Shown in pieces: positions 1 to 64,000 of a DNA stretch of 64,000 nucleotides (positions are counted from its first letter, which is position 1; every line of letters starts with the position of its first letter). The notes under the pieces were generated by a model. It did no database searches. It was not told the origin of the DNA and worked only from the letters and a program-made list of their open reading frames with translations. A program made the translations under genes and the position numbers. The stretch is from Pyrinomonadaceae bacterium. GTDB lineage: Bacteria > Acidobacteriota > Blastocatellia > Pyrinomonadales > Pyrinomonadaceae. The DNA lies in assembly GCA_036507195.1 (NCBI GenBank), contig DASXQM010000273.1:1055-65054 (forward strand). Direction: 5' to 3'.

Positions 1-1
1 A

Positions 2-1273
2 GGAGTCAACCTGGGAATTGACGTGTATATGGAGTGCGCCATTACACGTTTGTTGAAAGACGGCGAACGCGTCGCGGGCGCCATCGGATACTGGCGTGAG
101 ACCGGACGATTCGTTGTCTTCAAAGCCAGGTCGGTAGTTGTCGCCACGGGCGGCATCGGCAAAGCCTGGCGTATCACGTCAAACTCCTGGGAATATACAG
201 GGGACGGGATGGCTCTCGCGTACGACGCCGGTGCGGAGTTAATGGATATGGAGTTTGTGCAGTTTCATCCCACCGGAATGGTCTGGCCGCCCGGCGTACA
301 AGGCATTCTAGTGACCGAGGCGGTCAGGGGCGAAGGTGGCACATTGCGCAACAAAGATGGCGAGCGGTTCATGGAACGTTACGATCCGGAAAAGATGGAA
401 CTGTCTACGCGCGACGTCGTGGCGCGGGCAATTTACACTGAAGTACGCGAGGGACGCGGCACGGAGCATGGCGGCGCTTATCTCGACATCTCGCATAAGC
501 CCGCGGAGTATGTGAAGCGAAAGCTGCCAAGCATGTATCACCAGTTTCGCGAGCTGGCGGACGTAGACATCACCCAGGGACCGATGGAAGTTGGGCCGAC
601 TTGTCATTATATGATGGGAGGCATTCGCGTGGAGGCTGAGACAGCTCAAACAACGGTGCCGGGATTGTTCGCAGCAGGTGAGGCTGCCGCGGGTCTGCAT
701 GGAGCAAATCGTTTGGGAGGTAATTCGCTCTCCGATCTACTGGTCTTCGGCCGGCGCGCAGGACTCAGCGCTGCTGAACATGCCGGGCAGGTTGGTCCTG
801 GAGTAGTAGATGCCCAGCAGCTCGAAGAAGGCGCGCGCGAGCTGCTTGTACCTTTCGAGCGCCCCGCCGGCGAAGGTCCCTACGAGATTCATGCGTGTTT
901 GCAGGAATCAATGCAGAACTACGTCGGCATCTTTCGAAATGAAGATGACTTGAAGAAAGGGCTTTCAGAACTTCAAATGCTGAATGAGCGCGCCGCACGA
1001 GTGAAAGTTGAAGGTTCGCGGCTATTCAATCCAGGATGGCATCTTGCACGCGATCTGAAATCGATGTTGACGGTTTCGGAAGCCGTGGCTTTAAGCGCAT
1101 TGGAACGCAAGGAGAGTCGTGGCGCGCATAGTAGAATCGATTACCCTAACTACCATCAGACATGGGGCAAACAGAACAACATCATCCAGCGTGACGGCGA
1201 CCAGATGAAACTGAAGCAGTTGCCGATAGGGGAAATGCCCAGGGAACTAAAGGATCTTCTTGACGAAAAATAG
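2..1273 (+). CDS. sdhA: succinate dehydrogenase/fumarate reductase flavoprotein subunit, C-terminal ~420 aa (5' end outside window)
   Basis: Frame is open from nt 2. Motifs FVQFHPTG, TEAVRGEGG, HYMMGGI, GANRLGGNSL and ESRGAHSR are typical of SdhA/FrdA. sdhB follows. Confidence 0.9.
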   Translation, partial: GVNLGIDVYMECAITRLLKDGERVAGAIGYWRETGRFVVFKARSVVVATGGIGKAWRITSNSWEYTGDGMALAYDAGAELMDMEFVQFHPTGMVWPPGVQGILVTEAVRGEGGTLRNKDGERFMERYDPEKMELSTRDVVARAIYTEVREGRGTEHGGAYLDISHKPAEYVKRKLPSMYHQFRELADVDITQGPMEVGPTCHYMMGGIRVEAETAQTTVPGLFAAGEAAAGLHGANRLGGNSLSDLLVFGRRAGLSAAEHAGQVGPGVVDAQQLEEGARELLVPFERPAGEGPYEIHACLQESMQNYVGIFRNEDDLKKGLSELQMLNERAARVKVEGSRLFNPGWHLARDLKSMLTVSEAVALSALERKESRGAHSRIDYPNYHQTWGKQNNIIQRDGDQMKLKQLPIGEMPRELKDLLDEK

Positions 1274-1419
1274 TGTCAGTGGTCAGTTGTCCGTTTTGGT
1301 CTTTGGACTTCGGTCTTGGGTTTTGGCCGCTAGGCAGGCTCGGGAGCCGTACTTCTCAAAGACCAAAGACCAAAGACCAATCTAGATCGACTAACAACTG
1401 ACAACTGACCACTGACAAC
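1273..1419. repeat. compound imperfect palindrome in the sdhA-sdhB spacer. Outer words are gtcagtggtcagttgtc / gacaactgaccactgac; inner words are ggtctttgg / ccaaagacc.
   Basis: Inverted arms read directly at about 1273-1328 and 1358-1419. Each arm is built of short tandem words. Confidence 0.8.
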
Positions 1420-1431
1420 GGATCAGCTGCA

Positions 1432-2169
1432 ATGCCTGACGCAACATTCAACATCTTTCGCGGCGATCGAAACGGCGGCGAGCTAGTGACGTATAAGGTA
1501 CCTATCGCGCCAGGTATGGTTGTGCTCGATGCGCTCCACTACATTCAGGGACATCTGGCGCCGGACCTGGCGGTCCGGTGGAACTGCAAAGCGGGCAAGT
1601 GTGGCTCGTGTTCGGCAGAAGTCAATGGCCGACCGCGGTTGACGTGCAAGACTCGTCTGGATGCTTTGCCACTGGATGAACCCATTACTGTCCAGCCGAT
1701 GAAAAGTTTTCCGGTCATCAGAGATCTGGTAACTGACGTATCCTGGAACTACAAAGTCAACAGAAAGATTCCGCCATTCAGCCCGCGCCCGAATGTTGAA
1801 TGGAAAATGGATCAACGAGACGTCGATCGCGTGCAAGAGTTTCGCAAGTGCATCGAATGTTTTCTGTGTCAGAATGTTTGCCACGTCCTGCGCGACCACA
1901 ACAAGGAGGAACAGTTTGGTGGTCCCCGCTTCTTCGTTCGCATCGCCGGGTTGGATATGCATCCGCTCGATGGTTTGTCTCGAACTGAGTTGCTGAAGGA
2001 TGAGCTCGGCATCGGTCTGTGCAATATCACCAAGTGTTGTACAGAAGTCTGCCCGGAAGATATTCATATCACCGATAACGCTATCATTCCTCTCAAGGAG
2101 CGGGTAGTTGATGATTACTACGATCCAGTTCGCTGGTTCTTGCGGAAGATAAGTAGAAAGAGACGATAG
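1432..2169 (+). CDS. sdhB: succinate dehydrogenase/fumarate reductase iron-sulfur subunit
   Basis: 2Fe-2S motif CKAGKCGSC, 4Fe-4S motif CIECFLCQNVC and CTEVCP cluster motif. Lies downstream of sdhA. Confidence 0.9.
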   Translation: MPDATFNIFRGDRNGGELVTYKVPIAPGMVVLDALHYIQGHLAPDLAVRWNCKAGKCGSCSAEVNGRPRLTCKTRLDALPLDEPITVQPMKSFPVIRDLVTDVSWNYKVNRKIPPFSPRPNVEWKMDQRDVDRVQEFRKCIECFLCQNVCHVLRDHNKEEQFGGPRFFVRIAGLDMHPLDGLSRTELLKDELGIGLCNITKCCTEVCPEDIHITDNAIIPLKERVVDDYYDPVRWFLRKISRKRR

Positions 2170-2317
2170 GAGCAGGAGCAGGCAGCAGGAGGCAGGAGCC
2201 GGAGGCAGGTGGCAGGTGGCAGAGCACACCATGCAGCAAGAAAGCCATGAATCCTTTGATTGATTTAGCATTTGTCCTTTGTGTATTGGTCTCCTGCTCC
2301 TGACTCCTGCTCCGCCT
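2168..2317. repeat. word palindrome (aggagcaggagcagg... / ...cctgctcctgactcctgctcc)
   Basis: Left arm 2168-2222 and right arm 2291-2317 are reverse complements built of AGGAGC-type words. The loop is about 70 nt. Confidence 0.75.
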
Positions 2318-2331
2318 GAATAGGAGGCCAC

Positions 2332-2841
2332 ATGGAACCAAAACTTAAGCCAATTTCAATAGCCGGGATTGCTGAAGCGATCTCTAAGACGGAAGTGTAT
2401 CGTTATCTGAATGAGCCGGGCGAGGCAGAGTCGATCTGTCGGGACATACTTGCTATCGAGCCTGACAATCAAGCAGCACTGCGTCTGCTGGGCCTTGCCA
2501 TCACGGACCAGTTTAGCGGAGATATGTCTGATCGGTATTCGGAAGCCGAGCGCGTGTTTCGCGGTCTGACAAGTGGGTATGAACGCGTCTATCACCTTGG
2601 CATTCTCCAGGAGCGAAAAGGGAAGGCACAGCTACGCGCCGGACGCCCGCCTCATGCGGTACTGCCGGTCTTCGAAGAGGCAATGGGACTTTTTGAAGAA
2701 GCGGAGAAGATTAAGCCAGCCGGCAATGACGATGCGATCCTGCGTTGGAATCGCTGCCTACGACTTTTACAGAGTCGTATTAGCTCCGAATGGAGCAAGG
2801 AAATGGAAGAGTTTGACGCCAGCGAAGGCCCGCCGGTTTAG
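2332..2841 (+). CDS. hypothetical protein, TPR-like helical repeats
   Basis: 169-aa ORF. The segment ICRDILAIEPDNQAALRLLGLAI looks like a TPR helix pair. No specific family recognised. Confidence 0.5.
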   Translation: MEPKLKPISIAGIAEAISKTEVYRYLNEPGEAESICRDILAIEPDNQAALRLLGLAITDQFSGDMSDRYSEAERVFRGLTSGYERVYHLGILQERKGKAQLRAGRPPHAVLPVFEEAMGLFEEAEKIKPAGNDDAILRWNRCLRLLQSRISSEWSKEMEEFDASEGPPV

Positions 2842-2867
2842 GCCCGCTAGTCTTTTCACTCAATATA

Positions 2868-3060
2868 GAGCGGGGTGCTACAGCCCGCTTTGAAAGCCTT
2901 TAAGCTAGCAAGTAATTGAGCAAGTCACACAGTCTCAGGGTGAGGAAGGCGGGCTTGCCCCCGCTCCCTTCTAAAGGCTTCCAACCTAGCAAGTAATTGA
3001 GCAAGTTACATAGTCTCAAGGTAAGGAAGGCGGGCTTGCCCCCGCGCTTTGAATTTGCTT
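2868..3060. repeat. array of about 2.5 tandem units (81-nt period), each ending in a REP-like hairpin GGCGGGCTTGCCCCCGC plus a TTCTAAA/TTTGAAA tail
   Basis: Units 2905-2964 and 2986-3045 are near-identical (ctagcaagtaattgagcaagt...ggaaggcgggcttgcccccgc). A partial unit lies at 2868-2898. The array sits immediately upstream of the RAYT gene. Confidence 0.85.
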
Positions 3061-3070
3061 CCTTACCCTA

Positions 3071-3648
3071 ATGGCACGCAAGTGGTCCAATCAAAATCTC
3101 CCAGGGGCCCTACACTTTGTCACCGGAAACTTTCTTAACAGGATTCCGGTCTTCAACCAGCAACCCTGCTGCCAGTCATTTATCGATACCTTTGCAACCT
3201 TACTTAACGAGTGGCCCTGCAAACTAATTGCATATGTGTTGATGCCTGATCATCTTCATCTGATAGTCAATCCACGAGACGGAAGAATCCGAGAATTCAC
3301 TGGAAGAGCCTCTCCGCGCGAGCTATCACAAAAACTGCGCGCGGCATAGACTACAAAGTAGACTCTGACGGTTCGTTTTATCGAGTCTGGCAGGAAAGTT
3401 TTAGGGCGGTCCCGCTATGGAGCGCCTGGATGATATGGCAGAAAATCAACTACATTCATGCCAATCCGGTGAAGGCTGGATTAGTGTCATCTGCCAAAGA
3501 CTACTACTGGTCGAGCTTTCAAGCCTTCTATTCAGGAAGTGAAAAACCCCTGAAGGTGGATCAGGATTGGTGGTGGCCTGATGATTCTGAGAAGTTATCT
3601 AAAGCTATGAAGGAGTTGGGTTGGCGAACTTATCACAAAAGAAACTGA
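3071..3648 (+). pseudogene. REP-associated tyrosine transposase (RAYT, IS200/IS605 Y1-transposase-like) with one frameshift near nt 3295-3305
   Basis: ORF 3071-3349 carries the HUH motif (PDHLHLIV). A second frame is open from about 3256 to 3648. It reads WKSLSARAI...VWQESF...NYIHANPVKAGLV...YYWSS, which includes the catalytic Tyr region. One indel would join the two parts. Confidence 0.8.
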
Positions 3649-3654
3649 CAAAGA

Positions 3655-3685
3655 GCGGGGGCAAGCCCGCCTTCCCGACCCTGAG
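3655..3685. repeat. inverted copy of the RAYT-flanking REP hairpin (gcgggggcaagcccgccttcccgaccctgag)
   Basis: Near-exact reverse complement of ctcagggtgaggaaggcgggcttgcccccgc found at about 2934-2964. Confidence 0.85.
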
Positions 3686-3845
3686 CTGCCTTTACTTTGT
3701 TCTGATCTTCATCTTGAGAGGCTTTCGACCCAGTGAGAACGTTTCAAATAGGAGAGTTGGCAAAGTTCAACTCATTTCTTCATAGCTGTTAATAAATCCT
3801 TCTGAGCTTCGTTTCTAAGGTGGAGACGATTTTCAGGAGGACACA

Positions 3846-4421
3846 GTGCAGGCAGCCGCTAAAACATTGAGATTAGTTACCGAACCTCCCAATAGCCGCC
3901 AGACGGAGCTGGAAATGCTTTTCCAGTCACATCACGACCGCGTTTTTCGCACCGCGCATCGAATTACCGGCAGTCCTGCCGATGCCGAAGATGTGCTGCA
4001 AACTGTTTTCCTGCGACTTGTTAAAGGCAAGGAGACTTACAACCTCTCGGAAAACGCCGAGGCTTACCTGTCACGAGCGGCGATTAATGCGTCGTTGGAT
4101 CTGATGCGCAGCCGCAGCCGAACGAAATCGGTCGGACTCGGTGATGTCGATACCGAATCGCTTGCAGGTAGATTTCAAAGTCCGGAGGCTGAACACGCTG
4201 ACCGCGAACTGCAAACCCTGATTCGCCAGGCGGTGGCTGAATTGGGAAAAACAGCCGGCGAGATGTTTGTGCTGCGTTACTACGAAGGCTACGACAACCA
4301 GGAAATCGCCAGGATGCTTGACACGTCGCAGATGGTTGTTGGAGTCGTGCTGCATCGCGCGCGCACAAAACTACGAAAAGAAATTGGGCAATATCTGGAG
4401 AAACATCATGAAAAGCAATAA
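3846..4421 (+). CDS. ECF-type RNA polymerase sigma-70 family factor
   Basis: Region 2 (DAEDVLQTVFLRL) and region 4 HTH (QEIARMLDTSQMVVGVVLHRARTKLRKEI). GTG start 6 nt after AGGAGG. Confidence 0.85.
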   Translation: MQAAAKTLRLVTEPPNSRQTELEMLFQSHHDRVFRTAHRITGSPADAEDVLQTVFLRLVKGKETYNLSENAEAYLSRAAINASLDLMRSRSRTKSVGLGDVDTESLAGRFQSPEAEHADRELQTLIRQAVAELGKTAGEMFVLRYYEGYDNQEIARMLDTSQMVVGVVLHRARTKLRKEIGQYLEKHHEKQ

Positions 4422-7128
4422 TGATTTTGACGCGATCCTCGACAACGCTACCAACGAAATGCGGAACGAGCAGATCGATTCGGCGAAAGTTAACGAAGCG
4501 GCTGAGCGTGTTTGGGCGCGCCTGGCCACGGAAACCGCCGGGCGAATTAGCACGGACACGGTAGCGAGCGGGAGAATCGGAAGTTGCGCTGATTTTCAGT
4601 CACTCATCCCCGCTTATCTGACTGACAGTTTGTCTGAAGCTCGTTCATTGCTGTTGGTCGATCACACGCACGAGTGCATCCCTTGCCGCAACGCACTGAA
4701 GGATGCGCGCTCGCGCTATGAAAATCGCATGGCGCCGGCCAGGAAGGCCGTCGTCACACGCCGCTATAGCATTCAGCCTGTTGTTCTGCGATGGGGAATT
4801 GCCGCAGCGCTGATTATTGGCGTCGGACTCATTGCCCTGCCGTTTATTCAGCGTTACGTGCCGGTCGGCGGAGATTTGGAGGCTACGGTTCAAGCCGCCG
4901 AAGGGCAGGTTTATCAGATCGCTGACACTCGCAGCGCGCCCGTCGTTTCCGGCGAAAGACTGCAAAAGGGCGACCGTATTCGTACGGCAAAAGATGGGCA
5001 CGCGTTCGTTCGTCTGGGCGATGGCTCGGTCATCGAAATGAAGGACCGTTCCGAGTTGTCGCTTAGCAAGAACTCGCTGGGCACAACTATTCATCTGAAT
5101 CGGGGCGCGATCGTCGTCGAAGCTGCGAAACAGGGAAAGCAACATCTTTTCGTCGACACGGGGGATTCGCACGTATCGGTTACGGGCACGGTGTTTTCAG
5201 TTAACAGTGGCACCAAGGGCTCGCGCGTGTCAGTCATTGAGGGCGAAGTCCACATGGATCACGCCGGCAGCGAACGCGTTTTGCGCGGTGGAGAGCAGGC
5301 CACCACGAGTGCCGCCATCGAGAGGATTCCAGTTAAAGACGAAGTGGCATGGAGCCGCAAGGCTGAGCGTTATGCGGAGACGCTGGCCGCTTTTACTTCG
5401 CTCAACAAGGCGTTGGGCAAAGTTTCTCAGCCAGGAGTTCGCAATTCAACGCATCTTCTCGATCTGATGCCCGAGAACACAATTGTTTATGCGGCATTGC
5501 CTAACCTGACGTCGACCCTCGTTGAGTCGCACCGGATCATGCAGGAGCGCATCAACCAGAATGCCGCGCTGCGCGAATGGTGGGAAAAGGAAGAGGGGGG
5601 CCATCGAGGTCCTAACGTGGATCAGGTCATCGGCAGCATTCGTGAGTTTGGCGATTACCTGGGAGACGAAATCGCGGTCTCGGTGTCGATGGATGAAAAG
5701 GGCAAGCCGGTTGCACCGCTTGTGCTCGCGGAGCTTAAGAACTCCGCCGGTTTCCAGCAGTTTGTAGAGCAACAGATTGCGAAGTACGCCGGTAACGCCC
5801 AGGGTAATAACCAAAATCGCCCGGCAATTCGCTTTGTGCAAGATCCTTTGACTGCGACCGCAACCGCAACGGAGCCCGGCAAGAAGGCGGACGAGCTGTA
5901 CGTTTGGATTCAAAGCGATCTGTTTGCCGCAAGTCCCAAGCTTAATCAGCTTCAGGATTTGGCTACAGTCGTTCAGAAGGGCGCAACCAGCAGCTTCACC
6001 GGAACAGCGTTTCACAATCGCATTGCCCAGGTCTATCAGGAGGGCGCTGGTTTGGTTGTGGCCGCTAACCTGGAACGTCTTATTGATAGAACGAAGCCAG
6101 AGCTAACGAAGGGCGCCGGCGGCGAACAGCGTGAAAGCGCGCTGAAACAACTCGGCATTCTTAACCTCAAATACTTCGTGCTTGATCAGACAAATGCTGA
6201 AGGCAAGACGCACACTCAGGCGATGGTCTCTTTCAACGAAGCCCAGCGAGGTATTCCCTCGTGGCTCGCGGCCCCCGGGCCGATGGGTTCGCTCGAGTAC
6301 ATTTCGCCCGATGCTAATGTCGTCGCGGGCTTCGTTGTCAAAGACCCGGTGAAGTTGGTTGACGATTTACTGGGCGTCATTGAAACCGTTTCGCCGGACC
6401 TGCGGAGAAACCTGGACAAACAGCAGGCAGATCACGGCCTCGATATTCGCAGAGACATTGCAGCGCCACTTGGCGGTGAGTTTGCCTTCGCGATTGATGG
6501 TCCAATTCTACCGACGCCGTCATGGAAGATGGTGTTTGAAGTAAACGACTCGGCGCATCTGCAGCAAACACTCGAACGCGTTGTTGGTGAAATTAACAAC
6601 CAAGCGGCGAAGTTTGGCAAGTCCGGTCTGCTTTGGGATCGGGCGGACATTGCCGGCCGCACCTACTACACACTGAAGTCTGCCGATTTCGGTGTTGAGG
6701 TAAACTACACCTACGTCAATGGCTATGTAGTGATGGGCCCCAGCCGCGCAATGGTTGAGCGCTCAGTGCGCGCGCAAGAGCAAGGCTACACGCTGCTGCG
6801 CTCAACGCGTTTCACTGCCGGCTTGCCGTCGGATGGCAACGCCAACTTTTCGGCGATCTTCTATCACAACCTGGCGCCGCTGGTGCAACCCTTCGCGGAA
6901 CGCATTGCTAATTCTGCCGGCAACCTGCCACAGGAGCAGCAACAGGCAATCAAGGCGATGGCTGCCGACATGCCGCCAACGCTGGCCTACGCCTATGCCC
7001 AGGGTGACAGCATAACTTTCGCTGCCAACACTGAAGGTGGGCCGTTTGGATTGAGTCCGGCGACTTTGCTGGGTGTGCCAAACTCTTTGGAAATCCAACA
7101 CATTCTTCAGCAGGGTATGAAAAAGTAA
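4408..7128 (+). CDS. anti-sigma factor: zf-HC2 motif, one TM helix, FecR domain and a ~600-aa periplasmic DUF3352-like domain
   Basis: ATG 4408 overlaps the sigma-factor stop by 14 nt. Contains H-x3-C-x2-C (HTHECIPC), a TM helix [19 protein letters not shown] and a FecR-like segment ([24 protein letters not shown]...TGTVFSV). The ORF-track start 4267 lies inside the sigma gene and is rejected. Confidence 0.75.
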
Positions 7129-7195
7129 GGCAGGTATTCCTGCCTGTGCGACGCAAACCCAGCACTAGAAACGATTGTTAGAAACTAGACCGACT

Positions 7196-7333
7196 CCTTG
7201 GAGTGCGGCGACCCTGTCGCCGCTTTGGTCTGCGGCGGCCTGGCGCCACAACTCAGCAAGCACTCAGTTCAACGAACGCTGCGACAAGTCGCAGCGGGCC
7301 AAAGCGCTGACTGGTCAGCGCACTCCAAAAAGG
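7196..7333. repeat. multi-hairpin REP-like element with inverted termini CCTTGGAGTGCG...CGCACTCCAAAAAGG
   Basis: Hairpins gcgaccctgtcgc, ctgcgacaagtcgcag and ctgactggtcag were read directly. The termini are reverse complements. Confidence 0.75.
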
Positions 7334-7344
7334 TAGTCCTGCTC

Positions 7345-7755
7345 ATGAAACTCATCTCCATCTCCCTGGGCTCGTGGCTCGTTGGACTCTCTGCCATCCT
7401 GCTGGCGTTTGTTGTTGTAGAAGGCGAGAGCTTGAGCGCAACAGACCTCAAAGGCGCGACCATCATTTCTCTCATCGTTGCAGCGTTGCTCTTCTCGCTG
7501 GCGTATGCTCCATCCCTGTTCTGGTTACGTAAGCGCCTCGGTGGTTGCCGGCCGGCGGCGCTTTTCCCTGTTGCCTCGGCGTTGATTCTCAATCTTCCGG
7601 TCTTTTTGATCGGAATTTTGGCAATCGGTAGAACTTTAGTGACCGCGGAAGCGTTTGCATTTATCGGTGCATTCGTGCTGATGGGAACGGCTTTCGGTCT
7701 TGCTTTTGTTTGGAATTATCAGAACAGGGATATAAAGTCTGCAAGATGGCATTAG
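7345..7755 (+). CDS. small integral membrane protein (about 4 TM helices)
   Basis: Hydrophobic 136-aa ORF from ATG 7345. The upstream part of track ORF 7198 is encoded by the repeat element and is unlikely to be coding. Confidence 0.55.
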
Positions 7756-8729
7756 CTGAAACGGTTCAGGAACTGGCAAACCTCAAGAGCCCGGCCAACT
7801 TCGCTCCGGTCATCGATCTAAACGACCTGAGCGTCAAGTTTGGCGGGCGACCAATCCTTCAAAGTCTAAGAGGTGAACTGCGCGGGCGCGCTATTGGTCT
7901 ACTCGGTCCTAACGGCGCCGGCAAGACCACGTTGATTCACACGCTGCTGGGATTCCATTCCCCGTCCTCAGGCACGGCCCATATCTTCGGCCAGGACATT
8001 ACCACTGACGCGAAGCAAATTCGCTCGCTCGTCGGTTATATGCCCGAACGCGATTCGTATATTGCGAAGATGAGCGCCGTGCGTTTCGTGCGATTGATGG
8101 CCGAGTTGTCGGGCTTGCCGCCAGAAGCCGCGCTTGAGCGCGCTCACGAAGCTCTGTTTTATGTTGGTCTGGGAGAAGCGCGCTACCGTAGTCTTGATAC
8201 CTATTCACTGGGGATGAAACAGCTTGCCAAACTGGCACAGGCGATCGTCCATGGCCCGCGGCTGATCTTTCTTGATGAACCAACCAACGGTCTCGATCCT
8301 CCAGCTCGTCAACGAATGATCCGGCTAGTGCGGGAAATCCGGGACAGCGGCAAGGCCAATATAGTTTTGTCTTCCCATCTTTTGCGTGACGTCGAAGAGT
8401 GTTGCGAAGAAATTCTGATTCTGAAGGAGGGCCGCCTTGCGGTCTATTGCAACCTCGAGGAGGAACGCAAGTCAAATCGCAAGTTCCTGCTGCTGGAAAC
8501 GCGCGGCGACCAAGACAGGTTTGTTGAAGCCGTTGGCGCGCTGGGCTGCGAATACGCGCTGACGGGAGATCACCGCGTTAAGTTGGTATTACATGACGGC
8601 ATCGAGGTGCGCGACCTTTATCGCATCGCGTCGGAGTACGATGTGCAAATCAGGCGCCTGAGTTACAAGCGCGATTCTCTGGAAGACATCTTCCTGAAAG
8701 CGATGGAGAACGGCCATGGCGGTTTATGA
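7746..8729 (+). CDS. ABC transporter ATP-binding protein
   Basis: Walker [10 protein letters not shown], signature YSLGMKQ, Walker [13 protein letters not shown]. Confidence 0.9.
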
Positions 8730-9630
8730 GCACACCTACAAGCAGTATCTCGGAAAGCTGACTCCTGAATGGAGCCGGTTTCTGGTGATCCCGCGCCACG
8801 CCTTCCGAGACGTTTTCAAGTCAAAACTATTCACGGCGTTTTTCGTCGTCTGCTTTATTCCCCTTTTGATCGAAGCGATTCTCATTTATCTCCACCACAA
8901 CGTGAACGCGCTCGCGATCTTGAAAGTAGACGTTAGAGAGCTGATCCCGATTGACGCTTTCTTCTTCCAAACCTTTGTGAACCTGCAAGGCACGTTTGCT
9001 TTCTTTGTGACCCTGCTGGTGGGACCACCGCTGGTCGCGCGCGATCTTAGAAACAATGCCTTGCCACTCTATTTGTGCCGTCCGTTTTCGCGGACGGAGT
9101 ACGTGCTCGGGAAAATGTCGGTCCTGCTGATTCTGCTTTCGGCGATCACCTGGGCGCCGCAGTTGTTGTTATTCTTGCTGCAGTCATATCTCGAGGGTGC
9201 CAGCTGGTTTGTGAATAACCTCTCGATTGCCAGCGCAATCTTCATCGGTAGCGTTGTTTGGATTCTACTGCTGGCGTTGCTTTCACAAGCCATATCGGCC
9301 CTGGTGAAATGGCGGGTCATAGCGAGCGCCGCATTGCTCGGCATCCTCTTTATTCCCTCAGTATTCGGCGAAGTAATAAACCAGATCTTTCTGACGCGCT
9401 GGGGCAACATTATTAGTCTGGGCGCGCTCATCAAGAATGTTACGTCCGGGCTTTTCGGTACGTTTGTCCAGGCTTCCGGACACGTTACGGCTTGGGACGG
9501 GCGAATCGGACGCGAAATCGTCCTGAATGAGCCGCCACTCTGGGCGTCGTGGTTTGCGCTGTTCGTCGTATGCGTTATTTGCCTGGCACTGCTTGCGAGA
9601 AAGGTCAAGGCTTACGAGGTGGTGAAGTGA
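8716..9630 (+). CDS. ABC-2-type transporter permease
   Basis: Polytopic 304-aa membrane protein. Its start overlaps the ATPase stop by 14 nt and is preceded by GGAGA. Confidence 0.7.
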
Positions 9631-9753
9631 ATTTCTAATTTCGTGATCCCGGAGTTGAGCAGCAGGCTGTGAAGAATCTATGAGCGAGGCCAAACCAAAA
9701 CTTGGAAGTCCGCCAGACATAATTCGAAATTCGCAATCCGAAATTCGAAATTC
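9629..9753. repeat. word palindrome (gaatttctaatttcg ... cgaaattcgcaatccgaaattcgaaattc)
   Basis: Left arm about 9629-9645. Right arm is four tandem 7-mers at 9724-9753. Confidence 0.6.
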
Positions 9754-9757
9754 TGAG

Positions 9758-10690
9758 ATGATCATTTTCAATGATGTCTCCAAGTTTTATGGAGAAATCC
9801 TCGGTGTGAACCGCGTCAACCTTCAGATTGACACGGGCATCACCAGTCTCGTTGGGCCAAACGGGGCGGGTAAGTCGACTCTAATGAACCTGATGACCGG
9901 ATTGCTTCGTCCCAGTCGCGGCGACATCACGATTCTCGGCATTCCCACAGATCAGCCGGAACAGCTTTTTCGCAAGCTTGGTTATTGCGCCCAGTTTGAT
10001 TCTTTTCCCCGCGGACTGACGGGACGAGAATTCATTCAGTCGTTCCTGCTCGTGCATGGATTTAGCCGGAAAAAGGCTGAAGAGTTCACGGTCACGGCGC
10101 TGGAACGGGTAAGTCTTCTCGAGGCCGGCAACCGAAAAGTTGCGGCATACAGCAAGGGAATGCGACAGCGAATTCGCCTCGCGCAGGCAATCGCTCATCA
10201 GCCGGCGGTATTGATTCTCGACGAGCCTTTGAATGGGTTGGACCCCATGGTCCGGGCGGAAACAATCGCGCTCTTTCGCAAGCTCGCTGCGGATGGTTTG
10301 CACCTGATCATCTCGAGCCACATTCTGCATGAAGTGGACATGATGTCAGACCGGGTAATCCTGCTGAACAACGGCTACGTAGTTGCCGAAGGAAATGTCC
10401 ATGGCGTGCGCGACGAGATGGAAGAGCATCCGATGCAGATCCTTATTCGTTGCGATAAGCCGGCAAAGCTGGCCGCGCGCGTATTTGATAAGGACCACGT
10501 CGTCGAAGCGCGGCTTCATGACGATCGTCTCGGGCTGTTTGTAAAGACACGAGATGCGGACCGTTTTTATCTCCTTCTAAATCGGGTAGTCGCCGAAGGG
10601 GAAATCAATATTGAATCGATTGCGCCGGTTGACGACGATTTGAGCGCCGTCTACCAGTACTTGATTGGATCGGAAGGAAGCAGTTCCTGA
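9758..10690 (+). CDS. ABC transporter ATP-binding protein with C-terminal extension
   Basis: Walker [10 protein letters not shown], signature YSKGMRQ, Walker [12 protein letters not shown]. Start moved to ATG 9758 ([12 protein letters not shown]) because the 26 upstream codons are repeat-encoded. Confidence 0.88.
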
Positions 10691-10691
10691 A

Positions 10692-10755
10692 GTTCAGAGT
10701 CCAACCTTTGGTTGCGTGGCTGGGTCACCAGCAAGCTAAAGCTTGAACTCTAAAC
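10692..10755. repeat. double-hairpin REP-like element (GTTCAGAGT-ccaacctttggttg ... caagctaaagcttg-AACTCTAAAC)
   Basis: Two short hairpins flanked by inverted GTTYAGAG termini. Same architecture as the elements at 12277, 33034, 39173 and 61979. Confidence 0.75.
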
Positions 10756-10774
10756 TTCGGGCCACTATTTAATC

Positions 10775-11644
10775 ATGAGTAGTTCAACCATAGATATTAA
10801 ACCCGCTCAGATTGTGAAACAGTCTTTGCCCTGGTCGCTCTGGTTGCGACAGATTCGCGCCATCTTCCGGCTCGAGATTGAGAAAAACTTTCTCGGCCGG
10901 CGCTCGATCCTGCTTTATCTATTAGCCTTGTTGCCGGTAGCTCCGTTGGTTTTGCTCGCTCCCTTCACACCGCCGGGTCGGGAGTGGCAGGACTTCAATC
11001 AATACAACATGATCTTCGCGATCTACTACGGCGGACTCATTCTGCGCACAGTCGTTTTCTTCGGCTGTGCCTGGATATTCATGAATCTATTTCGTGGAGA
11101 TATTATCGACCGAAGTTTGCACTTCTACTTTCTAAGTCCGGTGCGCCGCGAAGTGTTGGTTGTCGGAAAATATATTTCCGGCTTGGTTACCTCGATCATC
11201 CTTTTCACAGCCACAACGGTCCTCTCGATGTTGTTGCTCTACCTTCCGCATTTTTACTCCGAGAGTTCCAGATACTTTTTGGATGGGCAGGGTTTCTGGC
11301 AAATGCTCACGTATGCCGGCATCACGATTCTGGCTTGTGTGGGCTACGGTGCGTTCTTTCTGGTGGTCGGACTGTTCTTCCGCAATCCGATTATTCCCGC
11401 GATTCTGTTGTATGGCTGGGAGTGGCTCAATTTCCTGATGCCGCCACTGCTGAAAAAAATAAGTGTCATCCACTATCTCAACTCACTTGCCCCCGTGCCA
11501 GTGTATGAAGGACCATTTGCAGTGCCCGCTCTGCCAACGCCGGCCTGGATCGCCGTGCCTAGTCTCATCGCTGTAACCGTGCTGGTATTGATTGTGGCCA
11601 GCTACCGCATCCGTCACATGGAGATCCGTTACGGCGGCGACTAG
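10775..11644 (+). CDS. ABC-2-type transporter permease
   Basis: Polytopic 289-aa membrane protein following the second ATPase. Confidence 0.7.
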   Translation: MSSSTIDIKPAQIVKQSLPWSLWLRQIRAIFRLEIEKNFLGRRSILLYLLALLPVAPLVLLAPFTPPGREWQDFNQYNMIFAIYYGGLILRTVVFFGCAWIFMNLFRGDIIDRSLHFYFLSPVRREVLVVGKYISGLVTSIILFTATTVLSMLLLYLPHFYSESSRYFLDGQGFWQMLTYAGITILACVGYGAFFLVVGLFFRNPIIPAILLYGWEWLNFLMPPLLKKISVIHYLNSLAPVPVYEGPFAVPALPTPAWIAVPSLIAVTVLVLIVASYRIRHMEIRYGGD

Positions 11645-12240
11645 CGCCTGCTTACATAAGGATTATCTTTAATCCAGAATCGCCAGGGTTTATCAATCCA
11701 CCCTTCTGCGTAATCAATTCCAATCCGCGGTCCGCAGGCGATTTGTGAACGCGGGACAGTTCGTCCCCCCTCGAGCCAAACACGGTCACCCAATAGATCC
11801 GCCGCGTCCAGTTTGCGATCAATGCCCATTGCGATTGAAAGCTTGCCGGGTCCATTCGTCAGATTGTGATCTGGTTGGCCGCGACGCCGCTGACGCATAA
11901 GCTCGACTCCTGCCACCGGTTCGAGCGCGCGAATCAAGACCGCGTGCGGAATGTCTGAAACGTTCGTCACGACGTTGAACTGGTAATACATTCCATAGAC
12001 AAAAAAGACATAGGCTGTACCGCCCACTGCGTACATCGTCTCCGTGCGCTTCGTTCGGCGGCCGCCGAATGAGTGGGCCGCGCGATCCTGCGGTCCGCGG
12101 TAAGCCTCGACTTCCACGATTGTTCCCGAGACACGTTTGCCGTTGGGCGCGGGAACCACCAACAGCTTTCCCAGCAGTTCACGGGCAATGGTCACGACAT
12201 TCGAGCGCGTATAAAATTCGCGAGGAAGTTTTCCAGCCAT
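11641..12240 (-). CDS. DNA-3-methyladenine glycosylase (Mpg/AAG family)
   Basis: VEVEAYRGPQDRAAHSFGGRRTKRTETMY...YVFFVYGMYYQFNVV is the characteristic Mpg core. Confidence 0.88.
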   Translation of the reverse strand: MAGKLPREFYTRSNVVTIARELLGKLLVVPAPNGKRVSGTIVEVEAYRGPQDRAAHSFGGRRTKRTETMYAVGGTAYVFFVYGMYYQFNVVTNVSDIPHAVLIRALEPVAGVELMRQRRRGQPDHNLTNGPGKLSIAMGIDRKLDAADLLGDRVWLEGGRTVPRSQIACGPRIGIDYAEGWIDKPWRFWIKDNPYVSRR

Positions 12241-12276
12241 CGAAACTCGCTTGAGTTACCTCTGTGGTTTGAAATT

Positions 12277-12332
12277 GTTTAGAAAGGGGACTTGTCCCCA
12301 TGCGACGGGGGGCACAAGTGCCCTTTCTAAAC
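12277..12332. repeat. double-hairpin REP-like element GTTTAGAAA-GGGGACTTGTCCCC-n8-GGGGCACAAGTGCCC-TTTCTAAAC
   Basis: Read directly. Both hairpins and the inverted termini are near-perfect. Confidence 0.85.
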
Positions 12333-12353
12333 ATTCCGGTTACACACTCGGGA

Positions 12354-13124
12354 TTAATGCCAGAGCCGCCAGAGCATCGCAAACGTAATCACAAACCCAA
12401 TCGCCACGATTGCCCGGCGGATAGTAACTTGCGCTACCCGCACCGCCATGTGCGCTCCAAAGTAACCGCCAAGCGTGGCCGCACCGGCCATTATCAGGGC
12501 ATCAGGCCAGACAACGAGACCCATGAGCGCAAAGCTCAGCACCGCAATGCTGTTGATGCAAATGCCCAGGAAATTCTTAATTCCATTGGCGCGGTTGATG
12601 TTATGCAAACCGAGAAGTCCCATCGCCGCGAGCATCAGGATACCGTTTCCCGCGCCGAAGTAACCACCGTATATCGAGGAAAAGAATTGAAACACGATGG
12701 CGCCCAACCACCAGGACATTTTCGGTTCGGCGTCAATTGCTTGCAGGCGCAGACCGCGATTTATTGACCCCTGGGCCATGAAGAGGATGGTGGCGAAAAG
12801 AATCAGAAAGGGAACCAACCGATCAAATGTGACCGAGGGTGTCCAAATCAACAGCCAGGCCCCAAGTCCGCCGCCGATGACACTCGTGATCCCAAGTCGC
12901 AAGAGGATTGTCGAACTATTCTCCAGCTCACGTCGATAACCAAACAATCCGCCAAGGAGTCCGGGCCAGAGAGCAACAGTACTGGTGGCGTTGGCAACTT
13001 TGGGATCGAGACCAAGCCAAATAAGCACGGGAAAAGTAAAAAGTGTGCCGCCACCGGCAATGGCATTGATCAGACCCGCGGCGAAAGCCGCGGCGATCAT
13101 TATGAGCATGTTGGGGAGAGACAT
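12354..13124 (-). CDS. sulfite exporter TauE/SafE family membrane protein
   Basis: 256-aa polytopic protein with internally duplicated Gly-rich TM segments (AGLINAIAGGGTL...; YGGYFGAGNGILM). Confidence 0.8.
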   Translation of the reverse strand: MSLPNMLIMIAAAFAAGLINAIAGGGTLFTFPVLIWLGLDPKVANATSTVALWPGLLGGLFGYRRELENSSTILLRLGITSVIGGGLGAWLLIWTPSVTFDRLVPFLILFATILFMAQGSINRGLRLQAIDAEPKMSWWLGAIVFQFFSSIYGGYFGAGNGILMLAAMGLLGLHNINRANGIKNFLGICINSIAVLSFALMGLVVWPDALIMAGAATLGGYFGAHMAVRVAQVTIRRAIVAIGFVITFAMLWRLWH

Positions 13125-13130
13125 TGATTA

Positions 13131-13228
13131 GTTTCGAGTTTCGAGGTTCGAGCTTAAAGCTCCTGGTTCTAAGTGGCCATCTCTAATTTCTGCTTACCAC
13201 ATTGAACTCGAAACGTGAAACTCGAAAC
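13131..13228. repeat. word palindrome (gtttcgagtttcgaggttcgagc / gaactcgaaacgtgaaactcgaaac)
   Basis: Arms at 13131-13153 and 13204-13228. Located in a divergent promoter region. Confidence 0.75.
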
Positions 13229-13289
13229 TTGTAGTCATGTTAGAATGCGCCACGCGGTTTCACAAAGCAGAACTTGAAGGGGGATAGGA

Positions 13290-13509
13290 ATGGCAGACGT
13301 AACTATTCGGCCGTCGAAAAACGGACCGTACATTGTTGAAGGTCCAGTTGATCTCTTTGACACCGACGGTAACAGAATTACAGTGGATAAACTGCGCCTT
13401 GCCCTTTGCCGCTGCGGCACTTCCTCGAACAAGCCTTTTTGCGACGGCAACTCATAGCAGCATCGGATTTCAGGCTGCGGAAACTGTTAATCCGGAAAGT
13501 GCGGAATAG
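13290..13509 (+). pseudogene. CDGSH-type iron-sulfur domain protein interrupted by a 1-nt insertion at about 13449-13450
   Basis: The ATG 13290 ORF reads ...CRCGTSSNKPFCDGNS* (stop at 13455). Skipping one A restores CDG-THSSIGFQAAETVNPESAE* (stop at 13507), giving the C-x-C-x2-S-x3-P-x-C-D-G-T-H motif. Confidence 0.75.
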
Positions 13510-14121
13510 TTGGACCGGTCAAAGTTAACGCTAAGAGTATAGAGTTCGAAGCAACGAAGCATAACGCTGTTTATCGCAGGCTCTGTGGATGCGGATGCGA
13601 ATCGATCGCAGTCGTCGCCGTTACGCTTAAGGACTTAAAGGCAGGCTCCTCATGACTTACACGCCTCCGCCCTCAGTCAATTCCAGAAGGGCTCACAATA
13701 AATTAGCAACACTACTAGAAGTTACTCATCATGGAAACGCCAAGGATACGACAGACAATGATGTGCTATTTCGAGGGGGCGATGTGGTCTGGTCCATCTC
13801 AATGCGCCCTTTACTGGTGTTGTCTTGAGAGAGCCCGTATACTCTTCTTCAGCGTGGCCACTCAAATCGCACACCGCACTGGGGGCGGTGCTCCTGGTTT
13901 ACTAACCCAAGTCGCAGAATTCTCTCTCCCGATCTGATTGTGTGGTTGTTGTTTTGATCATCTGAAGGCGATCAAGCCGACAATCATTTGCAATGCCGAC
14001 TCCTGGCAGCAGTCCAGCTGCAAGATAAGGTCGGCAGCGAGTCATGGGGGAGTCAGACAGCTCTCTCTGCCCGTAAAAGCGGGCGGGCGTTGTCTGCAGG
14101 AGAAAATGAGGGGAATCAGGT

Positions 14122-15555
14122 ATGTCCCGAGCATACGAACCGCGCACCGCAAGACGTCCAAAAGTCTTCGGAGCCAGTCAGCAAACCGCCACTAAGAAAA
14201 AGACAACCTCAGACCGGCTCAGATACTTGTCGCATTACGATGTGTTGACCACGCTGCCGAATCGCGCCTTCTTTAGAATTAAACTTGATAAGGCGTTAAG
14301 GACCGCGCAACTCCATAATCAAACTCTGGCAGTTCTCTTCCTCTCGCTCGACCCCTATAGCCGAATCAATGAAACGCTTGGGCCAGCAATGGGCGATCGA
14401 CTGGTCCGGTGCGTCGCCAAACGGCTCAAAGAAATCATGGGAGTAAACGACGCAGTAGGCTATTGGGGGGATAAGTTTGTTTTGCTGCTGGAACGTACCG
14501 GCGATGAGTCGCAGGTGGTAAAGACCGTACAGGGTATCAAAGAGAGAATTGAACGCAGTTTCTTTTCCTTCAAACAAGAGTTCTTACTGACATCGAGTAT
14601 CGGAATCGGGCTGTTTCCTTTACATGGGTCAACAGTAGAGACGCTCCTGAAAAATGCGGGAGCGGCCCTCTCTGAAGCACAGGAAGGCGGTGGAAATGGC
14701 CACCGGTTTTACGCGGCTGACCTTAATGCCAGATCCCTCAAACGCTTTACTCTCGAGAACAGGCTGGGTCGAGGCTTACAAAGACGGCAATTTACTCTCC
14801 ACTATCAACCTCAAGTCGATACCAGCAGTTGGCAGATTACCCGCGCCGAAGCTTTGATTCGTTGGGAACATCCTGAACTAGGCCCGATTCCACCCGCAGA
14901 CTTTATTCCCTTTGCCGAAAAAAGTGGTCTGATCATTCCAATTGGCGAGTGGGTCATGCGAGCGGCAGGTCTACAGCTAAGGAAATGGCACGTTAGTGGG
15001 TTCCATAAGTTGACTCTTGCAATCAACGTATCTGCGCGTCAATTTCAAGAGCCCGCATCTGTCGACACGATCGTGGAAATACTCAAAGAGAGCGGACTCG
15101 ATCCCGAATGCCTGGAACTGGAACTGACCGAGAGTTCGCTCATGACTAATGCCAAGCATGTGATTAAGTCGCTGGGCAAACTAAAAGACATAGGCGTCAA
15201 ACTCGCAATTGACGATTTTGGCACCGGCTTTTCGTCGTTGGAGTGTTTGAGACGGTTGCCGTTTGATACATTAAAGATAGACAAGTCGTTTGTGCGAGAC
15301 ACTTCAGATCTTGATGGCGCCGCACTGGTATCTTCAATAGTAGCCCTTGCTCAAAAGTTACGATTGCGAGTAGTCGCCGAAGGTGTGGAAACGAAAGAGC
15401 AGATGACGTTTCTGCAACGGCTTGGATGCTACAACATGCAAGGTTATCTATTCAGCAGGCCGCTGCCAGCTGAACAATTCAAAAGGCTACTGGCCTGCCC
15501 CGGCTACCAGCTCAAGAAAAGAAATGATTTTGTTCAAGCGCGCGCCGCCTCGTGA
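14122..15555 (+). CDS. degenerate-GGDEF / EAL domain protein (probable c-di-GMP phosphodiesterase)
   Basis: The GGDEF position reads WGDKF. EAL-domain motifs are intact: EALIRW, NVSARQF, ELTES, DDFGTG, KIDKSF, EGVET and QGYLFSRP. Confidence 0.85.
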   Translation: MSRAYEPRTARRPKVFGASQQTATKKKTTSDRLRYLSHYDVLTTLPNRAFFRIKLDKALRTAQLHNQTLAVLFLSLDPYSRINETLGPAMGDRLVRCVAKRLKEIMGVNDAVGYWGDKFVLLLERTGDESQVVKTVQGIKERIERSFFSFKQEFLLTSSIGIGLFPLHGSTVETLLKNAGAALSEAQEGGGNGHRFYAADLNARSLKRFTLENRLGRGLQRRQFTLHYQPQVDTSSWQITRAEALIRWEHPELGPIPPADFIPFAEKSGLIIPIGEWVMRAAGLQLRKWHVSGFHKLTLAINVSARQFQEPASVDTIVEILKESGLDPECLELELTESSLMTNAKHVIKSLGKLKDIGVKLAIDDFGTGFSSLECLRRLPFDTLKIDKSFVRDTSDLDGAALVSSIVALAQKLRLRVVAEGVETKEQMTFLQRLGCYNMQGYLFSRPLPAEQFKRLLACPGYQLKKRNDFVQARAAS

Positions 15556-15632
15556 TTGAGGCGGGCATTACTCCGGCGGAAGGCCAGGTAATCAGTTTCC
15601 CGATCTCACCGTGTCACTGCATAGGAGAGAAC

Positions 15633-16436
15633 ATGTCTCGTAAGGTGCTGAAAATCTTATTAGTACACGACCCAACCGGTAGCCGGCCGGCGATTCGCGA
15701 ACTTTTGTCTCAGACTGATTTCGCCCAGTGTGAGTTGGATTATGTGTCCACAGACCTCGCATTTCGTGGGTTTCGCCGCAACTACTACAGCGTCTGCCTG
15801 ATCGATTCAGCGGTGAAAGGAATCTGGGTACTTAAAGAATCGCGGCGAGTGAGTTTTGCCACGCCGACGATAGTGCTCACATCCAACTCGGCCTATGAAG
15901 TTTTGAATGCAATGCGCCATGGCGCCGCCGACTGTCTGGTCAGGGAGGCATTAACCGCTGGAGCGCTGGAGGAGTTGATCTGCGTCGTGATTGAACGCGC
16001 TCGTTACAAAGAATACAGGTCGGAATGCTCAAGACGTTATTTGGGTCTCGTCGAAAATTCCAACGAAAACATCTACACACACGACCTTCAGGGAAACTCA
16101 ACCTTTTTTAGCAAAGCCTTCGAGCAGTTGATTGGGTATACCCATGAGGAGATCTTCAGTATTAATTTCTGCAAAATACTAGCTCCTGAATGTGTCGACT
16201 TTGTCTGGGGAAATATTCTGCGCATGTTGGCGGACAGGAAGCCATTAAGTTATGAGACTATCATTGTGACTAAAGAGAGGCAGAGAATTCCCGTCGCTGT
16301 TACCATGCATTTGGTTTATAAAAAGGGAAGACCTGTCGAAGTACAGGGCATCGTTCGCGACCTCAGCTCGCGAATTCATCCGGCCTCGACGCTAACAGAA
16401 AGTGATCGTTGTTCCAGAGTTATTCTTACCTTATGA
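15633..16436 (+). CDS. REC-like receiver plus PAS domain protein, no output domain
   Basis: ATG 15633 follows AGGAGAGA. Receiver-like segment KILLVHD...CLIDSAV...VLTS...GAADCLV, then a PAS-like segment LVENSNENIYTHDLQGN...VQGIVRDLS. Confidence 0.65.
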   Translation: MSRKVLKILLVHDPTGSRPAIRELLSQTDFAQCELDYVSTDLAFRGFRRNYYSVCLIDSAVKGIWVLKESRRVSFATPTIVLTSNSAYEVLNAMRHGAADCLVREALTAGALEELICVVIERARYKEYRSECSRRYLGLVENSNENIYTHDLQGNSTFFSKAFEQLIGYTHEEIFSINFCKILAPECVDFVWGNILRMLADRKPLSYETIIVTKERQRIPVAVTMHLVYKKGRPVEVQGIVRDLSSRIHPASTLTESDRCSRVILTL

Positions 16437-16471
16437 AATGATTTGCTGGTAAGCTTCTTATTCGATGTTCA

Positions 16472-16565
16472 GGTCTTAGGACTTGGTCTTTGGACTTTAG
16501 GCTTTGAACTTTCTTCGGTGGACAGCGTAAGCGAACAAAGACCAATGGCCCAAGACCGAAGACCC
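16472..16565. repeat. word palindrome (ggtcttaggacttggtctttggactttagg / caaagaccaatggcccaagaccgaagaccc)
   Basis: Arms read directly. Same ggtcttgg/ccaagacc word as the elements at 1300 and 59610. Confidence 0.7.
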
Positions 16566-16579
16566 TGGCTTCGTTATCA

Positions 16580-17404
16580 ATGATTCATCGCCGGCCCATC
16601 GCAGCTGTCTTTAGCGTCCTCCTCTTAATCGCTGTTCTCTCTGGAACAGACGCAAAGCCAACATCTACAACAGTCTCGGTCTCGAGTTCGAAGAAGACTG
16701 TCCGGGTGATGACATACAACATTCACGTCGGCGTTGGCATGGACAAGAAACTCGATCTGCAACGCATCGCTGACGTGATCAATGCCCAACACCCTGACCT
16801 GGTTGGTTTGCAGGAGGTCGATCGAGGAGTCAAGCGCACCGAAGGCAGGGACGAAATCGCTGAAATCGCGAAGCTGACTACCATGAACTACGCCTTCGCT
16901 CATAACCTTGATTATCAGGGAGGTCAATACGGTGTAGCGATCCTCTCCCGCTTTCCCATCGGCGCGATTGATCATCGTAAGTATGAAAACAAGCATGAGG
17001 CGGAACGCCGCGGAATGATTCGTGTCGAGGTGGACGTTGGCGGCAAAACGATCAATTTCGTTACTACGCATCTCGACTATCAATACGAAGACGGAAGAGT
17101 TTTCGAGACCGAACAACTCCTCGAATTCCTCTCCGCGCAGAAAGCCCCGGTCATCGTTGCTGGCGATTTCAACGACGAGCCAACGGGAAACGCTCACAAG
17201 TTAATGGTGGCCGGCTTCGAAGACGCGTGGATGCGCAGTCGTGCGCAAGGCGACGGATTGAGTTATCCCGCGGACCGGGCCGTAAAGCGCATCGATTACA
17301 TCTTCACGCGCCCGTCGGATCGCATGCGCGCGAAAAAAGCGTGGGTAGTGAACACACTTGCTTCGGATCATTTGCCGGTCGTCGCGGACCTCGAGATGCG
17401 CTAA
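16580..17404 (+). CDS. secreted endonuclease/exonuclease/phosphatase (EEP) family protein
   Basis: Signal peptide. Motifs MTYNIHVG, GLQEVD, GDFND and SDHLPV. Confidence 0.85.
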   Translation: MIHRRPIAAVFSVLLLIAVLSGTDAKPTSTTVSVSSSKKTVRVMTYNIHVGVGMDKKLDLQRIADVINAQHPDLVGLQEVDRGVKRTEGRDEIAEIAKLTTMNYAFAHNLDYQGGQYGVAILSRFPIGAIDHRKYENKHEAERRGMIRVEVDVGGKTINFVTTHLDYQYEDGRVFETEQLLEFLSAQKAPVIVAGDFNDEPTGNAHKLMVAGFEDAWMRSRAQGDGLSYPADRAVKRIDYIFTRPSDRMRAKKAWVVNTLASDHLPVVADLEMR

Positions 17405-17522
17405 TTCCTCTTAAACTTCCTGTGCGAGGCGACTAGCCAGGCCGCGACCACCGTCACGACCATCGCGGGCCATGGGAGAGCGTCAAGCCAACGCATGCTG
17501 GAAACCGGGCAGCGGTTGCGTC

Positions 17523-18011
17523 TTAGAGAGTTGTATCCGCCAGGTTGGATTTGTATTTCGTATTCGTCTGGCGATCATTCAACTCGATATAGACATAGCT
17601 CGGAGGAACCGCACCATCCTCTATTGCAAACCAGATGGCGCCTAGATCCGCCGACTTGCCGAGGGCGCAAAACCCGTAGAGCCGTTTTCCGCGCGAATCG
17701 AAGAAGTCAACCCAGGTGCGAGAGGAGTTCGCGTTAACGCCGCATGGCGGTAGAGCGGGCGCGGGAGCGAAGAGCGCGTCCGGGTAGTCTGCCTTGTTGA
17801 GCACGTCGTAACGATATCGAATCCAATCCCTGCCGCCCGTCGAATAGAATTCCGTTCCAGTCAGGTACAGCACCGGGTTTGGGAGGATAGGAGGGGGGTT
17901 GGGCGTCACAGAGGTAGCGTGAGAAATGCCATCGCTTGCCAGTATCATTAGGATCAAACTCGCCAAAAGCATGGTGATCGTTTTCGTCAATCTCATGGAG
18001 GGTCCTTTCAT
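17523..18011 (-). CDS. hypothetical secreted protein
   Basis: 162-aa ORF with an N-terminal signal-like hydrophobic segment. No family recognised. Confidence 0.45.
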   Translation of the reverse strand: MKGPSMRLTKTITMLLASLILMILASDGISHATSVTPNPPPILPNPVLYLTGTEFYSTGGRDWIRYRYDVLNKADYPDALFAPAPALPPCGVNANSSRTWVDFFDSRGKRLYGFCALGKSADLGAIWFAIEDGAVPPSYVYIELNDRQTNTKYKSNLADTTL

Positions 18012-18169
18012 CGAGGGTGAAGAATTAAGGTGTTTCGGTTTTTAGCGTCTAGTTGGATTAAGCTTGAAGAGAATGCCACCGATCGAGGTTCAGTTCAAGA
18101 GCCTTTATTGGTACTGAAACGGGGCAGGATAAGCCCGGTCACTTTCTTGCGCCACTCTCACCGCCCAGG

Positions 18170-18240
18170 CCCAAAGGCCAAAGTCCGAAGTCCAAAACCG
18201 AGTTCTCGTAGCCTGTGCCTGGACAATTGGACGTTGGCCT
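18170..18240. repeat. word palindrome (ccaaaggccaaagtccgaagtcc / ggacaattggacgttggcc)
   Basis: Imperfect inverted arms at 18170-18199 and 18221-18239. Confidence 0.55.
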
Positions 18241-18245
18241 GCAGT

Positions 18246-18824
18246 TCATTCAGTCAGAGTTCTCTCGATACGACGATCAGGAACCAGCCATATGATCGCC
18301 ACCAGTACATACAAGGTGCAGGCAAGCCACCACCTAACCAGAGCGAGCGGAATTGCCACCAGGTAAATCACTGTTGATATCAGTCCTTTGAAATCCCTGC
18401 CAACAGCGGTTGCGAGCACAGACTCCCTTCCATGGAGAGAAATGAGAGCCCGTGACAAAATGAAATAAGCGATTGACGCAAATAACAATACGACGCCATA
18501 CAGGGCGACAGGGCCGGGGGCAAAATGGTTCTCCCCCATCCAGGCTGTGACAAACGGGACTAATGATAGCCAGAACAGCAGGTGCAGGTTGGCCCAAAGC
18601 ACACCCCCATTCACGTGTTCAACTGCATGGAGCATGTGATGGTGATTACTCCAATAGATGCCCAGAAATATGAAACTGAGAAGATAACTCAAAAGGATGG
18701 GAACCAGTGGCGCCAGGGCAGCCAGGTTAGATTGATGTGGCACCCTCAACTCGAGCACCATGATAGTGATGATGATGGCAATCACCCCATCGCTAAATGT
18801 CTCCATGCGGCCCTTACCCATCAA
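18246..18824 (-). CDS. TMEM175/DUF1211 family membrane protein (putative K+ channel)
   Basis: N-terminal RMETFSDGVIAIIITIMVLEL signature (RxxxFSD) and six hydrophobic helices. Confidence 0.8.
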   Translation of the reverse strand: MMGKGRMETFSDGVIAIIITIMVLELRVPHQSNLAALAPLVPILLSYLLSFIFLGIYWSNHHHMLHAVEHVNGGVLWANLHLLFWLSLVPFVTAWMGENHFAPGPVALYGVVLLFASIAYFILSRALISLHGRESVLATAVGRDFKGLISTVIYLVAIPLALVRWWLACTLYVLVAIIWLVPDRRIERTLTE

Positions 18825-20212
18825 TCATCCTCTGAAAACAATACTTGTCTCTGTTGGCCATCGGGATCATTTTCGACCTTACCAAGGAGCCAGGACTTCA
18901 AAATGCCCGGATTCGCCTCTTCAGTTGCGAAATACTCCCGGATTAGCTTTGCATACAGTTCGCGCCGGTCAGAGATTTTGAGTTGATGGCCCATGGGCAT
19001 TTGCCCGCCATTAACGTAGGAACTGATCAGAGTCTTATCCATTGGCCAGTTCAGAGCGCCTAAACGCTCTGAGTTATGACATGACGAACAGACCATCGCA
19101 TTTGCCGCCGGCGTTTTGGCAAAGCGGGCGCCGAAGCGCTGCCGCCGATCATCTGAACTTGCCGAACTGAGTCCTGGTCCAAGTTTCCTTCCGTCCAGAT
19201 AGTTACCAAACCGCGGTGAGCCATAAGTCAGGAAACGCTCGTTGACGGCCAGCAAAGCCTGCTGCTCGGCTTCATTCACGCTGCCGCGCGCCGGAAAAAT
19301 AGGGAGAATGCCGCTCTTGTGACACTGCGCGCAGTTATCATCGCCCTCACCCAGATCCCAACGTCCCTGGATGCTGATCGAACCATTACGGCCATAAGTC
19401 CGGTAAAAGTCCTTGAAGTAAGCGTCGAAGCTCCCACCCGAACCGGCCAGGGCTGACACGATTGATACATTACGCACGCGCGTACGCGTTCCCGGATCGG
19501 GAACGCCAAACTGAACCCACTTATCCGGCACTCCCTTCGCGGCATTTCCCGGCACCACGATCAACAGCCGGCGATAACTGGAGCGGTTATCAGGGGTCCC
19601 CAGGTGACGCGACTTGTAGCTGAAATAAATGAGTTGTTCGTAAGGATCTCGCGTTGAGTTGAGCTGGCGTAGAAAAGACTTTGCGCGTTCCAGCGTCTCA
19701 TACCGGCTTACCGATCGGAGAAATGTTTGGTTAAGCAGAAACTCAGGAATTTGCACATACCGGCGCGTCTCCGCAAAGTACTGCTTATCGGGTACAGCAA
19801 ATCCGAGCTCGTGATCGGCCTGACGATCAAAGGAAGCCGCTTCAACATACTCGATAAAAACTCGATAGCGGCTTATGAAGTCGTTGTCGTCGGCAAGCCT
19901 GCATTGACGAATCGTGCCGGCGATTCCGTCTAGTACTCTTTCATAAGCCGGAATTGCTCTATCACTTTCATAGGCACGGCGCGCGGCAAGGACGAGCGCA
20001 TCCACCCTGGCTGCCACCCATGCGTCAGTCCGCATCTTCACTCGCGCACACGGGGACGCCTTAACGGTGTTTCCCGCAAGCAGCAGGAAGAGGGCGAGGA
20101 TGGCTGGCCCGAATAGGCTCGTCTTGTGCGCCGTTTGAATTTGTGAGGCTGGCAAGCGTTTCTCCTCAATCAAACGATCGATCTTATCGGCCGGTGAAGA
20201 GCGTCTTCTCAT
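18821..20212 (-). CDS. putative di-haem c-type cytochrome domain protein, secreted. Start uncertain.
   Basis: Two CxxCH motifs (CAQCH, CSSCH). Signal/TM segment LFGPAILALFLLLAG. The longest ORF (to 20428) overlaps the VOC gene by 245 nt, so ATG 20212 is preferred but not proven. Confidence 0.55.
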   Translation of the reverse strand: MRRRSSPADKIDRLIEEKRLPASQIQTAHKTSLFGPAILALFLLLAGNTVKASPCARVKMRTDAWVAARVDALVLAARRAYESDRAIPAYERVLDGIAGTIRQCRLADDNDFISRYRVFIEYVEAASFDRQADHELGFAVPDKQYFAETRRYVQIPEFLLNQTFLRSVSRYETLERAKSFLRQLNSTRDPYEQLIYFSYKSRHLGTPDNRSSYRRLLIVVPGNAAKGVPDKWVQFGVPDPGTRTRVRNVSIVSALAGSGGSFDAYFKDFYRTYGRNGSISIQGRWDLGEGDDNCAQCHKSGILPIFPARGSVNEAEQQALLAVNERFLTYGSPRFGNYLDGRKLGPGLSSASSDDRRQRFGARFAKTPAANAMVCSSCHNSERLGALNWPMDKTLISSYVNGGQMPMGHQLKISDRRELYAKLIREYFATEEANPGILKSWLLGKVENDPDGQQRQVLFSEDD

Positions 20213-20588
20213 CCACGAAGCAAAGGCCGTTGTTCCAGGGGTCATGAGCGTAGAACGAGCGTTCGCCCCATGGTCGAACAACGATCTCACCGGCGCTCTC
20301 GCCGTGCACGTCCTCGGAGGAAAGACATCCCAACTCAGTTGCTCGAGCATAAACCTTCTCGAGATCGGCAACTGCAAAGTAAATCTTGTCAGGAATCGGT
20401 TTCGCCTCCTCGCCACCGGCTGTGACATCTACCAAAGCCAGAATCACTGGCCCGCAATCGATGTAGTGACGGGAGGCGCGCGGAATTCGTCTTCCCGGAT
20501 CGTCAAGCAGCTTTGCATAAAACTCTGACGCTTTATCCAGATCGTCAACTTGCAGAATCAAGCGGAACAACGCCGGTCCGTCGGCCAT
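20184..20588 (-). CDS. VOC (glyoxalase/bleomycin-resistance/dioxygenase) family protein
   Basis: 134 aa. The beta-alpha-beta-beta-beta module pattern (LILQVDDLDKASEFY...; IYFAVADLEKVYARA...) is typical of VOC proteins. Confidence 0.65.
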   Translation of the reverse strand: MADGPALFRLILQVDDLDKASEFYAKLLDDPGRRIPRASRHYIDCGPVILALVDVTAGGEEAKPIPDKIYFAVADLEKVYARATELGCLSSEDVHGESAGEIVVRPWGERSFYAHDPWNNGLCFVDEKTLFTGR

Positions 20589-20690
20589 CGTACTTCTCCT
20601 TCAGGAAGGGACTACTCAGAGCGAGGCTTGATTATAGCGCAGCCATCCATAGCTCCGATGTCAACCATCCGAGCTAATGCTGCGGCAAAC

Positions 20691-21317
20691 TCAGGGGCCT
20701 TTCTCCCGGACCGCTTTCTCAAACCTGTCGCTACCCTTCTTTAGCTGTTCACTCAGTTCGATAATTTCTTCGAGGTCGCGTCGGGCTCTGGTTGTCAGTT
20801 CGGTGTCGACTACGGATGCCTCTTTGAAGAACGGGTTGTCCACAAACCTGAATACTGCCCTTGCCAATCTCAAAATGGAGGACTTGATTTGCCCCTGACT
20901 CGTAATCGGATCACTCGTGCGCGGCTGGTTACCTGGATCGGGTTGAGGGAGCGCCAAATTGGTGTTGAGGCGTTCTGCGTGCTTCTTGATTTCGGACGCT
21001 GACTTCGAGATAAATCTGAGGTCAAGCGCGGCGCTGCCGATGGCTGCTCGCCCCAATCTCTGATTAACTACCTGGAGGCGCGTAAAGTCTTCCTGCATCT
21101 GCGCGAGTGCCTGCTGTACATTCTGCCGTTTCTGGCGCGACTTGCGCGATTGCTCGGAAAGCATTCTCAAGTTCCAGACGCGAATCTCCAGGTCGCGCTC
21201 ATTCTCCGCTCGATCGCGCTCGGCTTGAGTGGTTTGCGCTGAGACCCCGGGCATGACCGCCAGGGCGATGACAATTCCCAGGCTGAACTGCAACGTGAAC
21301 TTCGCGGTAGGCCTCAT
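20691..21317 (-). CDS. hypothetical secreted coiled-coil protein
   Basis: Signal peptide (ALAVMPGVSAQ), then heptad-rich charged sequence. Confidence 0.45.
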   Translation of the reverse strand: MRPTAKFTLQFSLGIVIALAVMPGVSAQTTQAERDRAENERDLEIRVWNLRMLSEQSRKSRQKRQNVQQALAQMQEDFTRLQVVNQRLGRAAIGSAALDLRFISKSASEIKKHAERLNTNLALPQPDPGNQPRTSDPITSQGQIKSSILRLARAVFRFVDNPFFKEASVVDTELTTRARRDLEEIIELSEQLKKGSDRFEKAVREKGP

Positions 21318-21607
21318 CTATTACCGCCACCTCTTTCGGAGTTTGGCAGATTGTGATCCGGTTTTGATTGCGAGTCAACGCCGAACCGAAATCATCCACA
21401 GATCACGCTGCTTACACAGTTTACTGAACGGGCTTCGAGTTGCGTAGTCTCTATCTGTCTTTTGATTACCGTGTTTTGGAGTTTGACCACTGGAATCTGG
21501 GCCAGCCGGGTAATCTGCGGATAATGTTCCCATTGACTGATTCATCAAATGCAGTTAAGAATTCAAACGCTTCTCCTGAATACTACAGCTAATCCAAGTG
21601 AGGAAAG

Positions 21608-24325
21608 ATGACTTTGACAAACTCGCTACGCCCGCTCTCTGTTTCCTGGCTCTGGTTGTTGTCTATCCTGGCGATTACCTGTACGGCGCAGGCGCAGTCA
21701 GCTTCAACCAGGCTCAATTCCAACCTGCTATCCGAATTCAAGTGGCGTTTGGTTGGGCCATCGAGCCCGGCGGGTCGCGTTTGGCAGGTGGTTGGCGATG
21801 AGAACGATCCCAAGACATTTTATGTCTGCACCGCGGGTGGAGGCTTGTGGAAGAGCACCGACAACGGCACGACACTGGTTCCTATCTTCGACAATCAAAC
21901 GTCTGCTTCGACCGGCGCGGTTGCCATTGCAAAATCGAATTCGAATCTGGTTTGGGTGGGATCAGGTGAGCCCGCCAACACACGCGCAAACTCGTGGGGC
22001 GATGGCGTCTATAAGTCGCTGGATGGAGGCAAGACCTGGGCGCACATGGGACTTGGCGATAGCCGACAGATTAGCGCCATCGTAATTCACCCTACCAGGC
22101 CAGAGACGGTTTACGTGGCCGCGATGGGTTTTGAGTGGGGCCGCAATAGTGAACGCGGGATTTTCAAGACCACAGACGGCGGCAAGAATTGGAGCAAGAT
22201 TCTCTTTATTAACGACACCACCGGCTTCATCGATCTACAAGCCGACCCAAAGAATCCGGAAGTGCTTTACGCCGCCGCGTGGCAGCGCTTCCGCTTCGGT
22301 GGCGGGGATATGGCTGAGTCGGGACCGGGAAGCGGTCTCTACAAGACCAGCGATGGCGGCAAGAAGTGGACAAAACTCACTAACGGTTTGCCCAAAGAGG
22401 AAATGAGCAAGATTACAGTTGCGGTAGCGCGCAACAATTCGAATATTGTTTACGCGGCGATCCTCACTGGTGAACCGGCTTCGGGCGGGAAGAGAACGAT
22501 CGATACTGGCGGCGTGTTTCGTTCAGTGGACGGCGGCAAGAGCTGGCAGCGCATGAACCCGACAATGACCAGCTACTACTACGATCGCATCAATGTCGAT
22601 CCGGGTGACGACAATCGCATCTGGATGCCCGTGTTTGATCTGATGGTCTCCACAGACGGCGGCAAGACGCTGGTAAAATCGAACATAAAGCACGTGCACA
22701 ACGATGAACATAGCCTCTGGATCGACCCTGATGACCCACAACACTTGATACTTGGCGGTGATGGCGGCGTCAATATTTCCTACAATCGCGGCACTACCTG
22801 GCAACAGGCTGTCCTCCCGATTGGCCAGTTTTACGAGGTCGCAGTCGACAATCAGGATCCTTACTACGTCTACGGCGGCATGCAGGACACCGGCCACTGG
22901 CTGGGGCCGAGCCAAACTTATGACAACGAGGGGATAACCAACCACGATTGGATCAAACTGCGCTTCAACGGTGACGGCATGTCGATCCACCCGGACGAAA
23001 GCGATCCAAATGTCATCTACATGGTGCAGGAGTTTGGGAACTTCTCCCGGCTCGACCTGCACACATGGGATCGCCAGGAACTTCTGCCCGACGCCGCCGA
23101 AGCGAAGAAGCGCGGGCTGCATGCGTTTCGTTACGACTGGACGCCGCCAATGATAATTTCGCAACACGATCCGGAAGTGCTTTATCTCGGCAGTAATTAT
23201 CTATTCAAGTTTACAAAGCGGGGCGAGAAGTGGGATGTTGTGAGTCCCGATCTGACTGCGCAACAAGACAGGGAGTTGAAGGGCAACAGGAAGGAATACA
23301 CCGGCTATCATAGTTATGGCGCGTTGTTCTCGATCGCCGAATCGCCACTCGACGCCAAAGTGATCTGGACGGGTGCAGACGATGGACCAGTTTATGTTAC
23401 CCGCAACGGCGGCTCCTCGTGGACAAACGTCACGGAAAACTTGCCGGCTGGTGCGCCGACCTGTGCGGTAGTTGGAGAAATCGAAGCATCGCGGTTCGAC
23501 AAAGGCACTGCCTACGTCGCCTACGACTCCCACACTCGCGAAGATCATAAGCCTTATTTCTACATGACTAACGATTATGGCCAGACCTGGTTCGATATCA
23601 CTGGTGATTTGCCCCACGGGGGATCTAGCTATGTGATCCGGGAGGATCCGGTTAACCCCAACCTGCTGTTTGCGGGCACGGAGTTTGGCGTCCACTTAAC
23701 GATCGATCGGGGCCGGCATTGGATTCAATTAAAAAATAATCTGCCCACGGTAGGTGTGCGTGCGATGGTCATTCAGGCAAGGGATCATGATCTGGTTGTC
23801 GGAACATTTGGCCGCGCCATCTGGATTACTGACATTGGGCCCTTTGAACAGATGAGCGCCCGTTTACTCGAACAACCTGCCCACCTCTTCGACGTTGAGC
23901 CCGGAACTCTCTATAAGACTCGTTACACTTACGGGGCCACGATCGAGGAGTTGAATGGCGATATGTTTTTCCGCGCGGAGAATCCGGCCTACGGAACCGT
24001 CATCACTTACTATTTACGCGAAAACGCTGGTCCGGAAGTGACGCTTACTATCAGAGACACAAGCGGCAAGGCCGTTCGCACGCTTAAGGGCCCGGGTGCG
24101 GCGGGAGTGCATCGTGTTATTTGGGACCTCAAACGGGAGGATAAGGTGACCGATGAGGAAGCGACGCGAGCCAGAGTCGAAACACTTTCGGAACGGGATG
24201 CGCTCGCCTGGGTTCGCCCTGGAGATTACACAGTCATTCTGGAGTTGAGTACAGGCTCGTTGAAGACTGAAGTAAACGTGCGGAAGGAACGACAGGGGGT
24301 AAAGCGAGTGGAAGTCAGAAAATAG
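21608..24325 (+). CDS. secreted BNR/Asp-box repeat protein (sortilin/VPS10-like or GH74-like double propeller)
   Basis: Signal peptide. At least 9 Asp-box motifs (SxDxGxxW): STDNGTT, SLDGGKTW, TTDGGKNW, TSDGGKKW, SVDGGKSW, STDGGKT, TRNGGSSW, NDYGQTW and IDRGRHW. Confidence 0.8.
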   Translation: MTLTNSLRPLSVSWLWLLSILAITCTAQAQSASTRLNSNLLSEFKWRLVGPSSPAGRVWQVVGDENDPKTFYVCTAGGGLWKSTDNGTTLVPIFDNQTSASTGAVAIAKSNSNLVWVGSGEPANTRANSWGDGVYKSLDGGKTWAHMGLGDSRQISAIVIHPTRPETVYVAAMGFEWGRNSERGIFKTTDGGKNWSKILFINDTTGFIDLQADPKNPEVLYAAAWQRFRFGGGDMAESGPGSGLYKTSDGGKKWTKLTNGLPKEEMSKITVAVARNNSNIVYAAILTGEPASGGKRTIDTGGVFRSVDGGKSWQRMNPTMTSYYYDRINVDPGDDNRIWMPVFDLMVSTDGGKTLVKSNIKHVHNDEHSLWIDPDDPQHLILGGDGGVNISYNRGTTWQQAVLPIGQFYEVAVDNQDPYYVYGGMQDTGHWLGPSQTYDNEGITNHDWIKLRFNGDGMSIHPDESDPNVIYMVQEFGNFSRLDLHTWDRQELLPDAAEAKKRGLHAFRYDWTPPMIISQHDPEVLYLGSNYLFKFTKRGEKWDVVSPDLTAQQDRELKGNRKEYTGYHSYGALFSIAESPLDAKVIWTGADDGPVYVTRNGGSSWTNVTENLPAGAPTCAVVGEIEASRFDKGTAYVAYDSHTREDHKPYFYMTNDYGQTWFDITGDLPHGGSSYVIREDPVNPNLLFAGTEFGVHLTIDRGRHWIQLKNNLPTVGVRAMVIQARDHDLVVGTFGRAIWITDIGPFEQMSARLLEQPAHLFDVEPGTLYKTRYTYGATIEELNGDMFFRAENPAYGTVITYYLRENAGPEVTLTIRDTSGKAVRTLKGPGAAGVHRVIWDLKREDKVTDEEATRARVETLSERDALAWVRPGDYTVILELSTGSLKTEVNVRKERQGVKRVEVRK

Positions 24326-24429
24326 TCGTTAGTAACCGGGTGTGGTTGTTACCAATTTACGTAGTGGCGGTGGTTATTTCAAGGCCCTGTCAGGAGGGCG
24401 TTGCCTGTGGAGATCCCCAGAAAGACTAC

Positions 24430-24472
24430 GGGCGCCGACCTCCCCCAAGACCGGCGCCCTTGCCTTTATCTC
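24430..24472 (+). terminator. possible intrinsic terminator downstream of the BNR gene
   Basis: 8-bp GC stem gggcgccg/cggcgccc with a 14-nt loop, followed by ttgcctttatctc. Confidence 0.3.
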
Positions 24473-24715
24473 AGTTCTCCCATGGAGAATTAACGATGAA
24501 CGATATTAGGCCGGTCCCCTCGAGCGATGGTTGCAGTAATCTTGCAAAGACTTCACGACGCCGTAACAAAACTATTCGCAAAACTTTCGGCCTAGTTCGC
24601 GCCGAGGACTGTTGAGCTACTTTTTGGGCAACCGCACGCGTATCATTTCAGCAGACCGCCAGGAAGAAAAACCTGAATTCAGAACTTAAATCCCAGCTTA
24701 CCGGAGAAAAACTCT

Positions 24716-26692
24716 ATGCCCGAGTCTCGCACCGTGCCCTACGGTTCATGGAAATCGCCGATTACCTCCGACTCAATCGTCGGTGGTTCTATAGGTCTGT
24801 CCCAGCCCCTGATTGATGGTGCTGATGTTTACTGGGTTGAAATGCGTCCTACCGAAGCTGGCCGTAGCGTCATCGTGAAACGGAATGCGCTTGGCGTAGT
24901 AAACGATGTCACTCCGCCGCCCTTTAACGCGCGAACTCGGGTACACGAATATGGCGGCGGTGATTACACAGTGGGAGACGGCGCGGTTTACTTTTCAAAC
25001 TTTTCCGATCAGCGACTGTATGAGTGGAAAGGGGAAGCGGAGCCACAGGCAATTACTCCCGTCGCCGATCTTCGCTATGCGGACGCGGTTATTGATCGGA
25101 CGCGTGCGCGGTTAATCTGCGTTCGGGAAGACCACACGGTTGCTGGTCGCGAAGCAGTAAACACTTTGGTGGGCCTCAAACTCGTGGGGAATGAAATTCC
25201 GGCTGAGACAGGCGGAGTCTCGAACCGGGCAGCCCGGCAGGGGTGCTTGTTGGTATCGGGCAATGATTTCTATTCGTCGCCGCGTGTGAGCCCCGATGGC
25301 TCCCAGCTGGCATGGCTTACATGGAACCATCCCAATATGCCGTGGGATGGCAGTGAACTTTGGGTCGGCCGATTCGGGGTCGATGGATTATTAGAAACCA
25401 GTGAACGCGTGGCAGGCAGCACTGATGAATCAATCTTCCAGCCCGAATGGTCTCCCGAGGGCGTGCTTTATTTTGTTTCGGATCGAAGCGGCTGGTGGAA
25501 TCTTTACCGGATGAATTCAGATGGAAGCATTGAGCCGCTATGCGAAATGCAAGCTGAGTTTGGCATGCCCCAATGGGGCTTTGGCATGTCGACATATGCT
25601 TTCGAATCGGCCGAAAGAATTGTTTGCGCTTACATCGAAAACGGTATTTCGCGGCTTGCGCTGCTCGATACGCGCACGAAAAAGTTTGAACCGATCGTTT
25701 CTCCATACACGGACATAAGGTTTGTGCGCGCCTTGCCAGGGTATGCAGTGATGCGGGTCGGCTCGGCGACTGAAGCAGCCTCAATTGCAAAGCTTGATTT
25801 GGAAACGAGGACGTTCGAAGTACTTCGCCGCTCCAGCAGTCTTGAGATTGATGCAGCCTATCTCTCAACTCCGCGCGCCGTGGAGTTTCCTACCGAAGAT
25901 GGACGGACAGCCCACGGATTTTTTTATCCGCCGAAGAATCGCGAATACAACGCACCCGTTGGCGAGCGACCGCCGCTATTGGTCGAGAGCCATGGCGGAC
26001 CTACAGCCGCGGCGGCAACCGCTTTGAGTCTTCCTATTCAGTATTGGACCAGCCGAGGCATAGCCGTGCTGGATGTGAACTATGGCGGCAGCACCGGGTT
26101 TGGGCGTGCTTACCGGGAAAGATTGAAGGACAGGTGGGGAATCGTTGATGTTGACGATTGCGCCAACGGAGCACGCTACCTGGTTGGGCAAGGTGAGGTC
26201 GATGGAGATCGCCTGATGATCACGGGCGGAAGTGCCGGTGGTTACACTACGCTTTGCGCGCTCACCTTTCGCGATACGTTCAACGCTGGAGCGAGCCACT
26301 ATGGCGTCAGCGATGCCGAAGCCCTGGCAAAAGAGACGCACAAATTTGAATCGCGTTACCTTGATGGACTCATCGGGCCTTATCCGGAAAAGCGGGAGAT
26401 TTATGTTAAACGTTCGCCAATCAACTTCACGGAGCGGTTGTCTTGTCCGGTGATCTTCTTTCAGGGACTCGAGGACAAAGTAGTACCACCAAATCAGGCG
26501 CAGACGATGGTAGACGCACTGCGGGCGAAAGGAATTTCGGTCGCGTACCTTGCCTTCGAAGCGGAGCAGCACGGGTTTCGTCAGGCGAAGAACATCAAAC
26601 GTGCGCTTGACGGCGAACTCTATTTTTATTCCCGGGTGTTTGCTTTTGAGCTTGCGGAGCCGGTGGAACCGGTAGAGATTGATAATCTATAG
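24716..26692 (+). CDS. S9 family serine peptidase (prolyl oligopeptidase/dipeptidyl aminopeptidase-like) with N-terminal beta-propeller
   Basis: Catalytic Ser motif GGSAGGYT, downstream D and H region (GLEDKVVP...EQHGF), and a long N-terminal propeller-like region. Confidence 0.88.
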
Positions 26693-26758
26693 ATCTTGAG
26701 ATCTAAAATTTCAAATCTCAGCCTTAAAAGCGATCGCGGTATTCCCCTGACCGGACGC

Positions 26759-29227
26759 CTACTGCGCCGGCTGGTCCGCAATCGTCGCCGCTCCGCCGCC
26801 ATGATCGCCGCCGCGAAGCACCGAAGTTTCATCAATAAAGTAAGACAGCCGTCCAGACTCTCCATAGGTAACAGGCACGGCGATGGCCTCAAATCCCTTT
26901 CCCGAGATAGTCACCTCAATCCGGTAACCATATTTTTGCAGCATCTCCCTGTTGACAAGATTCTCCGCAATCAAGTCATCAAGAGAGCCGAAACGGCCGT
27001 CACCTTTCGTAGCCTGGTAAGTGGCTTCAGCGACCGCGATGGTACGCAAGGAGCTTTTCGCTACCGCTTCGTTGGTTTGGAGCGGCACCTGAGTCGCTTC
27101 GCTCGAAGCCTGGGCAATTATCATTTGCAGTAGATTCTTCGGCACATGCAACTCGTGAAGCGGACCTTGCCCTTCGTTGGTAAGTGCATAAGTGAGGGGG
27201 TCGATAACGGGGTTCACCCGGGACAAAAAGTCGCTCATGTTGTCATTGACTGGAGCGCCACTTCCAGCGGGAGAGATATATTGCCTGACCAGGCCCGGAG
27301 CGACATAAACCTGGCCAAGTACTTGTCGCGGCTGCCAACGTATGAAGTTCCTAAAGTGGCTATCGGATGAAAGCGTCTGATGGTTCACATAGGCATCTAC
27401 CACGTGTCGTGTGGCAGCGGCATCCGCCGACACGACCAGGAAATCCCCCAGGAAAGCGTAGGCTAAAACGTTTCCGTAGGAAGTGATTTCAGCTCCATCG
27501 CGCTTTTCAGTCTGAGCAAAGAGATTCGCGCCTTTGAATCCCAACGATTCAATAATCTTTGGTATTAGTCGGGCAACCGCTTCCCGGTCCTTAACCGAGA
27601 TGGCGATCACGGGAGAGGGATCAGCTGTTCGCGCATTTCTTTTCTCGCCGTCTTCTGGTGTGGGTTCTTCCGCGCCCGCGTTAAGTGGAGACGGCGTTGG
27701 ACTCGGCACTTTCTTTGCGAGCGCCAGAGCAAATTCATTTCCCAGCAGAGGCAGGAGGTCGTCTTTGATCTTCAAGCCAAGTTTCTTTTCATAGATTGCA
27801 AAAGGCGATTCGGGCGGTGAACTTTCTTTGACGGGTTGGTTTCGGTATTTTCTTGATTGCTCGTCTGCGTTGGCAATCGCCTTCACCATCCCGTCGTAAA
27901 CTTGCGGGTAATCGAGCGAAACGCTGACGAAGAGATCCGTGTCGGCAGGAAAAATATTGGGCGACTCCGGCACGAATGCCGGGCCGGAAACGAACTGGGG
28001 AACAAAAGGAATCGCATTGCTCTTGTTTTCGGCGCCATTGACTATCAACGTGCGAAGCACATAAGCATCGCCTTCAAAAACCACAGCCGCGCTAACCGCT
28101 TCCGGCCATTTGCTAACGCCGCCAAACAGAGCGCCATAAAGCGAGAACATCATTGGGCCCACTGCCTCCGTGGCGGGCTGTGGCTCGCTCGACAAGGTAG
28201 CGTTGCCGGATGGTTGCGGATCAGACGACGTCACTACCAGCGTGGGTTGCGAAGTTGACGATGGTTCCGGCTGTTGCTGCTCTGCGACCGTGGGTTCAGT
28301 CATCTCTGGCGCCAGATTGACGGGCGCCTGTTCTGCTTTCGGATTGGCGGTCTGGATCTCAATTTGTTTTTGTTCTTCCTCTTCCCACTTTTTCTGGCGC
28401 TCTTTCTCCTCCTTTTCAATCGACTTCAAGTCGACGTAGAGAAAGAGCGACTCAGACGCAAAACGATTTCGTGCCAGGGTGAAGTTCTGATCTTCTTCGA
28501 GCAACCTGCTGGCGGGCGGCCTTAGACTTCGAAACGTGAAGGCGGTATCGCTGATCAAAATCAGAGCGCCAGCCTGTTTCATCTGATAAGGGGACAGGGC
28601 CGGCGCATTTTCCTTTTCCGGAACGGTCCTTACGCTCCTGGTGGCTGTTCGAGAAACGGATGGCGGGTCGTTGATTCTCCCTTGTCCGCCGGTTGGACCA
28701 CTAGACGCAACGGTTGCCGGGCTCGGCGCCACCACTGGAATTGGGGACGCTGTTGGCGCAGGTGCAGGCGCCGGCAAAAGGGTGGGAAGAAAGCCGCGCA
28801 ACTCCGGGTAAAACTTCTTAGCCTCCTCTGGCGAAGAAAACTCTATAGCAACCAGAACGGTTGGAAGGTTGGGTCTTGACGGCCAACCTGCCACCAGCAT
28901 TCGTGAGCTGGCGAGCACGTCGGCGTGGGCGTTAAGCCATTTCACAAGGATCTTGAATTCTTTTGGCGGGCCACCGAGTTTCATCACCGGATCGAGTAGA
29001 TCATTAACCGCAGATGATCGGATCAATCCGCCAACGCCTCTTATCTCGCAATAGACTTTGTAACTGTCGGCGGAGAGCAGCGTTTCGAAAGTCGGAGAGG
29101 GTTCAGGGACTTCTGCCGGCGCCGGTTTCTTAGGCGCCGTATTACGTCTCTGTTGTGCGAGTAAAGGCGAGACGACAACCAGAAAAACGAGCAATAGTGT
29201 AATCAGGCGCTGAATTGATTTGAGCAT
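26759..29227 (-). CDS. large secreted protein, DUF3352-like, with Pro/Ala-rich linkers and a C-terminal pilin-like globular segment
   Basis: Signal peptide. LGNEFALAL and GDFLVVSAD segments parallel those in the anti-sigma C-terminal domain. C-terminal SLRTIAVAEATYQATKGDG resembles pilin head domains. Confidence 0.5.
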   Translation of the reverse strand: MLKSIQRLITLLLVFLVVVSPLLAQQRRNTAPKKPAPAEVPEPSPTFETLLSADSYKVYCEIRGVGGLIRSSAVNDLLDPVMKLGGPPKEFKILVKWLNAHADVLASSRMLVAGWPSRPNLPTVLVAIEFSSPEEAKKFYPELRGFLPTLLPAPAPAPTASPIPVVAPSPATVASSGPTGGQGRINDPPSVSRTATRSVRTVPEKENAPALSPYQMKQAGALILISDTAFTFRSLRPPASRLLEEDQNFTLARNRFASESLFLYVDLKSIEKEEKERQKKWEEEEQKQIEIQTANPKAEQAPVNLAPEMTEPTVAEQQQPEPSSTSQPTLVVTSSDPQPSGNATLSSEPQPATEAVGPMMFSLYGALFGGVSKWPEAVSAAVVFEGDAYVLRTLIVNGAENKSNAIPFVPQFVSGPAFVPESPNIFPADTDLFVSVSLDYPQVYDGMVKAIANADEQSRKYRNQPVKESSPPESPFAIYEKKLGLKIKDDLLPLLGNEFALALAKKVPSPTPSPLNAGAEEPTPEDGEKRNARTADPSPVIAISVKDREAVARLIPKIIESLGFKGANLFAQTEKRDGAEITSYGNVLAYAFLGDFLVVSADAAATRHVVDAYVNHQTLSSDSHFRNFIRWQPRQVLGQVYVAPGLVRQYISPAGSGAPVNDNMSDFLSRVNPVIDPLTYALTNEGQGPLHELHVPKNLLQMIIAQASSEATQVPLQTNEAVAKSSLRTIAVAEATYQATKGDGRFGSLDDLIAENLVNREMLQKYGYRIEVTISGKGFEAIAVPVTYGESGRLSYFIDETSVLRGGDHGGGAATIADQPAQ

Positions 29228-29396
29228 TTGAATTAAGAGTAACAGAACAAATGAACGACAAAAAGGAATTGCTTGTTCAGGTCTTGGTGCAGTTCATTGA
29301 AAGTGTCCGATAAACTTCAGAAACTTCTGATCAAGTGTCTTCGACGCTACGCATCGAAGATACTTAGTTTGCCGTGGCGTGATGACAAGCTAAGCC

Positions 29397-32177
29397 TCAC
29401 CTCGCCACTCGCCGCCAGACATTCGCTTCGCCTTCACTCGTAATTAGACGCTTGACCTCGCTGTATGCTGCTGCGTATGTGGCCCGCATGTCATTTGCCG
29501 ACTTTGCGAGTCTGTTGTCACTAAGATGCTTCTCAATCTCGTCTGTCGACATGCGCTGCCGGGGTTGGTAAGGCGCCACCAGCCGTCCCTCGCCCGCCAC
29601 ATGCAATGCCAAACCTTCAGCAAGCCAGCGCGGCGCGCGCCCCCGGCTAACAGTGTCGACTAAAGTATGTACGAGTTCATGGCGCAATGTTGTTTCGAGA
29701 ATTCGACGGCGCTTGAGAGTTTCAAGCGGTTGGAGCTCAATCCGACTTCCTTTTGTAGCCGCTGCCGCCCAGGCAGGTTGTCCTGTGCGACCAACAAAGT
29801 CGCCGGTCGTTTCGTTAATGAAGATTTGCAGAGCAGGGAATTGAGCGGTAATTCCAGCAGCGGCTACGCGCGCGACTAAAGATTCACGGGTCGACTGGAG
29901 AAAGCTTAGCAGTCCTTCAATCTCCCGTTGGCTCACAGTGTTCGGATAGTTAATGTGAAGGCCTTCGCTGGAGAGAGTGCGACGAATTGTCCTGCCGCTT
30001 TGACGTTTGGAAACGGGGCTTGGTTCCACATCAGATTCGCCAATGAAGTTGACTTTGTGGTTCCACATCAGATCCGCGGAAGCTGATGAACGATTTTCGT
30101 TAGCGATACGCGTCGAAGGAAAATACTTCGCGAGTATCTGCCGGTAATCTGTCCCGCGCGCCGCCATGACGTGCGCCCCTTCCTGACAAAGTCCCAGGCC
30201 GTGACCAAACCCACTGCCGCGAAATACGAAATTCGAACCAGAACGCGAAATCTTGAAACGCGAACTTTTAAGCAGGTTCCAACCAAGCGCACGGCCGATG
30301 ATGATTTTTAAGTCCCATCCTTTGACCGTGATTCGGCGATTGCCTTCCACGGTAATCACCTCGGCTCGACCACTGGCGTCGGTCCGTAACACACTTACGT
30401 CGAGAAGTCGCTCGCCAACGTTCGTCCGCGGATCAGATTGAAGCGCCTTGAGCATTTGCTTTTCGGAAATCACATCGGTCCAACTGTTGTGCGCCTCGCC
30501 TGCGCAGTACTCATCGTGTACGCCTCTCAGGTAAGAAGGCGCGTTACCACCCCACAGCGTCGCCATATTTGCAGTTGCCCCACCACACGAGGCGCTGAAG
30601 TAAGAATCAGCGAGTTCATCATTGCTATCACGCAGCACTTCGCCTTTAGTCGATTCGACCGCCTCGATAACCGCGGAGGAAGCACCCGCAAGCGAACCTG
30701 AATCAACCGATCGATATCTTTGGCAGTGGGTTGTGGTGCAGAAGTCGTAGCCATCCCTCCGGTGCCGGCCAAGATTTTTAAGGACATACGTGCGGCTGGC
30801 GACGGCCAGAGCTTTCAGTGCTTCGGGCTCGCTTTCCATGCTGCCCTCAGCCGCGACCACTCCGCGCACGTAGTCTTCAAGCGGCATTGAGCGAGTGACG
30901 TTTTCGCTAACGAGGTGAACAGTGATTGTTTGAGATTTCAAATTTGAAATCTCAGATTTCTCAACCGAGAGTTGAGATCTGAGATCTGAGATCTCAGATT
31001 GGGATCTGCCATCTGAGATCTCAGAATGTGCATAAGCATCGAAGATAGGTCGCGCGACTTCCGCGGCTTCGGAGCCATGAGCTTTCGCCAGAAAAACGAG
31101 TACAGCGAGCTTTACTCTTTCCGGCGCGAACTGCGATTCCTCTTTCGCGTCGTCATTCAATTGGGACGCAAAACCAACAAACCAACCCTGCGTGCGATAG
31201 CCGTTGAGCTCGGTGGCTGTACCCGTCTTGCCAAAAACATAAATTGGTAGTGAATAGAGGCTGGCCGTTTCGGCGGTGCCATAACGAACCGCGCCGCGCA
31301 TCCCTTTAAGAATCAAGCTTCGGTGGTCGTTGCTAATCATGAGGCGCGCCCGAAGTTGGGGAACAAAACCCGCCGCTGGGGCAATCCTGGGAGTAAATAG
31401 ATAACCTCCGTTCACTATGGCTAAATAAGCGTTGATGAGTTGAATGGGTGTGGCCCGTAGGTAATCGCCTTCGCCGATCGCATTCTGCGAGTGCCAGTCG
31501 CCGCGCCGCAGGAGGCCTTGCCCCTCGCGATCGGCGTTAACGCCGCTGGGTTTACCAAAGCCAAATTCGTTGAGGGTGGAATTAAAGTCAGACTCCGCCA
31601 GCCGCTCGCCCACTTTGCCGAAATAGTAGTTGCATGAATAAGCAATCGCCTCCGTCGGATTCAGAGGAGGCAAGTCGCGCGGGTGAGAACAGGTGGTATG
31701 AAAATCCTCGTGGGCATACTTTTCGCGGCACGCATTGCGTGATTCTTCGTCAATCACGCCGGAGCGCAGCGCGGCCAAGGCAGTGAAAGGCTTTATGGTC
31801 GAGCCGGCCGGAAGGTTTTCTCCGAAAGCAACTGTTGGGTTGACGACGGCGCGGACGCGTCCGGTTTGCGGATCCATAATTATGACCGCACCGCGTCGAT
31901 CGCCGAGGGCCAGCGTTGCCGCGCGTTGCAGACTCTGATCCAGGTTAGCCTCATAAATCGAGTCAGCCGATGAAGCTGATAAACTCGAATGCCGTGTGGC
32001 GTGGAGCACAATGGCCCAACCAAAAATCAAGACGCAGATTGTGACGGCGCCACAAACCAGCAGGCGCACGGGAGATCGAGCTACTTGTCCGGGGACCCTG
32101 CGTTGCAGGCTATCGCTTGCGATGCCTGCGCTCCCAGGATTTGCCATACCTGGTTTCAATGAAGGCTGCACCTGCAT
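29397..32177 (-). CDS. tri-domain envelope protein: penicillin-binding transpeptidase domain, SpoIID/LytB lytic transglycosylase domain and peptidase-MA-like HExxH domain
   Basis: N-terminal TM helix. TP motifs STIK, SCN and KTGT. SpoIID motifs ALKALAVASRTY, THCQRY, SASCGGAT and GHGLGLCQEGA. C-terminal HELVH...WLAEGLA. No GT51 motif. The ATG overlaps the upstream stop (TGATG). Confidence 0.8.
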   Translation of the reverse strand: MQVQPSLKPGMANPGSAGIASDSLQRRVPGQVARSPVRLLVCGAVTICVLIFGWAIVLHATRHSSLSASSADSIYEANLDQSLQRAATLALGDRRGAVIIMDPQTGRVRAVVNPTVAFGENLPAGSTIKPFTALAALRSGVIDEESRNACREKYAHEDFHTTCSHPRDLPPLNPTEAIAYSCNYYFGKVGERLAESDFNSTLNEFGFGKPSGVNADREGQGLLRRGDWHSQNAIGEGDYLRATPIQLINAYLAIVNGGYLFTPRIAPAAGFVPQLRARLMISNDHRSLILKGMRGAVRYGTAETASLYSLPIYVFGKTGTATELNGYRTQGWFVGFASQLNDDAKEESQFAPERVKLAVLVFLAKAHGSEAAEVARPIFDAYAHSEISDGRSQSEISDLRSQLSVEKSEISNLKSQTITVHLVSENVTRSMPLEDYVRGVVAAEGSMESEPEALKALAVASRTYVLKNLGRHRRDGYDFCTTTHCQRYRSVDSGSLAGASSAVIEAVESTKGEVLRDSNDELADSYFSASCGGATANMATLWGGNAPSYLRGVHDEYCAGEAHNSWTDVISEKQMLKALQSDPRTNVGERLLDVSVLRTDASGRAEVITVEGNRRITVKGWDLKIIIGRALGWNLLKSSRFKISRSGSNFVFRGSGFGHGLGLCQEGAHVMAARGTDYRQILAKYFPSTRIANENRSSASADLMWNHKVNFIGESDVEPSPVSKRQSGRTIRRTLSSEGLHINYPNTVSQREIEGLLSFLQSTRESLVARVAAAGITAQFPALQIFINETTGDFVGRTGQPAWAAAATKGSRIELQPLETLKRRRILETTLRHELVHTLVDTVSRGRAPRWLAEGLALHVAGEGRLVAPYQPRQRMSTDEIEKHLSDNRLAKSANDMRATYAAAYSEVKRLITSEGEANVWRRVAR
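30931..31026. repeat. gagatct/gaaatctc word-palindrome element embedded in frame in the fusion CDS
   Basis: tgagatttcaaatttgaaatctcagatttc...gagatctgagatctgagatctcagat... It encodes SEISDGRSQSEISDLRSQLSVEKSEISNLKSQ between the TP and SpoIID domains. Confidence 0.8.
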
Positions 32178-33004
32178 CAAGCCGCCTCATTTGCCGGCCC
32201 GGGTAACGGATTTGTCGATAATTGGGCCAGGGCACGCACAGTGATCGCCCAACCAAACAAAGTCAGGGCAAACACTACTACCAGCCGAACGATCAGCAAT
32301 GACAGCTCCAGCCAGGCATGCCTCGTTTGAGTGGTTTTGAAAAGCAGAAAGTAGGGAGCGACTCCGAAGACAAGAAAGCCGGCTATGTAAATAAGGACCG
32401 ACTGCGGCGCGAAAGCTCGCGCGAGATGTGTAATTGCCTTCTTCATAGCCGAGCCCAGCCCTTCATGCACAGTCGCGAGCCACAAGTGAATTGCCGCAAG
32501 CGGCAGGACGAGGCCGAAGGCCAGATAGCGAACAGTTGAAAGCAGTGCGAGTTTCCAATCGATCGGTCGCTCGGCGCGTGGCCGGTTAGCCGCCATGGCG
32601 ATTCGATGAGAAACATCCGGATCGGTGTTGTTAACGCCAACTCCCCAGCTGGCTTGCGCTTTTGCCAACAGATAAGCGATGAGAACCGCCAACGCGATTA
32701 GCGGTAAACTAACCAGGATCAACTTCCAGAAACTGGCGAGCGATCTTCTTAGCAGGGAGCTGACGGTCTCTCCGTCCGTTTGGCCGGCAACCATACTTTG
32801 GAGCACGAAGAAGAGCAGCGGTGCGGCAATCGCCAGCGCAAAAGTCAGGATCACCTGCCCGACGCTGGCTTCTCGAACTGCCACAAAGAAGTAAAGAGCC
32901 GCCAGCAGCGAAGCGTAAACAATTGCGAGTAGCAGCATCGCTCGCCAGTTTGTAAACACTTTGCGCGCGGCGGTGATGATTGAGTGGAATGTTTCAGTCA
33001 GCAT
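32177..33004 (-). CDS. polytopic membrane protein, function unknown
   Basis: About 6 hydrophobic helices. Preferred start is ATG 33004, 8 nt after GAGGA. The longer track ORF (to 33067) begins inside the REP element. Confidence 0.6.
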   Translation of the reverse strand: MLTETFHSIITAARKVFTNWRAMLLLAIVYASLLAALYFFVAVREASVGQVILTFALAIAAPLLFFVLQSMVAGQTDGETVSSLLRRSLASFWKLILVSLPLIALAVLIAYLLAKAQASWGVGVNNTDPDVSHRIAMAANRPRAERPIDWKLALLSTVRYLAFGLVLPLAAIHLWLATVHEGLGSAMKKAITHLARAFAPQSVLIYIAGFLVFGVAPYFLLFKTTQTRHAWLELSLLIVRLVVVFALTLFGWAITVRALAQLSTNPLPGPANEAA

Positions 33005-33033
33005 CAATTTGTCCTCGAAAAGAACAGCGACCA

Positions 33034-33105
33034 GTTTAGAAAGCGGACTTGTCCGCCCCTCGTTCACTTAGACGCAAAGCTCAGGCGGCTAAGTCCGCTT
33101 TCTAG
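33034..33105. repeat. double-hairpin REP-like element (GTTTAGAAA-GCGGACTTGTCCGC ... GCGGCTAAGTCCGC-TTTCTAG) inside the A2M operon spacer
   Basis: Read directly. Same architecture as the element at 12277-12332. Confidence 0.8.
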
Positions 33106-33136
33106 CGGAAGATCTTGTCGCGGAATGCGCGCTTTC

Positions 33137-36100
33137 TCATTTCCTCTCCAGGAAATCCAGCTTCCCGCTTGCAGTGTTCGACTGCGTGGCCGGCTTGTAC
33201 ATTAACTCGGCGCGTGCCGGCGCAACGCGAAACTGTCCCGGCACCTGGACGCGCAGCGCATATTGCAGTGTGTTGCCGCCGTCGAAGTAGTCCAGGAAAA
33301 AGACCGTCCGGTTATCGCGAAACTCACGGGAACTGTACCAGTCGGACCAGTCGTGACCGGAGGTGTAATCGAGATTCAGATTTCCGACGCTGTCAACCTG
33401 TTCTGCGCCGGCCGGAATCGGATCTTCGATCATCAAGTGACGCGCTTTCGCGCCGTTTAGTTTGAGCCTGACGACAAGCATGTCACCCGAATGAATCTCG
33501 CCGCGCAATGGTTCGGTCACCCACTTGAGTTTGTAGCCGTCTTCGACGACCTTGAGTCGAAGATATTCGCGGGTGAGATTCAACTCCGCCGAGCCGCGGG
33601 CCGCAACGTTCTCCTCCCCAGTGTAATAATCGAGCGATGACGAAAAATAGATCATGCCCTTGCCACGCTTGACGACTCGAATTTCATTCGTTCCGGTTAC
33701 CTCCCCAGCCTTGCGGTAGATGGAGAATGTTTGTGAAGCGGCTGCGGAGGAAACGTGCTGAGTAAGCACGTTTTCGCCGTTTAGGTAAACCTCCATGTCG
33801 TAATCGGGCGATAGTTCGCGACTCACTTTGAGGTAATCGATGAGTCCGAAAATCGCGAACGCCGTATCCTTCGTCGAAGACCAGTAATAACCTTTGCCAC
33901 GATTCGAAACCAGCCAGCGCGCGACTCGCGGCAGCAGTGCGCTGTCAGGCTTAATGCGAGCCAGCGCTCTTAACGAGAGCGCCGTTGCTTCCGTATCGTT
34001 TGATTCAGCAAAGTCGAGCATCGCTTTGCGGTGTGACTCCCAGTGGCCGGAGAAATCATCGGCCGCGACGGTTCGCTCAATCTCAGCGGCCACCTCACGC
34101 GCCCGCTTATCGTCCCGGCGTTGTTTCAAAGTCAACGCCAGCAGCGCGCGGCCATACGGTTGCAGGTTGCCGCGCTCGCCAAAGATCTTCTCAAGGTGAC
34201 GACTATCGGCGTCACCACTTTCTTCGAGCGCGTACACCATGAAGGCACGGGTTTCCAAATCGATCTGCGTTCCTGCTTCAGTCGTGCCCGAATCGAGCAT
34301 CTGTTTCAACTTCTCGCGTCCACTACTAATCCGATTATCGTCCACTTGATAATCGTTCTGTTTTGCCAGTGTCAGTCCACTGACAACGTATGCGGTCATA
34401 AAGGGATCGCTCTGGTCATCTTTCCACCAGCCCCAGCCGCCGTCGTTGTGCTGGTAGGCGTAGAGCCGATCCAAACCTTTTTGCACTTTCTTCGGAAGAT
34501 CGTTTGCGTTTCTTATCGACGACGTCTTCACGTCCTTCAACGCCTGCGAGACGATTACGTTGGGAAGAAAGCTCGACATCGTTTGCTCGGTGCAGCCGTA
34601 CGGATAAGTGGTGAGGTAATCGAGCGCGCCAAACAATGTGCTGGCGACGGAGGGCGCGACGTCGATTCGGAAACTACGCGCACGCGCATCGGCGCTCTGT
34701 GGCAGATTCAGAGAAAAAGTCTTCTCGGCATTCTCATCGGAGAACGCCGCTGACTCATTCTTAACTTGATGAAGGCCGCGCGGCACCACTATCAAGGGCA
34801 ACTCCACTGCGTCTGATTCGGTATCCGTGAGAGCTTTAGCGAGGAGCTTGATCTCGCCCACGTCTGGGGCAGAGATTTGCCAGTCAATGCGATGTTCGCC
34901 CTGTTTGCCGATCGTGACTGTCTGTTTCCCGGAATTCTGCAGTTGTGCTCCGTTAACCTCCAACGAAATCTGCGTTGGCTTATCAGCGTTTAGATAGTTG
35001 TGCACGATTCCCGACAGCGTGACCGTGTCACCCTGCGTAACAAAGCGGGGCGTCTCGAGTCGCATGATCACGTCCTTGCGCGCGACAACTTTGTATTTTG
35101 TGGCGCCAACCTTAGTGTCTGCCGTGACGCCGCGCGCGGTTGCGCGCCAGGTAGTTAAGTTGTCAGGCAGGTCAACCTTGACGGTGGCACGCCCGTCAGC
35201 GCCCGTCACCACGTCGGGCTGCCAGAAGGCGGTGTCTTTGAAGTTTTTCCTGATAGTCGGTTGCACCAGATCCCCTTCATTCTTAAAGTCGGCAAGCTGG
35301 TAGGCCGGCTTGTTCTTCGCGAGATCGATGGGTTTATCGCCCGCGAAGCCGGTGAACATGTAGCTGATTGAAAGATGCGTTTCGACGCTGTTATACCGCA
35401 TGCCATAAAACTCGGTCTTGATGTTGCCCGAGTAATCGGGCGAGACGCTGTAAATGCTTTCATCGACCACGCCAAGACTGACTTCGGCCCCGGACACCGG
35501 CGCGCCATCGGCATTACGTGCCAGGATCGTATAAGACGCCGTCTCGCGGGGCTTGTACTCCTTCTTGTTCGAGATGATTTCGAGATTCAGCATCTTGTCG
35601 CGCGCGGGCACGACCAGCCGCTGATCGCTCGTATACATGTCGCCGCCTTTAACGTAAGAAACATTGAGAAATACGTTGGGCGCATAACTAGCCTGGATGG
35701 GAATGTCGAGCACGATTGATCTGCCGGGCGAGCTGACGTGCTGGACAGACATCACCGTCGTCAGTTCGGTGCTGACCAGGAGGTGAGCATTGTCAGTCGG
35801 CAGGATCGCCAAAACGTGAGCAGTCTCGCCGGGTTTGTACGACTTCTTATCGGCGACGAGCTTTATTGAATTGTAATCTTCGCTGTAGTAGGAAGAATCG
35901 GACCATGGGTATTGCCGGTCGGTAACCCAGAGATAGCCGCCAATTGAAGCCACCGGCCGGCCGTTCTCATAGATCACCGTCTTAATCGAAATGTTGCCGT
36001 CCTCAGTGGTTGTGTAGTCGTAGATGGCCTGGCCTTGCGAGTCAGTCTGTGCGTCGGCGTAAGCTATCTGGCGCTCATGCATTTCATACTCTGGATAGGA

Positions 36101-38071
36101 ATACTCGTCATCCTCCGCCTGCTTTTCCTTTTTGGTCCAGGTGCGCTCAACGAACTGTAATTGAACTTTCGTGGAGACTGGCCGCCCTTCATAATCGGTT
36201 GTCGTTACATGGATCTTGGCGATGTCCCCTTTGTTGTAGACGTAACGATCGGGGTTGGCGTTCGCAACGATGGTGCCACGAGTGGCGACAAAGCTCGCGG
36301 CGCCTTCAATGGTCCGACGAGCCGAGTCCGTCACCTGGGCTTCGAGACGATAGCTGTAATCGAATGTGTCGGTCTCTTCTGTTTGCGGGACCTGGAACTC
36401 GACATTCATGTGGCCACGTGCGTCGAGAGTGCCCTCGCTCTCCTGCACCATGTCGTCGCCACCCCTATAGAATTGCGAATAGTCATCCTCAGTCTCCGAC
36501 TCGTCACTTGTTTCGCCAGAATCGTCCATACCGATCCCCCAGGCGTAATACCGTGAGCGATAGATGTAATACTTCACTTCCGCATTGGCGACAGGCGAAC
36601 CGAAGAAATAGCGCGCGTCGACAGAAAAATTGGCTTTCTGGCCGGCTTGCACAAATTTTCCCGGTGCTAAAACTGTCACCTTATATTCCGGCTTCTTATA
36701 TTCCGCGACTTCGAAACTGCCGCCCGCGGTGCCGCCGCCAACTTCCGCGGCGATGCGATAGCTGCCCAGCGGCGCCGCTTCCGCAATGTCTATCTCGCCG
36801 TTGAAGGTGCCCCGAGGAGAAATCGGCAGTTCTTTGTTGAAAATGTTAGCCCCGTTTGGATCTTCAATGGTAACGTTCACAGTGTCGTCCGTGATGGCTT
36901 TGTATGCTCCGTTATCATCGACGGCGCGAACGATTCCTTTGAAACTGACTTTATGAGTTGGTCGATAAACGGGACGATCGGTGTAGATGTACCCCTTGAT
37001 GTTCTCGCCGTCTTCATCTTCATAGTAACCGCCGAAATACATTGAGCCGAGATCGGAGATTGCAAAGTTGTTGCTCTGTTTGGCAAGAATCAGCAGAGAC
37101 TCGGAATCAGTTTCCTCCGGCGCCGCGGCCTCCGCATCAGCCTCCACGCCACCGCCCTCATTGCCGGCGTCTGCTGCAGGCTTTTTCTTTTCGACCTTCG
37201 TTCTCAGAATGCCCTGATTGTCTGTGACGCCCGAGGCAACGGTCTTTTTCTCTTTCACGATTTCGACCTGTGCCCCCGGTCGCGGCTCACCGGTTTTGCG
37301 GTCCACCGTGTAAATGAGCAGTTCTCCGTCGCGAGTGGTCTTGTCGATCATGGTCAAGTCAGTGACCACCACTACCGTGTAAGCACGCAAATCATTCTCA
37401 ACTGCTTCGATCAGGTAGACGCCCGGCGACCGTTTGCCTAACGGAATCATGCGCTGCTCATATTCGTCTTCCAGCGGCGGCAAAGGCTCGCGCCAACTAC
37501 TGACGAGCAGATCGGGATTCAGCAATGGCACGCGAGCGTAGTCGGAAACATTCAGTGGCGTTCGGATTGGGTCTGCTTCCTTGCGAAATTTTTGATTAAA
37601 CGTCTGGCGCGAATCGTGCTGAAGCTGTCCCCGGACGAACGTTTTGATACCTGAGTAGGCCCAACGCTTAAGACCGCGCACCTTTTCCAGAAACGATTTA
37701 CGATGTGGCAATGAGGTGGCAACCTCTTCCTCTTCATGTTCTCCCATCTGATGAGGATTCTTGAGTTGGGTGAAGAACTTGCGCGGATCCTTCACCTGAT
37801 AAACGCGGAAGTCCAGATGGTCGACACCCTGGTAGTCGACCCACAGGCGGGCGTTGTCGCTGGTGCCATAAGTGCGATGAGTTGACAGCGAAAAATAAGG
37901 CTTGCTCGAGGGGCGCCTTTCGGCTCCGGAATAAACTGGCTCTGTATTGGTTTCCGGCTTCAGTTTTGCGCGCGACCGGAGCGTGGCAATGGTGAGCGCG
38001 CCGGCAATGGCCACGAGATAAATTAAAGAAGTGGTCAGGGCGCGATAAGAACGAGAGTTCATTTCAAACAC
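33137..38071 (-). CDS. alpha-2-macroglobulin family protein with intact thioester, membrane-anchored
   Basis: 1644 aa. Thioester motif YPYGCTEQTMSS (CTEQ at 34583-34594). N-terminal TM anchor, repeated MG-like domains, and a C-terminal receptor-binding-like domain. Confidence 0.9.
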   Translation of the reverse strand: MFEMNSRSYRALTTSLIYLVAIAGALTIATLRSRAKLKPETNTEPVYSGAERRPSSKPYFSLSTHRTYGTSDNARLWVDYQGVDHLDFRVYQVKDPRKFFTQLKNPHQMGEHEEEEVATSLPHRKSFLEKVRGLKRWAYSGIKTFVRGQLQHDSRQTFNQKFRKEADPIRTPLNVSDYARVPLLNPDLLVSSWREPLPPLEDEYEQRMIPLGKRSPGVYLIEAVENDLRAYTVVVVTDLTMIDKTTRDGELLIYTVDRKTGEPRPGAQVEIVKEKKTVASGVTDNQGILRTKVEKKKPAADAGNEGGGVEADAEAAAPEETDSESLLILAKQSNNFAISDLGSMYFGGYYEDEDGENIKGYIYTDRPVYRPTHKVSFKGIVRAVDDNGAYKAITDDTVNVTIEDPNGANIFNKELPISPRGTFNGEIDIAEAAPLGSYRIAAEVGGGTAGGSFEVAEYKKPEYKVTVLAPGKFVQAGQKANFSVDARYFFGSPVANAEVKYYIYRSRYYAWGIGMDDSGETSDESETEDDYSQFYRGGDDMVQESEGTLDARGHMNVEFQVPQTEETDTFDYSYRLEAQVTDSARRTIEGAASFVATRGTIVANANPDRYVYNKGDIAKIHVTTTDYEGRPVSTKVQLQFVERTWTKKEKQAEDDEYSYPEYEMHERQIAYADAQTDSQGQAIYDYTTTEDGNISIKTVIYENGRPVASIGGYLWVTDRQYPWSDSSYYSEDYNSIKLVADKKSYKPGETAHVLAILPTDNAHLLVSTELTTVMSVQHVSSPGRSIVLDIPIQASYAPNVFLNVSYVKGGDMYTSDQRLVVPARDKMLNLEIISNKKEYKPRETASYTILARNADGAPVSGAEVSLGVVDESIYSVSPDYSGNIKTEFYGMRYNSVETHLSISYMFTGFAGDKPIDLAKNKPAYQLADFKNEGDLVQPTIRKNFKDTAFWQPDVVTGADGRATVKVDLPDNLTTWRATARGVTADTKVGATKYKVVARKDVIMRLETPRFVTQGDTVTLSGIVHNYLNADKPTQISLEVNGAQLQNSGKQTVTIGKQGEHRIDWQISAPDVGEIKLLAKALTDTESDAVELPLIVVPRGLHQVKNESAAFSDENAEKTFSLNLPQSADARARSFRIDVAPSVASTLFGALDYLTTYPYGCTEQTMSSFLPNVIVSQALKDVKTSSIRNANDLPKKVQKGLDRLYAYQHNDGGWGWWKDDQSDPFMTAYVVSGLTLAKQNDYQVDDNRISSGREKLKQMLDSGTTEAGTQIDLETRAFMVYALEESGDADSRHLEKIFGERGNLQPYGRALLALTLKQRRDDKRAREVAAEIERTVAADDFSGHWESHRKAMLDFAESNDTEATALSLRALARIKPDSALLPRVARWLVSNRGKGYYWSSTKDTAFAIFGLIDYLKVSRELSPDYDMEVYLNGENVLTQHVSSAAASQTFSIYRKAGEVTGTNEIRVVKRGKGMIYFSSSLDYYTGEENVAARGSAELNLTREYLRLKVVEDGYKLKWVTEPLRGEIHSGDMLVVRLKLNGAKARHLMIEDPIPAGAEQVDSVGNLNLDYTSGHDWSDWYSSREFRDNRTVFFLDYFDGGNTLQYALRVQVPGQFRVAPARAELMYKPATQSNTASGKLDFLERK

Positions 38072-38115
38072 GGTCGCAGCCTCCTTCGGGCCAGTAAAGA
38101 TCCAACCTGGGAAAG

Positions 38116-39057
38116 TCAGTCGAGGATTTTCAATCTAAAGTAGCCGAGGAAATTGGAATTACTTTCCGTCGGCCGCCAGCGTCTGTTTGGGTGATGATCG
38201 AGAACCGCAAGCTCAACCTTCTTTACCGTTCCTTCGTCGGTCGGCGAGGAGCCGGTGTGATAGACCACCCAGCCGCTTGAGCGGTCGGTGCTCAGCTTTG
38301 CCCGTCCGAGGAAAATCATTACGTGGTAGGGAAATTTCTGCACCCAGGGCTGGTAGAAAAAGAGAAGATCGCCCGCTTCGGCGAAACGGCGATCGCGACT
38401 AATGAATTTGGCGTTGAAGCTTTTGAGACTGCGTGCGTCGGCGAATTCCGAAAAGGTTCCGTTAGACAGATCGCCATCTTTATATGAGCCGAAACTGGTG
38501 CGGAAGAGTTTTTCGCCCAGCGGGCTCTGCTCGAGGTTGTAGCGGGCAATATCAGGTGCGATCGCCGTGAAGCCCGGGCCCATCTTTTGAAACCATACGC
38601 GATCGTGACGACGCAGGGCTTCCCGCCAGGCAAAGCGTACCAGCCCGGCGCAGTCTCTTTGCTCCGCATTCCATTGATCGCTCAAATGGTAAAACTGTAC
38701 TTCGGCGATCAACGTGAACCACTGGCGAAAATTCTCGCGGTCCATAAAACTCTGCAGCTCAGCGGCGTCAGGTATGCCGTCGTTGTCCGAATCCAACGAA
38801 ACGGAATGTGTTGAGGAGTTGGTCGTGGCGTGGTTGTAAAGCGCGGAGTTCTTGCTCGTATGCCTGAGGTTCGCGGAGTATTCAGTTTTCCGGTTCCTGG
38901 CCAGAGAGAAGTAAGATGCCAGGAAAACGAGAATGAAACAAAGCAGTAGCGCTACACCAAACTGTCGCCGTTTTATTAACGCGAGCATGGGGGAATTATT
39001 GGTCCTGGTTGATAACTCTACGAGGCGGCGCTTAACAGTCGGCGGCCATGTTAACAC
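38116..39057 (-). CDS. DUF1175 / MagC(YfaT)-like NlpC/P60-fold protein
   Basis: DCAGLVRFAWREALRRHD (NlpC/P60-like Cys), PYHVMIFLG (His), VVYHTG, and an N-terminal TM helix plus a DSDNDGIPD Ca-binding-like motif. Start is either GTG 39057 or ATG 38988. Confidence 0.7.
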   Translation of the reverse strand: MLTWPPTVKRRLVELSTRTNNSPMLALIKRRQFGVALLLCFILVFLASYFSLARNRKTEYSANLRHTSKNSALYNHATTNSSTHSVSLDSDNDGIPDAAELQSFMDRENFRQWFTLIAEVQFYHLSDQWNAEQRDCAGLVRFAWREALRRHDRVWFQKMGPGFTAIAPDIARYNLEQSPLGEKLFRTSFGSYKDGDLSNGTFSEFADARSLKSFNAKFISRDRRFAEAGDLLFFYQPWVQKFPYHVMIFLGRAKLSTDRSSGWVVYHTGSSPTDEGTVKKVELAVLDHHPNRRWRPTESNSNFLGYFRLKILD

Positions 39058-39172
39058 GTCCCCCTTCGCGGTCTGGCACGGATCAAGTTACTGTGGCTAT
39101 CCACAGTGGACATGGCCTCGTAGCCTGGCAGTTCCGACGGCCACGCCTGGCCACTCGCTTATTACGTCTCCC

Positions 39173-39224
39173 GTTTCGAGAGGGCACTTGTGCCCCACCG
39201 GGCGGACAAGTCCGCTCTCTAAAC
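39173..39224. repeat. double-hairpin REP-like element (GTTTCGAGA-GGGCACTTGTGCCC-n6-GCGGACAAGTCCGC-TCTCTAAAC)
   Basis: Read directly. Lies upstream of the A2M cluster. Confidence 0.85.
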
Positions 39225-39437
39225 GGCCGGGAAAAAACGATCAGGGCAGACTGAAAAACAACTGCCGTTTTGAGAGAGCACAGGCGCGGTAGCGACCGCC
39301 AAAACCCCCGGAAAAAGACTGTTGCAAAAACCGACAGGCGCGGTTAGATTGTTTGTAGACAATCAAAACCTCAGGCAGGGTCGCCGCGTGGGTTGGATGT
39401 ATCGCTGCCTCAATAAACTCTCTTTGGAGGTAAGGAA

Positions 39438-39623
39438 GTGCCGACTGGAACATGTCCCGAGTGTGATGCTGATGTCCATGTGGATACGGACACTGATAAA
39501 GGCGAAAGCGTTTCCTGTGAGGAATGCGGTACCGAACTTGAAGTAGTCGGACTCGATCCGGTAGAGCTGGACATCGTGGAAGAAGAAGACCTGGACGACG
39601 ACGAGGACGAAGACGAATTCTGA
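39438..39623 (+). CDS. LysW-like zinc-ribbon protein with acidic tail (amino-group carrier protein family-like)
   Basis: GTG start follows GGAGGTAAGGA. GTCPECDADV...GESVSCEECGTELEVVGLDPVELD matches the LysW/ArgW CPxC...CxxCG...LEVV pattern. The tail is EEEDLDDDEDEDEF. Confidence 0.7.
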   Translation: MPTGTCPECDADVHVDTDTDKGESVSCEECGTELEVVGLDPVELDIVEEEDLDDDEDEDEF

Positions 39624-39629
39624 AAGAAT

Positions 39630-39719
39630 ATTAGGCAGTAAGCAGAATGCAGTAGGCAGAAACCAGCTTCCTCAATCGGGATTAGTTTTCTGCCTACTGC
39701 ATTCTGCTTACTGCCTAAT
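39630..39719. terminator. perfect 33-bp inverted repeat with a 24-nt loop. Probable bidirectional terminator between convergent genes.
   Basis: attaggcagtaagcagaatgcagtaggcagaaa (39630-39662) pairs with its exact reverse complement (39687-39719). A T-run follows on both strands. The right arm overlaps the last 4 codons (stop included) of the VWA gene. Confidence 0.6.
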
Positions 39720-40760
39720 GTTTTTCCCGTCCGCCTGAAAACCCGGACGACTTTGCCGCAGAGTTAACCCGCCAGGGCCATCAACTCTAATATTGTGAAA
39801 CTGGCCATCACGGCGCTTCTGCTCCGGCGGATAAAAAGCCAGCACGTACGCCGAAGTAACCTCCTCAGCCAGCGCGCGAAATAACGCATCGTAGTTATTC
39901 TCGTCTGCGTAGACGCTTCTGCCGCCCGTTAAGTCGGCCAGTCCACTCACATCCAAAGGCGTCGGCAGAGGAGTTTGCGTTGAGGCAGGCAACATTCGTG
40001 AATAAGACGGCAGAGTCACCACGTATATGCTGGCGTCGGCGGCATTCGCTCGCTCGATGACTGTGCGTGCTGACACCGTGTCGCCAACAGGAAAACCATC
40101 AGTCACGACCAGCACCGCGCGTTTCATCAGACGCCGTTCGCGTGTGCGCGGAGCATGACGCACAAGCAGGCGAATGGCGTCGTCAACGGCATCGTAAGTG
40201 TGGGTTGAGAGTCCATTTGGCTCGCGCGCTATACGTTCAAAGGCGCGATCGAGTTTGTCTGCCGCGGAGGTAAACTTCTGCTGAACCTTTACGTTCATAC
40301 CGAAAGACATGACAGCGTACAGAGCAGGATGGTCGGCAAGCTTCGCCGAGAATGCGCTCAGCGCGCTTCTTAGACGCTCCATCTCCTCTGCCGTCATGCT
40401 TCCCGAAATGTCGAGTGCAAACACCACCGCTAAGGGACGAGGCTCACCGCTGCGTCGCTCGACCTGAAAAAACGAAAGCGGCTGCTCGATACCATCTACG
40501 TACAGCTTGAAATCTTCCTGCCTGAGACTTCGTATCGGACGGCCTTCAATATCATTGGCGACAACGTCCAGAGAAACCAGATCAGTATCGATCTTCACGA
40601 CATCGTCGGGCTCTTGCTCACTTCTCGGGAACACCTGCCGGGGGCGCTGTGCTTTGGGATTGGATTCCTGGGCCAGGCTCGACGGTAAAGTCGTCCCACC
40701 AAAAAGAGAGATGATAGTCAGGAAACCCATCAGTTTACTGGAGTACCGAATCTTAATCAT
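39708..40760 (-). CDS. secreted von Willebrand factor A (VWA) domain protein
   Basis: Signal peptide and MIDAS motif DISGSMT, within VWA-like alpha/beta sequence. Confidence 0.8.
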   Translation of the reverse strand: MIKIRYSSKLMGFLTIISLFGGTTLPSSLAQESNPKAQRPRQVFPRSEQEPDDVVKIDTDLVSLDVVANDIEGRPIRSLRQEDFKLYVDGIEQPLSFFQVERRSGEPRPLAVVFALDISGSMTAEEMERLRSALSAFSAKLADHPALYAVMSFGMNVKVQQKFTSAADKLDRAFERIAREPNGLSTHTYDAVDDAIRLLVRHAPRTRERRLMKRAVLVVTDGFPVGDTVSARTVIERANAADASIYVVTLPSYSRMLPASTQTPLPTPLDVSGLADLTGGRSVYADENNYDALFRALAEEVTSAYVLAFYPPEQKRRDGQFHNIRVDGPGGLTLRQSRPGFQADGKNIRQ

Positions 40761-40848
40761 TTGAAACTTATTACGGTCAGGGGAGAAGATTGCTCACGCG
40801 AATTATACCGAGCTAGCTTCAGGGTAGCCAACTTTATTCATCAACAAT

Positions 40849-41011
40849 CAGACCCCGGAGCGGTAGCGACGGTTAAGAGTTCCGAGTTCCGAGTTCCGAG
40901 TTTCGGTTTCCGAGTTTTATATTGAGGAACTTGGCGCAACAGAGCGTTTAACTCGGAACTCGAAACTCGGAACTCGAAACTCTTACCCGGTCGCTACCAA
41001 TCCCGGTTCTG
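40849..41011. mobile_element. MITE-like element with termini CAGACCCCGGAGCGGTAGCGAC / GGTCGCTACCAATCCCGGTTCTG and an internal gagttcc word palindrome
   Basis: The terminal inverted repeats match those of the tandem element at 54512-54775. The internal arms lie at 40877-40913 and 40950-40985. Confidence 0.65.
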
Positions 41012-41100
41012 ATGCGCAGGCAACAAGTGATGGACTTCTGAGCATCCCTTACCAGGCCTTGGTTCTGTCAGCAGGTTGCAACGGTGGTATCATATAAGAA

Positions 41101-41724
41101 ATGAAGCACATTAAGTCACTTTCCTTGTTCCTATGCGCGATCTTACTGACCGGAAGCACGTTTGCACAGGACCGCTCTACCGGCGGCATTAAGGGCAAAG
41201 TCAAAGTTGAGACTGGCACGCCAGGCGGAGTTTCAGTCATAGTCAGACAAGGGGAACGCGAAGTGGTCCGCGGTGTAACTAACAAGAACGGAGAATTTAC
41301 TATCTCGCATCTGGCGCCCGGCCGCTACGGCGTAACGCTTCGCAAGCCGGGACTCAGCATCGGGTCGATTGAAGACATCGAAGTCAAAGCCGGAAAAACC
41401 CGCTCACTAGGCGACCGCTTGGTACTCTCCATCGACGAAGGATCCATTGCCTTTATCAGGGGTAGTATCTTTAACCAGAACGATCGCAGCGTACCGAATG
41501 TTCGTATTGAGCTGGCGAAGATTGAAGATGATGGGACAGTGAGAAAGATAGACGGCCGCATCACCAACGAAATCGGGGCCTTCGTATTTCGTCTCTCACC
41601 TGACCCAGCTAAATATCGCATCACAGCAAAACCCAATGTTGGCGACCCAGTTACTAAGGATATCGAGATTGACGGTGCTGCTGTATACCGCATAGCCCTT
41701 TCCCTCAAGCCTCCAGTGAAATAA
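41101..41724 (+). CDS. secreted carboxypeptidase-regulatory-like domain protein (two CarboxypepD_reg-like repeats)
   Basis: Signal peptide. GIKGKVKVETGTP...NGEFTISHLAPGRYGVTL is repeated as GSIFNQNDRSVP...GAFVFRLSPDPAKYRITA. Confidence 0.7.
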   Translation: MKHIKSLSLFLCAILLTGSTFAQDRSTGGIKGKVKVETGTPGGVSVIVRQGEREVVRGVTNKNGEFTISHLAPGRYGVTLRKPGLSIGSIEDIEVKAGKTRSLGDRLVLSIDEGSIAFIRGSIFNQNDRSVPNVRIELAKIEDDGTVRKIDGRITNEIGAFVFRLSPDPAKYRITAKPNVGDPVTKDIEIDGAAVYRIALSLKPPVK

Positions 41725-41748
41725 CACGAAACCGGTTAAGTCTCGTTT

Positions 41749-41808
41749 GAGTTCAGATTTAGGTTTCCGTTTTTAGCGACGGCAAGCTAAAGCTTGGACT
41801 CTGAACTC
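41749..41808. repeat. degenerate double-hairpin REP-like element (GAGTTCAGA...gcaagctaaagcttg-GACTCTGAACTC)
   Basis: Shares gcaagctaaagcttgRactctRaac with the element at 10692-10755. Confidence 0.6.
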
Positions 41809-41869
41809 CAGGACTGTTTTATATTTGGATGAAGGTTTGCAGTTGCTATAGGATGAGACATCTTGAGCC

Positions 41870-42124
41870 ATGGAAGAGCGTGAAGAATTCCTTACTGCTC
41901 GCCAGCTTGCCAAGGTCTTGCAAGTTAGCGAGTCAACGGTGCGACGGCTTGCTCGCAAGCGGCGCATCCCGTCTGTTCGGGTCACACCACATATCATTCG
42001 TTTCCATCTCGACGCCGTGCGTGAAGCGCTGGATGTCCCGCGACATCGAATTCGTCACGGAGAATTCACCGAACCGGTTGACGATGCGCAGTTGTCGTTT
42101 GACGATCTGACGGCCTTAAGTTGA
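41870..42124 (+). CDS. excisionase-family / MerR-like helix-turn-helix DNA-binding protein
   Basis: LTARQLAKVLQVSESTVRRLARKRRIPSVRV is a typical HTH_17-type motif. Confidence 0.65.
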   Translation: MEEREEFLTARQLAKVLQVSESTVRRLARKRRIPSVRVTPHIIRFHLDAVREALDVPRHRIRHGEFTEPVDDAQLSFDDLTALS

Positions 42125-42182
42125 GTCAAGCTAATAGCAAACAGCAATCAGCGTTTCGTGGGAATTTACTCCAACCGGGTCG

Positions 42183-42737
42183 TTATTTTTGAAATTGACG
42201 CGGGTTGAATTCCACCCACTTGCTGTTCTGTTTCAGGTAGATTCGAGGTTGGCGAATAGGAAATTTCCGAGCAAACGTGGGATTCGCTTTTAGAAATCGC
42301 TGAATTGTTGCGCCATCGCCCGTAGCCACGCGCCACTTGCCGTCTTCGCGCACCAGATACTGTTGCACCGCTATCTTACCTTCAGCCTTGAGTGGTTGAG
42401 TGAGTCGCCCGTAAAGCTCAGTATCCGCCACGGCAACATTGCCCGATACGCGCACAGATCCGATATTGATACGATCCAGCACGTAGCGATCCTGGGCCCG
42501 CTTCAATGCGTTTACGAAACGCTCGCGCGACATGCGGTTCCGCGTTGAGGAGGGCAGAGACTCGTAGATCGTGGCGTAATCCCGCGACTGTAGCTGCTGA
42601 AACACCTGTTGCACGACTCCACGCACGTCAGTTTCTTCCGAGGCCCGAGCCACGCCCGTAGAAAGCCATAGCGTTCCGACTATCAGTAAGGCAATCGCCG
42701 GCATTTTAAACCCACTTGTCTTATTCATCTTCTGCAT
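42183..42737 (-). CDS. hypothetical secreted protein (NTF2-like fold plausible). Start uncertain (42737, 42728 or 42704).
   Basis: Signal peptide MPAIALLIVGTLWLSTGVARA. The upstream part of the track ORF overlaps the preceding gene. Confidence 0.45.
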   Translation of the reverse strand: MQKMNKTSGFKMPAIALLIVGTLWLSTGVARASEETDVRGVVQQVFQQLQSRDYATIYESLPSSTRNRMSRERFVNALKRAQDRYVLDRINIGSVRVSGNVAVADTELYGRLTQPLKAEGKIAVQQYLVREDGKWRVATGDGATIQRFLKANPTFARKFPIRQPRIYLKQNSKWVEFNPRQFQK

Positions 42738-42951
42738 CTTCACAACTTTCTTCTTCACCTTTAACACTGCTTTCCTGAAGGTTTGCCGCCGCAATGATTT
42801 CTTTCATCTGGGCGCGGTAGTTGAGAAACCATGCCACCAGGCCGAGCACAGCTATCACAAAAGCTACATCGAAATTCCGTCGCAAGAGGAAAAACGCCGC
42901 GACCATAATGCAAACACCAGCCAAAATCATCCAAAAAAGTTTCACGGGCAC
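42721..42951 (-). CDS. small two-TM membrane protein with acidic tail
   Basis: 76-aa ORF with two hydrophobic helices, co-directional within the operon. Confidence 0.45.
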   Translation of the reverse strand: MPVKLFWMILAGVCIMVAAFFLLRRNFDVAFVIAVLGLVAWFLNYRAQMKEIIAAANLQESSVKGEEESCEDAEDE

Positions 42952-42961
42952 TACGCAGCAC

Positions 42962-43498
42962 TCATTTAATGTTCACCGGAATCGCAAGTTCAAGCGTCCC
43001 CGGAGCGTAACAAACCTGTTCGTCGCACGCTTGGATGCGCAACCTGGCGGAAATGGATCGTTCCCCGGGTTTCGCTGAGTTCTCAGCTTTAAGTGTCGCC
43101 TTCAATTCAGTCTCGCCTTCGTAAACCCGGAGCGGTTTTTCAGCGAAGGCAAACTTCTTGCTGAGCGCTCGCGGATAAGTAACAAAGCCAACTGAAACCC
43201 CAGCAGCGGGTGAAATCTCCAGCTCGGTTGCTTTCAAATAAGGATAGGTTGGCGGGTTGGCGTTGACGTGGTAGCCGCTTTGGATTCTGATTCGAACAGC
43301 TGCTTCAACAGATCCGCCGGCCGGAATCTCGACAGGTTGTGCGTCAGCCTTTACTACCGATTCCGATGTGATCCTTTGAGCCGTGGGAGATTCAGTGGAC
43401 GCCGATTCAATAGCCGAATTCGGGACCGGTTTAGAACAAGCCGTGGTGACGAACAAAAGCAGCAAGCAGGCGATAGTGATGTGAGTAGATCGAGTCAT
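42962..43498 (-). CDS. lipoprotein with DsbD N-terminal-like (thiol:disulfide interchange) domain
   Basis: Lipobox-like TTAC. SGYHVNANPPTYPYLKATEL and a C-terminal IQACDEQVCYAPG pattern, as in DsbD_N-type domains. Confidence 0.6.
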   Translation of the reverse strand: MTRSTHITIACLLLLFVTTACSKPVPNSAIESASTESPTAQRITSESVVKADAQPVEIPAGGSVEAAVRIRIQSGYHVNANPPTYPYLKATELEISPAAGVSVGFVTYPRALSKKFAFAEKPLRVYEGETELKATLKAENSAKPGERSISARLRIQACDEQVCYAPGTLELAIPVNIK

Positions 43499-43599
43499 CT
43501 TTTGTCGGGGTCATTCTGGCTGTGAATCTGAAACGGCATCGGGTTTTGGCCCGGGATCAAATTGCATTTTCCTGGTTCGACGTAAGAAGTAGCGCGTGT

Positions 43600-44946
43600 T
43601 TAACCGGCCGCCTCTTTCTGCGTTTCCGGTTTCTTGATGCCAAACTTTTCCAGGCGATACTGCAAGGTGCGAAAGGTCAGACCGAGCAGCTTGGCGGATT
43701 TCGTGATGTTGTAGTCGGTCTGTTCCATCGCCTGCATGATTAGATCGCGTTCGACGTCTTCAAAACTGATGCCTTCCGGCGGTAGCTTAAACGCGCCTTC
43801 GGAGACGGGACGAGATTCCTGGCGCACTTCGAGCGGCAAATCTTCGATAGTTATCTGGTCGCCCTCGCAAAGAAGTATCGCTCGTTCGATGGCTGATTCG
43901 AGCTGGCGCACGTTGCCGGGCCAACTGTAGTCAACCATTAACTTGCGCGTTTCCGAAGTAAGCCCGCGCACCAGGCGCGATGTGTTGCGAGTGTGCTTCT
44001 TCACGAAGTAGTCGATAAGAACTGGAATATCTTCGCGCCGTTCCCGCAGAGGCGGAACGTCAACCGAGAGCACATTGATGCGGTAGTAGAGGTCATCGCG
44101 AAAGCGGCCGTCAGAAACCATGGCTCGGAGATCGCGGTTCGTAGCGGCGATTACGCGCACATCAACATTAATCTCGTGGGTGCCACCCACTCGACGAATC
44201 TTCCGCTCCTGCAAAGCGCGCAGGAGCTTGGCCTGCATGGCAACGTCAAGCTCGGCAATCTCGTCGAGGAATAGTGTGCCTCGATCCGCGATTTCAAAGA
44301 GTCCCTTCTTCTCTGCGTGCGCTCCGGTGAAGGAGCCCTTTTCATGACCGAAAAGCTCAGATTCGAGCAGGTTTTCGTTTATCGCGGCGCAGTTAACTGC
44401 CTGAAACATGTCTTGTGCGCGCGGCGACTGGTTGTGAATAGCACGTGCGATCAACTCCTTGCCGGTGCCGGATTCGCCACGAACCAGCACGGTCGAATTC
44501 GAGCGCGCCACCTTAAGAATCATCCGCTTGACCGACTCCATATTGGGTGAAGCCGAAACAATTTCCGTGTCGAGCTCGTCCAGCCGCTTCAATGCGCGAT
44601 TAATTGTTTCCAGTAGAGCCGTCTTGTCATATGGCTTTTCGAGATAATCAAAGGCGCCGCGGCGCAAGGCTTCTTTAGCCGACTCAATCGACCCATGTGC
44701 CGTGAGAAGAATGACGATTATCGAGGAATCGAGACCGAGCAAATGTTGCAGTAGTTCAATCCCGTTCATGCCGGTCATTTTCAGGTCGCTTAAGGCGAGA
44801 TCAAATCTGCGGTCTTTGGCAAACTTGATCGCAGCTTCGCCGGATGAGGCGGTGGTTACGTCATAACCTTCTCCGGAGAGAATCATCTCCAGGATTTCAC
44901 GTTGCGATTTTTCGTCGTCAACTACCAGTATGCTTTTGCGCGCCAT
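43600..44946 (-). CDS. sigma-54-dependent response regulator (NtrC family)
   Basis: REC domain (ILVVDDE...LALSDLKM), AAA+ domain with GESGTGKE and GSFTGA, and a C-terminal Fis-type HTH. Confidence 0.92.
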   Translation of the reverse strand: MARKSILVVDDEKSQREILEMILSGEGYDVTTASSGEAAIKFAKDRRFDLALSDLKMTGMNGIELLQHLLGLDSSIIVILLTAHGSIESAKEALRRGAFDYLEKPYDKTALLETINRALKRLDELDTEIVSASPNMESVKRMILKVARSNSTVLVRGESGTGKELIARAIHNQSPRAQDMFQAVNCAAINENLLESELFGHEKGSFTGAHAEKKGLFEIADRGTLFLDEIAELDVAMQAKLLRALQERKIRRVGGTHEINVDVRVIAATNRDLRAMVSDGRFRDDLYYRINVLSVDVPPLRERREDIPVLIDYFVKKHTRNTSRLVRGLTSETRKLMVDYSWPGNVRQLESAIERAILLCEGDQITIEDLPLEVRQESRPVSEGAFKLPPEGISFEDVERDLIMQAMEQTDYNITKSAKLLGLTFRTLQYRLEKFGIKKPETQKEAAG

Positions 44947-44952
44947 GTTGTT

Positions 44953-45038
44953 GAGGGATGAAGGATGAAGGACGAAGGATGAAATGACAACCGAACGATC
45001 GGAGTCTTTTTCATCCTTCCGCCTTCACCCTTCCGCCT
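44953..45038. repeat. word palindrome (gagggatgaaggatgaaggacgaaggatgaaa / tttttcatccttccgccttcacccttccgcc) in the kinase-regulator spacer
   Basis: Arms read directly. The right arm overlaps the last codons of the kinase ORF. Confidence 0.65.
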
Positions 45039-46560
45039 TTTCTCCCCTTCCTCCTTCTCGTTCCGTCGGCAGGATAATCGTAAACGTTGTGCCGCTCCCT
45101 TGTTTTGAACTAACGCTGATAGAGCCGCCATGATCATCGATTGCTTTTTTGACAATGGCAAGTCCGAGGCCGGTGCCCGTCTCTTTCGTTGAATAATAAG
45201 GCTCGAATATTTTGGCAATGTCCTCGGCAGCGATTCCTCTGCCGCTGTCTGTAATCTCAACCCGTACTCTGTTGGCGGCCTCAGCCGACAGCCTAATCCC
45301 AACGCTGCCGCCTCCGCCATCTATTGCCTCGAGGCTATTGATTAGAAGATTTGTGAAAACAGATCGCAAGGAATCCTTATCGGCGACAACCAGAGGCACC
45401 TTGCCCTGCTCCTCCAGACTCGTCTCAATGCCACTCTCCAGGGCCTGACCATTAATCACTCGCAAGGCGTCTTCCGCCTGCACGCGAAGATCAAGCGGCT
45501 CGAGCTCGAGTGCCGAGGGCCTCGAGTATTTTAGGAAATCGGTGATGTGGCGATTGATTCGTTGCACTTCCGACTTGAGTTGATCCGCCAGGCGTTCGAA
45601 AGTTTCGCGCTTGGCAGGGTCCTCTGGCGCGAAGGACGAGCGAAGGTGATCCAAAGTGAGATTGATGTAGTTTAGCGGGTTGCGTATTTCGTGGGCGATA
45701 GCGGCAGCCAGCCGTCCAACCACAGCAGCCTTTTCAACCTGATGGAGTTGCAACTCCAGTTCGCGCAAGCGTCCAACTCTTGCGATCATGTCATTGAATG
45801 CCGCAGACAGCGCGCCTATTTCATCGCGCCGGTCGGTGGGAACTCGAACCTCGAAGTCGCCGGTAGCGACGCGACGCGCTGCAACCGATAAGTCTTTGAT
45901 TGGCCGGGTAAACCGCCAGACAAACAATCCTGTGACCAGAGTGGTCCCGAGCAAGAGTGTCAACGTATAAAAGGCAGAGCGAGAAGTTTGGCGCTCGAGA
46001 ATATCCTGCACCGTGTTTGCCGAGCCCAGGACGACGATTACATACCAACGTCCTTCCTGGGTTTCCACGGGAAAATAGAATGCTCCCGGTTCTCCGGCTT
46101 GCGGAGCGCGCGACCCGTTCAACCACGCAGGTAGTTGCTGACTTTCGTCCGTTAGTTCAACGGCGTTGCGCAGGGGAGGCAAAGGGACAGCAGTGATTTT
46201 CGTATAACGAGGGCTCTTGTCAGGGTTCTGACCCGGCGCGTAGTCCTTACTAAGACTGTCCCGAACGTCTCCATTGCTATCTACCACAAGCACGTTACGG
46301 ACGCGCCCATTACGTTCATCCAGAAGTGGTTGGCGTACATTGCTCTTAATTTGATCGAGATACTTATTACTCGAAATACTATTCACGCCCAGTGCGACCC
46401 CCGCCATTATGGCTTGCTCCTGCTCAACCAGCATGTGGGCGTTCTGTCGAACCGAACGCAGGTTGACGTAATACTGGACACCGAGCGTTAGTCCCAAAAG
46501 CACCACCAGCAGCAGCACTAGTCGCGCGCGAAAGCTGTTAATGAGCTGGCGTATCCTCAT
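45025..46560 (-). CDS. sensor histidine kinase (TM, periplasmic domain, HAMP, HisKA, HATPase_c)
   Basis: H-box HEIRNPLN, N-box NLLINSLEA, G-boxes DSGRGI and GTGLGLAI. Confidence 0.9.
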   Translation of the reverse strand: MRIRQLINSFRARLVLLLVVLLGLTLGVQYYVNLRSVRQNAHMLVEQEQAIMAGVALGVNSISSNKYLDQIKSNVRQPLLDERNGRVRNVLVVDSNGDVRDSLSKDYAPGQNPDKSPRYTKITAVPLPPLRNAVELTDESQQLPAWLNGSRAPQAGEPGAFYFPVETQEGRWYVIVVLGSANTVQDILERQTSRSAFYTLTLLLGTTLVTGLFVWRFTRPIKDLSVAARRVATGDFEVRVPTDRRDEIGALSAAFNDMIARVGRLRELELQLHQVEKAAVVGRLAAAIAHEIRNPLNYINLTLDHLRSSFAPEDPAKRETFERLADQLKSEVQRINRHITDFLKYSRPSALELEPLDLRVQAEDALRVINGQALESGIETSLEEQGKVPLVVADKDSLRSVFTNLLINSLEAIDGGGGSVGIRLSAEAANRVRVEITDSGRGIAAEDIAKIFEPYYSTKETGTGLGLAIVKKAIDDHGGSISVSSKQGSGTTFTIILPTEREGGRGEKAEG

Positions 46561-46658
46561 GGCAATTTGACCGCGTCTTTCCTTGGGAACGTTGTCATTA
46601 TTGAACCTTTCCTTCCATTAACAGAGCACAATGCAGGGCTCGTTGTCACAAGTTGTGT

Positions 46659-46676
46659 ACAAAAGATCACTTTTGT
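46659..46676. promoter_or_regulatory. perfect 18-bp palindrome ACAAAAGATCACTTTTGT in a divergent promoter region (candidate operator)
   Basis: Read directly. Lies between the kinase operon and the PBP gene. No binding protein can be assigned. Confidence 0.2.
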
Positions 46677-46967
46677 GTTGCCGACGACGATTTCAGATGT
46701 TATAGTTGCCCCCGGTCTCGAATCAATGTCCCCAGGGACCGCCAGATTGGGAATTCTCCCGCCTCAACGTAGCAGGGCCGAAGGTCCATAACAAACTAGG
46801 AGTGTTATGAGAGCATTTGAATACTCTCAGGGCTACCAAGGTTAGCTTTTGCATTCAAGAACAGGCACTTCGCGAAAGCCTCTTCTATTGCGTTACGCGG
46901 CGCAGAATTTGTCGGCGAGGCTCACGCGGAGTGAGCAAACAACCCCTTAGAAAGGTACTAACCCCTG

Positions 46968-48641
46968 ATGACTTTGACGAATCGCCATTCCCGCACGTTT
47001 TTATTCGCATTCATACTTATTGCTCTTCTTATTCTCCTTTCTCAAACTGTAGACGCCGCCAAGAAGCGCCACGATAACAATCGCGGGAAGACCTCCCGCC
47101 GCGGAGCAGTGCGCGCTGAAAAAGGAAGAAAACTTTCGGCTAGAGAACGTCGCTCGGCGAATCGTCGTGAGCGCCTTTCCGCACGAGATTCCCGGCACGG
47201 CAGCAAGTCTCGTTTGTCACGAAGAGAATTGAGGCGCCAGAGCGCCAGGGAACAAAGTGCATCGCTAAAGGCGCTGGCGCGAAGATTGGGCCGGCCGCTG
47301 ACTAAACGCGAGGCCCGACGTCTCCAGTCGCAACGCCGGCGCGAAATTCTCGAAGCCAGGCGCCGCGCCGAGGCCGCTCGCCGGGCTGCCATTGCTCGCC
47401 AGCGAGCGCTCGACAAAGCTCTTCGCGACGAAGTCCAGGGCATGATCGCGAGAGACAATACTGCCGGTGAAGACCCGCAGGTTCGTCGGGTAGCAATCAA
47501 CGCGCTGGGCAACCACGCTGGAACAGTTGTGGTGATGGATCCAATGACTGGAAAGGTCTATTCCATAGTCAACCAGGAGTGGGCAGTGCGACGAGGCTTC
47601 AAACCTTGCTCAACGATTAAGCTGGTCACGGGTGTGGCCGGTCTTCAAGAGAACGTTATTCCGCCCGCTGAGTTAACCCTGGCGTCTGATCGTGGTCATA
47701 TGGATCTCACCTCAGCCCTTGCTCGCTCTGACAACGGATATTTTGAACGCGTGGGCAGCGGTCTTGGCTTTGACAAAATGATCCACTACGCGCGCGAAAT
47801 GGGTTTAGGTGAAAAAACCGGGGCGAATGTTCCTTTCGAATTTCAGGGACGCTTGCCGGAGATGGCACCTGGATTTACTCTTCGCCGGATGTTTTCCTAC
47901 GCAGATGGGTTCGAGGTCACGGCGTTGCAATTGGGTAATCTCGTTTCCGCGATGGCCAACGGCGGAAAGTTGCTTGTGCCGCAGATTCCAAATAGTGCGG
48001 ATGGTGTAAAGTTCAAGCCTAAGGTACGCCGCAATTTAGACATCGACGGTAATGTCTTGCAGCGGATGATCCCGGGAATGATCGGCGCAGTCAATTACGG
48101 CTCCGGAAGGAAGGCCTACGATCCGCTGCAGACAGTGGCGGGAAAGACTGGAACCTGTAACGGAGGCGGAGGAAGCTGGGTAGGCCTGTTCACTTCTTAT
48201 GCACCCCTGGCCAATCCAAGACTGGCAGTAGTGGTGATCACTCGCGGCACTGACGCTCATCGTCATCTGCCTGCTGCAGTGGCCGGTCAAATCTATCGCG
48301 ATCTGCATCAACGCTTCGGCACTCCCACCAACCTGCAGATTGCCCCGACACTTGACGACGAGGAAAAGGAGATTGGCACCGGAGAAGGTGAGGACATGAT
48401 CGCTGATCAGAATGGCACGGATGCCGCGGGTGCTACCGATTCATCCGCCACCGCCACCGCTCCCCAAACTCATAAACTTCTACCCGAGACATTACCTGGC
48501 ACGGTCAAGCGAGTGATAATGCCCATCAACTCCCAGACTGAGAAGGCCGCGACACAGAGGTCTTCCGCGCCGGCGACTTCCGTGAAGGCACCCACACAGG
48601 CTGACACCAGACCGCGGCGAACTCAGGAAATACAGCCATAA
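46968..48641 (+). CDS. penicillin-binding transpeptidase-domain protein with Arg/Lys-rich N-terminal region
   Basis: Signal/TM segment, about 130 aa of R/K/S-rich sequence, TP motifs STIK, SDN and KTGT, and a low-complexity C-terminal tail. Confidence 0.8.
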   Translation: MTLTNRHSRTFLFAFILIALLILLSQTVDAAKKRHDNNRGKTSRRGAVRAEKGRKLSARERRSANRRERLSARDSRHGSKSRLSRRELRRQSAREQSASLKALARRLGRPLTKREARRLQSQRRREILEARRRAEAARRAAIARQRALDKALRDEVQGMIARDNTAGEDPQVRRVAINALGNHAGTVVVMDPMTGKVYSIVNQEWAVRRGFKPCSTIKLVTGVAGLQENVIPPAELTLASDRGHMDLTSALARSDNGYFERVGSGLGFDKMIHYAREMGLGEKTGANVPFEFQGRLPEMAPGFTLRRMFSYADGFEVTALQLGNLVSAMANGGKLLVPQIPNSADGVKFKPKVRRNLDIDGNVLQRMIPGMIGAVNYGSGRKAYDPLQTVAGKTGTCNGGGGSWVGLFTSYAPLANPRLAVVVITRGTDAHRHLPAAVAGQIYRDLHQRFGTPTNLQIAPTLDDEEKEIGTGEGEDMIADQNGTDAAGATDSSATATAPQTHKLLPETLPGTVKRVIMPINSQTEKAATQRSSAPATSVKAPTQADTRPRRTQEIQP

Positions 48642-48672
48642 TTTGCAAGGGAGTTGTAATCCCTGGGAAACC

Positions 48673-48725
48673 AATCTGCGCCGGAGCCTCGTAAACTGTA
48701 ACGAGATCCGGCGCAGATTCTTTTG
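48673..48725 (+). terminator. intrinsic terminator
   Basis: 13-bp stem aatctgcgccgga/tccggcgcagatt, with inner ctcgt/acgag pairing, followed by cttttg. Lies 32 nt after the PBP stop. Confidence 0.65.
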
Positions 48726-48991
48726 GGGGAACTTTTTCTCTCACTTGTGGAGCGTTCTTGCTTGACAGGATTGTGAGAGTTGCAGGAATATTGCGGGCGT
48801 TCTTTTTGGCGTGATTTCAACTGGACAAAACTGTGGTTCTCTCCTAGCCGCCGCAGAACGGCACCGCAGATCGGCAACTGGTCTTTGTAAGTCCGCATCT
48901 TAGTGTGTCGCCTATTGCGACGCCGGCAAGCCAAAGTTGGCCCCCGCAAGGAATAGTTATAAGGGAGAACTTGGAGGTTCTGAACAAACTA

Positions 48992-50194
48992 ATGAAAAAG
49001 ATTATTCGGATATTGGCAATTTACGCGACCCTGGGGCTGATGGCACCGTTCGCACAGGTTACTCAACTTCAGGCGCAAACGCCTACACCATCGCCAGCCG
49101 CAGCGCAAGGCCAGTGCACCGATGAAAGCAAAGCTGCCTGGTATGCCGACTTCACTAAATATCGGACCACGGAACCACCGAAAGCTTATGACGCAGCCAA
49201 GAAGTATTTAGGAGCGTGCTCGACAGAGGAAGGCCCAATACCCTCCTATCTTAAAAAGTGGGTTATTGCTTACGATAAGGAAAATCGTAAGATCAGGCTA
49301 ACGAACCTTTTTGTTGACCAGAGAAAATATGCCGAGGCCTTAGCTCTTGCCAAAGAAATCCTGGCAGACGAGCCGGATAATATTGCAGCTCTTATAGCTC
49401 TCGGCTATGGCGGTTATGTCCTGGCTGTAACTACAAAGAACGAATCCGGGAATGCCGAAGCGATTAATTACGCGAAGAAGGCGATTCAAGCTATTGAGTC
49501 GGGCAAAGCACCTGAGAACTGGGCTCCGTTCAAATCGAAGGACGACGCGCTAGGTTACCTTTACTATTCGGTAGGGTACCTTGAGCGCACCAGCAATCCT
49601 ACTGAAGCACTCACTTACTTTATCAAGGCAGCGCAGTTCGACAGTGAGATCAAAAAGAATCCGCAGACCTATGTTTTCATTGCCGCGGCCTATGAAAACG
49701 AGTATGCCAAGCAATCGGCCGACTATCAGAAGAATTTCTCGGGCAAGGATGAAACTCCGGAAAGCAAGCTCGCAGTAGCGAATATCAACCAGCTTGTAGA
49801 CCGAATCATCGACGCGCTTGCTCGGGCTGTCGCCGTCGCGGGTACCGATGCCGCTGCGCAGCAGTTAAAGGCTCAATGGCTCACGCGACTGACGGAACTT
49901 TATAAGTTTCGCCACGACAAGTCGGAAGCCGGTCTGAACGAGCTGATCGCCAGCGTAATGTCGAAGCCATTGCCTCCGGTGCCGACGCCGATTACGACGC
50001 TGCCGGCCACTCCCGCAACGACAACCACGCCGGCGACTGGAAGCATGAGTAATAGCGGGTCAACTGCCGCGCCAGGAGCAGCGGTGCCTGCGCCGGACAA
50101 AACCCCGGCTCCCGCGGCGGCATCCACGGCGACGACCACTAGCCCGAAGGCTCCAGTTAAACCGAAAACGCGAAACAATCATCGACGTAACTAA
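48992..50194 (+). CDS. secreted TPR-like protein with Pro/Thr/Ala-rich C-terminal tail
   Basis: ATG 48992 (MKKIIRILAIY...) follows GGAGG. TPR-like helices (YAEALALAKEILADEPDNIAALIALG). Confidence 0.55.
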   Translation: MKKIIRILAIYATLGLMAPFAQVTQLQAQTPTPSPAAAQGQCTDESKAAWYADFTKYRTTEPPKAYDAAKKYLGACSTEEGPIPSYLKKWVIAYDKENRKIRLTNLFVDQRKYAEALALAKEILADEPDNIAALIALGYGGYVLAVTTKNESGNAEAINYAKKAIQAIESGKAPENWAPFKSKDDALGYLYYSVGYLERTSNPTEALTYFIKAAQFDSEIKKNPQTYVFIAAAYENEYAKQSADYQKNFSGKDETPESKLAVANINQLVDRIIDALARAVAVAGTDAAAQQLKAQWLTRLTELYKFRHDKSEAGLNELIASVMSKPLPPVPTPITTLPATPATTTTPATGSMSNSGSTAAPGAAVPAPDKTPAPAAASTATTTSPKAPVKPKTRNNHRRN

Positions 50195-50239
50195 AACTAA
50201 ACCAGCTCTTAAGGGCTCTTCATTTCACAGCCGGAAGCT

Positions 50240-51031
50240 TTGTCACTTGAGTTCGACGACGCTTCCGGCTTTGTTACAAGTAAACTTATCTTGAAGAAAA
50301 AGGGAATTACACTTCCGGATCTTGATCTTCTGGAAACCACCCTCGCGTACAAGTTTCAAAATCGTGCCTTGCTCGAGCGGGCGGTCACGCACCGCTCATG
50401 GGCCCACGAACAGGTGGCGCCGGGAGCGGAAGATCAGGCGCGCCAGCTTCATAACGAAGCCCTGGAATTCCTCGGTGATTCCGTGTTGGGCCTGGTTGTA
50501 GCTGACTACCTTTGCAAGGCCTATCCGGCCGGTACCGAAGGTGAACTCTCTCGTATGAAGCATCGGTTGGTTAGCGCCCCGACGTTGGCGGAAGCTTCGC
50601 TGCGCTTAAACCTGGGCGACTTTCTACGCTTCGGGCGCGGAGAAGAGAAGAGTGGAGGCCGGCGGAAGGATGCGTTGTTGGCTGACGTGTTGGAGGCGCT
50701 GGCCGGTGCGATGTTTGTCGATGGCGGGCTGTCCGCGGCCACTGCGTTTGTACAGCATGCGCTCGGCGAAGAGTTACAGAAGGTCACTCCAAGTGCAGCG
50801 GCGGAAGCTGACTACAAAACGATGCTCCAGGAAAAACTCCAGGCAGAGCGACGGCCGGCGCCAAAATATTCTGTAGTCGAGGCAGTTGGGCCGCCACATC
50901 GCCGCACCTTCCATGTTGAAGTGAGTTGGGACAACGGCAGCGTGCGGGCACAAGGGCGATCAAAAAAGACAGCGGAAGCGGCTGCGGCCAAAGAGGCCCT
51001 CGCTTTCATTAGGACGGGGCAGGAGGCGTGA
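50240..51031 (+). CDS. rnc: ribonuclease III
   Basis: THRSWAHE, signature NEALEFLGDSVLG, and a C-terminal dsRBD (DYKTMLQE...GRSKKTAEAAAAKEAL). Exact start uncertain (TTG 50240 or 50291). Confidence 0.9.
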   Translation: MSLEFDDASGFVTSKLILKKKGITLPDLDLLETTLAYKFQNRALLERAVTHRSWAHEQVAPGAEDQARQLHNEALEFLGDSVLGLVVADYLCKAYPAGTEGELSRMKHRLVSAPTLAEASLRLNLGDFLRFGRGEEKSGGRRKDALLADVLEALAGAMFVDGGLSAATAFVQHALGEELQKVTPSAAAEADYKTMLQEKLQAERRPAPKYSVVEAVGPPHRRTFHVEVSWDNGSVRAQGRSKKTAEAAAAKEALAFIRTGQEA

Positions 51032-51195
51032 CACTGGCCACCACAGCTTTGCAAAGCTGGCTTTGTTCCGGGTTCAGACGGCACCCTGGTCGCTGCCACT
51101 ATCGCACCGGGGCTGATCAGCTGGGGACAACGGTCTGCTCCGGGTTCTGTCAAACAACTGAACTTGACCGTGGCAACGAAGGTATCTAGGATGAT

Positions 51196-52128
51196 TTGAA
51201 GATGATAAGCAATCCCAGCGGACCAACTTCAACCAGCGTCTCGGAAACAAAAGTGGAACCGAAGACGTCTGCCTTTTCCCGAGTCTTTAATCGCAACGGA
51301 CACGACGGGTCCTCGGAGCCGGAGACAAAACCAAAGGGTCCGCCAAAGTCCGTTTGGCGTGAGTATTTTGAGTCGGCTGTGGTTACCGTAATCATGGCCC
51401 TGTTTGGCATGACCTTCATCGTCCAGGCCGTGAAGGTGCCGACGGGTTCGATGCAGAATACGATCATGATTGGGGATCATCTTTTAGTTAACAAATTCAT
51501 TTTCGCCCCTGGCGCGTCTGCACCCTTTTTGCCACAGCGCGAGATCAAGCGTGGCGATATTATAGTTTTCAAGTATCCAGGCAATCCTTATAACCCCAGG
51601 AGTGACGATCGGCCCGACAATAAGCCAATAACAACCAACTACGTTAAGCGAGTTATTGGGCTGCCCGGCGATCGCATCAGGATTGAGGGCCGTAATGTCA
51701 TCGTCAATGGGCATCCTTTACCGGAGCACCAAATCGAGGCCGAAGATAAGGGTGACAACAAGTCTCCGCTTGACCCTAAAAACGATCCTCCCCGTGCGCC
51801 GGGCGAAAGTTACAACGTCTACTACCACCCCGGCTCGGGCGCTGAACAAAGTAGTGAAGACTATGATGCCTTCAGGAAAGAAGGGAACGGACATGAACTG
51901 GTTGTGCCCCAGAATAAGTACTTTGTAATGGGTGATAATCGTGAAAATAGCGAAGACAGCCGCTACTGGGGCTTTGTACCGCGCGATCTGGTGATTGGCC
52001 GGGCAATGTTTGTCTACTGGTCATACGACGAAAGTGCTGAGCACAGTGATGGCCCGTTTCCCTTCAACGTCATTTCGGATTTCATCAATAACACTCGTTG
52101 GACCCGTACCGGCACGCTGGTAAAGTGA
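51196..52128 (+). CDS. lepB: signal peptidase I
   Basis: Catalytic Ser box PTGSMQNT, Lys box GDHLLVNK and GDNRENSEDSRYWGFVP. Confidence 0.9.
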   Translation: MKMISNPSGPTSTSVSETKVEPKTSAFSRVFNRNGHDGSSEPETKPKGPPKSVWREYFESAVVTVIMALFGMTFIVQAVKVPTGSMQNTIMIGDHLLVNKFIFAPGASAPFLPQREIKRGDIIVFKYPGNPYNPRSDDRPDNKPITTNYVKRVIGLPGDRIRIEGRNVIVNGHPLPEHQIEAEDKGDNKSPLDPKNDPPRAPGESYNVYYHPGSGAEQSSEDYDAFRKEGNGHELVVPQNKYFVMGDNRENSEDSRYWGFVPRDLVIGRAMFVYWSYDESAEHSDGPFPFNVISDFINNTRWTRTGTLVK

Positions 52129-52303
52129 TTCGTCCTGCACGTGCTGTTGCTCGCGAACAACCTGGTCACTAAGACTCCCGGTTCGACAGGAATTCCCCAC
52201 TTGACCCTCTTGCAGAGGGCGTATTGTCTCAATCCGCGACGTGCTAGAATCCGGCCACTTCGGAAGTGAGTCGTTCTTCAATGCAGTCAAGAGGGTTTTT
52301 GTT

Positions 52304-53137
52304 TTGAACTGGAAAGCTGTTGCCGGCTGGCTCGTCCTGCTTTCATTTATTCTGCTCCCGATGCCGTGGCCTGTGAACGCGCAAAAGAAGCAAGTTGCCG
52401 CGAAAACTGCAACCGCAAAACCAAATACGGATCAGTCCAGGATTAATCAGAAAAAGTCGTCTCAGAAAAAGGCTGTGGGGCGGTCTGCGAATGAGCTGGC
52501 AAAACTCCGAGAGGAATTCATTGAGGCCACTAATGATTACAAAGCCAGTCTGGAAAAGTTGCGGGCCAGCTACGAAAAGAGTCTTGCCAAATCGGAGGCT
52601 GAACTAACTAAATCAAGCGAACTGTTCGCCGCAGGTTTGATCTCAAGGAAGGAGTTGGAAGCGGCCGAGGTCGCGGTTGCGCAAGAGAAAGATAGGGTGG
52701 CCGAAGTAAATCGACGGATGGCTACCGCCGATTCGCAGATTGCCGATACGCTGCTTGAGGCGGAAGCTGAAACAAAGCTGGCGAGGAGCAAGCCTTTGCC
52801 GAAGGGTGGCATGATAAGAACTGCTTCCCTCATTCGCTACAATGGGAGCGCCGTCTGGGCTTTGTCAGATGCCTGGAAAGTGCAGCGTTTCTTCCTTGAC
52901 GCATTTAAGAAGCCACTGCCCATCGCTGTTTTTGGCCAAGGCTCCATACACGATCGCTGGCACTTGGATCATCACAACGCAATGGATGTGTCTCTTCATC
53001 CTGATGGCCCGGAAGGACAGGCGTTGCTGGGCTTCCTGCGTGCCAACGGCATTCCTTTTCTGGCTTTTCGGGAAGCGATTCCAGGCACGGCCACCGGACC
53101 GCACATTCACGTCGGACGTCCCTCGCACAGATATTAG
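52304..53137 (+). CDS. secreted coiled-coil protein with C-terminal His-rich (possible LAS-type metallopeptidase-like) domain
   Basis: TTG 52304 follows AAGAGGG and gives the signal peptide LNWKAVAGWLVLLSFILLPMPWPVNA. Coiled-coil middle. C-terminal WHLDHHNAMDV...GPHIHVG. Confidence 0.45.
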   Translation: MNWKAVAGWLVLLSFILLPMPWPVNAQKKQVAAKTATAKPNTDQSRINQKKSSQKKAVGRSANELAKLREEFIEATNDYKASLEKLRASYEKSLAKSEAELTKSSELFAAGLISRKELEAAEVAVAQEKDRVAEVNRRMATADSQIADTLLEAEAETKLARSKPLPKGGMIRTASLIRYNGSAVWALSDAWKVQRFFLDAFKKPLPIAVFGQGSIHDRWHLDHHNAMDVSLHPDGPEGQALLGFLRANGIPFLAFREAIPGTATGPHIHVGRPSHRY

Positions 53138-53367
53138 GAGGGAACCAGATGTCCTAATTTGTAACGCAAACTGTTAGTTTGCGGTGATTGAATGGCATTC
53201 AACGAGCGCGCAAGCTAACAGCTTAAGTTACAAAAAAACAATTTAGGACACTACTGGGAACCAGACCTGATTGACAGGATTGACAGGACAGGCAGTCAGA
53301 GCGAACGCGCGAACTGAGTATCTTGTTAATCTGTAAATCGTGTCCAGTTTTCGCTTGACCGGGGACA

Positions 53368-54504
53368 GTGACAACCGGAGAACCAGTGTCTAAGCAAACA
53401 ATCGCAACCATTTTCGTAATCGCACTCTTGGCTTTCGCTGCAGTCTCGACAACCGCACAGGTGAACCAGTCTAAGTCACTGGATATTTCGCTAACTCCAT
53501 CCCAGGCGTCGCATTTCGCAGGCCTGGCACTGAAGTGTGTTGCCAGGGAATACCCAAATAAGCCAGAGCATGTATTGAATGATGCCGGCGACGTTCAAAG
53601 TCCGAAAGCGCTGCACCCCGCTTTCTATGGCTGCTACGATTGGCACTCATCCGTTCATGGCCACTGGATGCTGGTGCGTCTGCTCAGAATGTTTCCCAAC
53701 CTCCCGGAAGCGGAAGATATCCGTAAGGTCCTTGGCGCGAACTTGAGCGAAGAAAATATTCGGGTGGAGGTTGCTTACCTCAGAGAGAAGAACCGTCAGT
53801 CGTTTGAGCGAACCTACGGTTGGGCATGGCTGCTAAAACTTGCCGAAGAACTTTCCCGGTCCAATACAGCCGAAGCGAAGGTCTGGTCCCGCAATTTGCA
53901 ACCCCTCGTAGACGCGCTGGTTAGTTCGTACATTCTTTTTCTGCCTAAACAAACTTATCCGATTCGCACGGGCGTCCATCCCAACACCGCTTTCGGCCTG
54001 GCTTTCGCGTATGACTATGCAAAGACTGCAGGTAACGAAAAACTTGCGAGCCTGATTGCGGAGCGGGGCCGCACATATTTTGCAAAAGACACGAAGTACC
54101 CAGGCGCGTGGGAGCCGGGTGGCGAAGACTTCTTCTCACCGGCGCTACTGGAAGCCGATCTTATGCGGCGTGTGATGAGCGCGGCAGAGTTTCGCACCTG
54201 GTTTCACCGTTTTCTGCCTCAAGTCGCGGCGGGTGCCCCAAAGACATTATTTCATCCGGCAACCGTAACGGACCGCAGCGATCCCAAACTCGTCCATTTG
54301 GACGGACTCAATCTCAGCCGCGCCTGGTGTATGCGCAGCATTGCCAATGCATTGTCGGCGAAAGATCCGGCGCGAAAGGCCCTGGCAAACTCCGCGCGAC
54401 TGCACGCGAGCGACGCCCTGGCTCATGTGGCCAGCGGCGATTACGCGGGTGAACATTGGTTAGCCTCGTTCGCTATTTATTTGCTGTCGACGCCGGAGCC
54501 GTGA
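53368..54504 (+). CDS. DUF2891 family protein, secreted
   Basis: HPAFYGCYDWHSSVHGHWMLVRLL and the surrounding alpha-helical pattern match my recollection of DUF2891. Confidence 0.6.
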   Translation: MTTGEPVSKQTIATIFVIALLAFAAVSTTAQVNQSKSLDISLTPSQASHFAGLALKCVAREYPNKPEHVLNDAGDVQSPKALHPAFYGCYDWHSSVHGHWMLVRLLRMFPNLPEAEDIRKVLGANLSEENIRVEVAYLREKNRQSFERTYGWAWLLKLAEELSRSNTAEAKVWSRNLQPLVDALVSSYILFLPKQTYPIRTGVHPNTAFGLAFAYDYAKTAGNEKLASLIAERGRTYFAKDTKYPGAWEPGGEDFFSPALLEADLMRRVMSAAEFRTWFHRFLPQVAAGAPKTLFHPATVTDRSDPKLVHLDGLNLSRAWCMRSIANALSAKDPARKALANSARLHASDALAHVASGDYAGEHWLASFAIYLLSTPEP

Positions 54505-54511
54505 ATCACTA

Positions 54512-54775
54512 CAGAACCGGGAGCGGTAGCGACCGGATGCTGGATTCAACCTGGCAAGCGGAGCTTATGTCGCCGGGTTTGTAAAGAACGCGCTGACGTG
54601 AATGGCATTATCCGGTCGCTATGGCTCCCGGATCGGTATCGAGCGAGTAGCGACCGGATGCTGGATTCAACCTGGCAAGCGGAGCTTATGTCGCCGGGGT
54701 TGTAAAGAACGCGCTGACGTGAATGGCATTATCCGGTCGCTACGGCTCCCGGTTCTGTATCGAGCGAGTGCCGAG
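54512..54775. mobile_element. tandem pair (121-nt period) of MITE-like units with termini CAGAACCGGGAGCGGTAGCGACCGG / CCGGTCGCTACGGCTCCCGGTTCTG
   Basis: Units starting near 54526 and 54647 are almost identical (gtagcgaccggatgctggattcaacctggcaagcggagcttatgtcgccgg...gaatggcattatccggtcgcta). Each unit is bounded by inverted repeats. Confidence 0.75.
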
Positions 54776-54814
54776 GCTTGCAGGGAATCGACGGTTTACG
54801 ATTAAATTAACGCC

Positions 54815-55417
54815 ATGCTGAGAATAATTATCTCGGTGTGTGCCGCGGCTGCCATTTGTTTTGGCTGCTCAAAAAATTCCGGCACCGTCGGACCATCTAG
54901 CTCGGCCGCGCAATCTACCGGCTCTTCAGCGCGGTTGCAGAATACCGCTGGTGAATTGCGTTATCAGGTTCCTGAAGGTTGGACAACGGAGAAGCCGACT
55001 TCCGACATGCGTGTCGCGCAATACAAATTGCCAAGGGCCGAAGGGGACGCCGAAGACGCGCTTCTCATCATTTACTATTTCGGACAGGGACAAGGCGGTT
55101 CCGCACAAGCTAACATCGACCGCTGGATCAATCAGATAAAGCAGCCTGACGGACAGCCCTCCCAGGACAGGGCGAAGACCGATACGCTGACTGTTAATGG
55201 ACTGCAGGTTAATACAGTCGACGTGACGGGTAATTACTCCGGAGGAATGTCGCCGGACAGTGCCCCGGTAAATAACACATCGATTTACCGTCTGCGCGCC
55301 GCCGTCATCGACACGCCAAAAGGCTCCTACTTCGTGAAACTGACCGGCCCTGAAAAGACCGTTAACCATTGGGATCAGGCTTACACTGATTACCTCAAAT
55401 CCTTCCAGTTCAAGTAA
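54815..55417 (+). CDS. hypothetical lipoprotein
   Basis: Signal peptide with a lipobox-like FGC. No family recognised. Confidence 0.5.
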   Translation: MLRIIISVCAAAAICFGCSKNSGTVGPSSSAAQSTGSSARLQNTAGELRYQVPEGWTTEKPTSDMRVAQYKLPRAEGDAEDALLIIYYFGQGQGGSAQANIDRWINQIKQPDGQPSQDRAKTDTLTVNGLQVNTVDVTGNYSGGMSPDSAPVNNTSIYRLRAAVIDTPKGSYFVKLTGPEKTVNHWDQAYTDYLKSFQFK

Positions 55418-55488
55418 TTCCTCCCTCCGGTTGCCGTCCGGCAGATTTCGCTTGACACTATTTAGCAAAATAGCTAAATTATCAATAT

Positions 55489-55797
55489 ATGAAATCAGTC
55501 TCCAGAGTTTTCAAGGCGCTGGCTGACCCCACCAGACGCCAGATCCTGCAGGAGCTCAAGGAAGGTGAGCTCTCTGCCGGTGAAATCACCGCCAAGTTTC
55601 CTATCTCCGGCCCTTCGATTTCACGACATCTTTCCATCTTGAAGGGCGCTGATCTGGTCGCTGAACGCCGCGAGGGCAACAGAATTGTTTACCAGCTCGA
55701 GCCTGAGCAAGTTGCAGGAGTGGTCGGCGACTTCCTGAGTGCCGTCTGTCCGACACAGGTTTTGCGAAGCCGTAAACGCAAAAGGAGCAAGCGATGA
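55489..55797 (+). CDS. ArsR/SmtB family transcriptional regulator
   Basis: LADPTRRQILQEL...ELSAGEITAKFPISGPSISRHLSILKGADLV winged-HTH. Confidence 0.88.
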   Translation: MKSVSRVFKALADPTRRQILQELKEGELSAGEITAKFPISGPSISRHLSILKGADLVAERREGNRIVYQLEPEQVAGVVGDFLSAVCPTQVLRSRKRKRSKR

Positions 55798-56732
55798 AGA
55801 TAGCAATTACGGGTGGTACCGGGTTTATCGGGCGCCATCTTGCGCAACGCCTCGCGGCCGAGGGAGTTGAAGTGGTTCTCCTTGCTCGAAGCGATCGCGG
55901 AGAATTCAATGGCCGAGGGATGACGCTGGTCGCGAGCGATCTTTCCGACCCCGCTGTCTTGCGGAAGGCGTTCGCAGATTGCGATATGGTCGCGCACTGT
56001 GCCGGGATCAATCGTGAAATCGGACAACAGACTTACCATCGGGTGCATATTGAAGGGACCAGGAATGTGATTGACGCGGCGAGCCGGCAGCGAGTTAAGA
56101 AGATCGTATTGATGAGTTTTCTACGCGCGCGTCCAAACTGCGGGTCGGCCTATCACGAATCAAAGTGGGCGGCCGAGGAATTAATAAGAGCTTCAGGACT
56201 CGACTATACGATCATTCGAGCAAGCATGGTTTACGGTCGCGGCGATCATATGCTCGACCACTTGAGCCATGCCTTGCATACCTTTCCGTTGTTTGCCATG
56301 GTCGGCCTAAAGGAAAAGGGAATTCGCCCGCTCGCTATTGACGACCTGGTCGATGTGCTGCGAGCGGCTCTAGTTGAAGGTCGATTAACCAGAGAAACTG
56401 TAGCGGTAACCGGCGCCGAGGAGCTCTATCTTAGTGAGGCGGTGCGTCGTGTGGCGCGAGTGACTGGTAAGAAGGTCCGCATGGTACGCGCGCCAGTTTG
56501 GCTCCATTATGGCTTAGCGTATTTCTGGGAGTTGACTATGAAGACGCCGCTTGTTGCTCGCGCACAGGTGCGCATTCTTTCTGAAGGCGTCGTCGAATCG
56601 GTACTGCCTTGTGATCTTCTGCCGCACGACCTTTTACCCACGCGGCGATTCACTGATGACCAAATACTTAAGGGATTGCCGGTGGCGGGTGGCTTCACTT
56701 GGCGCGATCTGAGGTGTTGTGCCTACTCCTGA
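55794..56732 (+). CDS. NAD(P)-binding epimerase/dehydratase (NmrA/NDUFA9-like) family protein
   Basis: Rossmann motif ITGGTGFIGRHL and YxxxK (YHESKWAAE). Confidence 0.8.
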   Translation: MKIAITGGTGFIGRHLAQRLAAEGVEVVLLARSDRGEFNGRGMTLVASDLSDPAVLRKAFADCDMVAHCAGINREIGQQTYHRVHIEGTRNVIDAASRQRVKKIVLMSFLRARPNCGSAYHESKWAAEELIRASGLDYTIIRASMVYGRGDHMLDHLSHALHTFPLFAMVGLKEKGIRPLAIDDLVDVLRAALVEGRLTRETVAVTGAEELYLSEAVRRVARVTGKKVRMVRAPVWLHYGLAYFWELTMKTPLVARAQVRILSEGVVESVLPCDLLPHDLLPTRRFTDDQILKGLPVAGGFTWRDLRCCAYS

Positions 56733-57147
56733 ATCCAACCCGATTGTCCTTTACGACGGCGTTTGCGGGCTCTGCAATCGTCTCGTCCAGTTTCTTCTCA
56801 AACGCGATACCAACGACCGTTTTCGTTTTGCGTCGCTGCAAAGCGACTTCGCCAACAACTTGCTAACACATCATGGTTTGGACCCGCACGACCTCGACAC
56901 AGTCTATGTGGTGCAGGATTATGGTCAGCCCAATGAGCGCCTGCTGGCGCGCTCCGACGCAATTCTTTTCATGCTGAGGCAACTTGGTGGGCTTTGGAAG
57001 GTAGCGGGAGTGGGGCACGTGCTGCCAAGATCATTTCGTGACGTGGTCTACAAAGTCGTAGCGCGCAATCGCTATCGCGTTTTCGGCAAACACGAATCCT
57101 GCATGTTGCCGGAGTCTCGACACCGGCAGAAGTTTTTGGATTTGTAA
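56719..57147 (+). CDS. thiol-disulfide oxidoreductase DCC family protein (DUF393)
   Basis: N-terminal LYDGVCGLCN motif; about 140 aa. Confidence 0.8.
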   Translation: MPTPESNPIVLYDGVCGLCNRLVQFLLKRDTNDRFRFASLQSDFANNLLTHHGLDPHDLDTVYVVQDYGQPNERLLARSDAILFMLRQLGGLWKVAGVGHVLPRSFRDVVYKVVARNRYRVFGKHESCMLPESRHRQKFLDL

Positions 57148-57234
57148 AGGTCGCTATCAGCAGTGTGGGTTCTTCCGCGGGCCGTGGTTAGCGACCCGCG
57201 TAAGCCCTTTTTCCTCGGTTGCCTGGGTAGGACA

Positions 57235-59100
57235 TTACCTTCGTCTGCGCGTGGCCGCCCGCAATTGCCGGACTTGACTCTTCAGTTGCTCAATCTCCTT
57301 CTGCTGCTCTTTGATGGCGTTGAGCATCGTCCAGAGGATCGGGTCGTTATTAACTTGCAGGTAGCCGTTCTCGTTCGTGGAAACGGCTTCGGGAATAACC
57401 TTCTGCACTGCCTGAGCTCCAAAGCCGACGTGGTCGCCGTGCGACTTGAGGCCCAGAGCATTGTTCTGCTTGTATTCATAACGGAGTGGCTGCAACTGCA
57501 TAATGGCTCTAAGTCCGCTATTGAACCGGCCCTTGATGTTCTTCAAGCGTTCATCTGAAAACACCGCCCACGATCCGCCCCCGGGTTTGCTAGCGGTTCC
57601 GTTGACCGACAGAGTGTCAGTCGGAGCGGTTGTCCCAATGCCGACATTGCCGGCACTATTTACGGTCATTCGCACTATTCCCGTATCGACGTTATTGGTA
57701 GCAGCTGTCACGAAGTCAATTTGTGTCGCTGCTGCCATTCCACCGACCTCTCCACCAAGCGCGGCTATATTCGCAGTCGAGGTTGTTGCCCCAGCCAGAA
57801 GCGCAAACTGCAAACTAGCTGACGCGAAAGGTGGCAGGGCAACTCTAGCCAACTTCGTCGTATTGTTCGTGCGATTGGCAGTACCTGATTCCGAGCCAAG
57901 GGTTATGATGTTCCCAGAAACATCCAACGAACTCCCCGGACTCGCCGTCCCGATGCCGACGTTGCCGCTGGCATTGATGTCAATGCTGCTCGTGGGAGCC
58001 CCGGGCCGGATGCGGAAAGGCAGGCGAGAGCCGCCGGTGACATCACGGACGAAGAAGTTGGCTTCGTTGCCGGCCACGTCCCATGTCTGCGCCGTAAAGC
58101 CGCCGCCGGAATTCTGTTCGAACCTCATGGCTGGAGTATCGCCAGTGTTCATATGCAGGTCCAACACCGGCGTTGCGGTCCTGATTCCAACCCTGCCAGT
58201 GCTGCTTACCTTAAGCGAGTTGGCCGGCGCACCGGCATCGACTTCAAACACAATTGTTCCAGTCTCCGAATTGCCGGTGGTGCCTTGGTCTACAAATCCT
58301 AAAAAACTGGCGCCGCCGCTGGCTGAGCTATTCGCCCTTATTTGCCAGTTATTGGTAGGGAAGCCGGCCGAGGTGCTGGTGTCGTCAAACTGGATGCGTG
58401 TGTTGTTCTCTTTAAGCCTGATGGTGTCAAAGCCAAAAACTTCGCCATTAACGCAATCAAGTCCGACGCAGGCGCTGCCTTGTACGATCAGATCGTCGGG
58501 GATCACATCATCAGGCTTAGCGATGAGAAGCGGGTGATGCTGCTGGTTTTTAGTTGCTGCGTCGCCGAGAGTAGTCCCCGGCAGCCGTGGCCGCTCGACA
58601 CTTTTGCTAACTGGTCGCCGCCCTGCTTCTTCCTGGGCTCCAGCGACGACGATCGCGCCGTTTAGAATTGAGAACATGCCGGATTCGACCAGGCCCGGCA
58701 GCATGCGTTTGCGCGTCGCGCGCACAGCCTCTGCGTCGTCATCCTTGCCGCGCGCAGCCGTTAGCATTTCTTTAGCAGCCGCCGACAATACCGGGGTCAG
58801 GCGCAGTTCATAAGCGTAGGGCCCGTCCGGCAACCTCTCCCCATGTCTATCGGTAAGCGTGAATTCGGGTGAAGCGCCCGCCTTAAACTCTTTGCGGAAC
58901 ACCCTGCCATCGGGCGCCAAAACGGTCATGGTCACGCCAGAGTTCGGGGCGGCGACGTCCCACCTGACGCTCGACCCCATGGAACTGATAGAGGCGAGTT
59001 TGTTTCTATCTTCCGCCGATTGCCCCGGCACAGAAATGTGGAGGTAAGCGACGACAAATAGTGTGCACAGCACTAAGGTTAAGCATTTTGGACTTTTCAT
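57235..59100 (-). CDS. secreted tail-fiber-domain protein with C-terminal intramolecular chaperone (peptidase S74-like) domain
   Basis: Repeated GNVGIGT(A/T)xP motifs. C-terminal SDERLKNIK...LQPLRYEYK...GFGAQAVQKVIPEAV...NYLQVNNDPILWTMLNAIKEQQKEIEQLK. Confidence 0.8.
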   Translation of the reverse strand: MKSPKCLTLVLCTLFVVAYLHISVPGQSAEDRNKLASISSMGSSVRWDVAAPNSGVTMTVLAPDGRVFRKEFKAGASPEFTLTDRHGERLPDGPYAYELRLTPVLSAAAKEMLTAARGKDDDAEAVRATRKRMLPGLVESGMFSILNGAIVVAGAQEEAGRRPVSKSVERPRLPGTTLGDAATKNQQHHPLLIAKPDDVIPDDLIVQGSACVGLDCVNGEVFGFDTIRLKENNTRIQFDDTSTSAGFPTNNWQIRANSSASGGASFLGFVDQGTTGNSETGTIVFEVDAGAPANSLKVSSTGRVGIRTATPVLDLHMNTGDTPAMRFEQNSGGGFTAQTWDVAGNEANFFVRDVTGGSRLPFRIRPGAPTSSIDINASGNVGIGTASPGSSLDVSGNIITLGSESGTANRTNNTTKLARVALPPFASASLQFALLAGATTSTANIAALGGEVGGMAAATQIDFVTAATNNVDTGIVRMTVNSAGNVGIGTTAPTDTLSVNGTASKPGGGSWAVFSDERLKNIKGRFNSGLRAIMQLQPLRYEYKQNNALGLKSHGDHVGFGAQAVQKVIPEAVSTNENGYLQVNNDPILWTMLNAIKEQQKEIEQLKSQVRQLRAATRRRR

Positions 59101-59483
59101 TGAGGACCTCCTTTAACCGGCCTGCTGCCGATCATTGTAAGAGTGAATAAGCCCGACTCTCTGAAAGAGATTTAGAAAGAGAGGACTTACGTTGGAAAGG
59201 AATCTGAGAAGTTGCTGTATAACAACCGCCGGTTAAAGTGTCAAGGAGAGTTAGCACAACAGGAAAGTTAGCAGAACCAGGCATTTAAGAAGTTTGAAGG
59301 CGGCGATTAGCCAGAGGCATTTGCGCGCCGGTGGCCGCGCTTTGTTCTTTCCTGGCCTGACCATTTGAGTTGAACAAAAGGCGGGAAACTATGCGGTGAA
59401 GTTTTAACGAGTGACGTTTCACCAACTACTTCTTACTACTCACTTGCTCACCACCCAGTTCCTGAGACTTCATCCTTGAAAAG

Positions 59484-59560
59484 TGGTGCCCCCGGCGCGA
59501 TTCCAACGCGCGACCTTCCGCTTAGGAGGCGGACGCTCTATGCAACTGAGCTACGGGAGC
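59484..59560 (-). tRNA. tRNA-Arg (anticodon CCT), CCA encoded
   Basis: The reverse complement is GCTCCCGTAGCTCAGTTGCATAGAGCGTCCGCCTCCTAAGCGGAAGGTCGCGCGTTGGAATCGCGCCGGGGGCACCA. It folds as a cloverleaf with a 7-bp acceptor stem (one G-U pair), D stem GCTC/GAGC, anticodon loop CTCCTAA and T stem GCGCG/CGCGC. Confidence 0.9.
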
Positions 59561-59568
59561 ACGTGCGA

Positions 59569-59696
59569 GGTCAATGGTAAATGGGAAATGGTTAATGGTA
59601 AAGGCAGGTCTTGGGTGTTGGGGCTTTGATCTTCGAAACATCAAAGGATAGGTGGCTAGAGCTGCTTGATGCTCAACTAAAGACCAAAGACCTCAG
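59569..59696. repeat. word-repeat region: tandem aatggta words, then a ggtcttgg... / ...ccaaagacc palindrome
   Basis: ggtcaatggtaaatgggaaatggttaatggtaaagg (59569-59604), caggtcttgggtgttgggg (59605-), and ctaaagaccaaagacctcag (59677-59696). Confidence 0.6.
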
Positions 59697-59705
59697 CCCT
59701 GTTTT

Positions 59706-60227
59706 CTAGCTCCCATACTTAATCAACGACCGCACATCGTAACCCTCGAGCTTTTGTCGACCCGGCAAAAACTCCAGTTCAACTACAAACACGAGGCCCG
59801 CAACAGTTCCGCCGAGTCCCTCGACGAGATTGCAGACGGCTTTTGCCGTTCCGCCAGTGGCTAACAGGTCATCCGCAATGATCACTCTTTGTCCCTTGCC
59901 TACGGCATCACGATGAATCTCGAGTGTGTCCTGGCCATATTCGAGGTCATACGAGATCGAGGCACACTCCGCCGGGAGCTTCTTTGGTTTGCGCACCGGT
60001 ACGAAGCCGGCGCCCAGGTGGTAGGCGAGCGCCGGGGCAAAGATGAAGCCTCGCGCCTCGACGCCAATCACCGTGTCGACCTTTTCCCCCTCATACTCCG
60101 CAGCCAGGGCATCCACGGTCTTACGCAAGCCGGCAGGATGTTTGAGCAGGGTAGTGATGTCATAAAAGTTTATGCCGGGTTTAGGAAAATCCGGCACTTC
60201 ACGAATCAGCTCTTTTAGATCGTCCAT
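59706..60227 (-). CDS. apt: adenine phosphoribosyltransferase
   Basis: [12 protein letters not shown] and PRPP-binding motif [14 protein letters not shown]; 173 aa. Confidence 0.92.
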
Positions 60228-60240
60228 AATTGAATGTGGT

Positions 60241-60525
60241 TCATCGTTCTATTCTGAAAGAAGAATACAGCCCGGTCGGTTCGAGGCTGATTTCTTCAAC
60301 CTGCTCGACCCGGGACCATTGCGGCCCTGTTACCAGATCTTTCTTAAGCTCCTCGACCTCAGTTGGGGAGCCTTCAGCGACTACTTCTACTTGTCCATCA
60401 GGACAGTTACGTACGTAGCCTAAAACCTGGTGGCGCGCCGCGGCCCGTTGCGCGAAGAAGCGATAACCCACGCCCTGCACGTCACCCCTTATCAAAAACT
60501 TCCGCGCCACTCTCGCCATCGTCAT
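60241..60525 (-). CDS. acyP: acylphosphatase
   Basis: [13 protein letters not shown] signature. Start placed at ATG 60525 to give the usual ~94 aa. Confidence 0.8.
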
Positions 60526-60596
60526 TCGGGCATCTTGTTCAAAATCGGTTTGTCCGCAGTTAGTAGATTGAGGAATAAACCAAAGTTCGTCAGCTC

Positions 60597-61022
60597 TCAC
60601 AAGCACTTGTGAACTCTTCCGGAACTGCCGCGCTTCAGAGTGTAGGTTTCAACAACTTCGTTCGTGTCCGCAAGCTTCACGGTGAGCGTCATTGTGTCGC
60701 CCTTGATCCAACCCGAATAGATCGCCGGGCGGCTGTTTGGCTTCTCGTCAACTCGTATGGGTCCGCCGTGCTCCCGGTTGTGAGTGCCACGCCAGGTAAA
60801 ACGTCCTTTATTATCAATGGTTAACGGGCCGTCTATCGTGCCATTTGCACAATCATAGTTGATCGTGGCCGAGCGTGACCCGACTGAGATGCTGACATGC
60901 GGACCGCCCCAGGCGCCTGTTGGTAAGCGTTGCATTTTGCGTGGCCGTGATGCAACCGAGAAAGCAATCAACAAAACCAAACTGAGAATAACTAGAAGTC
61001 TATTTCCATTCCGCCAAAACAT
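60597..61022 (-). CDS. hypothetical secreted protein
   Basis: Signal-like LLVILSLVLLIAFSVA. No family recognised. Confidence 0.4.
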   Translation of the reverse strand: MFWRNGNRLLVILSLVLLIAFSVASRPRKMQRLPTGAWGGPHVSISVGSRSATINYDCANGTIDGPLTIDNKGRFTWRGTHNREHGGPIRVDEKPNSRPAIYSGWIKGDTMTLTVKLADTNEVVETYTLKRGSSGRVHKCL

Positions 61023-61513
61023 ATAGTCTCTCCAATATCTAAACCCCACGGCCAACCTTCTGACTCCCCATTCAGAACTCCGCGCTCACGACCACGGTTC
61101 TAGATCCGGGAGGCCAGTCTGTTTAAGAGGTTTCATTGTAACGAACAGGCCGTCGTAATGCCCAGCGGGCCCTACTTAACGCTGCAAGATTAGAACGAAA
61201 GGGCAGGACGATAATTGCACTCACTTCGGCTAATTAGTCGACAGACGTATGACGAACTGCTCAGTCAGACGGCTCGCGAGTGCACCTGCTCCCGTGGCGG
61301 GGTTTCTGCTGGAATCCGCCGCCAATAATGCGCTGCCACTGCTCGCCGTCTGTTTAATATCGTTCACTGTTAACTGTCCTGATTGTGTCTATTCTGTGTA
61401 ATCGGCGAAATCAGCGGATAGCCCTTGTCCCTTGCCTCTGGTTTCGTGCTAATCTTTCCTGAACCTGCCCCCGTTATCTCACCTACTTCTGACTTCTGAT
61501 TTGAGAGGTAACC

Positions 61514-61948
61514 ATGACTCCAGCCAGAGCACGGGCCAAGACCGTTTCCACTATTCTCGTAATCGAAGACTACTCCGACACGCGCGAGCTGCTATCCGTT
61601 TTGCTGCGCCGCAGAGGATATAACGTCGTTGAGGCGGAGGACGGAGTAGAAGGCCTACTGAAGGCGGGTTGGGTCTACCCCGATCTCATCCTGATGGATC
61701 TGTCATTGCCGGAGATGGATGGAGTGGAGGTAGCGCGGCGCATTCACGCGCAGTCCAAACTTTCCCAGATACCAATCTTCGTCGTAAGCGCCTACTTGAC
61801 CGAAGCTGTCAAAGCCGACGTCCGCGCGGCCGGCTGCGTTGAGACGTTCTCGAAACCCTTCGACGCAAAAGCCTTAATGGAAAGAATCACCGCGACCTTG
61901 AACGCTAAAGCGTTCGATAACGGTGACGTTCCAGCCAACTTTCTCTGA
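61514..61948 (+). CDS. single-domain response regulator (CheY-like receiver)
   Basis: ILVIEDYSDTRELL, phospho-acceptor LILMDLSLPEMDG, FVVSAY and FSKPF. Confidence 0.88.
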   Translation: MTPARARAKTVSTILVIEDYSDTRELLSVLLRRRGYNVVEAEDGVEGLLKAGWVYPDLILMDLSLPEMDGVEVARRIHAQSKLSQIPIFVVSAYLTEAVKADVRAAGCVETFSKPFDAKALMERITATLNAKAFDNGDVPANFL

Positions 61949-61978
61949 TAGCCAATTGCTTTGATGACTGAGCGAGTA

Positions 61979-62034
61979 GTTTAGAAACGGCACTTGCGCC
62001 CTGGTAAGGTTGGCGGGAAGTCCCCGTTCTAAAC
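61979..62034. repeat. double-hairpin REP-like element (GTTTAGAAA-CGGCACTTGCGCC ... GCGGGAAGTCCCCG-TTCTAAAC)
   Basis: Read directly. Lies between convergent genes. Confidence 0.8.
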
Positions 62035-62078
62035 GAGGCTAACAAGGCCCTGTAGCGTACGAACTGCGGACGCCTCAA

Positions 62079-64000
62079 CTACCTTAATTCGACAATCGCA
62101 ACGCCCCCGGGAGCGATTGTTATCGACACGCTATTCTGCGCGTTCTGGTTTTTCACTTCAATGTCCTTCTCACTAATCCAATCAATAGCCCTTTGAATCT
62201 GTCGGCCATCCAGGCTGATTGTGGCGGTGACGTATGCGCTGCGATCGACCTGCGCCAGGCCTTGTTGAGGTTTGAAGACGCCGTTGTTGTTGAAGAGCGT
62301 GATGACCCAGCCGTTCTCAGCGCGGTTGACGAGGTACTCGACGTCGCCGGCAACCTTGAGCGGAAGAGCTTCGGCGAAAACGTGTGCGAGCATGTGCGCG
62401 GCGAAAGGTGCGATGCGCTCATCCTCTCCAAGCAGATCAGGAAGGACGGAAAAGACAACACTGCCCTTGCCAACTTTGTTGACAGTGACCAGCGGATCCG
62501 CGGCGTTGGCATTGATTGGTGCAATAACTAATGGTTGGGCCCCCTTCAGTTCTACTTTTTCATAACGAAACAATTGCCCGCTCAGGTTTTGCTCCGCTTC
62601 GCCGGGTGAAAGGCAACGCGCGTTGTCCGCTTCGACTGTGACGCCCATGAGTCGCACGCCGAGCAGCTCAGCCGGGAAGCCTTTGATCTGTGCTGAATTC
62701 AGCACCAGAGTGCCGCCGGATTTTACGTAATTGGTCAGCCGTTGAACCCACTGAGCGGACCAATCGATATGGCCGCCAACGACGATAGCGCGGTAAGCGT
62801 CGAGTGGGTAGAGCGGCGCAGGGGGCAGAAGCAAAGGGGCAGACGCGGACACGCGCGAACGTGTTGCCAGGGAGACCGAATCACCGCGAGACGCGGGAGC
62901 ATCATCCCTTACCGCAATTGAAGCGGCTTGATTGGCGGGCGACGTTGCGTCCCGGTTGCTGCCCTCGTATTCCCAATCCTTGTTCTTAGTCGCAGTAGTT
63001 TTCTTCGCGCTTGCGGCACCGTCGCGACTCTTGACCTTGGCGGGTGCACTTTGGACGTTTTTATTGGCGCCCTTCCTAATGGTCGGGCTACCGCCCTGAA
63101 CCTGCCCGCCGGAGGTTGGACTTTGGACATTGGACTTTGGACTTGAGGCCTCCGATGCGACCAGCACATCGAAGATGTCGCCGAAGCTGCCATTAACAAA
63201 CGCCTGTCGATCTCCCGTTGCCGGTTCACCTTCTACGACCAGCCCGGGAAAGTAAGCGACGCCAAACAGTTCCCGTAACGCACGGTCGCTGCGATTGATC
63301 TGCGAAACCTCAAACGGCCACTGGGGATAGTCTGTCATATCCCAGCCATGCGCTGGATCGAGCAGAAATGCAATGGGCGTATAAGGCGTGCCGCGGTCGG
63401 GCCGCTTTTCCGCGAAGCGCATAAACTCATCCGTAATGCGTCCCAGCGGATTCAGCTGAAACTCATGCTCGCCCGGTCCGGGTTTGAAGAATTGATCGAA
63501 GCCCTGTTCCAGATAGATCGCCGACGCGCCCGACATGTAATAAAAGTAGTAGCTCTTGCGATACCACGAGAGCGACGGGCCCATCGTCGCGCCGTAACGC
63601 GAGTGGAAGAAGTTGTCAGGGCCGGCGAAGTTTTGTTGTTTTGTAAAAGTCGTTGCAGTGTCGCCAAAGTTGGGCGCGTGATAATAGAGAAACGCGCCGC
63701 CGTACTGCCGCGCGGCGCCGCGTGTGAAAGCGATGCGCATGGCGAACATCGGTTGCACCGCCGCAGTCTCAACCGCCAGGAGGCGCACGCCCCATTCAGT
63801 TAACGCGTGAGCAAATGATGTGCTGGATGTGGATTGCGCGGGAATGAGTTTGTCCCACATCGCGCCCGTATCGGTGTGGAAGATCCCAGCCCACTTTCGC
63901 GCGATGGCGTTTGTATAGAAAACGCGGTGCGCTTCGAGCAACTCGCGGCGCGACATCGAAGCTGAAAGTTTCAGCTCCGCCGGCGCCTGCGCCCAAACGT
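62079..64000 (-). CDS. large hypothetical protein with a central low-complexity insert. N-terminus probably outside the window.
   Basis: The frame stays open upstream of the track's Met (63956) to the window edge. No family recognised with confidence. Confidence 0.5.
   Translation of the reverse strand, partial: VWAQAPAELKLSASMSRRELLEAHRVFYTNAIARKWAGIFHTDTGAMWDKLIPAQSTSSTSFAHALTEWGVRLLAVETAAVQPMFAMRIAFTRGAARQYGGAFLYYHAPNFGDTATTFTKQQNFAGPDNFFHSRYGATMGPSLSWYRKSYYFYYMSGASAIYLEQGFDQFFKPGPGEHEFQLNPLGRITDEFMRFAEKRPDRGTPYTPIAFLLDPAHGWDMTDYPQWPFEVSQINRSDRALRELFGVAYFPGLVVEGEPATGDRQAFVNGSFGDIFDVLVASEASSPKSNVQSPTSGGQVQGGSPTIRKGANKNVQSAPAKVKSRDGAASAKKTTATKNKDWEYEGSNRDATSPANQAASIAVRDDAPASRGDSVSLATRSRVSASAPLLLPPAPLYPLDAYRAIVVGGHIDWSAQWVQRLTNYVKSGGTLVLNSAQIKGFPAELLGVRLMGVTVEADNARCLSPGEAEQNLSGQLFRYEKVELKGAQPLVIAPINANAADPLVTVNKVGKGSVVFSVLPDLLGEDERIAPFAAHMLAHVFAEALPLKVAGDVEYLVNRAENGWVITLFNNNGVFKPQQGLAQVDRSAYVTATISLDGRQIQRAIDWISEKDIEVKNQNAQNSVSITIAPGGVAIVELR

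Follow-up and report, generated by a model that had tools for sequence, protein, structure and literature searches.

Bacterial alpha-2-macroglobulins (A2Ms) have been described in two genomic contexts, as an earlier note on this DNA rightly held: type I proteins carry a thioester and are encoded with pbpC, and type II proteins are thioester-less and are encoded in the six-gene mag operon (PMC5764988). Purified A2Ms of both types trap exogenous proteases (PMC5764988), and those of the ECAM type bear a lipobox Cys (PMC3735191). Of the type II partners, MagC is a peptidoglycan binder, and its DUF1175 domain is described as catalytically inactive in spite of conserved Cys and His residues (PMC10318531). 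In P. aeruginosa, MagD is cleaved in vivo inside its complex, and MagE was located in the cytoplasm and did not co-purify with MagD (PMC3735191), which leaves a physical complex of the A2M with MagE unestablished in the model system too.

The locus described here occupies positions 26,759-39,224 of a 64,000-nucleotide stretch of DNA from a Pyrinomonadaceae bacterium (the window) and is very probably an acidobacterial (Pyrinomonadaceae-like) variant of the Mag/Yfa-type operon. ORF calling in the window gives five co-directional envelope genes, all on the minus strand and referred to here as g1 to g5, and a signal or anchor sequence is found in each of the five products. The gene arrangement and junctions reported in the earlier note match these ORF calls: g1 and g2 are separated by 44 nt, g3 and g4 share a TGATG stop/start overlap with the g4 ATG at 32177, and 169 nt lie between g4 and g5. 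The g2/g3 spacer measures 132 nt when g3 begins at ATG 33004, or 69 nt from a GTG start. This spacer folds into a hairpin (33034-33104) with 21-nt arms (33037-33057 and 33084-33104) that are 90% complementary, and the arm at 33034-33058 carries a GCGGACTTGTCCGC core. A 25-nt palindrome-containing repeat, GGGCGGACAAGTCCGCTCTCTAAAC, lies at 39200-39224, about 210 nt upstream of the g1 ATG, as a reverse-complement copy of the 33034-33058 element (96% complementary); its core palindrome occurs in two exact copies against 0.11 expected. The operon spacers of relatives hold the same 25-nt element in either orientation, and in one relative (L005) the GCGGACTTGTCCGC core occupies the same A2M-g3 spacer. 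The spacer element previously named REP is thus found to have an inverted pair and a distant copy, but is REP-like only. Scans of the locus for promoters and terminators returned matches that were fewer or no more than in shuffled sequence, and E. coli genomes yielded no match to the region by megablast. Gaps of 132 and 169 nt, the hairpin in the spacer and the convergent layout of other genomes show that the cluster does not require a single transcript.

The gene g1 (38116-38988, minus strand) encodes a MagC/YfaT-like DUF1175 protein of the NlpC/P60 fold. Its longest ORF extends over 38116-39057 from a GTG at 39057, and the likely start is the ATG at 38988, which would yield a product of 290 residues matching those of relatives. 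With a hydrophobic anchor or signal at its N-terminus, the protein matches Pfam DUF1175 with 219.8 bits (4e-65), the MagC structure 7BK8 with an E-value of 1e-23 and E. coli YfaT with 33% identity (2e-30). Both Cys113 and His222 (numbered from ATG 38988) are invariant, in agreement with the earlier description of a MagC-like protein that retains its Cys and His. The position of g1 directly upstream of the A2M gene is a trait of type II operons.

The A2M itself, g2 (33137-38071, minus strand), has 1644 residues with a bait-region domain and a TED; its MG2, A2M_BRD, A2M, TED and bMG10 domains all exceed the Pfam cut-offs, and its PDB matches include TEP1, A2M, Sa-A2M and ECAM. The thioester motif CTEQ is intact at residues 1160-1163 (34583-34594, minus strand; context YPYGCTEQTMSS), exactly where it had been placed before, and together with the bait region it forms the type I traits of this protein. 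At the site aligned to this motif, E. coli YfaS reads PWGGVINT, i.e. the thioester is absent. Over most of its length, however, g2 resembles YfaS more than YfhM: tblastn gives 265 summed bits against yfaS (E 2e-39, covering residues 54-500 and 735-1644) and 116 bits against yfhM/ECAM (E 7e-14). A further 15 A2Ms, 10 of them with a MagC neighbour checked in the locus and 5 taken for diversity from the wider set of thioester A2Ms, likewise score better against YfaS than YfhM. The g2 N-terminus, MNSRSYRALTTSLIYLVAIAGALTIATL, has a signal or anchor and no lipobox Cys. By sequence comparison, g2 is thus assigned to the YfaS/MagD (type II) lineage, closer to YfaS than to ECAM/YfhM. The CTEQ motif is kept in all 26 related metagenome loci that span the site and in 7 distant linked loci, and the thioester motif is present in 120/120 thioester A2Ms of the collected set, including those of the Myxococcota locus L097 and the Leptospira wolffii loci L098 and L099.

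The most complex product of the cluster is that of g4 (29397-32180, minus strand), a predicted bitopic fusion of 927 residues with an N-terminal transmembrane helix at about residues 39-60. Its transpeptidase domain (residues 97-340; 31161-31892, minus strand; PF00905, 5.9e-42, 144 bits) bears the motifs S127-T-I-K130, S182-C-N184 and K318-T-G320, which are kept in at least 51 of 53 diverse homologues, and its best NCBIfam match is the PBP2/MrdA transpeptidase domain (TIGR03423, 2.4e-42). Assignment of g4 as a class B PBP was rejected: no match to a PBP dimerisation domain was found in g4 and equivalog models score far under their cut-offs, leaving a transpeptidase-domain protein without the N-terminal pedestal/dimerisation domain and with all three motifs present. 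The central SpoIID/LytB lytic-transglycosylase-type domain (residues 427-693; 30102-30902, minus strand) scores 84 bits in Pfam and 190 bits against TIGR02669 (7e-56, cut-off 83.3), and matches the SpoIID structures 4RWR and 5I1T with E-values of about 1e-25 to 3.5e-25; Glu445 sits at the catalytic position, and this Glu is found in 53/53 homologues. The C-terminal domain (about residues 730-927; 29400-29993, minus strand) presents H834-E-L-V-H838 and E855, of which H834, E835, H838 and E855 are invariant across 27 diverse sequences. Although this region reaches just 14.7-18.2 bits against Pfam Peptidase_MA_2, under the cut-off of 32.4, an AF2 model (pLDDT 91.9) has M9 collagenase, M61, M1 and M30 peptidase domains as its best Foldseek matches (probability ~1.0, TM ~0.5), which supports its designation as a gluzincin-like peptidase domain. 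Across the g4 family, 50-53 of the 53 homologues retain the catalytic motifs, and by motif the transpeptidase, SpoIID and gluzincin domains all appear catalytically intact. Neither g4 nor the other cluster proteins match the GT51/Transgly profile, and the description of g4 as a GT51-less transpeptidase-SpoIID-HExxH fusion is upheld, its last domain by the invariant motif and the model and not by Pfam score.

Comparison of a 53-sequence profile of the g4 family with YfaQ by hhalign (probability 95%, E 3.9e-8) produces a colinear alignment of g4 residues 44-864 with YfaQ residues 6-545, pairing GSTIK with GSLWK, SCN with SCG, VVAAEG with VLDREA, YRQILAKYFP with YDQILAFAYP and HELVH with HEYLH; BLASTP of g4 against YfaQ gives an E-value of 8e-4. 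YfaQ also passes the Pfam SpoIID cut-off (27 bits against 23). As judged from these alignments, g4 is a full-length homologue of YfaQ/MagE (COG5445, DUF2300), sited downstream of the A2M gene. The Pfam DUF2300 model does not match g4. The alternative that DUF2300 represents the SpoIID half, offered for the N-terminal match of YfaQ, was rejected: YfaQ residues 1-300 are unmatched by the SpoIID profile and are matched by the transpeptidase profile (E 3.5e-4).

The remaining two genes are less readily assigned. The product of g3 (32177-33004, minus strand; about 275 residues) is, as had been noted, a polytopic membrane protein; hydropathy shows six hydrophobic segments, and its likely start is ATG 33004 within an ORF of 32177-33067 from GTG. 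No Pfam family is matched by g3 or any of 19 homologues, similarity to SpoIIM is undetectable, and a single-sequence structure model (pLDDT 57) was too poor for a fold search. In Acidobacteriota, g3 keeps its place between the A2M and MagE-like genes: it is found in 18/18 related loci whose sequence leaves space for the gene, and six-transmembrane proteins of 235-271 residues occupy the same position in six other loci (L007, L009, L091, L092, L094 and L095). The last gene, g5 (26759-29227, minus strand), encodes a predicted secreted protein of 822 residues with a long low-complexity linker; the earlier claim of secretion is borne out by a signal-peptide-like N-terminus, and the protein belongs with DUF3352 (38.4 bits, 8e-10, cut-off 26.8). 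It is found in 4 of 10 related loci with room, the closest relatives only, and L002 and L005 each have it as two ORFs; g5 is an accessory, lineage-specific part. Comparison of g5 with YfaA by BLASTP and hhalign was not significant, and no match to DUF2138 (MagB/YfaA) exists in the cluster. A Myxococcota gene upstream of magC shows a weak relation to g5 (hhalign E 0.003, probability 11%) and scores 25.9 bits against DUF3352, under the cut-off of 26.8.

A survey of gene neighbourhoods, which the earlier note had proposed, found these genes conserved together in close relatives and in several phyla. A metagenome search with a MagC alignment recovered relatives 56-90% identical, which served linkage counts and not breadth: the A2M follows MagC in 57/57 of these loci, with g3 in 18/18, g4 in 16/16 and the thioester in 26/26. 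A scan of genome contigs with g4 gave no more than three loci, all close. In more distant Acidobacteriota (L007, L009, L092 and L091, the last from Vicinamibacterales), the g4 homologue is carried on a convergent gene, and in L094 and L095 it is split into a transpeptidase gene and a SpoIID-HExxH gene. In L093, a YfaP homologue (E 2e-25) stands between the thioester A2M and the transpeptidase-SpoIID genes. In the Myxococcota locus L097, the transpeptidase, SpoIID and MA-peptidase are three consecutive genes accompanied by a YfaP-like gene, and the same linkage, with a YfaP-like (DUF2135) protein, is found in both L. wolffii loci; the 604-residue neighbour in L098 and the 436-residue neighbour in L099 have no similarity to g4 domains or YfaQ. 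The core set that recurs across several phyla consists of MagC, thioester A2M, transpeptidase, SpoIID and MA-peptidase, with a six-transmembrane or YfaP-like protein. The module is not a rarity, being plentiful in soil metagenomes and found across a number of phyla. The thioester-bearing Mag-type operon is common in public sequence and undescribed in the searchable literature, where a search found macroglobulin and SpoIID co-mentioned only in an unrelated proteome list.

These observations bear directly on how the locus is to be read. The earlier note proposed a third, independent module, a type I (ECAM-like) thioester A2M joined to type II MagC, with a GT51-less fusion replacing PBP1C. The thioester, the MagC partner and a transpeptidase domain without GT51 are all present, and the literature describes just two contexts (PMC5764988). 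The A2M is nonetheless nearer YfaS than YfhM over its whole length, g2 is without the ECAM-type lipobox Cys (PMC3735191), the transpeptidase matches PBP2/MrdA far better (TIGR03423, 2e-42) with no match to the PBP_1c model TIGR02073, and the whole fusion is homologous to MagE/YfaQ. Given a homologue within the type II operon itself, a swap-in from the pbpC context is unnecessary, and an independent third module is improbable. The pairing of a thioester with a type II partner survives from that proposal, whereas the type I identity of the A2M and the substitution for PBP1C do not, and the locus is better described as a thioester-retaining, enzyme-complete Mag/Yfa operon. That the genes are chance or synteny-only neighbours, functionally unconnected, is scarcely credible: separate transcripts would fit the 132- and 169-nt gaps and the spacer hairpin, and one homologous fusion (P0254, in L096) has no A2M within 10 kb, but the linkage outlasts inversion, gene fission and fusion, differing flanks and phylum boundaries, and three Myxococcota genes correspond to the three domains of g4 in a Rosetta-stone relation.

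The function of the Mag/Yfa-type cluster is open to a further reading, that of a housekeeping wall-remodelling machine, and not a defence system, in which the transpeptidase, SpoIID, metallopeptidase and MagC proteins would make up a peptidoglycan-editing complex like sporulation SpoIID/SpoIIP/SpoIIM, with the A2M as a built-in regulator or safety trap for the peptidase of the cluster or for the cell's own proteases in the periplasm. A polytopic membrane protein, SpoIID-type enzyme and peptidase are indeed conserved together, Ser/Thr kinases lie within or beside Myxococcota clusters, the carriers are free-living soil bacteria and not host colonisers, and the in vivo cleavage of MagD occurs in its own complex (PMC3735191). 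An intact bait-region domain and thioester, however, mark a broad protease trap, and purified A2Ms of both types do trap exogenous proteases (PMC5764988); this reading is unlikely. Under the trap-plus-repair mechanism, which is plausible but a little short of an even chance, the A2M would be held at the inner membrane or in the periplasm with its partners, and a foreign or stray protease that cuts the bait region would be captured covalently via the thioester. The MagC-like NlpC/P60-fold protein would tether the complex to peptidoglycan, and the membrane-anchored MagE-like enzyme would then remodel or repair the wall locally. In this scheme, the metallopeptidase (possibly also MagC) would strip or trim stem peptides, the SpoIID-type lytic transglycosylase would remove the denuded glycan, and the transpeptidase domain would re-crosslink or trim D-Ala-D-Ala termini; the six-transmembrane protein may be a membrane scaffold, and the DUF3352 protein is possibly analogous to MagB. 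Blended, the operon identity and this mechanism constitute the best overall explanation and a reasonably probable one.

The thioester and the operon partners, the two traits that define the A2M types, are separable, and a link between A2Ms and peptidoglycan enzymes is seen in the two lineages alike. It is tentatively proposed, as a nearly balanced proposition, that MagC-linked thioester A2M clusters with active transpeptidase, SpoIID and gluzincin domains are the widespread ancestral Mag/Yfa form, and that the well-studied proteobacterial type II operon, with its thioester-less MagD/YfaS and compact MagE/YfaQ, is a decayed derivative. If so, MagE/YfaQ would be a remnant peptidoglycan enzyme, and bacterial A2Ms in general would join a protease trap to wall repair, type I having arrived at this separately through PBP1C. 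MagE/YfaQ gains a testable identity as PBP-like, SpoIID-like and metallopeptidase-like, the long-standing idea of trapping the protease and repairing the wall becomes open to direct experiment, and L. wolffii, which has a related cluster, offers a cultured entry point. That the cluster is abundant in soil Acidobacteriota suggests a part in competition between microbes, not in host colonisation.

Among described systems, the sporulation engulfment machine SpoIID-SpoIIP-SpoIIM of Bacillus and Clostridioides is one parallel. The substrate of SpoIID is glycan from which the peptides have been removed, which explains why a peptidase would be coupled to the SpoIID domain. The locus resembles this machine in a SpoIID-type domain with its catalytic Glu, encoded beside a peptidase and a polytopic membrane protein, and departs from it in an organism that is not a spore former, a gluzincin in place of the SpoIIP amidase, and the coupling to A2M and MagC. 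With the type I pairs, E. coli ECAM (YfhM) or Salmonella Sa-A2M and pbpC, it shares CxEQ, a bait-region domain, a similar A2M length (1644 against 1653 residues) and a penicillin-binding-type transpeptidase domain in the neighbourhood; it differs in being less similar than to YfaS, in the lack of a lipoprotein Cys and of GT51, in its MagC partner, and in a transpeptidase domain that is PBP2-like and fused to SpoIID and a metallopeptidase. The type II operons, P. aeruginosa magABCDEF and E. coli yfaA-yfaT-yfaS-yfaQ-yfaP, differ in turn: g2 keeps the CTEQ that YfaS and MagD are without, and g4 has 927 residues, a membrane anchor, intact SxxK/SCN/KTG, the SpoIID Glu and HExxH-E, whereas YfaQ has 549 residues and its KTG is not aligned. 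The five cluster proteins include no DUF2135 (MagA/F) or DUF2138 (MagB) match and have six-transmembrane and DUF3352 proteins instead. What the locus shares with these operons is the C-D-E order of MagC/YfaT, a YfaS/MagD-lineage A2M and MagE/YfaQ, an A2M free of a lipobox, products that are all envelope proteins (here as predicted), and YfaP/MagF-like genes in the sister loci L093 and L097-L099.

The segment from 26759 to 39057 is filled by five minus-strand ORFs (g1-g5), within a window of approximately 54% G+C whose nearest genome relatives are Pyrinomonadaceae/Blastocatellia MAGs of the phylum Acidobacteriota. These co-directional genes are separated by gaps of 44 nt (g1/g2), 132 nt (g2/g3, given a g3 start at ATG 33004 as in relatives) and 169 nt (g4/g5), with a TGATG stop/start overlap at g3/g4, in agreement with the earlier note. 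That note proposed profile searches as a check, and these backed all five of its gene assignments. The g1 product is the MagC/DUF1175-like partner (DUF1175, 4e-65; PDB MagC 7BK8, 1e-23; 33% identity to E. coli YfaT), while g2 encodes an alpha-2-macroglobulin (A2M) with MG2, bait-region, A2M, TED and bMG10 domains and the intact CTEQ thioester motif at 34583-34594 (aa 1160-1163). A polytopic membrane protein of no known family with six hydrophobic segments (g3) is followed by a fusion of transpeptidase (TP; 6e-42), SpoIID/LytB (TIGR02669; 7e-56) and HExxH domains (g4), in which profile search found no GT51. The final gene, g5, encodes a secreted DUF3352 protein (8e-10) with a signal peptide and is a local accessory.

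Bacterial A2Ms have been divided into type I, which bear a thioester and adjoin pbpC, and type II, which are without the thioester and lie in the mag operon of six genes (PMC5764988; PMC3735191). Against E. coli yfaS, the window A2M could be aligned across aa 54-500 and 735-1644, for 265 summed bits (E 2e-39); against yfhM/ECAM the alignment covered just 575 aa (116 bits, E 7e-14). The protein lacks a lipobox Cys, as does MagD. At the thioester site, PYGCTEQT of the window aligns with PWGGVINT of YfaS. The longer, higher-scoring yfaS alignment and the missing lipobox Cys argue, at the level of sequence, that the window A2M belongs to the YfaS/MagD lineage and has retained its thioester. The yfaS score likewise exceeded the yfhM score for 10/10 A2Ms with a verified MagC neighbour, and for five more, of unchecked genomic context, among the 120 thioester A2Ms retrieved with the L093 A2M (see below). 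The locus had been described as a thioester A2M paired with a type II partner; CTEQ and MagC do coexist, but the A2M itself appears to be of the YfaS/MagD lineage.

A comparable revision applies to g4, previously thought to substitute for PBP1C. E. coli YfaQ (MagE, COG5445) scored above the Pfam SpoIID cut-off (27 bits vs 23), and a g4 profile of 53 homologues matched YfaQ in hhalign with a probability of 95% (E 3.9e-8). When the alignment threshold was relaxed, g4 aa 44-864 were colinear with YfaQ 6-545, pairing GSTIK with GSLWK, SCN with SCG, VVAAEG with VLDREA, YRQILAKYFP with YDQILAFAYP and HELVH with HEYLH. Domain-by-domain comparisons agree with this full-length match, and together they indicate that g4 is the long, motif-intact counterpart of MagE/YfaQ rather than a PBP1C replacement. 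Across the 53 diverse homologues, the TP motifs SxxK (52/53), the Ser and Cys of SCN (53/53) and KTG (at least 51/53) are conserved, as are the SpoIID Glu (53/53), HExxH (50/53) and a third-ligand Glu (51/53). Although the C-terminal HExxH domain scores poorly in Pfam (14.7-18.2 bits for Peptidase_MA_2), three other lines of evidence support its candidacy. Residues H834, E835, H838 and E855 do not vary among 27 sequences with identity down to 24%, the AlphaFold2 model of the domain has a pLDDT of 91.9, and its best PDB matches are M9, M61, M1 and M30 gluzincin catalytic domains (probability ~1.0, TM ~0.5). In E. coli K-12 yfaQ (L004 4149-5798), HEYLH lies near the end in the second DUF2300 copy, with GSLWK and SCG in the first, and so the 'tandem DUF2300' of YfaQ may conceal transpeptidase-like and metallopeptidase-like modules that have decayed.

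The linker between the TP and SpoIID domains of g4 (30929-31025, aa ~385-420, SEISDGRSQSEISDLRSQ...SEISNLKSQ) is coded by tandem palindromic DNA of TCTGAGATCTCAGA units, and a related copy lies at 26702-26722, where g5 and the S9 peptidase gene converge; matches number 10 vs 0.03 expected. The coding linker may have taken up a small palindromic repeat in-frame. The A2M-g3 spacer contains a 21-nt inverted pair, and its 25-nt element at 33034-33058 has a 96% reverse-complement copy upstream of g1 (39200-39224); two copies of the core, GCGGACWWGTCCGC, are present in 64 kb where 0.11 would be expected. Relatives carry this element too, flanked by GTTTAGA and in either orientation, upstream of g1, in the g1/A2M spacer or in the A2M/g3 spacer. 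This variable place and orientation look REP-like, in keeping with the 'REP element' first reported, but the element is confined to these operon spacers, with none elsewhere in the ~0.9 Mb of loci covered; an operon-specific operator is the alternative reading to a REP-type repeat. A second palindrome, of the GGGCACAAGTGCCC type, frequently comes after the GTTTAGARAGCGGACTTGTCCGC element (window 39200-39224 and 33034-33104; related loci L005, L011, L015, L028, L030 and L076).

Flanking genes lie on the other strand or are separated from the cluster by terminator-like structures. On the plus strand are an S9-family peptidase (24716-26692) and a 905-aa protein (21608-24325) that matches the F510_1955 glycosylhydrolase model below its cut-off (122.8 bits vs 175). 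An acidobacterial VWA-domain protein (TIGR03436) is encoded on the minus strand at 39708-40760; the VWA and S9 genes occupy the same places in L005, and L002 has size-matched ORFs there. Between cluster and VWA gene, divergent or antisense, a 61-codon plus-strand ORF (39438-39623) specifies an amino-group carrier protein of the LysW zinc-ribbon type (CPECGA...CEECG, acidic tail), the L005 equivalent of which matches Pfam Zn_ribbon_LysW. Between this ORF and the VWA gene, a 39-nt inverted repeat (39624-39662/39687-39725, 95% complementary, 24-nt loop) resembles a terminator hairpin that would be strong and bidirectional.

Gene order is kept in close relatives, and conservation of the genes together, named beforehand as a test, was borne out among 80 soil-metagenome loci, counting for each feature only those with enough sequence. 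The A2M gene directly follows MagC in 57/57, g3 is next in 18/18 and g4 in 16/16, the thioester is kept in 26/26, and g5 follows in 4/10. The g5 homologue is a single ORF in the window and L003; in L002 (12849-15312) and L005 (13202-15734) it is two consecutive ORFs, one for an N-terminal portion of ~430-570 aa and the other for a pilin-like C-terminal portion of ~270-420 aa, representing either true fission or assembly frameshifts. With E <= 0.001 as the threshold, a whole-library search returned 30,802 proteins, many of them via a single TP or SpoIID domain; all three domains occur in 64 of the best 150 cluster representatives, and the taxon-named representatives checked were all Acidobacteriota, Vicinamibacterales among them.

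Four loci (L007, L009, L091 and L092) encode the fusion at 31-36% identity, convergent to MagC, A2M and 6-TM genes, in differing flanking contexts, while L094 and L095 split it into overlapping TP and SpoIID-HExxH genes. L093 carries MagC, an A2M bearing CVEQ, a clear homologue of YfaP (E 2e-25) and TP-SpoIID, and its A2M as query retrieved 120 thioester A2Ms, with taxon names including Acidobacteriota, Myxococcota, Deltaproteobacteria, WOR-3, Bacteroidota, Ca. Deferrimicrobium and Leptospira. Three contexts outside named Acidobacteriota were inspected. In L097 (Myxococcota), MagC and A2M are accompanied by genes for a YfaP-like protein, a kinase, TP and SpoIID, and by an MA-peptidase-like gene whose 257-aa product matches the g4 C-terminus (E 3e-11). 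L098 (Leptospira wolffii) contains MagC, A2M, YfaP_C, TP and a 604-aa protein assigned to no known family, with no SpoIID or MA-peptidase-like gene detected. In L099, MagC and A2M are joined by a TP-SpoIID-C-terminal fusion, and a YfaP-like gene lies nearby on the opposite strand. Ser/Thr protein kinase genes, inside the cluster in L097 (13348-14874) and directly after it in L099 (16451-20196), hint at signalling control.

From one phylum to another the TP, SpoIID and MA-peptidase parts undergo fission and fusion, an argument for their acting together, and their lasting linkage to MagC and A2M argues for joint action with the protease trap. From domain-family activities and Mag/ECAM work, we infer that the A2M would serve as a covalent protease trap and MagC would mediate peptidoglycan contact, with wall editing proceeding through peptide stripping and then glycan cleavage and re-crosslinking. 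A serious rival is a housekeeping wall-editing role in which the A2M is an internal regulator. An 825-aa TP-SpoIID-HExxH homologue in L096 (10001-12478) has dnaX, ybaB and recR for neighbours and lacks an A2M within 10 kb; the linkage is therefore not universal.

The locus is a form of the Mag/Yfa-type operon undescribed in the open-access literature searched. Of the third, undescribed module proposed earlier, the novelty within that literature stands, but A2M lineage and the MagE/YfaQ relationship of g4 place the locus with the Mag/Yfa type. It differs from the type II operon in that its A2M keeps the thioester absent from the YfaS site, its MagE counterpart appears enzyme-complete by motifs and membrane-anchored, and a 6-TM protein occupies the place of the YfaP-like proteins of other phyla.

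Follow-up and report, generated by a model that had tools for sequence, protein, structure and literature searches.

In a 64,000-nt stretch of a Pyrinomonadaceae genome (the window), a single gene encodes one polypeptide with three folded catalytic-type domains on flexible low-complexity linkers: a PBP transpeptidase (TP) domain, a SpoIID/LytB domain and a gluzincin-type metallopeptidase. Judged from its sequence, this protein is the catalytic-motif-intact counterpart of YfaQ/MagE and not a PBP1C replacement, because it is homologous to YfaQ and sits in a Yfa/Mag-type operon. With slightly more confidence than doubt, we regard it as a membrane-anchored periplasmic module for peptidoglycan (PG) repair or remodelling within an alpha-2-macroglobulin (A2M) envelope-defence system, its activities and repair role being predicted ones.

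The gene occupies positions 29397-32177 on the minus strand, as established from the open reading frame list and its translation, with the stop codon at 29397-29399; all genes, domains and motifs given below lie on the same strand. A preliminary description had correctly recognised the 926-aa reading frame and its N-terminal transmembrane (TM) helix, and we correct it here only in assigning the minus strand. The frame starts with ATG, the codon directly upstream is TTG, and the start overlaps the stop codon of the upstream gene (TGATG). A hydropathy scan locates the single N-terminal TM helix at aa 39-57 (32007-32063), preceded by a basic tail (aa 1-38) that is poorly conserved, with 7% identity over the family. 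By the positive-inside rule, this tail is predicted to be cytoplasmic and the catalytic domains to face the periplasm, which suggests a type-II (N-in), inner-membrane-anchored, periplasm-facing enzyme.

Two linkers separate the domains, and identity over the family is 31-41% in the domains versus only 5% in each linker. Linker 1 (aa 384-415; 30933-31028) consists of low-complexity SEISDLRSQ-type repeats and is hypervariable in both length and sequence; the repeats are encoded by palindromic DNA, an element at 30929-31025 of which 0 were expected by chance. Linker 2 (aa 693-729; 29991-30101) is also hypervariable, with large indels in the homolog alignment. The structure model of the full-length protein is poor (pLDDT 56.7, below 50 in the TP domain) and is of no use for inter-domain geometry.

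The TP domain spans aa 96-383 (31029-31892), with a Pfam Transpeptidase match over aa 96-339 (E 5.8e-42). As the preliminary description had it, the complete motif set is present: SxxK as S126-T-I-K129 (31791-31802), SxN as S181-C-N183 (31629-31637) and KTG as K317-T-G319, reading KTG(T) (31221-31229), all invariant among diverse relatives. The Pfam search gave no GT51/Transgly match, again in agreement with that description. The domain carries a family-specific insert with the invariant residues C150 and C163. Its best NCBIfam match is to the TP half of pbp2_mrdA, at 145 bits against an equivalog cut-off of 455, and in the PDB it matches MrdA best (8zpc, E 1.9e-18). It thus shares SxxK, SxN and KTGT with the class B PBPs (PBP2/MrdA, SpoVD, FtsI), but differs from them in the extra Cys-rich insert and in scoring far under their equivalog cut-offs. 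Class B PBPs couple to SEDS polymerases through an N-terminal pedestal. The window protein has no such pedestal, and so no obvious interface for a SEDS partner: the TP domain begins about 35 aa past the TM helix, only the last ~45 residues upstream of it align with MrdA, and the Pfam search of the protein gave no match to the pedestal domain PBP_dimer (PF03717). Since the pedestal for SEDS coupling is absent, the TP domain may not be a cross-linker but a DD-peptidase or binding module.

The second domain, of SpoIID/LytB lytic-transglycosylase type, covers aa 416-692 (30102-30932). NCBIfam TIGR02669 (SpoIID_LytB) matches aa 429-692 with 190.1 bits, against a cut-off of 83.3, over model positions 4-269 of 270, and Pfam SpoIID matches aa 426-515 (E 1.1e-23); the motifs on which the domain had been recognised earlier (ALKALAVASRTY, THCQRY, SASCGGAT and GHGLGLCQEGA) are all present. 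SpoIID structures in the PDB match as well, 4rwr at E 9e-26 and 5i1t/5txu at E 3e-24, and in these comparisons the active-site Glu and the C..HC motif coincide. The candidate catalytic residue E444 (30846-30848) aligns with the SpoIID Glu of 4rwr and 5i1t. In C. difficile SpoIID the catalytic residue is E101 and the zinc ligands are H134, C140, H145 and C146 (PMC6221140); C480, H484 and C485 of the window protein align with C140, H145 and C146, and H472 is the candidate counterpart of H134. Across an alignment of 26 diverse sequences E444 and H472 never vary, and conservation of C480, H484 and C485 is 90% or higher. The domain is a predicted lytic transglycosylase whose zinc site is of the C. 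difficile type.

In its full length, catalytic Glu and zinc ligands this domain resembles SpoIID of B. subtilis and C. difficile (4RWR, 5I1T, 5TXU), and peptidase modules and a polytopic membrane protein accompany it, as they do in the SpoIID-SpoIIM-SpoIIP machine. Unlike in that engulfment machine, it shares its chain with other enzymes and occurs in diderm Acidobacteriota, and its partner peptidases are of PBP-fold, gluzincin and NlpC/P60-like type rather than the SpoIIP amidase. An identity as sporulation SpoIID proper is rejected: the sporulation equivalog TIGR02870 (spore_II_D) scores 155.5 bits, under its cut-off of 234.75, and the host lineage is Acidobacteriota. Homologs of SpoIID also cut PG in bacteria that do not sporulate. 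In those Firmicutes that have been studied, SpoIID requires stem-peptide-free glycan produced by an amidase (PMC6221140); an amidase-fold domain is absent from the window protein.

The C-terminal domain (aa 730-926; 29400-29990) is a minimal gluzincin-type metallopeptidase, defined by its domain model and fold matches. Its HExxH motif is H833-E-L-V-H837 (29667-29681), within RHELVHTLV (aa 832-840), and the candidate third ligand E854 (29616-29618) sits on the following helix, within WLAEGLA (aa 851-857). No curated HMM cut-off is reached by this domain: Peptidase_MA_2 scores 18.1-18.7 bits, under its gathering score of 32.4, and the flagellinolysin HExxH model (E 4e-5) stays far under its own cut-off. 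Across 26 relatives, sub-threshold Peptidase_MA_2 matches occur in six, the best with E 1.6e-6. Modelled alone, the domain gives a pLDDT of 89.2 and a pTM of 0.86; the model places HExxH and E854 on two helices, at domain residues 100-120 and 126-137. When this predicted model was compared with the PDB by Foldseek, all of the best 50 matches were gluzincin catalytic domains, either from M9 collagenases or from M1 aminopeptidases; the lowest E was 8.3e-5, and TM scores were 0.47-0.61 (0.42-0.61 on the query). The peptidase-MA-like C-terminus proposed earlier thus stands as to its motifs and the gluzincin fold of the model, and falls short at the Pfam Peptidase_MA_2 cut-off. The model suggests a gluzincin metallopeptidase domain of about 200 aa, the weakest part of the protein at the sequence level. 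With the gluzincins of clan MA(E) (M1, M9) it shares the HExxH helix, the Glu on the next helix and an N-terminal beta-sheet subdomain; it differs from them in its small size and in lacking GxMEN or any other exopeptidase motif.

The fusion is genuine and widely conserved in Acidobacteriota. There are at least 120 full-length homologs (61-95% identity), and among the matches listed all 120 contain both PF00905 and PF08486 and keep every motif. Relatives are encoded in 142 species genomes, from which 80 loci were taken for analysis; all 80 belong to Pyrinomonadaceae, Blastocatellia or other Acidobacteriota, and wherever the contig is long enough the match extends to the C-terminus. In 26 sequences of 28-55% identity the invariant residues include G125, S126, K129, S181, C182, N183, K317, T318 and G319 in the TP part, and E444, H833, E834, H837, W851 and E854 in the rest. 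By this alignment, the signatures of all three active sites are intact, and purifying selection on them is strong.

The preliminary description had considered that an assembly or sequencing error at the linkers (about 30.0 and 30.9-31.0 kb) might have joined separate genes artificially. Split versions do exist in some genomes: in two loci (L088, L091) the peptidase is a separate TM-anchored gene directly after TP-SpoIID, and a third (L092), from one error-ridden long-read assembly, has fragmented genes. The split versions bear their own TM anchor, however, and so are real alternative gene structures; the fused frame recurs in 120 of 120 homologs listed and in 80 genomes at species level, the work of many independent projects; and the homologs stay in frame although the lengths of their hypervariable linkers differ greatly. 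We therefore consider an artefact refuted and its probability negligible. Since the separate peptidase gene lies right after TP-SpoIID, the two are associated modules. Two other operons (L089, L090) retain MagC, A2M, the membrane protein, the peptidase and DUF3352 with TP-SpoIID absent, so that the three modules are not an obligatory unit; because the peptidase is kept there, it may serve A2M instead of the wall.

The gene stands in a conserved block. Upstream of it, and translationally coupled to it by the stop/start overlap, lies a gene for a 296-aa polytopic membrane protein (TM296; 32177-33067) with six predicted TM helices, which gave no Pfam or NCBIfam match, SpoIIM included, and is present in 74 of the 80 loci. 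Next is the A2M gene (33137-38071), whose 1644-aa product shows the Pfam domains MG2, A2M, A2M_BRD, TED and bMG10, an N-terminal TM anchor and the thioester motif CTEQ at aa 1160, and is nearer to YfaS than to ECAM/YfhM. The first gene of the block (38116-39057) encodes an NlpC/P60-like DUF1175/MagC protein (Pfam DUF1175, E 4e-65), of the same family as E. coli YfaT and present in 58 of the 80 loci; the last (26759-29227) encodes an 822-aa secreted protein matching Pfam DUF3352, with a signal-like N-terminus, found in 64 of them. Wherever the flank permits, the 80 loci show the order VWA, DUF1175, A2M, TM296, target gene, DUF3352, and the partnership with A2M and DUF1175/MagC is conserved in up to 71 of them. 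Synteny is kept even in relatives of 31-36% identity, and A2M adjoins the gene in three of the four distant relatives examined. The A2M gene, to whose proximity attention had been drawn earlier, has a functional link with the target gene.

Comparison of a profile of 26 relatives with a YfaQ/MagE profile (hhalign) gave a probability of 98.1% and E 1e-13 over 310 colinear columns spanning the TP and SpoIID parts; against the single YfaQ sequence the probability was 91.8%. MagE of P. aeruginosa (PA4488) corresponds to COG5445/YfaQ. According to a 2025 preprint, YfaQ is predicted to be transpeptidase-like and SpoIID-like, and deletion of yfaQ leads to wider cells and envelope/PG-linked phenotypes. 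The two families share this colinear homology, the family-specific Cys-containing insert, SxxK and the SpoIID Glu, and the same gene partnership with A2M and DUF1175/MagC; both end in an invariant HExxH with a Glu 16-17 residues later. They differ in size and anchoring, YfaQ/MagE being proteins of ~550 aa secreted by a cleavable signal peptide, and in their motifs: the E. coli and Pseudomonas proteins have SCG for SxN and KTW for KTG, whereas the window protein is canonical. YfaQ/MagE also lacks a recognisable full gluzincin domain, which is complete in the window protein, and alignment of the YfaQ HExxH tail with that domain was not significant (probability 11.7%). E. coli YfaQ matches Pfam SpoIID, and DUF2300 (PF10062) with 303 bits; the window protein has the SpoIID zinc site and no DUF2300 match, even at E <= 10 on sub-domains. 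Finally, the A2M partner of YfaQ, the type II YfaS of E. coli, is without the CxEQ thioester. Because SxN and KTG are degenerate in the relatives from E. coli and Pseudomonas, the core function of the family may need no transpeptidation. Cross-linking, glycan-strand cleavage and proteolysis had been described as normally residing on separate proteins, which does not hold for the first two: TP and SpoIID on one chain are standard in a large family that includes YfaQ/MagE.

The same comparison overturns the earlier suggestion that the protein replaces PBP1C, which is wrong evolutionarily. Besides the homology to YfaQ, the Yfa/Mag-type operon and the YfaS-like A2M, the protein has no Transgly match and no PBP_1c among its NCBIfam matches, and BLASTP similarity of its TP domain to E. 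coli PbpC is not significant (E 0.05). The window does resemble the type I ECAM/YfhM-PBP1C system in pairing the gene for a thioester-containing, membrane-tethered periplasmic A2M with a PBP gene, and the logic of "trap proteases and mend the wall" fits both. It differs in lacking GT51, in a TP domain that has only the general fold in common with PbpC, in an anchor that is a TM helix and not a lipobox, in its MagC-type neighbours and in the closer affinity of its A2M to YfaS.

We propose that the protein is co-transcribed with MagC/DUF1175, the thioester A2M, the 6-TM protein and DUF3352, and that the operon would form a periplasmic envelope-defence unit against foreign hydrolases or proteases attacking the wall. 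Under attack, A2M would trap proteases while the target protein deals with damage to the sacculus: SpoIID would open or trim strands of glycan, the gluzincin, together with MagC, might trim or remove peptide stems or clear protein, and the serine-acyl TP module would take D-Ala-D-Ala stems and trim or re-cross-link them. The mag (A2M) operon of P. aeruginosa protects against PG-targeting T6SS effectors (PMC12663445), which makes a role in PG cutting and repair plausible. Of the self-contained "cut and re-stitch" enzyme proposed earlier, the three domains, the intact sites and a plausible cut-and-repair role hold; for the TP domain, cross-linking and hydrolysis are indistinguishable from sequence.

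A degradative, "DMP-like" device for wall opening or turnover, as opposed to re-stitching, is a distinctly less probable reading. In such a machine the TP fold would open cross-links as a DD-endopeptidase or carboxypeptidase, the gluzincin and/or MagC would strip the stems, SpoIID would then digest the denuded glycan, and TM296 would be a SpoIIM-like membrane scaffold. In sporulation, SpoIID works only once SpoIIP has removed the peptides, and the polytopic SpoIIM holds the pair (PMC6221140). In the window protein, two peptidase-type domains share a chain with SpoIID, and its gene is translationally coupled to that of a 6-TM protein; the missing pedestal points the same way. Yet the closest similarity of the TP domain is to class B PBPs with a biosynthetic role (MrdA, SpoVD, FtsI) and not to class C hydrolytic PBPs, TM296 gives no SpoIIM Pfam match, and an uncontrolled wall shredder is hard to rationalise in a defence operon when the mag operon guards against PG-degrading toxins (PMC12663445). 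Rather unlikely, in our estimate, is that the gluzincin acts on the macroglobulin and not on the wall, maturing, activating or recycling A2M by cutting its TM anchor or bait region, or degrading trapped cargo, with TP-SpoIID as a tether to PG. The peptidase is indeed the more constant partner, as the operons without TP-SpoIID attest; deletion of magE in P. aeruginosa lowers MagD and leaves higher-mass unprocessed forms; and the C-terminus of YfaQ/MagE has an invariant HEYLH with a downstream Glu. Against this stand the non-significant alignment of that tail, the report that MagE is mostly cytoplasmic and not stably associated with MagD, and the invariant catalytic residues of TP and SpoIID, which argue that these modules are more than tethers.

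We give still less weight to a non-catalytic scaffold, in which the three domains would be PG- or protein-binding modules positioning the A2M complex: SCG and KTW in YfaQ/MagE indicate that at least one branch of the family is probably without transpeptidation, but the catalytic residues of all three sites are invariant across 28-95% identity while their surroundings diverge, which one would not expect of domains that only bind. A penicillin-binding fold and an HExxH peptidase on one membrane protein, together with weak BlaR1 and class D beta-lactamase HMM matches, also recall a BlaR1/MecR1-like sensor-transducer, whose PBP-like domain would sense beta-lactams or muropeptides and whose zinc peptidase would relay the signal. 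This we consider very improbable and disfavour: blaR1_generic reaches 24.9 bits where 400 are required, the peptidase, with no Peptidase_M56 match, is not a membrane domain of the M56 type and lies on the sensor's own (periplasmic) side, the cytoplasmic tail is short and unconserved, and no repressor gene is adjacent.

More speculatively, the protein might preserve the catalytically intact state of YfaQ/MagE, with the zinc peptidase as the true core partner of A2M; we hold this to be unlikely but worth stating, because the peptidase persists, separately or alone, where TP-SpoIID is split off or lost, and because YfaQ/MagE retains an invariant HExxH tail. If true, Yfa/Mag-type operons would be "trap, digest and mend" machines: A2M would catch the incoming hydrolases, a dedicated gluzincin would either mature A2M or destroy what it has trapped, and TP-SpoIID would cut out damaged peptidoglycan and cross-link it anew; Mag-dependent resistance to PG-targeting T6SS effectors would thereby be explained. 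As a relative of the poorly understood YfaQ/MagE with intact active-site residues, the protein offers a testable idea of how A2M envelope-defence operons function.

The gene encodes a protein of 926 aa, counted from an ATG that overlaps the stop codon of the upstream gene (TGATG), and lies at window positions 29397..32177 on the minus strand; the plus-strand reading of this interval is interrupted by many stops, which assigns the ORF to the minus strand. The preliminary description had presented a single ORF with an N-terminal transmembrane (TM) helix, three sets of catalytic motifs and no GT51 motif. This reading of the gene was borne out: a hydropathy scan gave a single TM helix at aa 39-57, all of the quoted motifs were found, and a Pfam scan detected neither a GT51 glycosyltransferase domain nor a PBP pedestal domain.

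The proposed transpeptidase (TP) and SpoIID domains were both recovered by curated models, namely Pfam Transpeptidase at aa 96-339 (E 5.8e-42), Pfam SpoIID at aa 426-515 (E 1.1e-23) and NCBIfam TIGR02669 (SpoIID_LytB) at aa 429-692, with 190 bits (cut-off 83.3). The TP domain begins about 35 residues past the TM helix, without a pedestal. Its nearest relative is the TP half of PBP2/MrdA (NCBIfam, 145 bits; PDB 8zpc, E 1.9e-18), followed by SpoVD and FtsI, and its score lies far under all equivalog cut-offs. Sequence alone does not discriminate between cross-linking and hydrolysis by this domain. The SpoIID domain aligns end to end with the SpoIID structures 4RWR, 5I1T and 5TXU (E 1e-25 to 4e-24), with E444 placed on the catalytic glutamate and C480, H484 and C485 on the zinc ligands of C. 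difficile SpoIID; mutagenesis of the C. difficile protein has shown that the equivalent residues are required for activity and zinc binding (PMC6221140). SpoIID homologs are known to cleave peptidoglycan also in non-sporulating bacteria (PMC6635528).

An insert in the TP domain (window 31683-31730, aa 150-165) carries two invariant cysteines, C150 and C163, and a near-invariant H165. The cysteine pair is common to E. coli YfaQ (C81, C91/C92) and may form, as a feature particular to this PBP-fold lineage, a disulfide bond or a small site for metal. The insert also contains a second HExxH sequence (HEDFH, aa 156), which is probably fortuitous.

For the third proposed domain, the C-terminal HExxH region, sequence models stayed below threshold (Peptidase_MA_2, 18 bits versus 32.4; the flagellinolysin HExxH model, E 4e-5), and a PDB sequence search using the C-terminal profile returned nothing meaningful. 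Because of these sub-threshold scores we modelled aa 725-926 separately with the family alignment. The resulting model is of high quality (pLDDT 89.2, pTM 0.86) and places the HExxH motif on one helix and the glutamate of WLAEG on the following helix. In a Foldseek search of the PDB its best 50 matches were all gluzincin catalytic domains, comprising M9 collagenases and M1 aminopeptidases (IRAP, LTA4H, ColAP, tricorn F3), with a best E of 8e-5 and TM scores of 0.47-0.61. The assignment of the predicted C-terminal domain as a gluzincin is thus supported at the fold level. A shallow alignment left the AlphaFold model of the full-length protein poor (pLDDT 56.7, under 50 in the TP domain), and the fold search was made without it.

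Several lines of evidence establish that the fusion of the three domains is genuine. Among 5.8 billion proteins searched there were 1780 matches; each of the 120 listed is full-length (848-1035 aa, 61-95% identity) and contains PF00905 and PF08486, and they come from Pyrinomonadaceae, Blastocatellia and other Acidobacteriota in JGI, ENA, NCBI and Logan assemblies. The GSxxKP, YSCN, GK(T)GT, CxxTHC, GHGLGLCQ and HExxH…WxxEG motifs are kept in every one of these 120 close homologs. When one genome per GTDB species was scanned with family-specific peptide patterns, relatives appeared in 142 species-level genomes; the best 80 of these loci all belong to the same taxa, and there the match extends to residue ~925 except at contig ends. 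Both linkers (the first at aa ~384-415, the second at ~693-729) are highly variable in length and sequence, yet alignments show that the frame is always kept. An artificial fusion, for which a stop codon or frameshift in the linkers had been suggested earlier as the sign, is thus contradicted by homologs that keep the fusion, the linker frame and the catalytic motifs, and we consider an assembly or sequencing artefact practically excluded.

The same conservation extends to more distant proteins: 25 further cluster representatives with 28-55% identity have both Transpeptidase and SpoIID, and HExxH is present in 26 of the 27 representatives checked. The residues that stay invariant in the alignment at this level of identity coincide with the catalytic set, namely G125, S126, K129, S181, C182, N183, K317, T318 and G319 in the TP domain and E444, H833, E834, H837, W851 and E854 beyond it. 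Mean identity to the 926-aa protein is 31-41% in the domains and 5-7% in the linkers and N-terminus.

A palindromic DNA element, TCTGAGATYTCARATYTSARATCTCA, has 8 matches versus 0 expected by chance, with sites at window 30929-31025, in the first linker, and at 26695-26722, between the S9 peptidase and DUF3352 genes. Within the gene it encodes the low-complexity repeats SEISDLRSQ / SEISNLKSQ of the linker, and many homologs have similar peptide repeats in their linkers and in one loop of the TP domain. The element is rare elsewhere (2 of 87 loci, both within the homologous linker) and looks like a REP-like sequence tolerated in frame within flexible linkers.

The gene is embedded in an operon on the minus strand, which contains the genes for a DUF1175/MagC protein (38116-39057), an alpha-2-macroglobulin (A2M; 33137-38071) of 1644 aa that carries a CTEQ thioester motif and a TM helix at its N-terminus, a protein of 296 aa predicted to span the membrane six times (TM296; 32177-33067), the three-domain protein, and a DUF3352 protein (26759-29227) that bears a signal peptide. 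The placement beside an A2M gene, also part of the preliminary description, is a family trait: by tblastn of 80 loci, TM296 is found in 74, A2M in 71, DUF3352 in 64 and DUF1175 in 58. The order VWA-domain gene (39708-40760, minus strand; syntenic in 55 of 80), DUF1175, A2M, TM296, three-domain gene, DUF3352 and convergent S9 peptidase of the prolyl-oligopeptidase family (24716-26692, plus strand; 49 of 80) is constant wherever the contig is long enough. A Sortilin/BNR-repeat gene (21608-24325, plus strand) is syntenic less often than the VWA and S9 genes, and a sigma-54-dependent response regulator and HAMP histidine kinase (43600-46560, minus strand) lie ~4.5 kb upstream of the operon. A promoter and terminator scan gave counts at or below shuffled expectation.

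The TP-SpoIID gene likewise adjoins genes for A2M and a small polytopic membrane protein in three of four much more distant relatives (31-36% identity, one of them from Bryobacterales), where the cluster has convergent orientation; two of these three clusters also have MagC. In the fourth relative no A2M was found within 10 kb. TM296 is translationally coupled to the three-domain gene and matches no family. The polytopic membrane proteins of 195-250 aa that follow the A2M gene in the distant relatives are weakly similar to it (E 0.001), and TM296 may serve as a scaffold in the manner of SpoIIM.

Searching with a profile of the C-terminal domain retrieved many proteins of 230-280 aa, which on long contigs fall into two natural arrangements. 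In loci L088 (3833-6831) and L091 (5000-7837), A2M and a ~250-aa membrane protein are followed by a TP-SpoIID protein of 662-666 aa and, from the adjacent gene, a separate gluzincin of 276-278 aa with its own N-terminal TM helix. Loci L089 (432-9181) and L090 (514-10102) have the synteny of the window minus TP-SpoIID: MagC, A2M, a membrane protein of ~235 aa, a 251-255-aa gluzincin that bears a signal or anchor, DUF3352 and the convergent S9 peptidase. The existence of fused, split and peptidase-only states shows that the modules act as associated units, and that the gluzincin is tied to A2M at least as tightly as the wall enzymes are. A long-read metagenome contig (L092, 1-7963) carries the A2M and TP-SpoIID-peptidase genes in many short ORFs; it resembled a further split variant, but we disregarded it because the assembly is ridden with frameshifts and its A2M is in pieces as well, a warning that not every split version should be taken as real.

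Bacterial A2M operons have been known since 2004, and in E. coli K-12 the order is yfaA (DUF2138)-yfaT (DUF1175)-yfaS (A2M)-yfaQ (tandem DUF2300)-yfaP (DUF2135). YfaQ has already been predicted to be transpeptidase-like and SpoIID-like, and its deletion causes wider cells and envelope- and peptidoglycan-linked phenotypes (10.1101/2025.02.11.637708). YfaQ matches Pfam SpoIID with 27 bits, above the threshold of 23. Size, place in the operon and the Pseudomonas matches at 54-56% identity mark the P. aeruginosa counterpart MagE (PA4488, COG5445, 61.7 kDa, with a signal peptide) as the ortholog of YfaQ. We compared the family profile with a YfaQ/MagE alignment from Enterobacteria and Pseudomonas, and found homology with 98.1% probability (E 1e-13) over 310 colinear columns, covering aa 118-516 of the three-domain protein and 51-397 of YfaQ. 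YfaQ keeps SxxK (GSLWK opposite GSTIK), the SpoIID glutamate and the insert cysteines, but has lost the Asn of SCN (SCG) and the Gly of KTG (KTW). Profile homology, aligned motifs and the SpoIID match of YfaQ thus identify the protein as the YfaQ/MagE-position subunit of a Yfa/Mag-type operon. The earlier proposal that it replaces PBP1C has to be abandoned; similarity of its TP domain to E. coli PbpC is not significant (E 0.05). We equate only the MagC, A2M and YfaQ-like genes with Yfa/Mag genes, because BLASTP found no similarity between DUF3352 and YfaA or between TM296 and YfaP, and a lenient Pfam scan did not find DUF2138, DUF2135 or SpoIIM.

In the YfaQ/MagE proteins of Enterobacteria and Pseudomonas, serine and lysine of SxxK are kept, as is the SpoIID glutamate, and the C-terminus (E. 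coli yfaQ, locus L001:6149-7798) has an invariant HEYLH (H519-H523) followed after 16 residues by a Glu that is likewise invariant. These residues possibly represent a minimal zincin site. In hhalign comparisons they were placed on H833, E834, H837 and E854 of the gluzincin domain, with probabilities that are not significant (3% and 11.7%).

The A2M itself is nearer to YfaS (148+116 bits) than to ECAM/YfhM (71+69 bits), but unlike YfaS and P. aeruginosa MagD it has kept its thioester. The motif reads YPYGCTEQT at aa 1160, and the N-terminal TM helix stands in place of a lipobox. This A2M falls between types I and II as published for bacteria, and a thioester A2M inside a Mag-type operon blurs that dichotomy.

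What is observed here is a TM-anchored protein in which three catalytic-type domains follow one another with their active-site residues conserved; it is homologous to YfaQ/MagE, and its gene is tightly linked in an operon with those for MagC, a polytopic membrane protein and a thioester A2M. Since a basic N-tail precedes the helix and all partners have signals or anchors, we infer that the chain faces the periplasm, where it would act on peptidoglycan within an envelope-defence unit. The strongest external support for such a role comes from P. aeruginosa, where the mag operon is needed for resistance to the peptidoglycan-targeting T6SS effectors VgrG3, a glycan hydrolase, and Tae1 (PMC12663445). 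We favour, somewhat above even odds, a division of labour in which A2M would trap incoming proteases, the SpoIID module would trim or open damaged glycan, the gluzincin together with the NlpC/P60-like MagC would remove peptides, and the PBP-fold module would handle D-Ala-D-Ala stems, restoring or trimming cross-links.

A purely degradative machine resembling SpoIID-M-P, with the PBP fold serving as a DD-peptidase, is a considerably less probable competitor to this division of labour. It is rather unlikely that the peptidase serves A2M maturation, an idea consistent with the altered MagD processing seen upon magE deletion in P. aeruginosa. We give still less credence to a non-catalytic scaffold, and a BlaR1-like sensor is very improbable, being disfavoured by scores, topology and context.

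This is no categorically new system. The architecture of the three-domain protein is already in databases as 'SpoIID/LytB domain-containing protein', and its two-domain TP-SpoIID core is the one already predicted for YfaQ. A full-text literature search on SpoIID together with macroglobulin gave a single paper, on an unrelated matter, and the literature searched held no description of the third domain as a complete and conserved gluzincin, of this branch's catalytic motifs in fully canonical form, of a thioester A2M as partner in a Mag-type operon, of the split and the peptidase-only arrangements, or of the invariant HExxH of YfaQ/MagE. This family shows the YfaQ/MagE subunit with all catalytic signatures intact, namely the penicillin-binding serine site, the SpoIID glutamate and zinc site, and the gluzincin site, and its natural split and reduced variants reveal which modules travel together. 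It offers three concrete, mutable active sites for probing what the accessory proteins of bacterial macroglobulin operons do, and draws attention to an HExxH, invariant and so far unnoticed, in YfaQ of E. coli and MagE of Pseudomonas.
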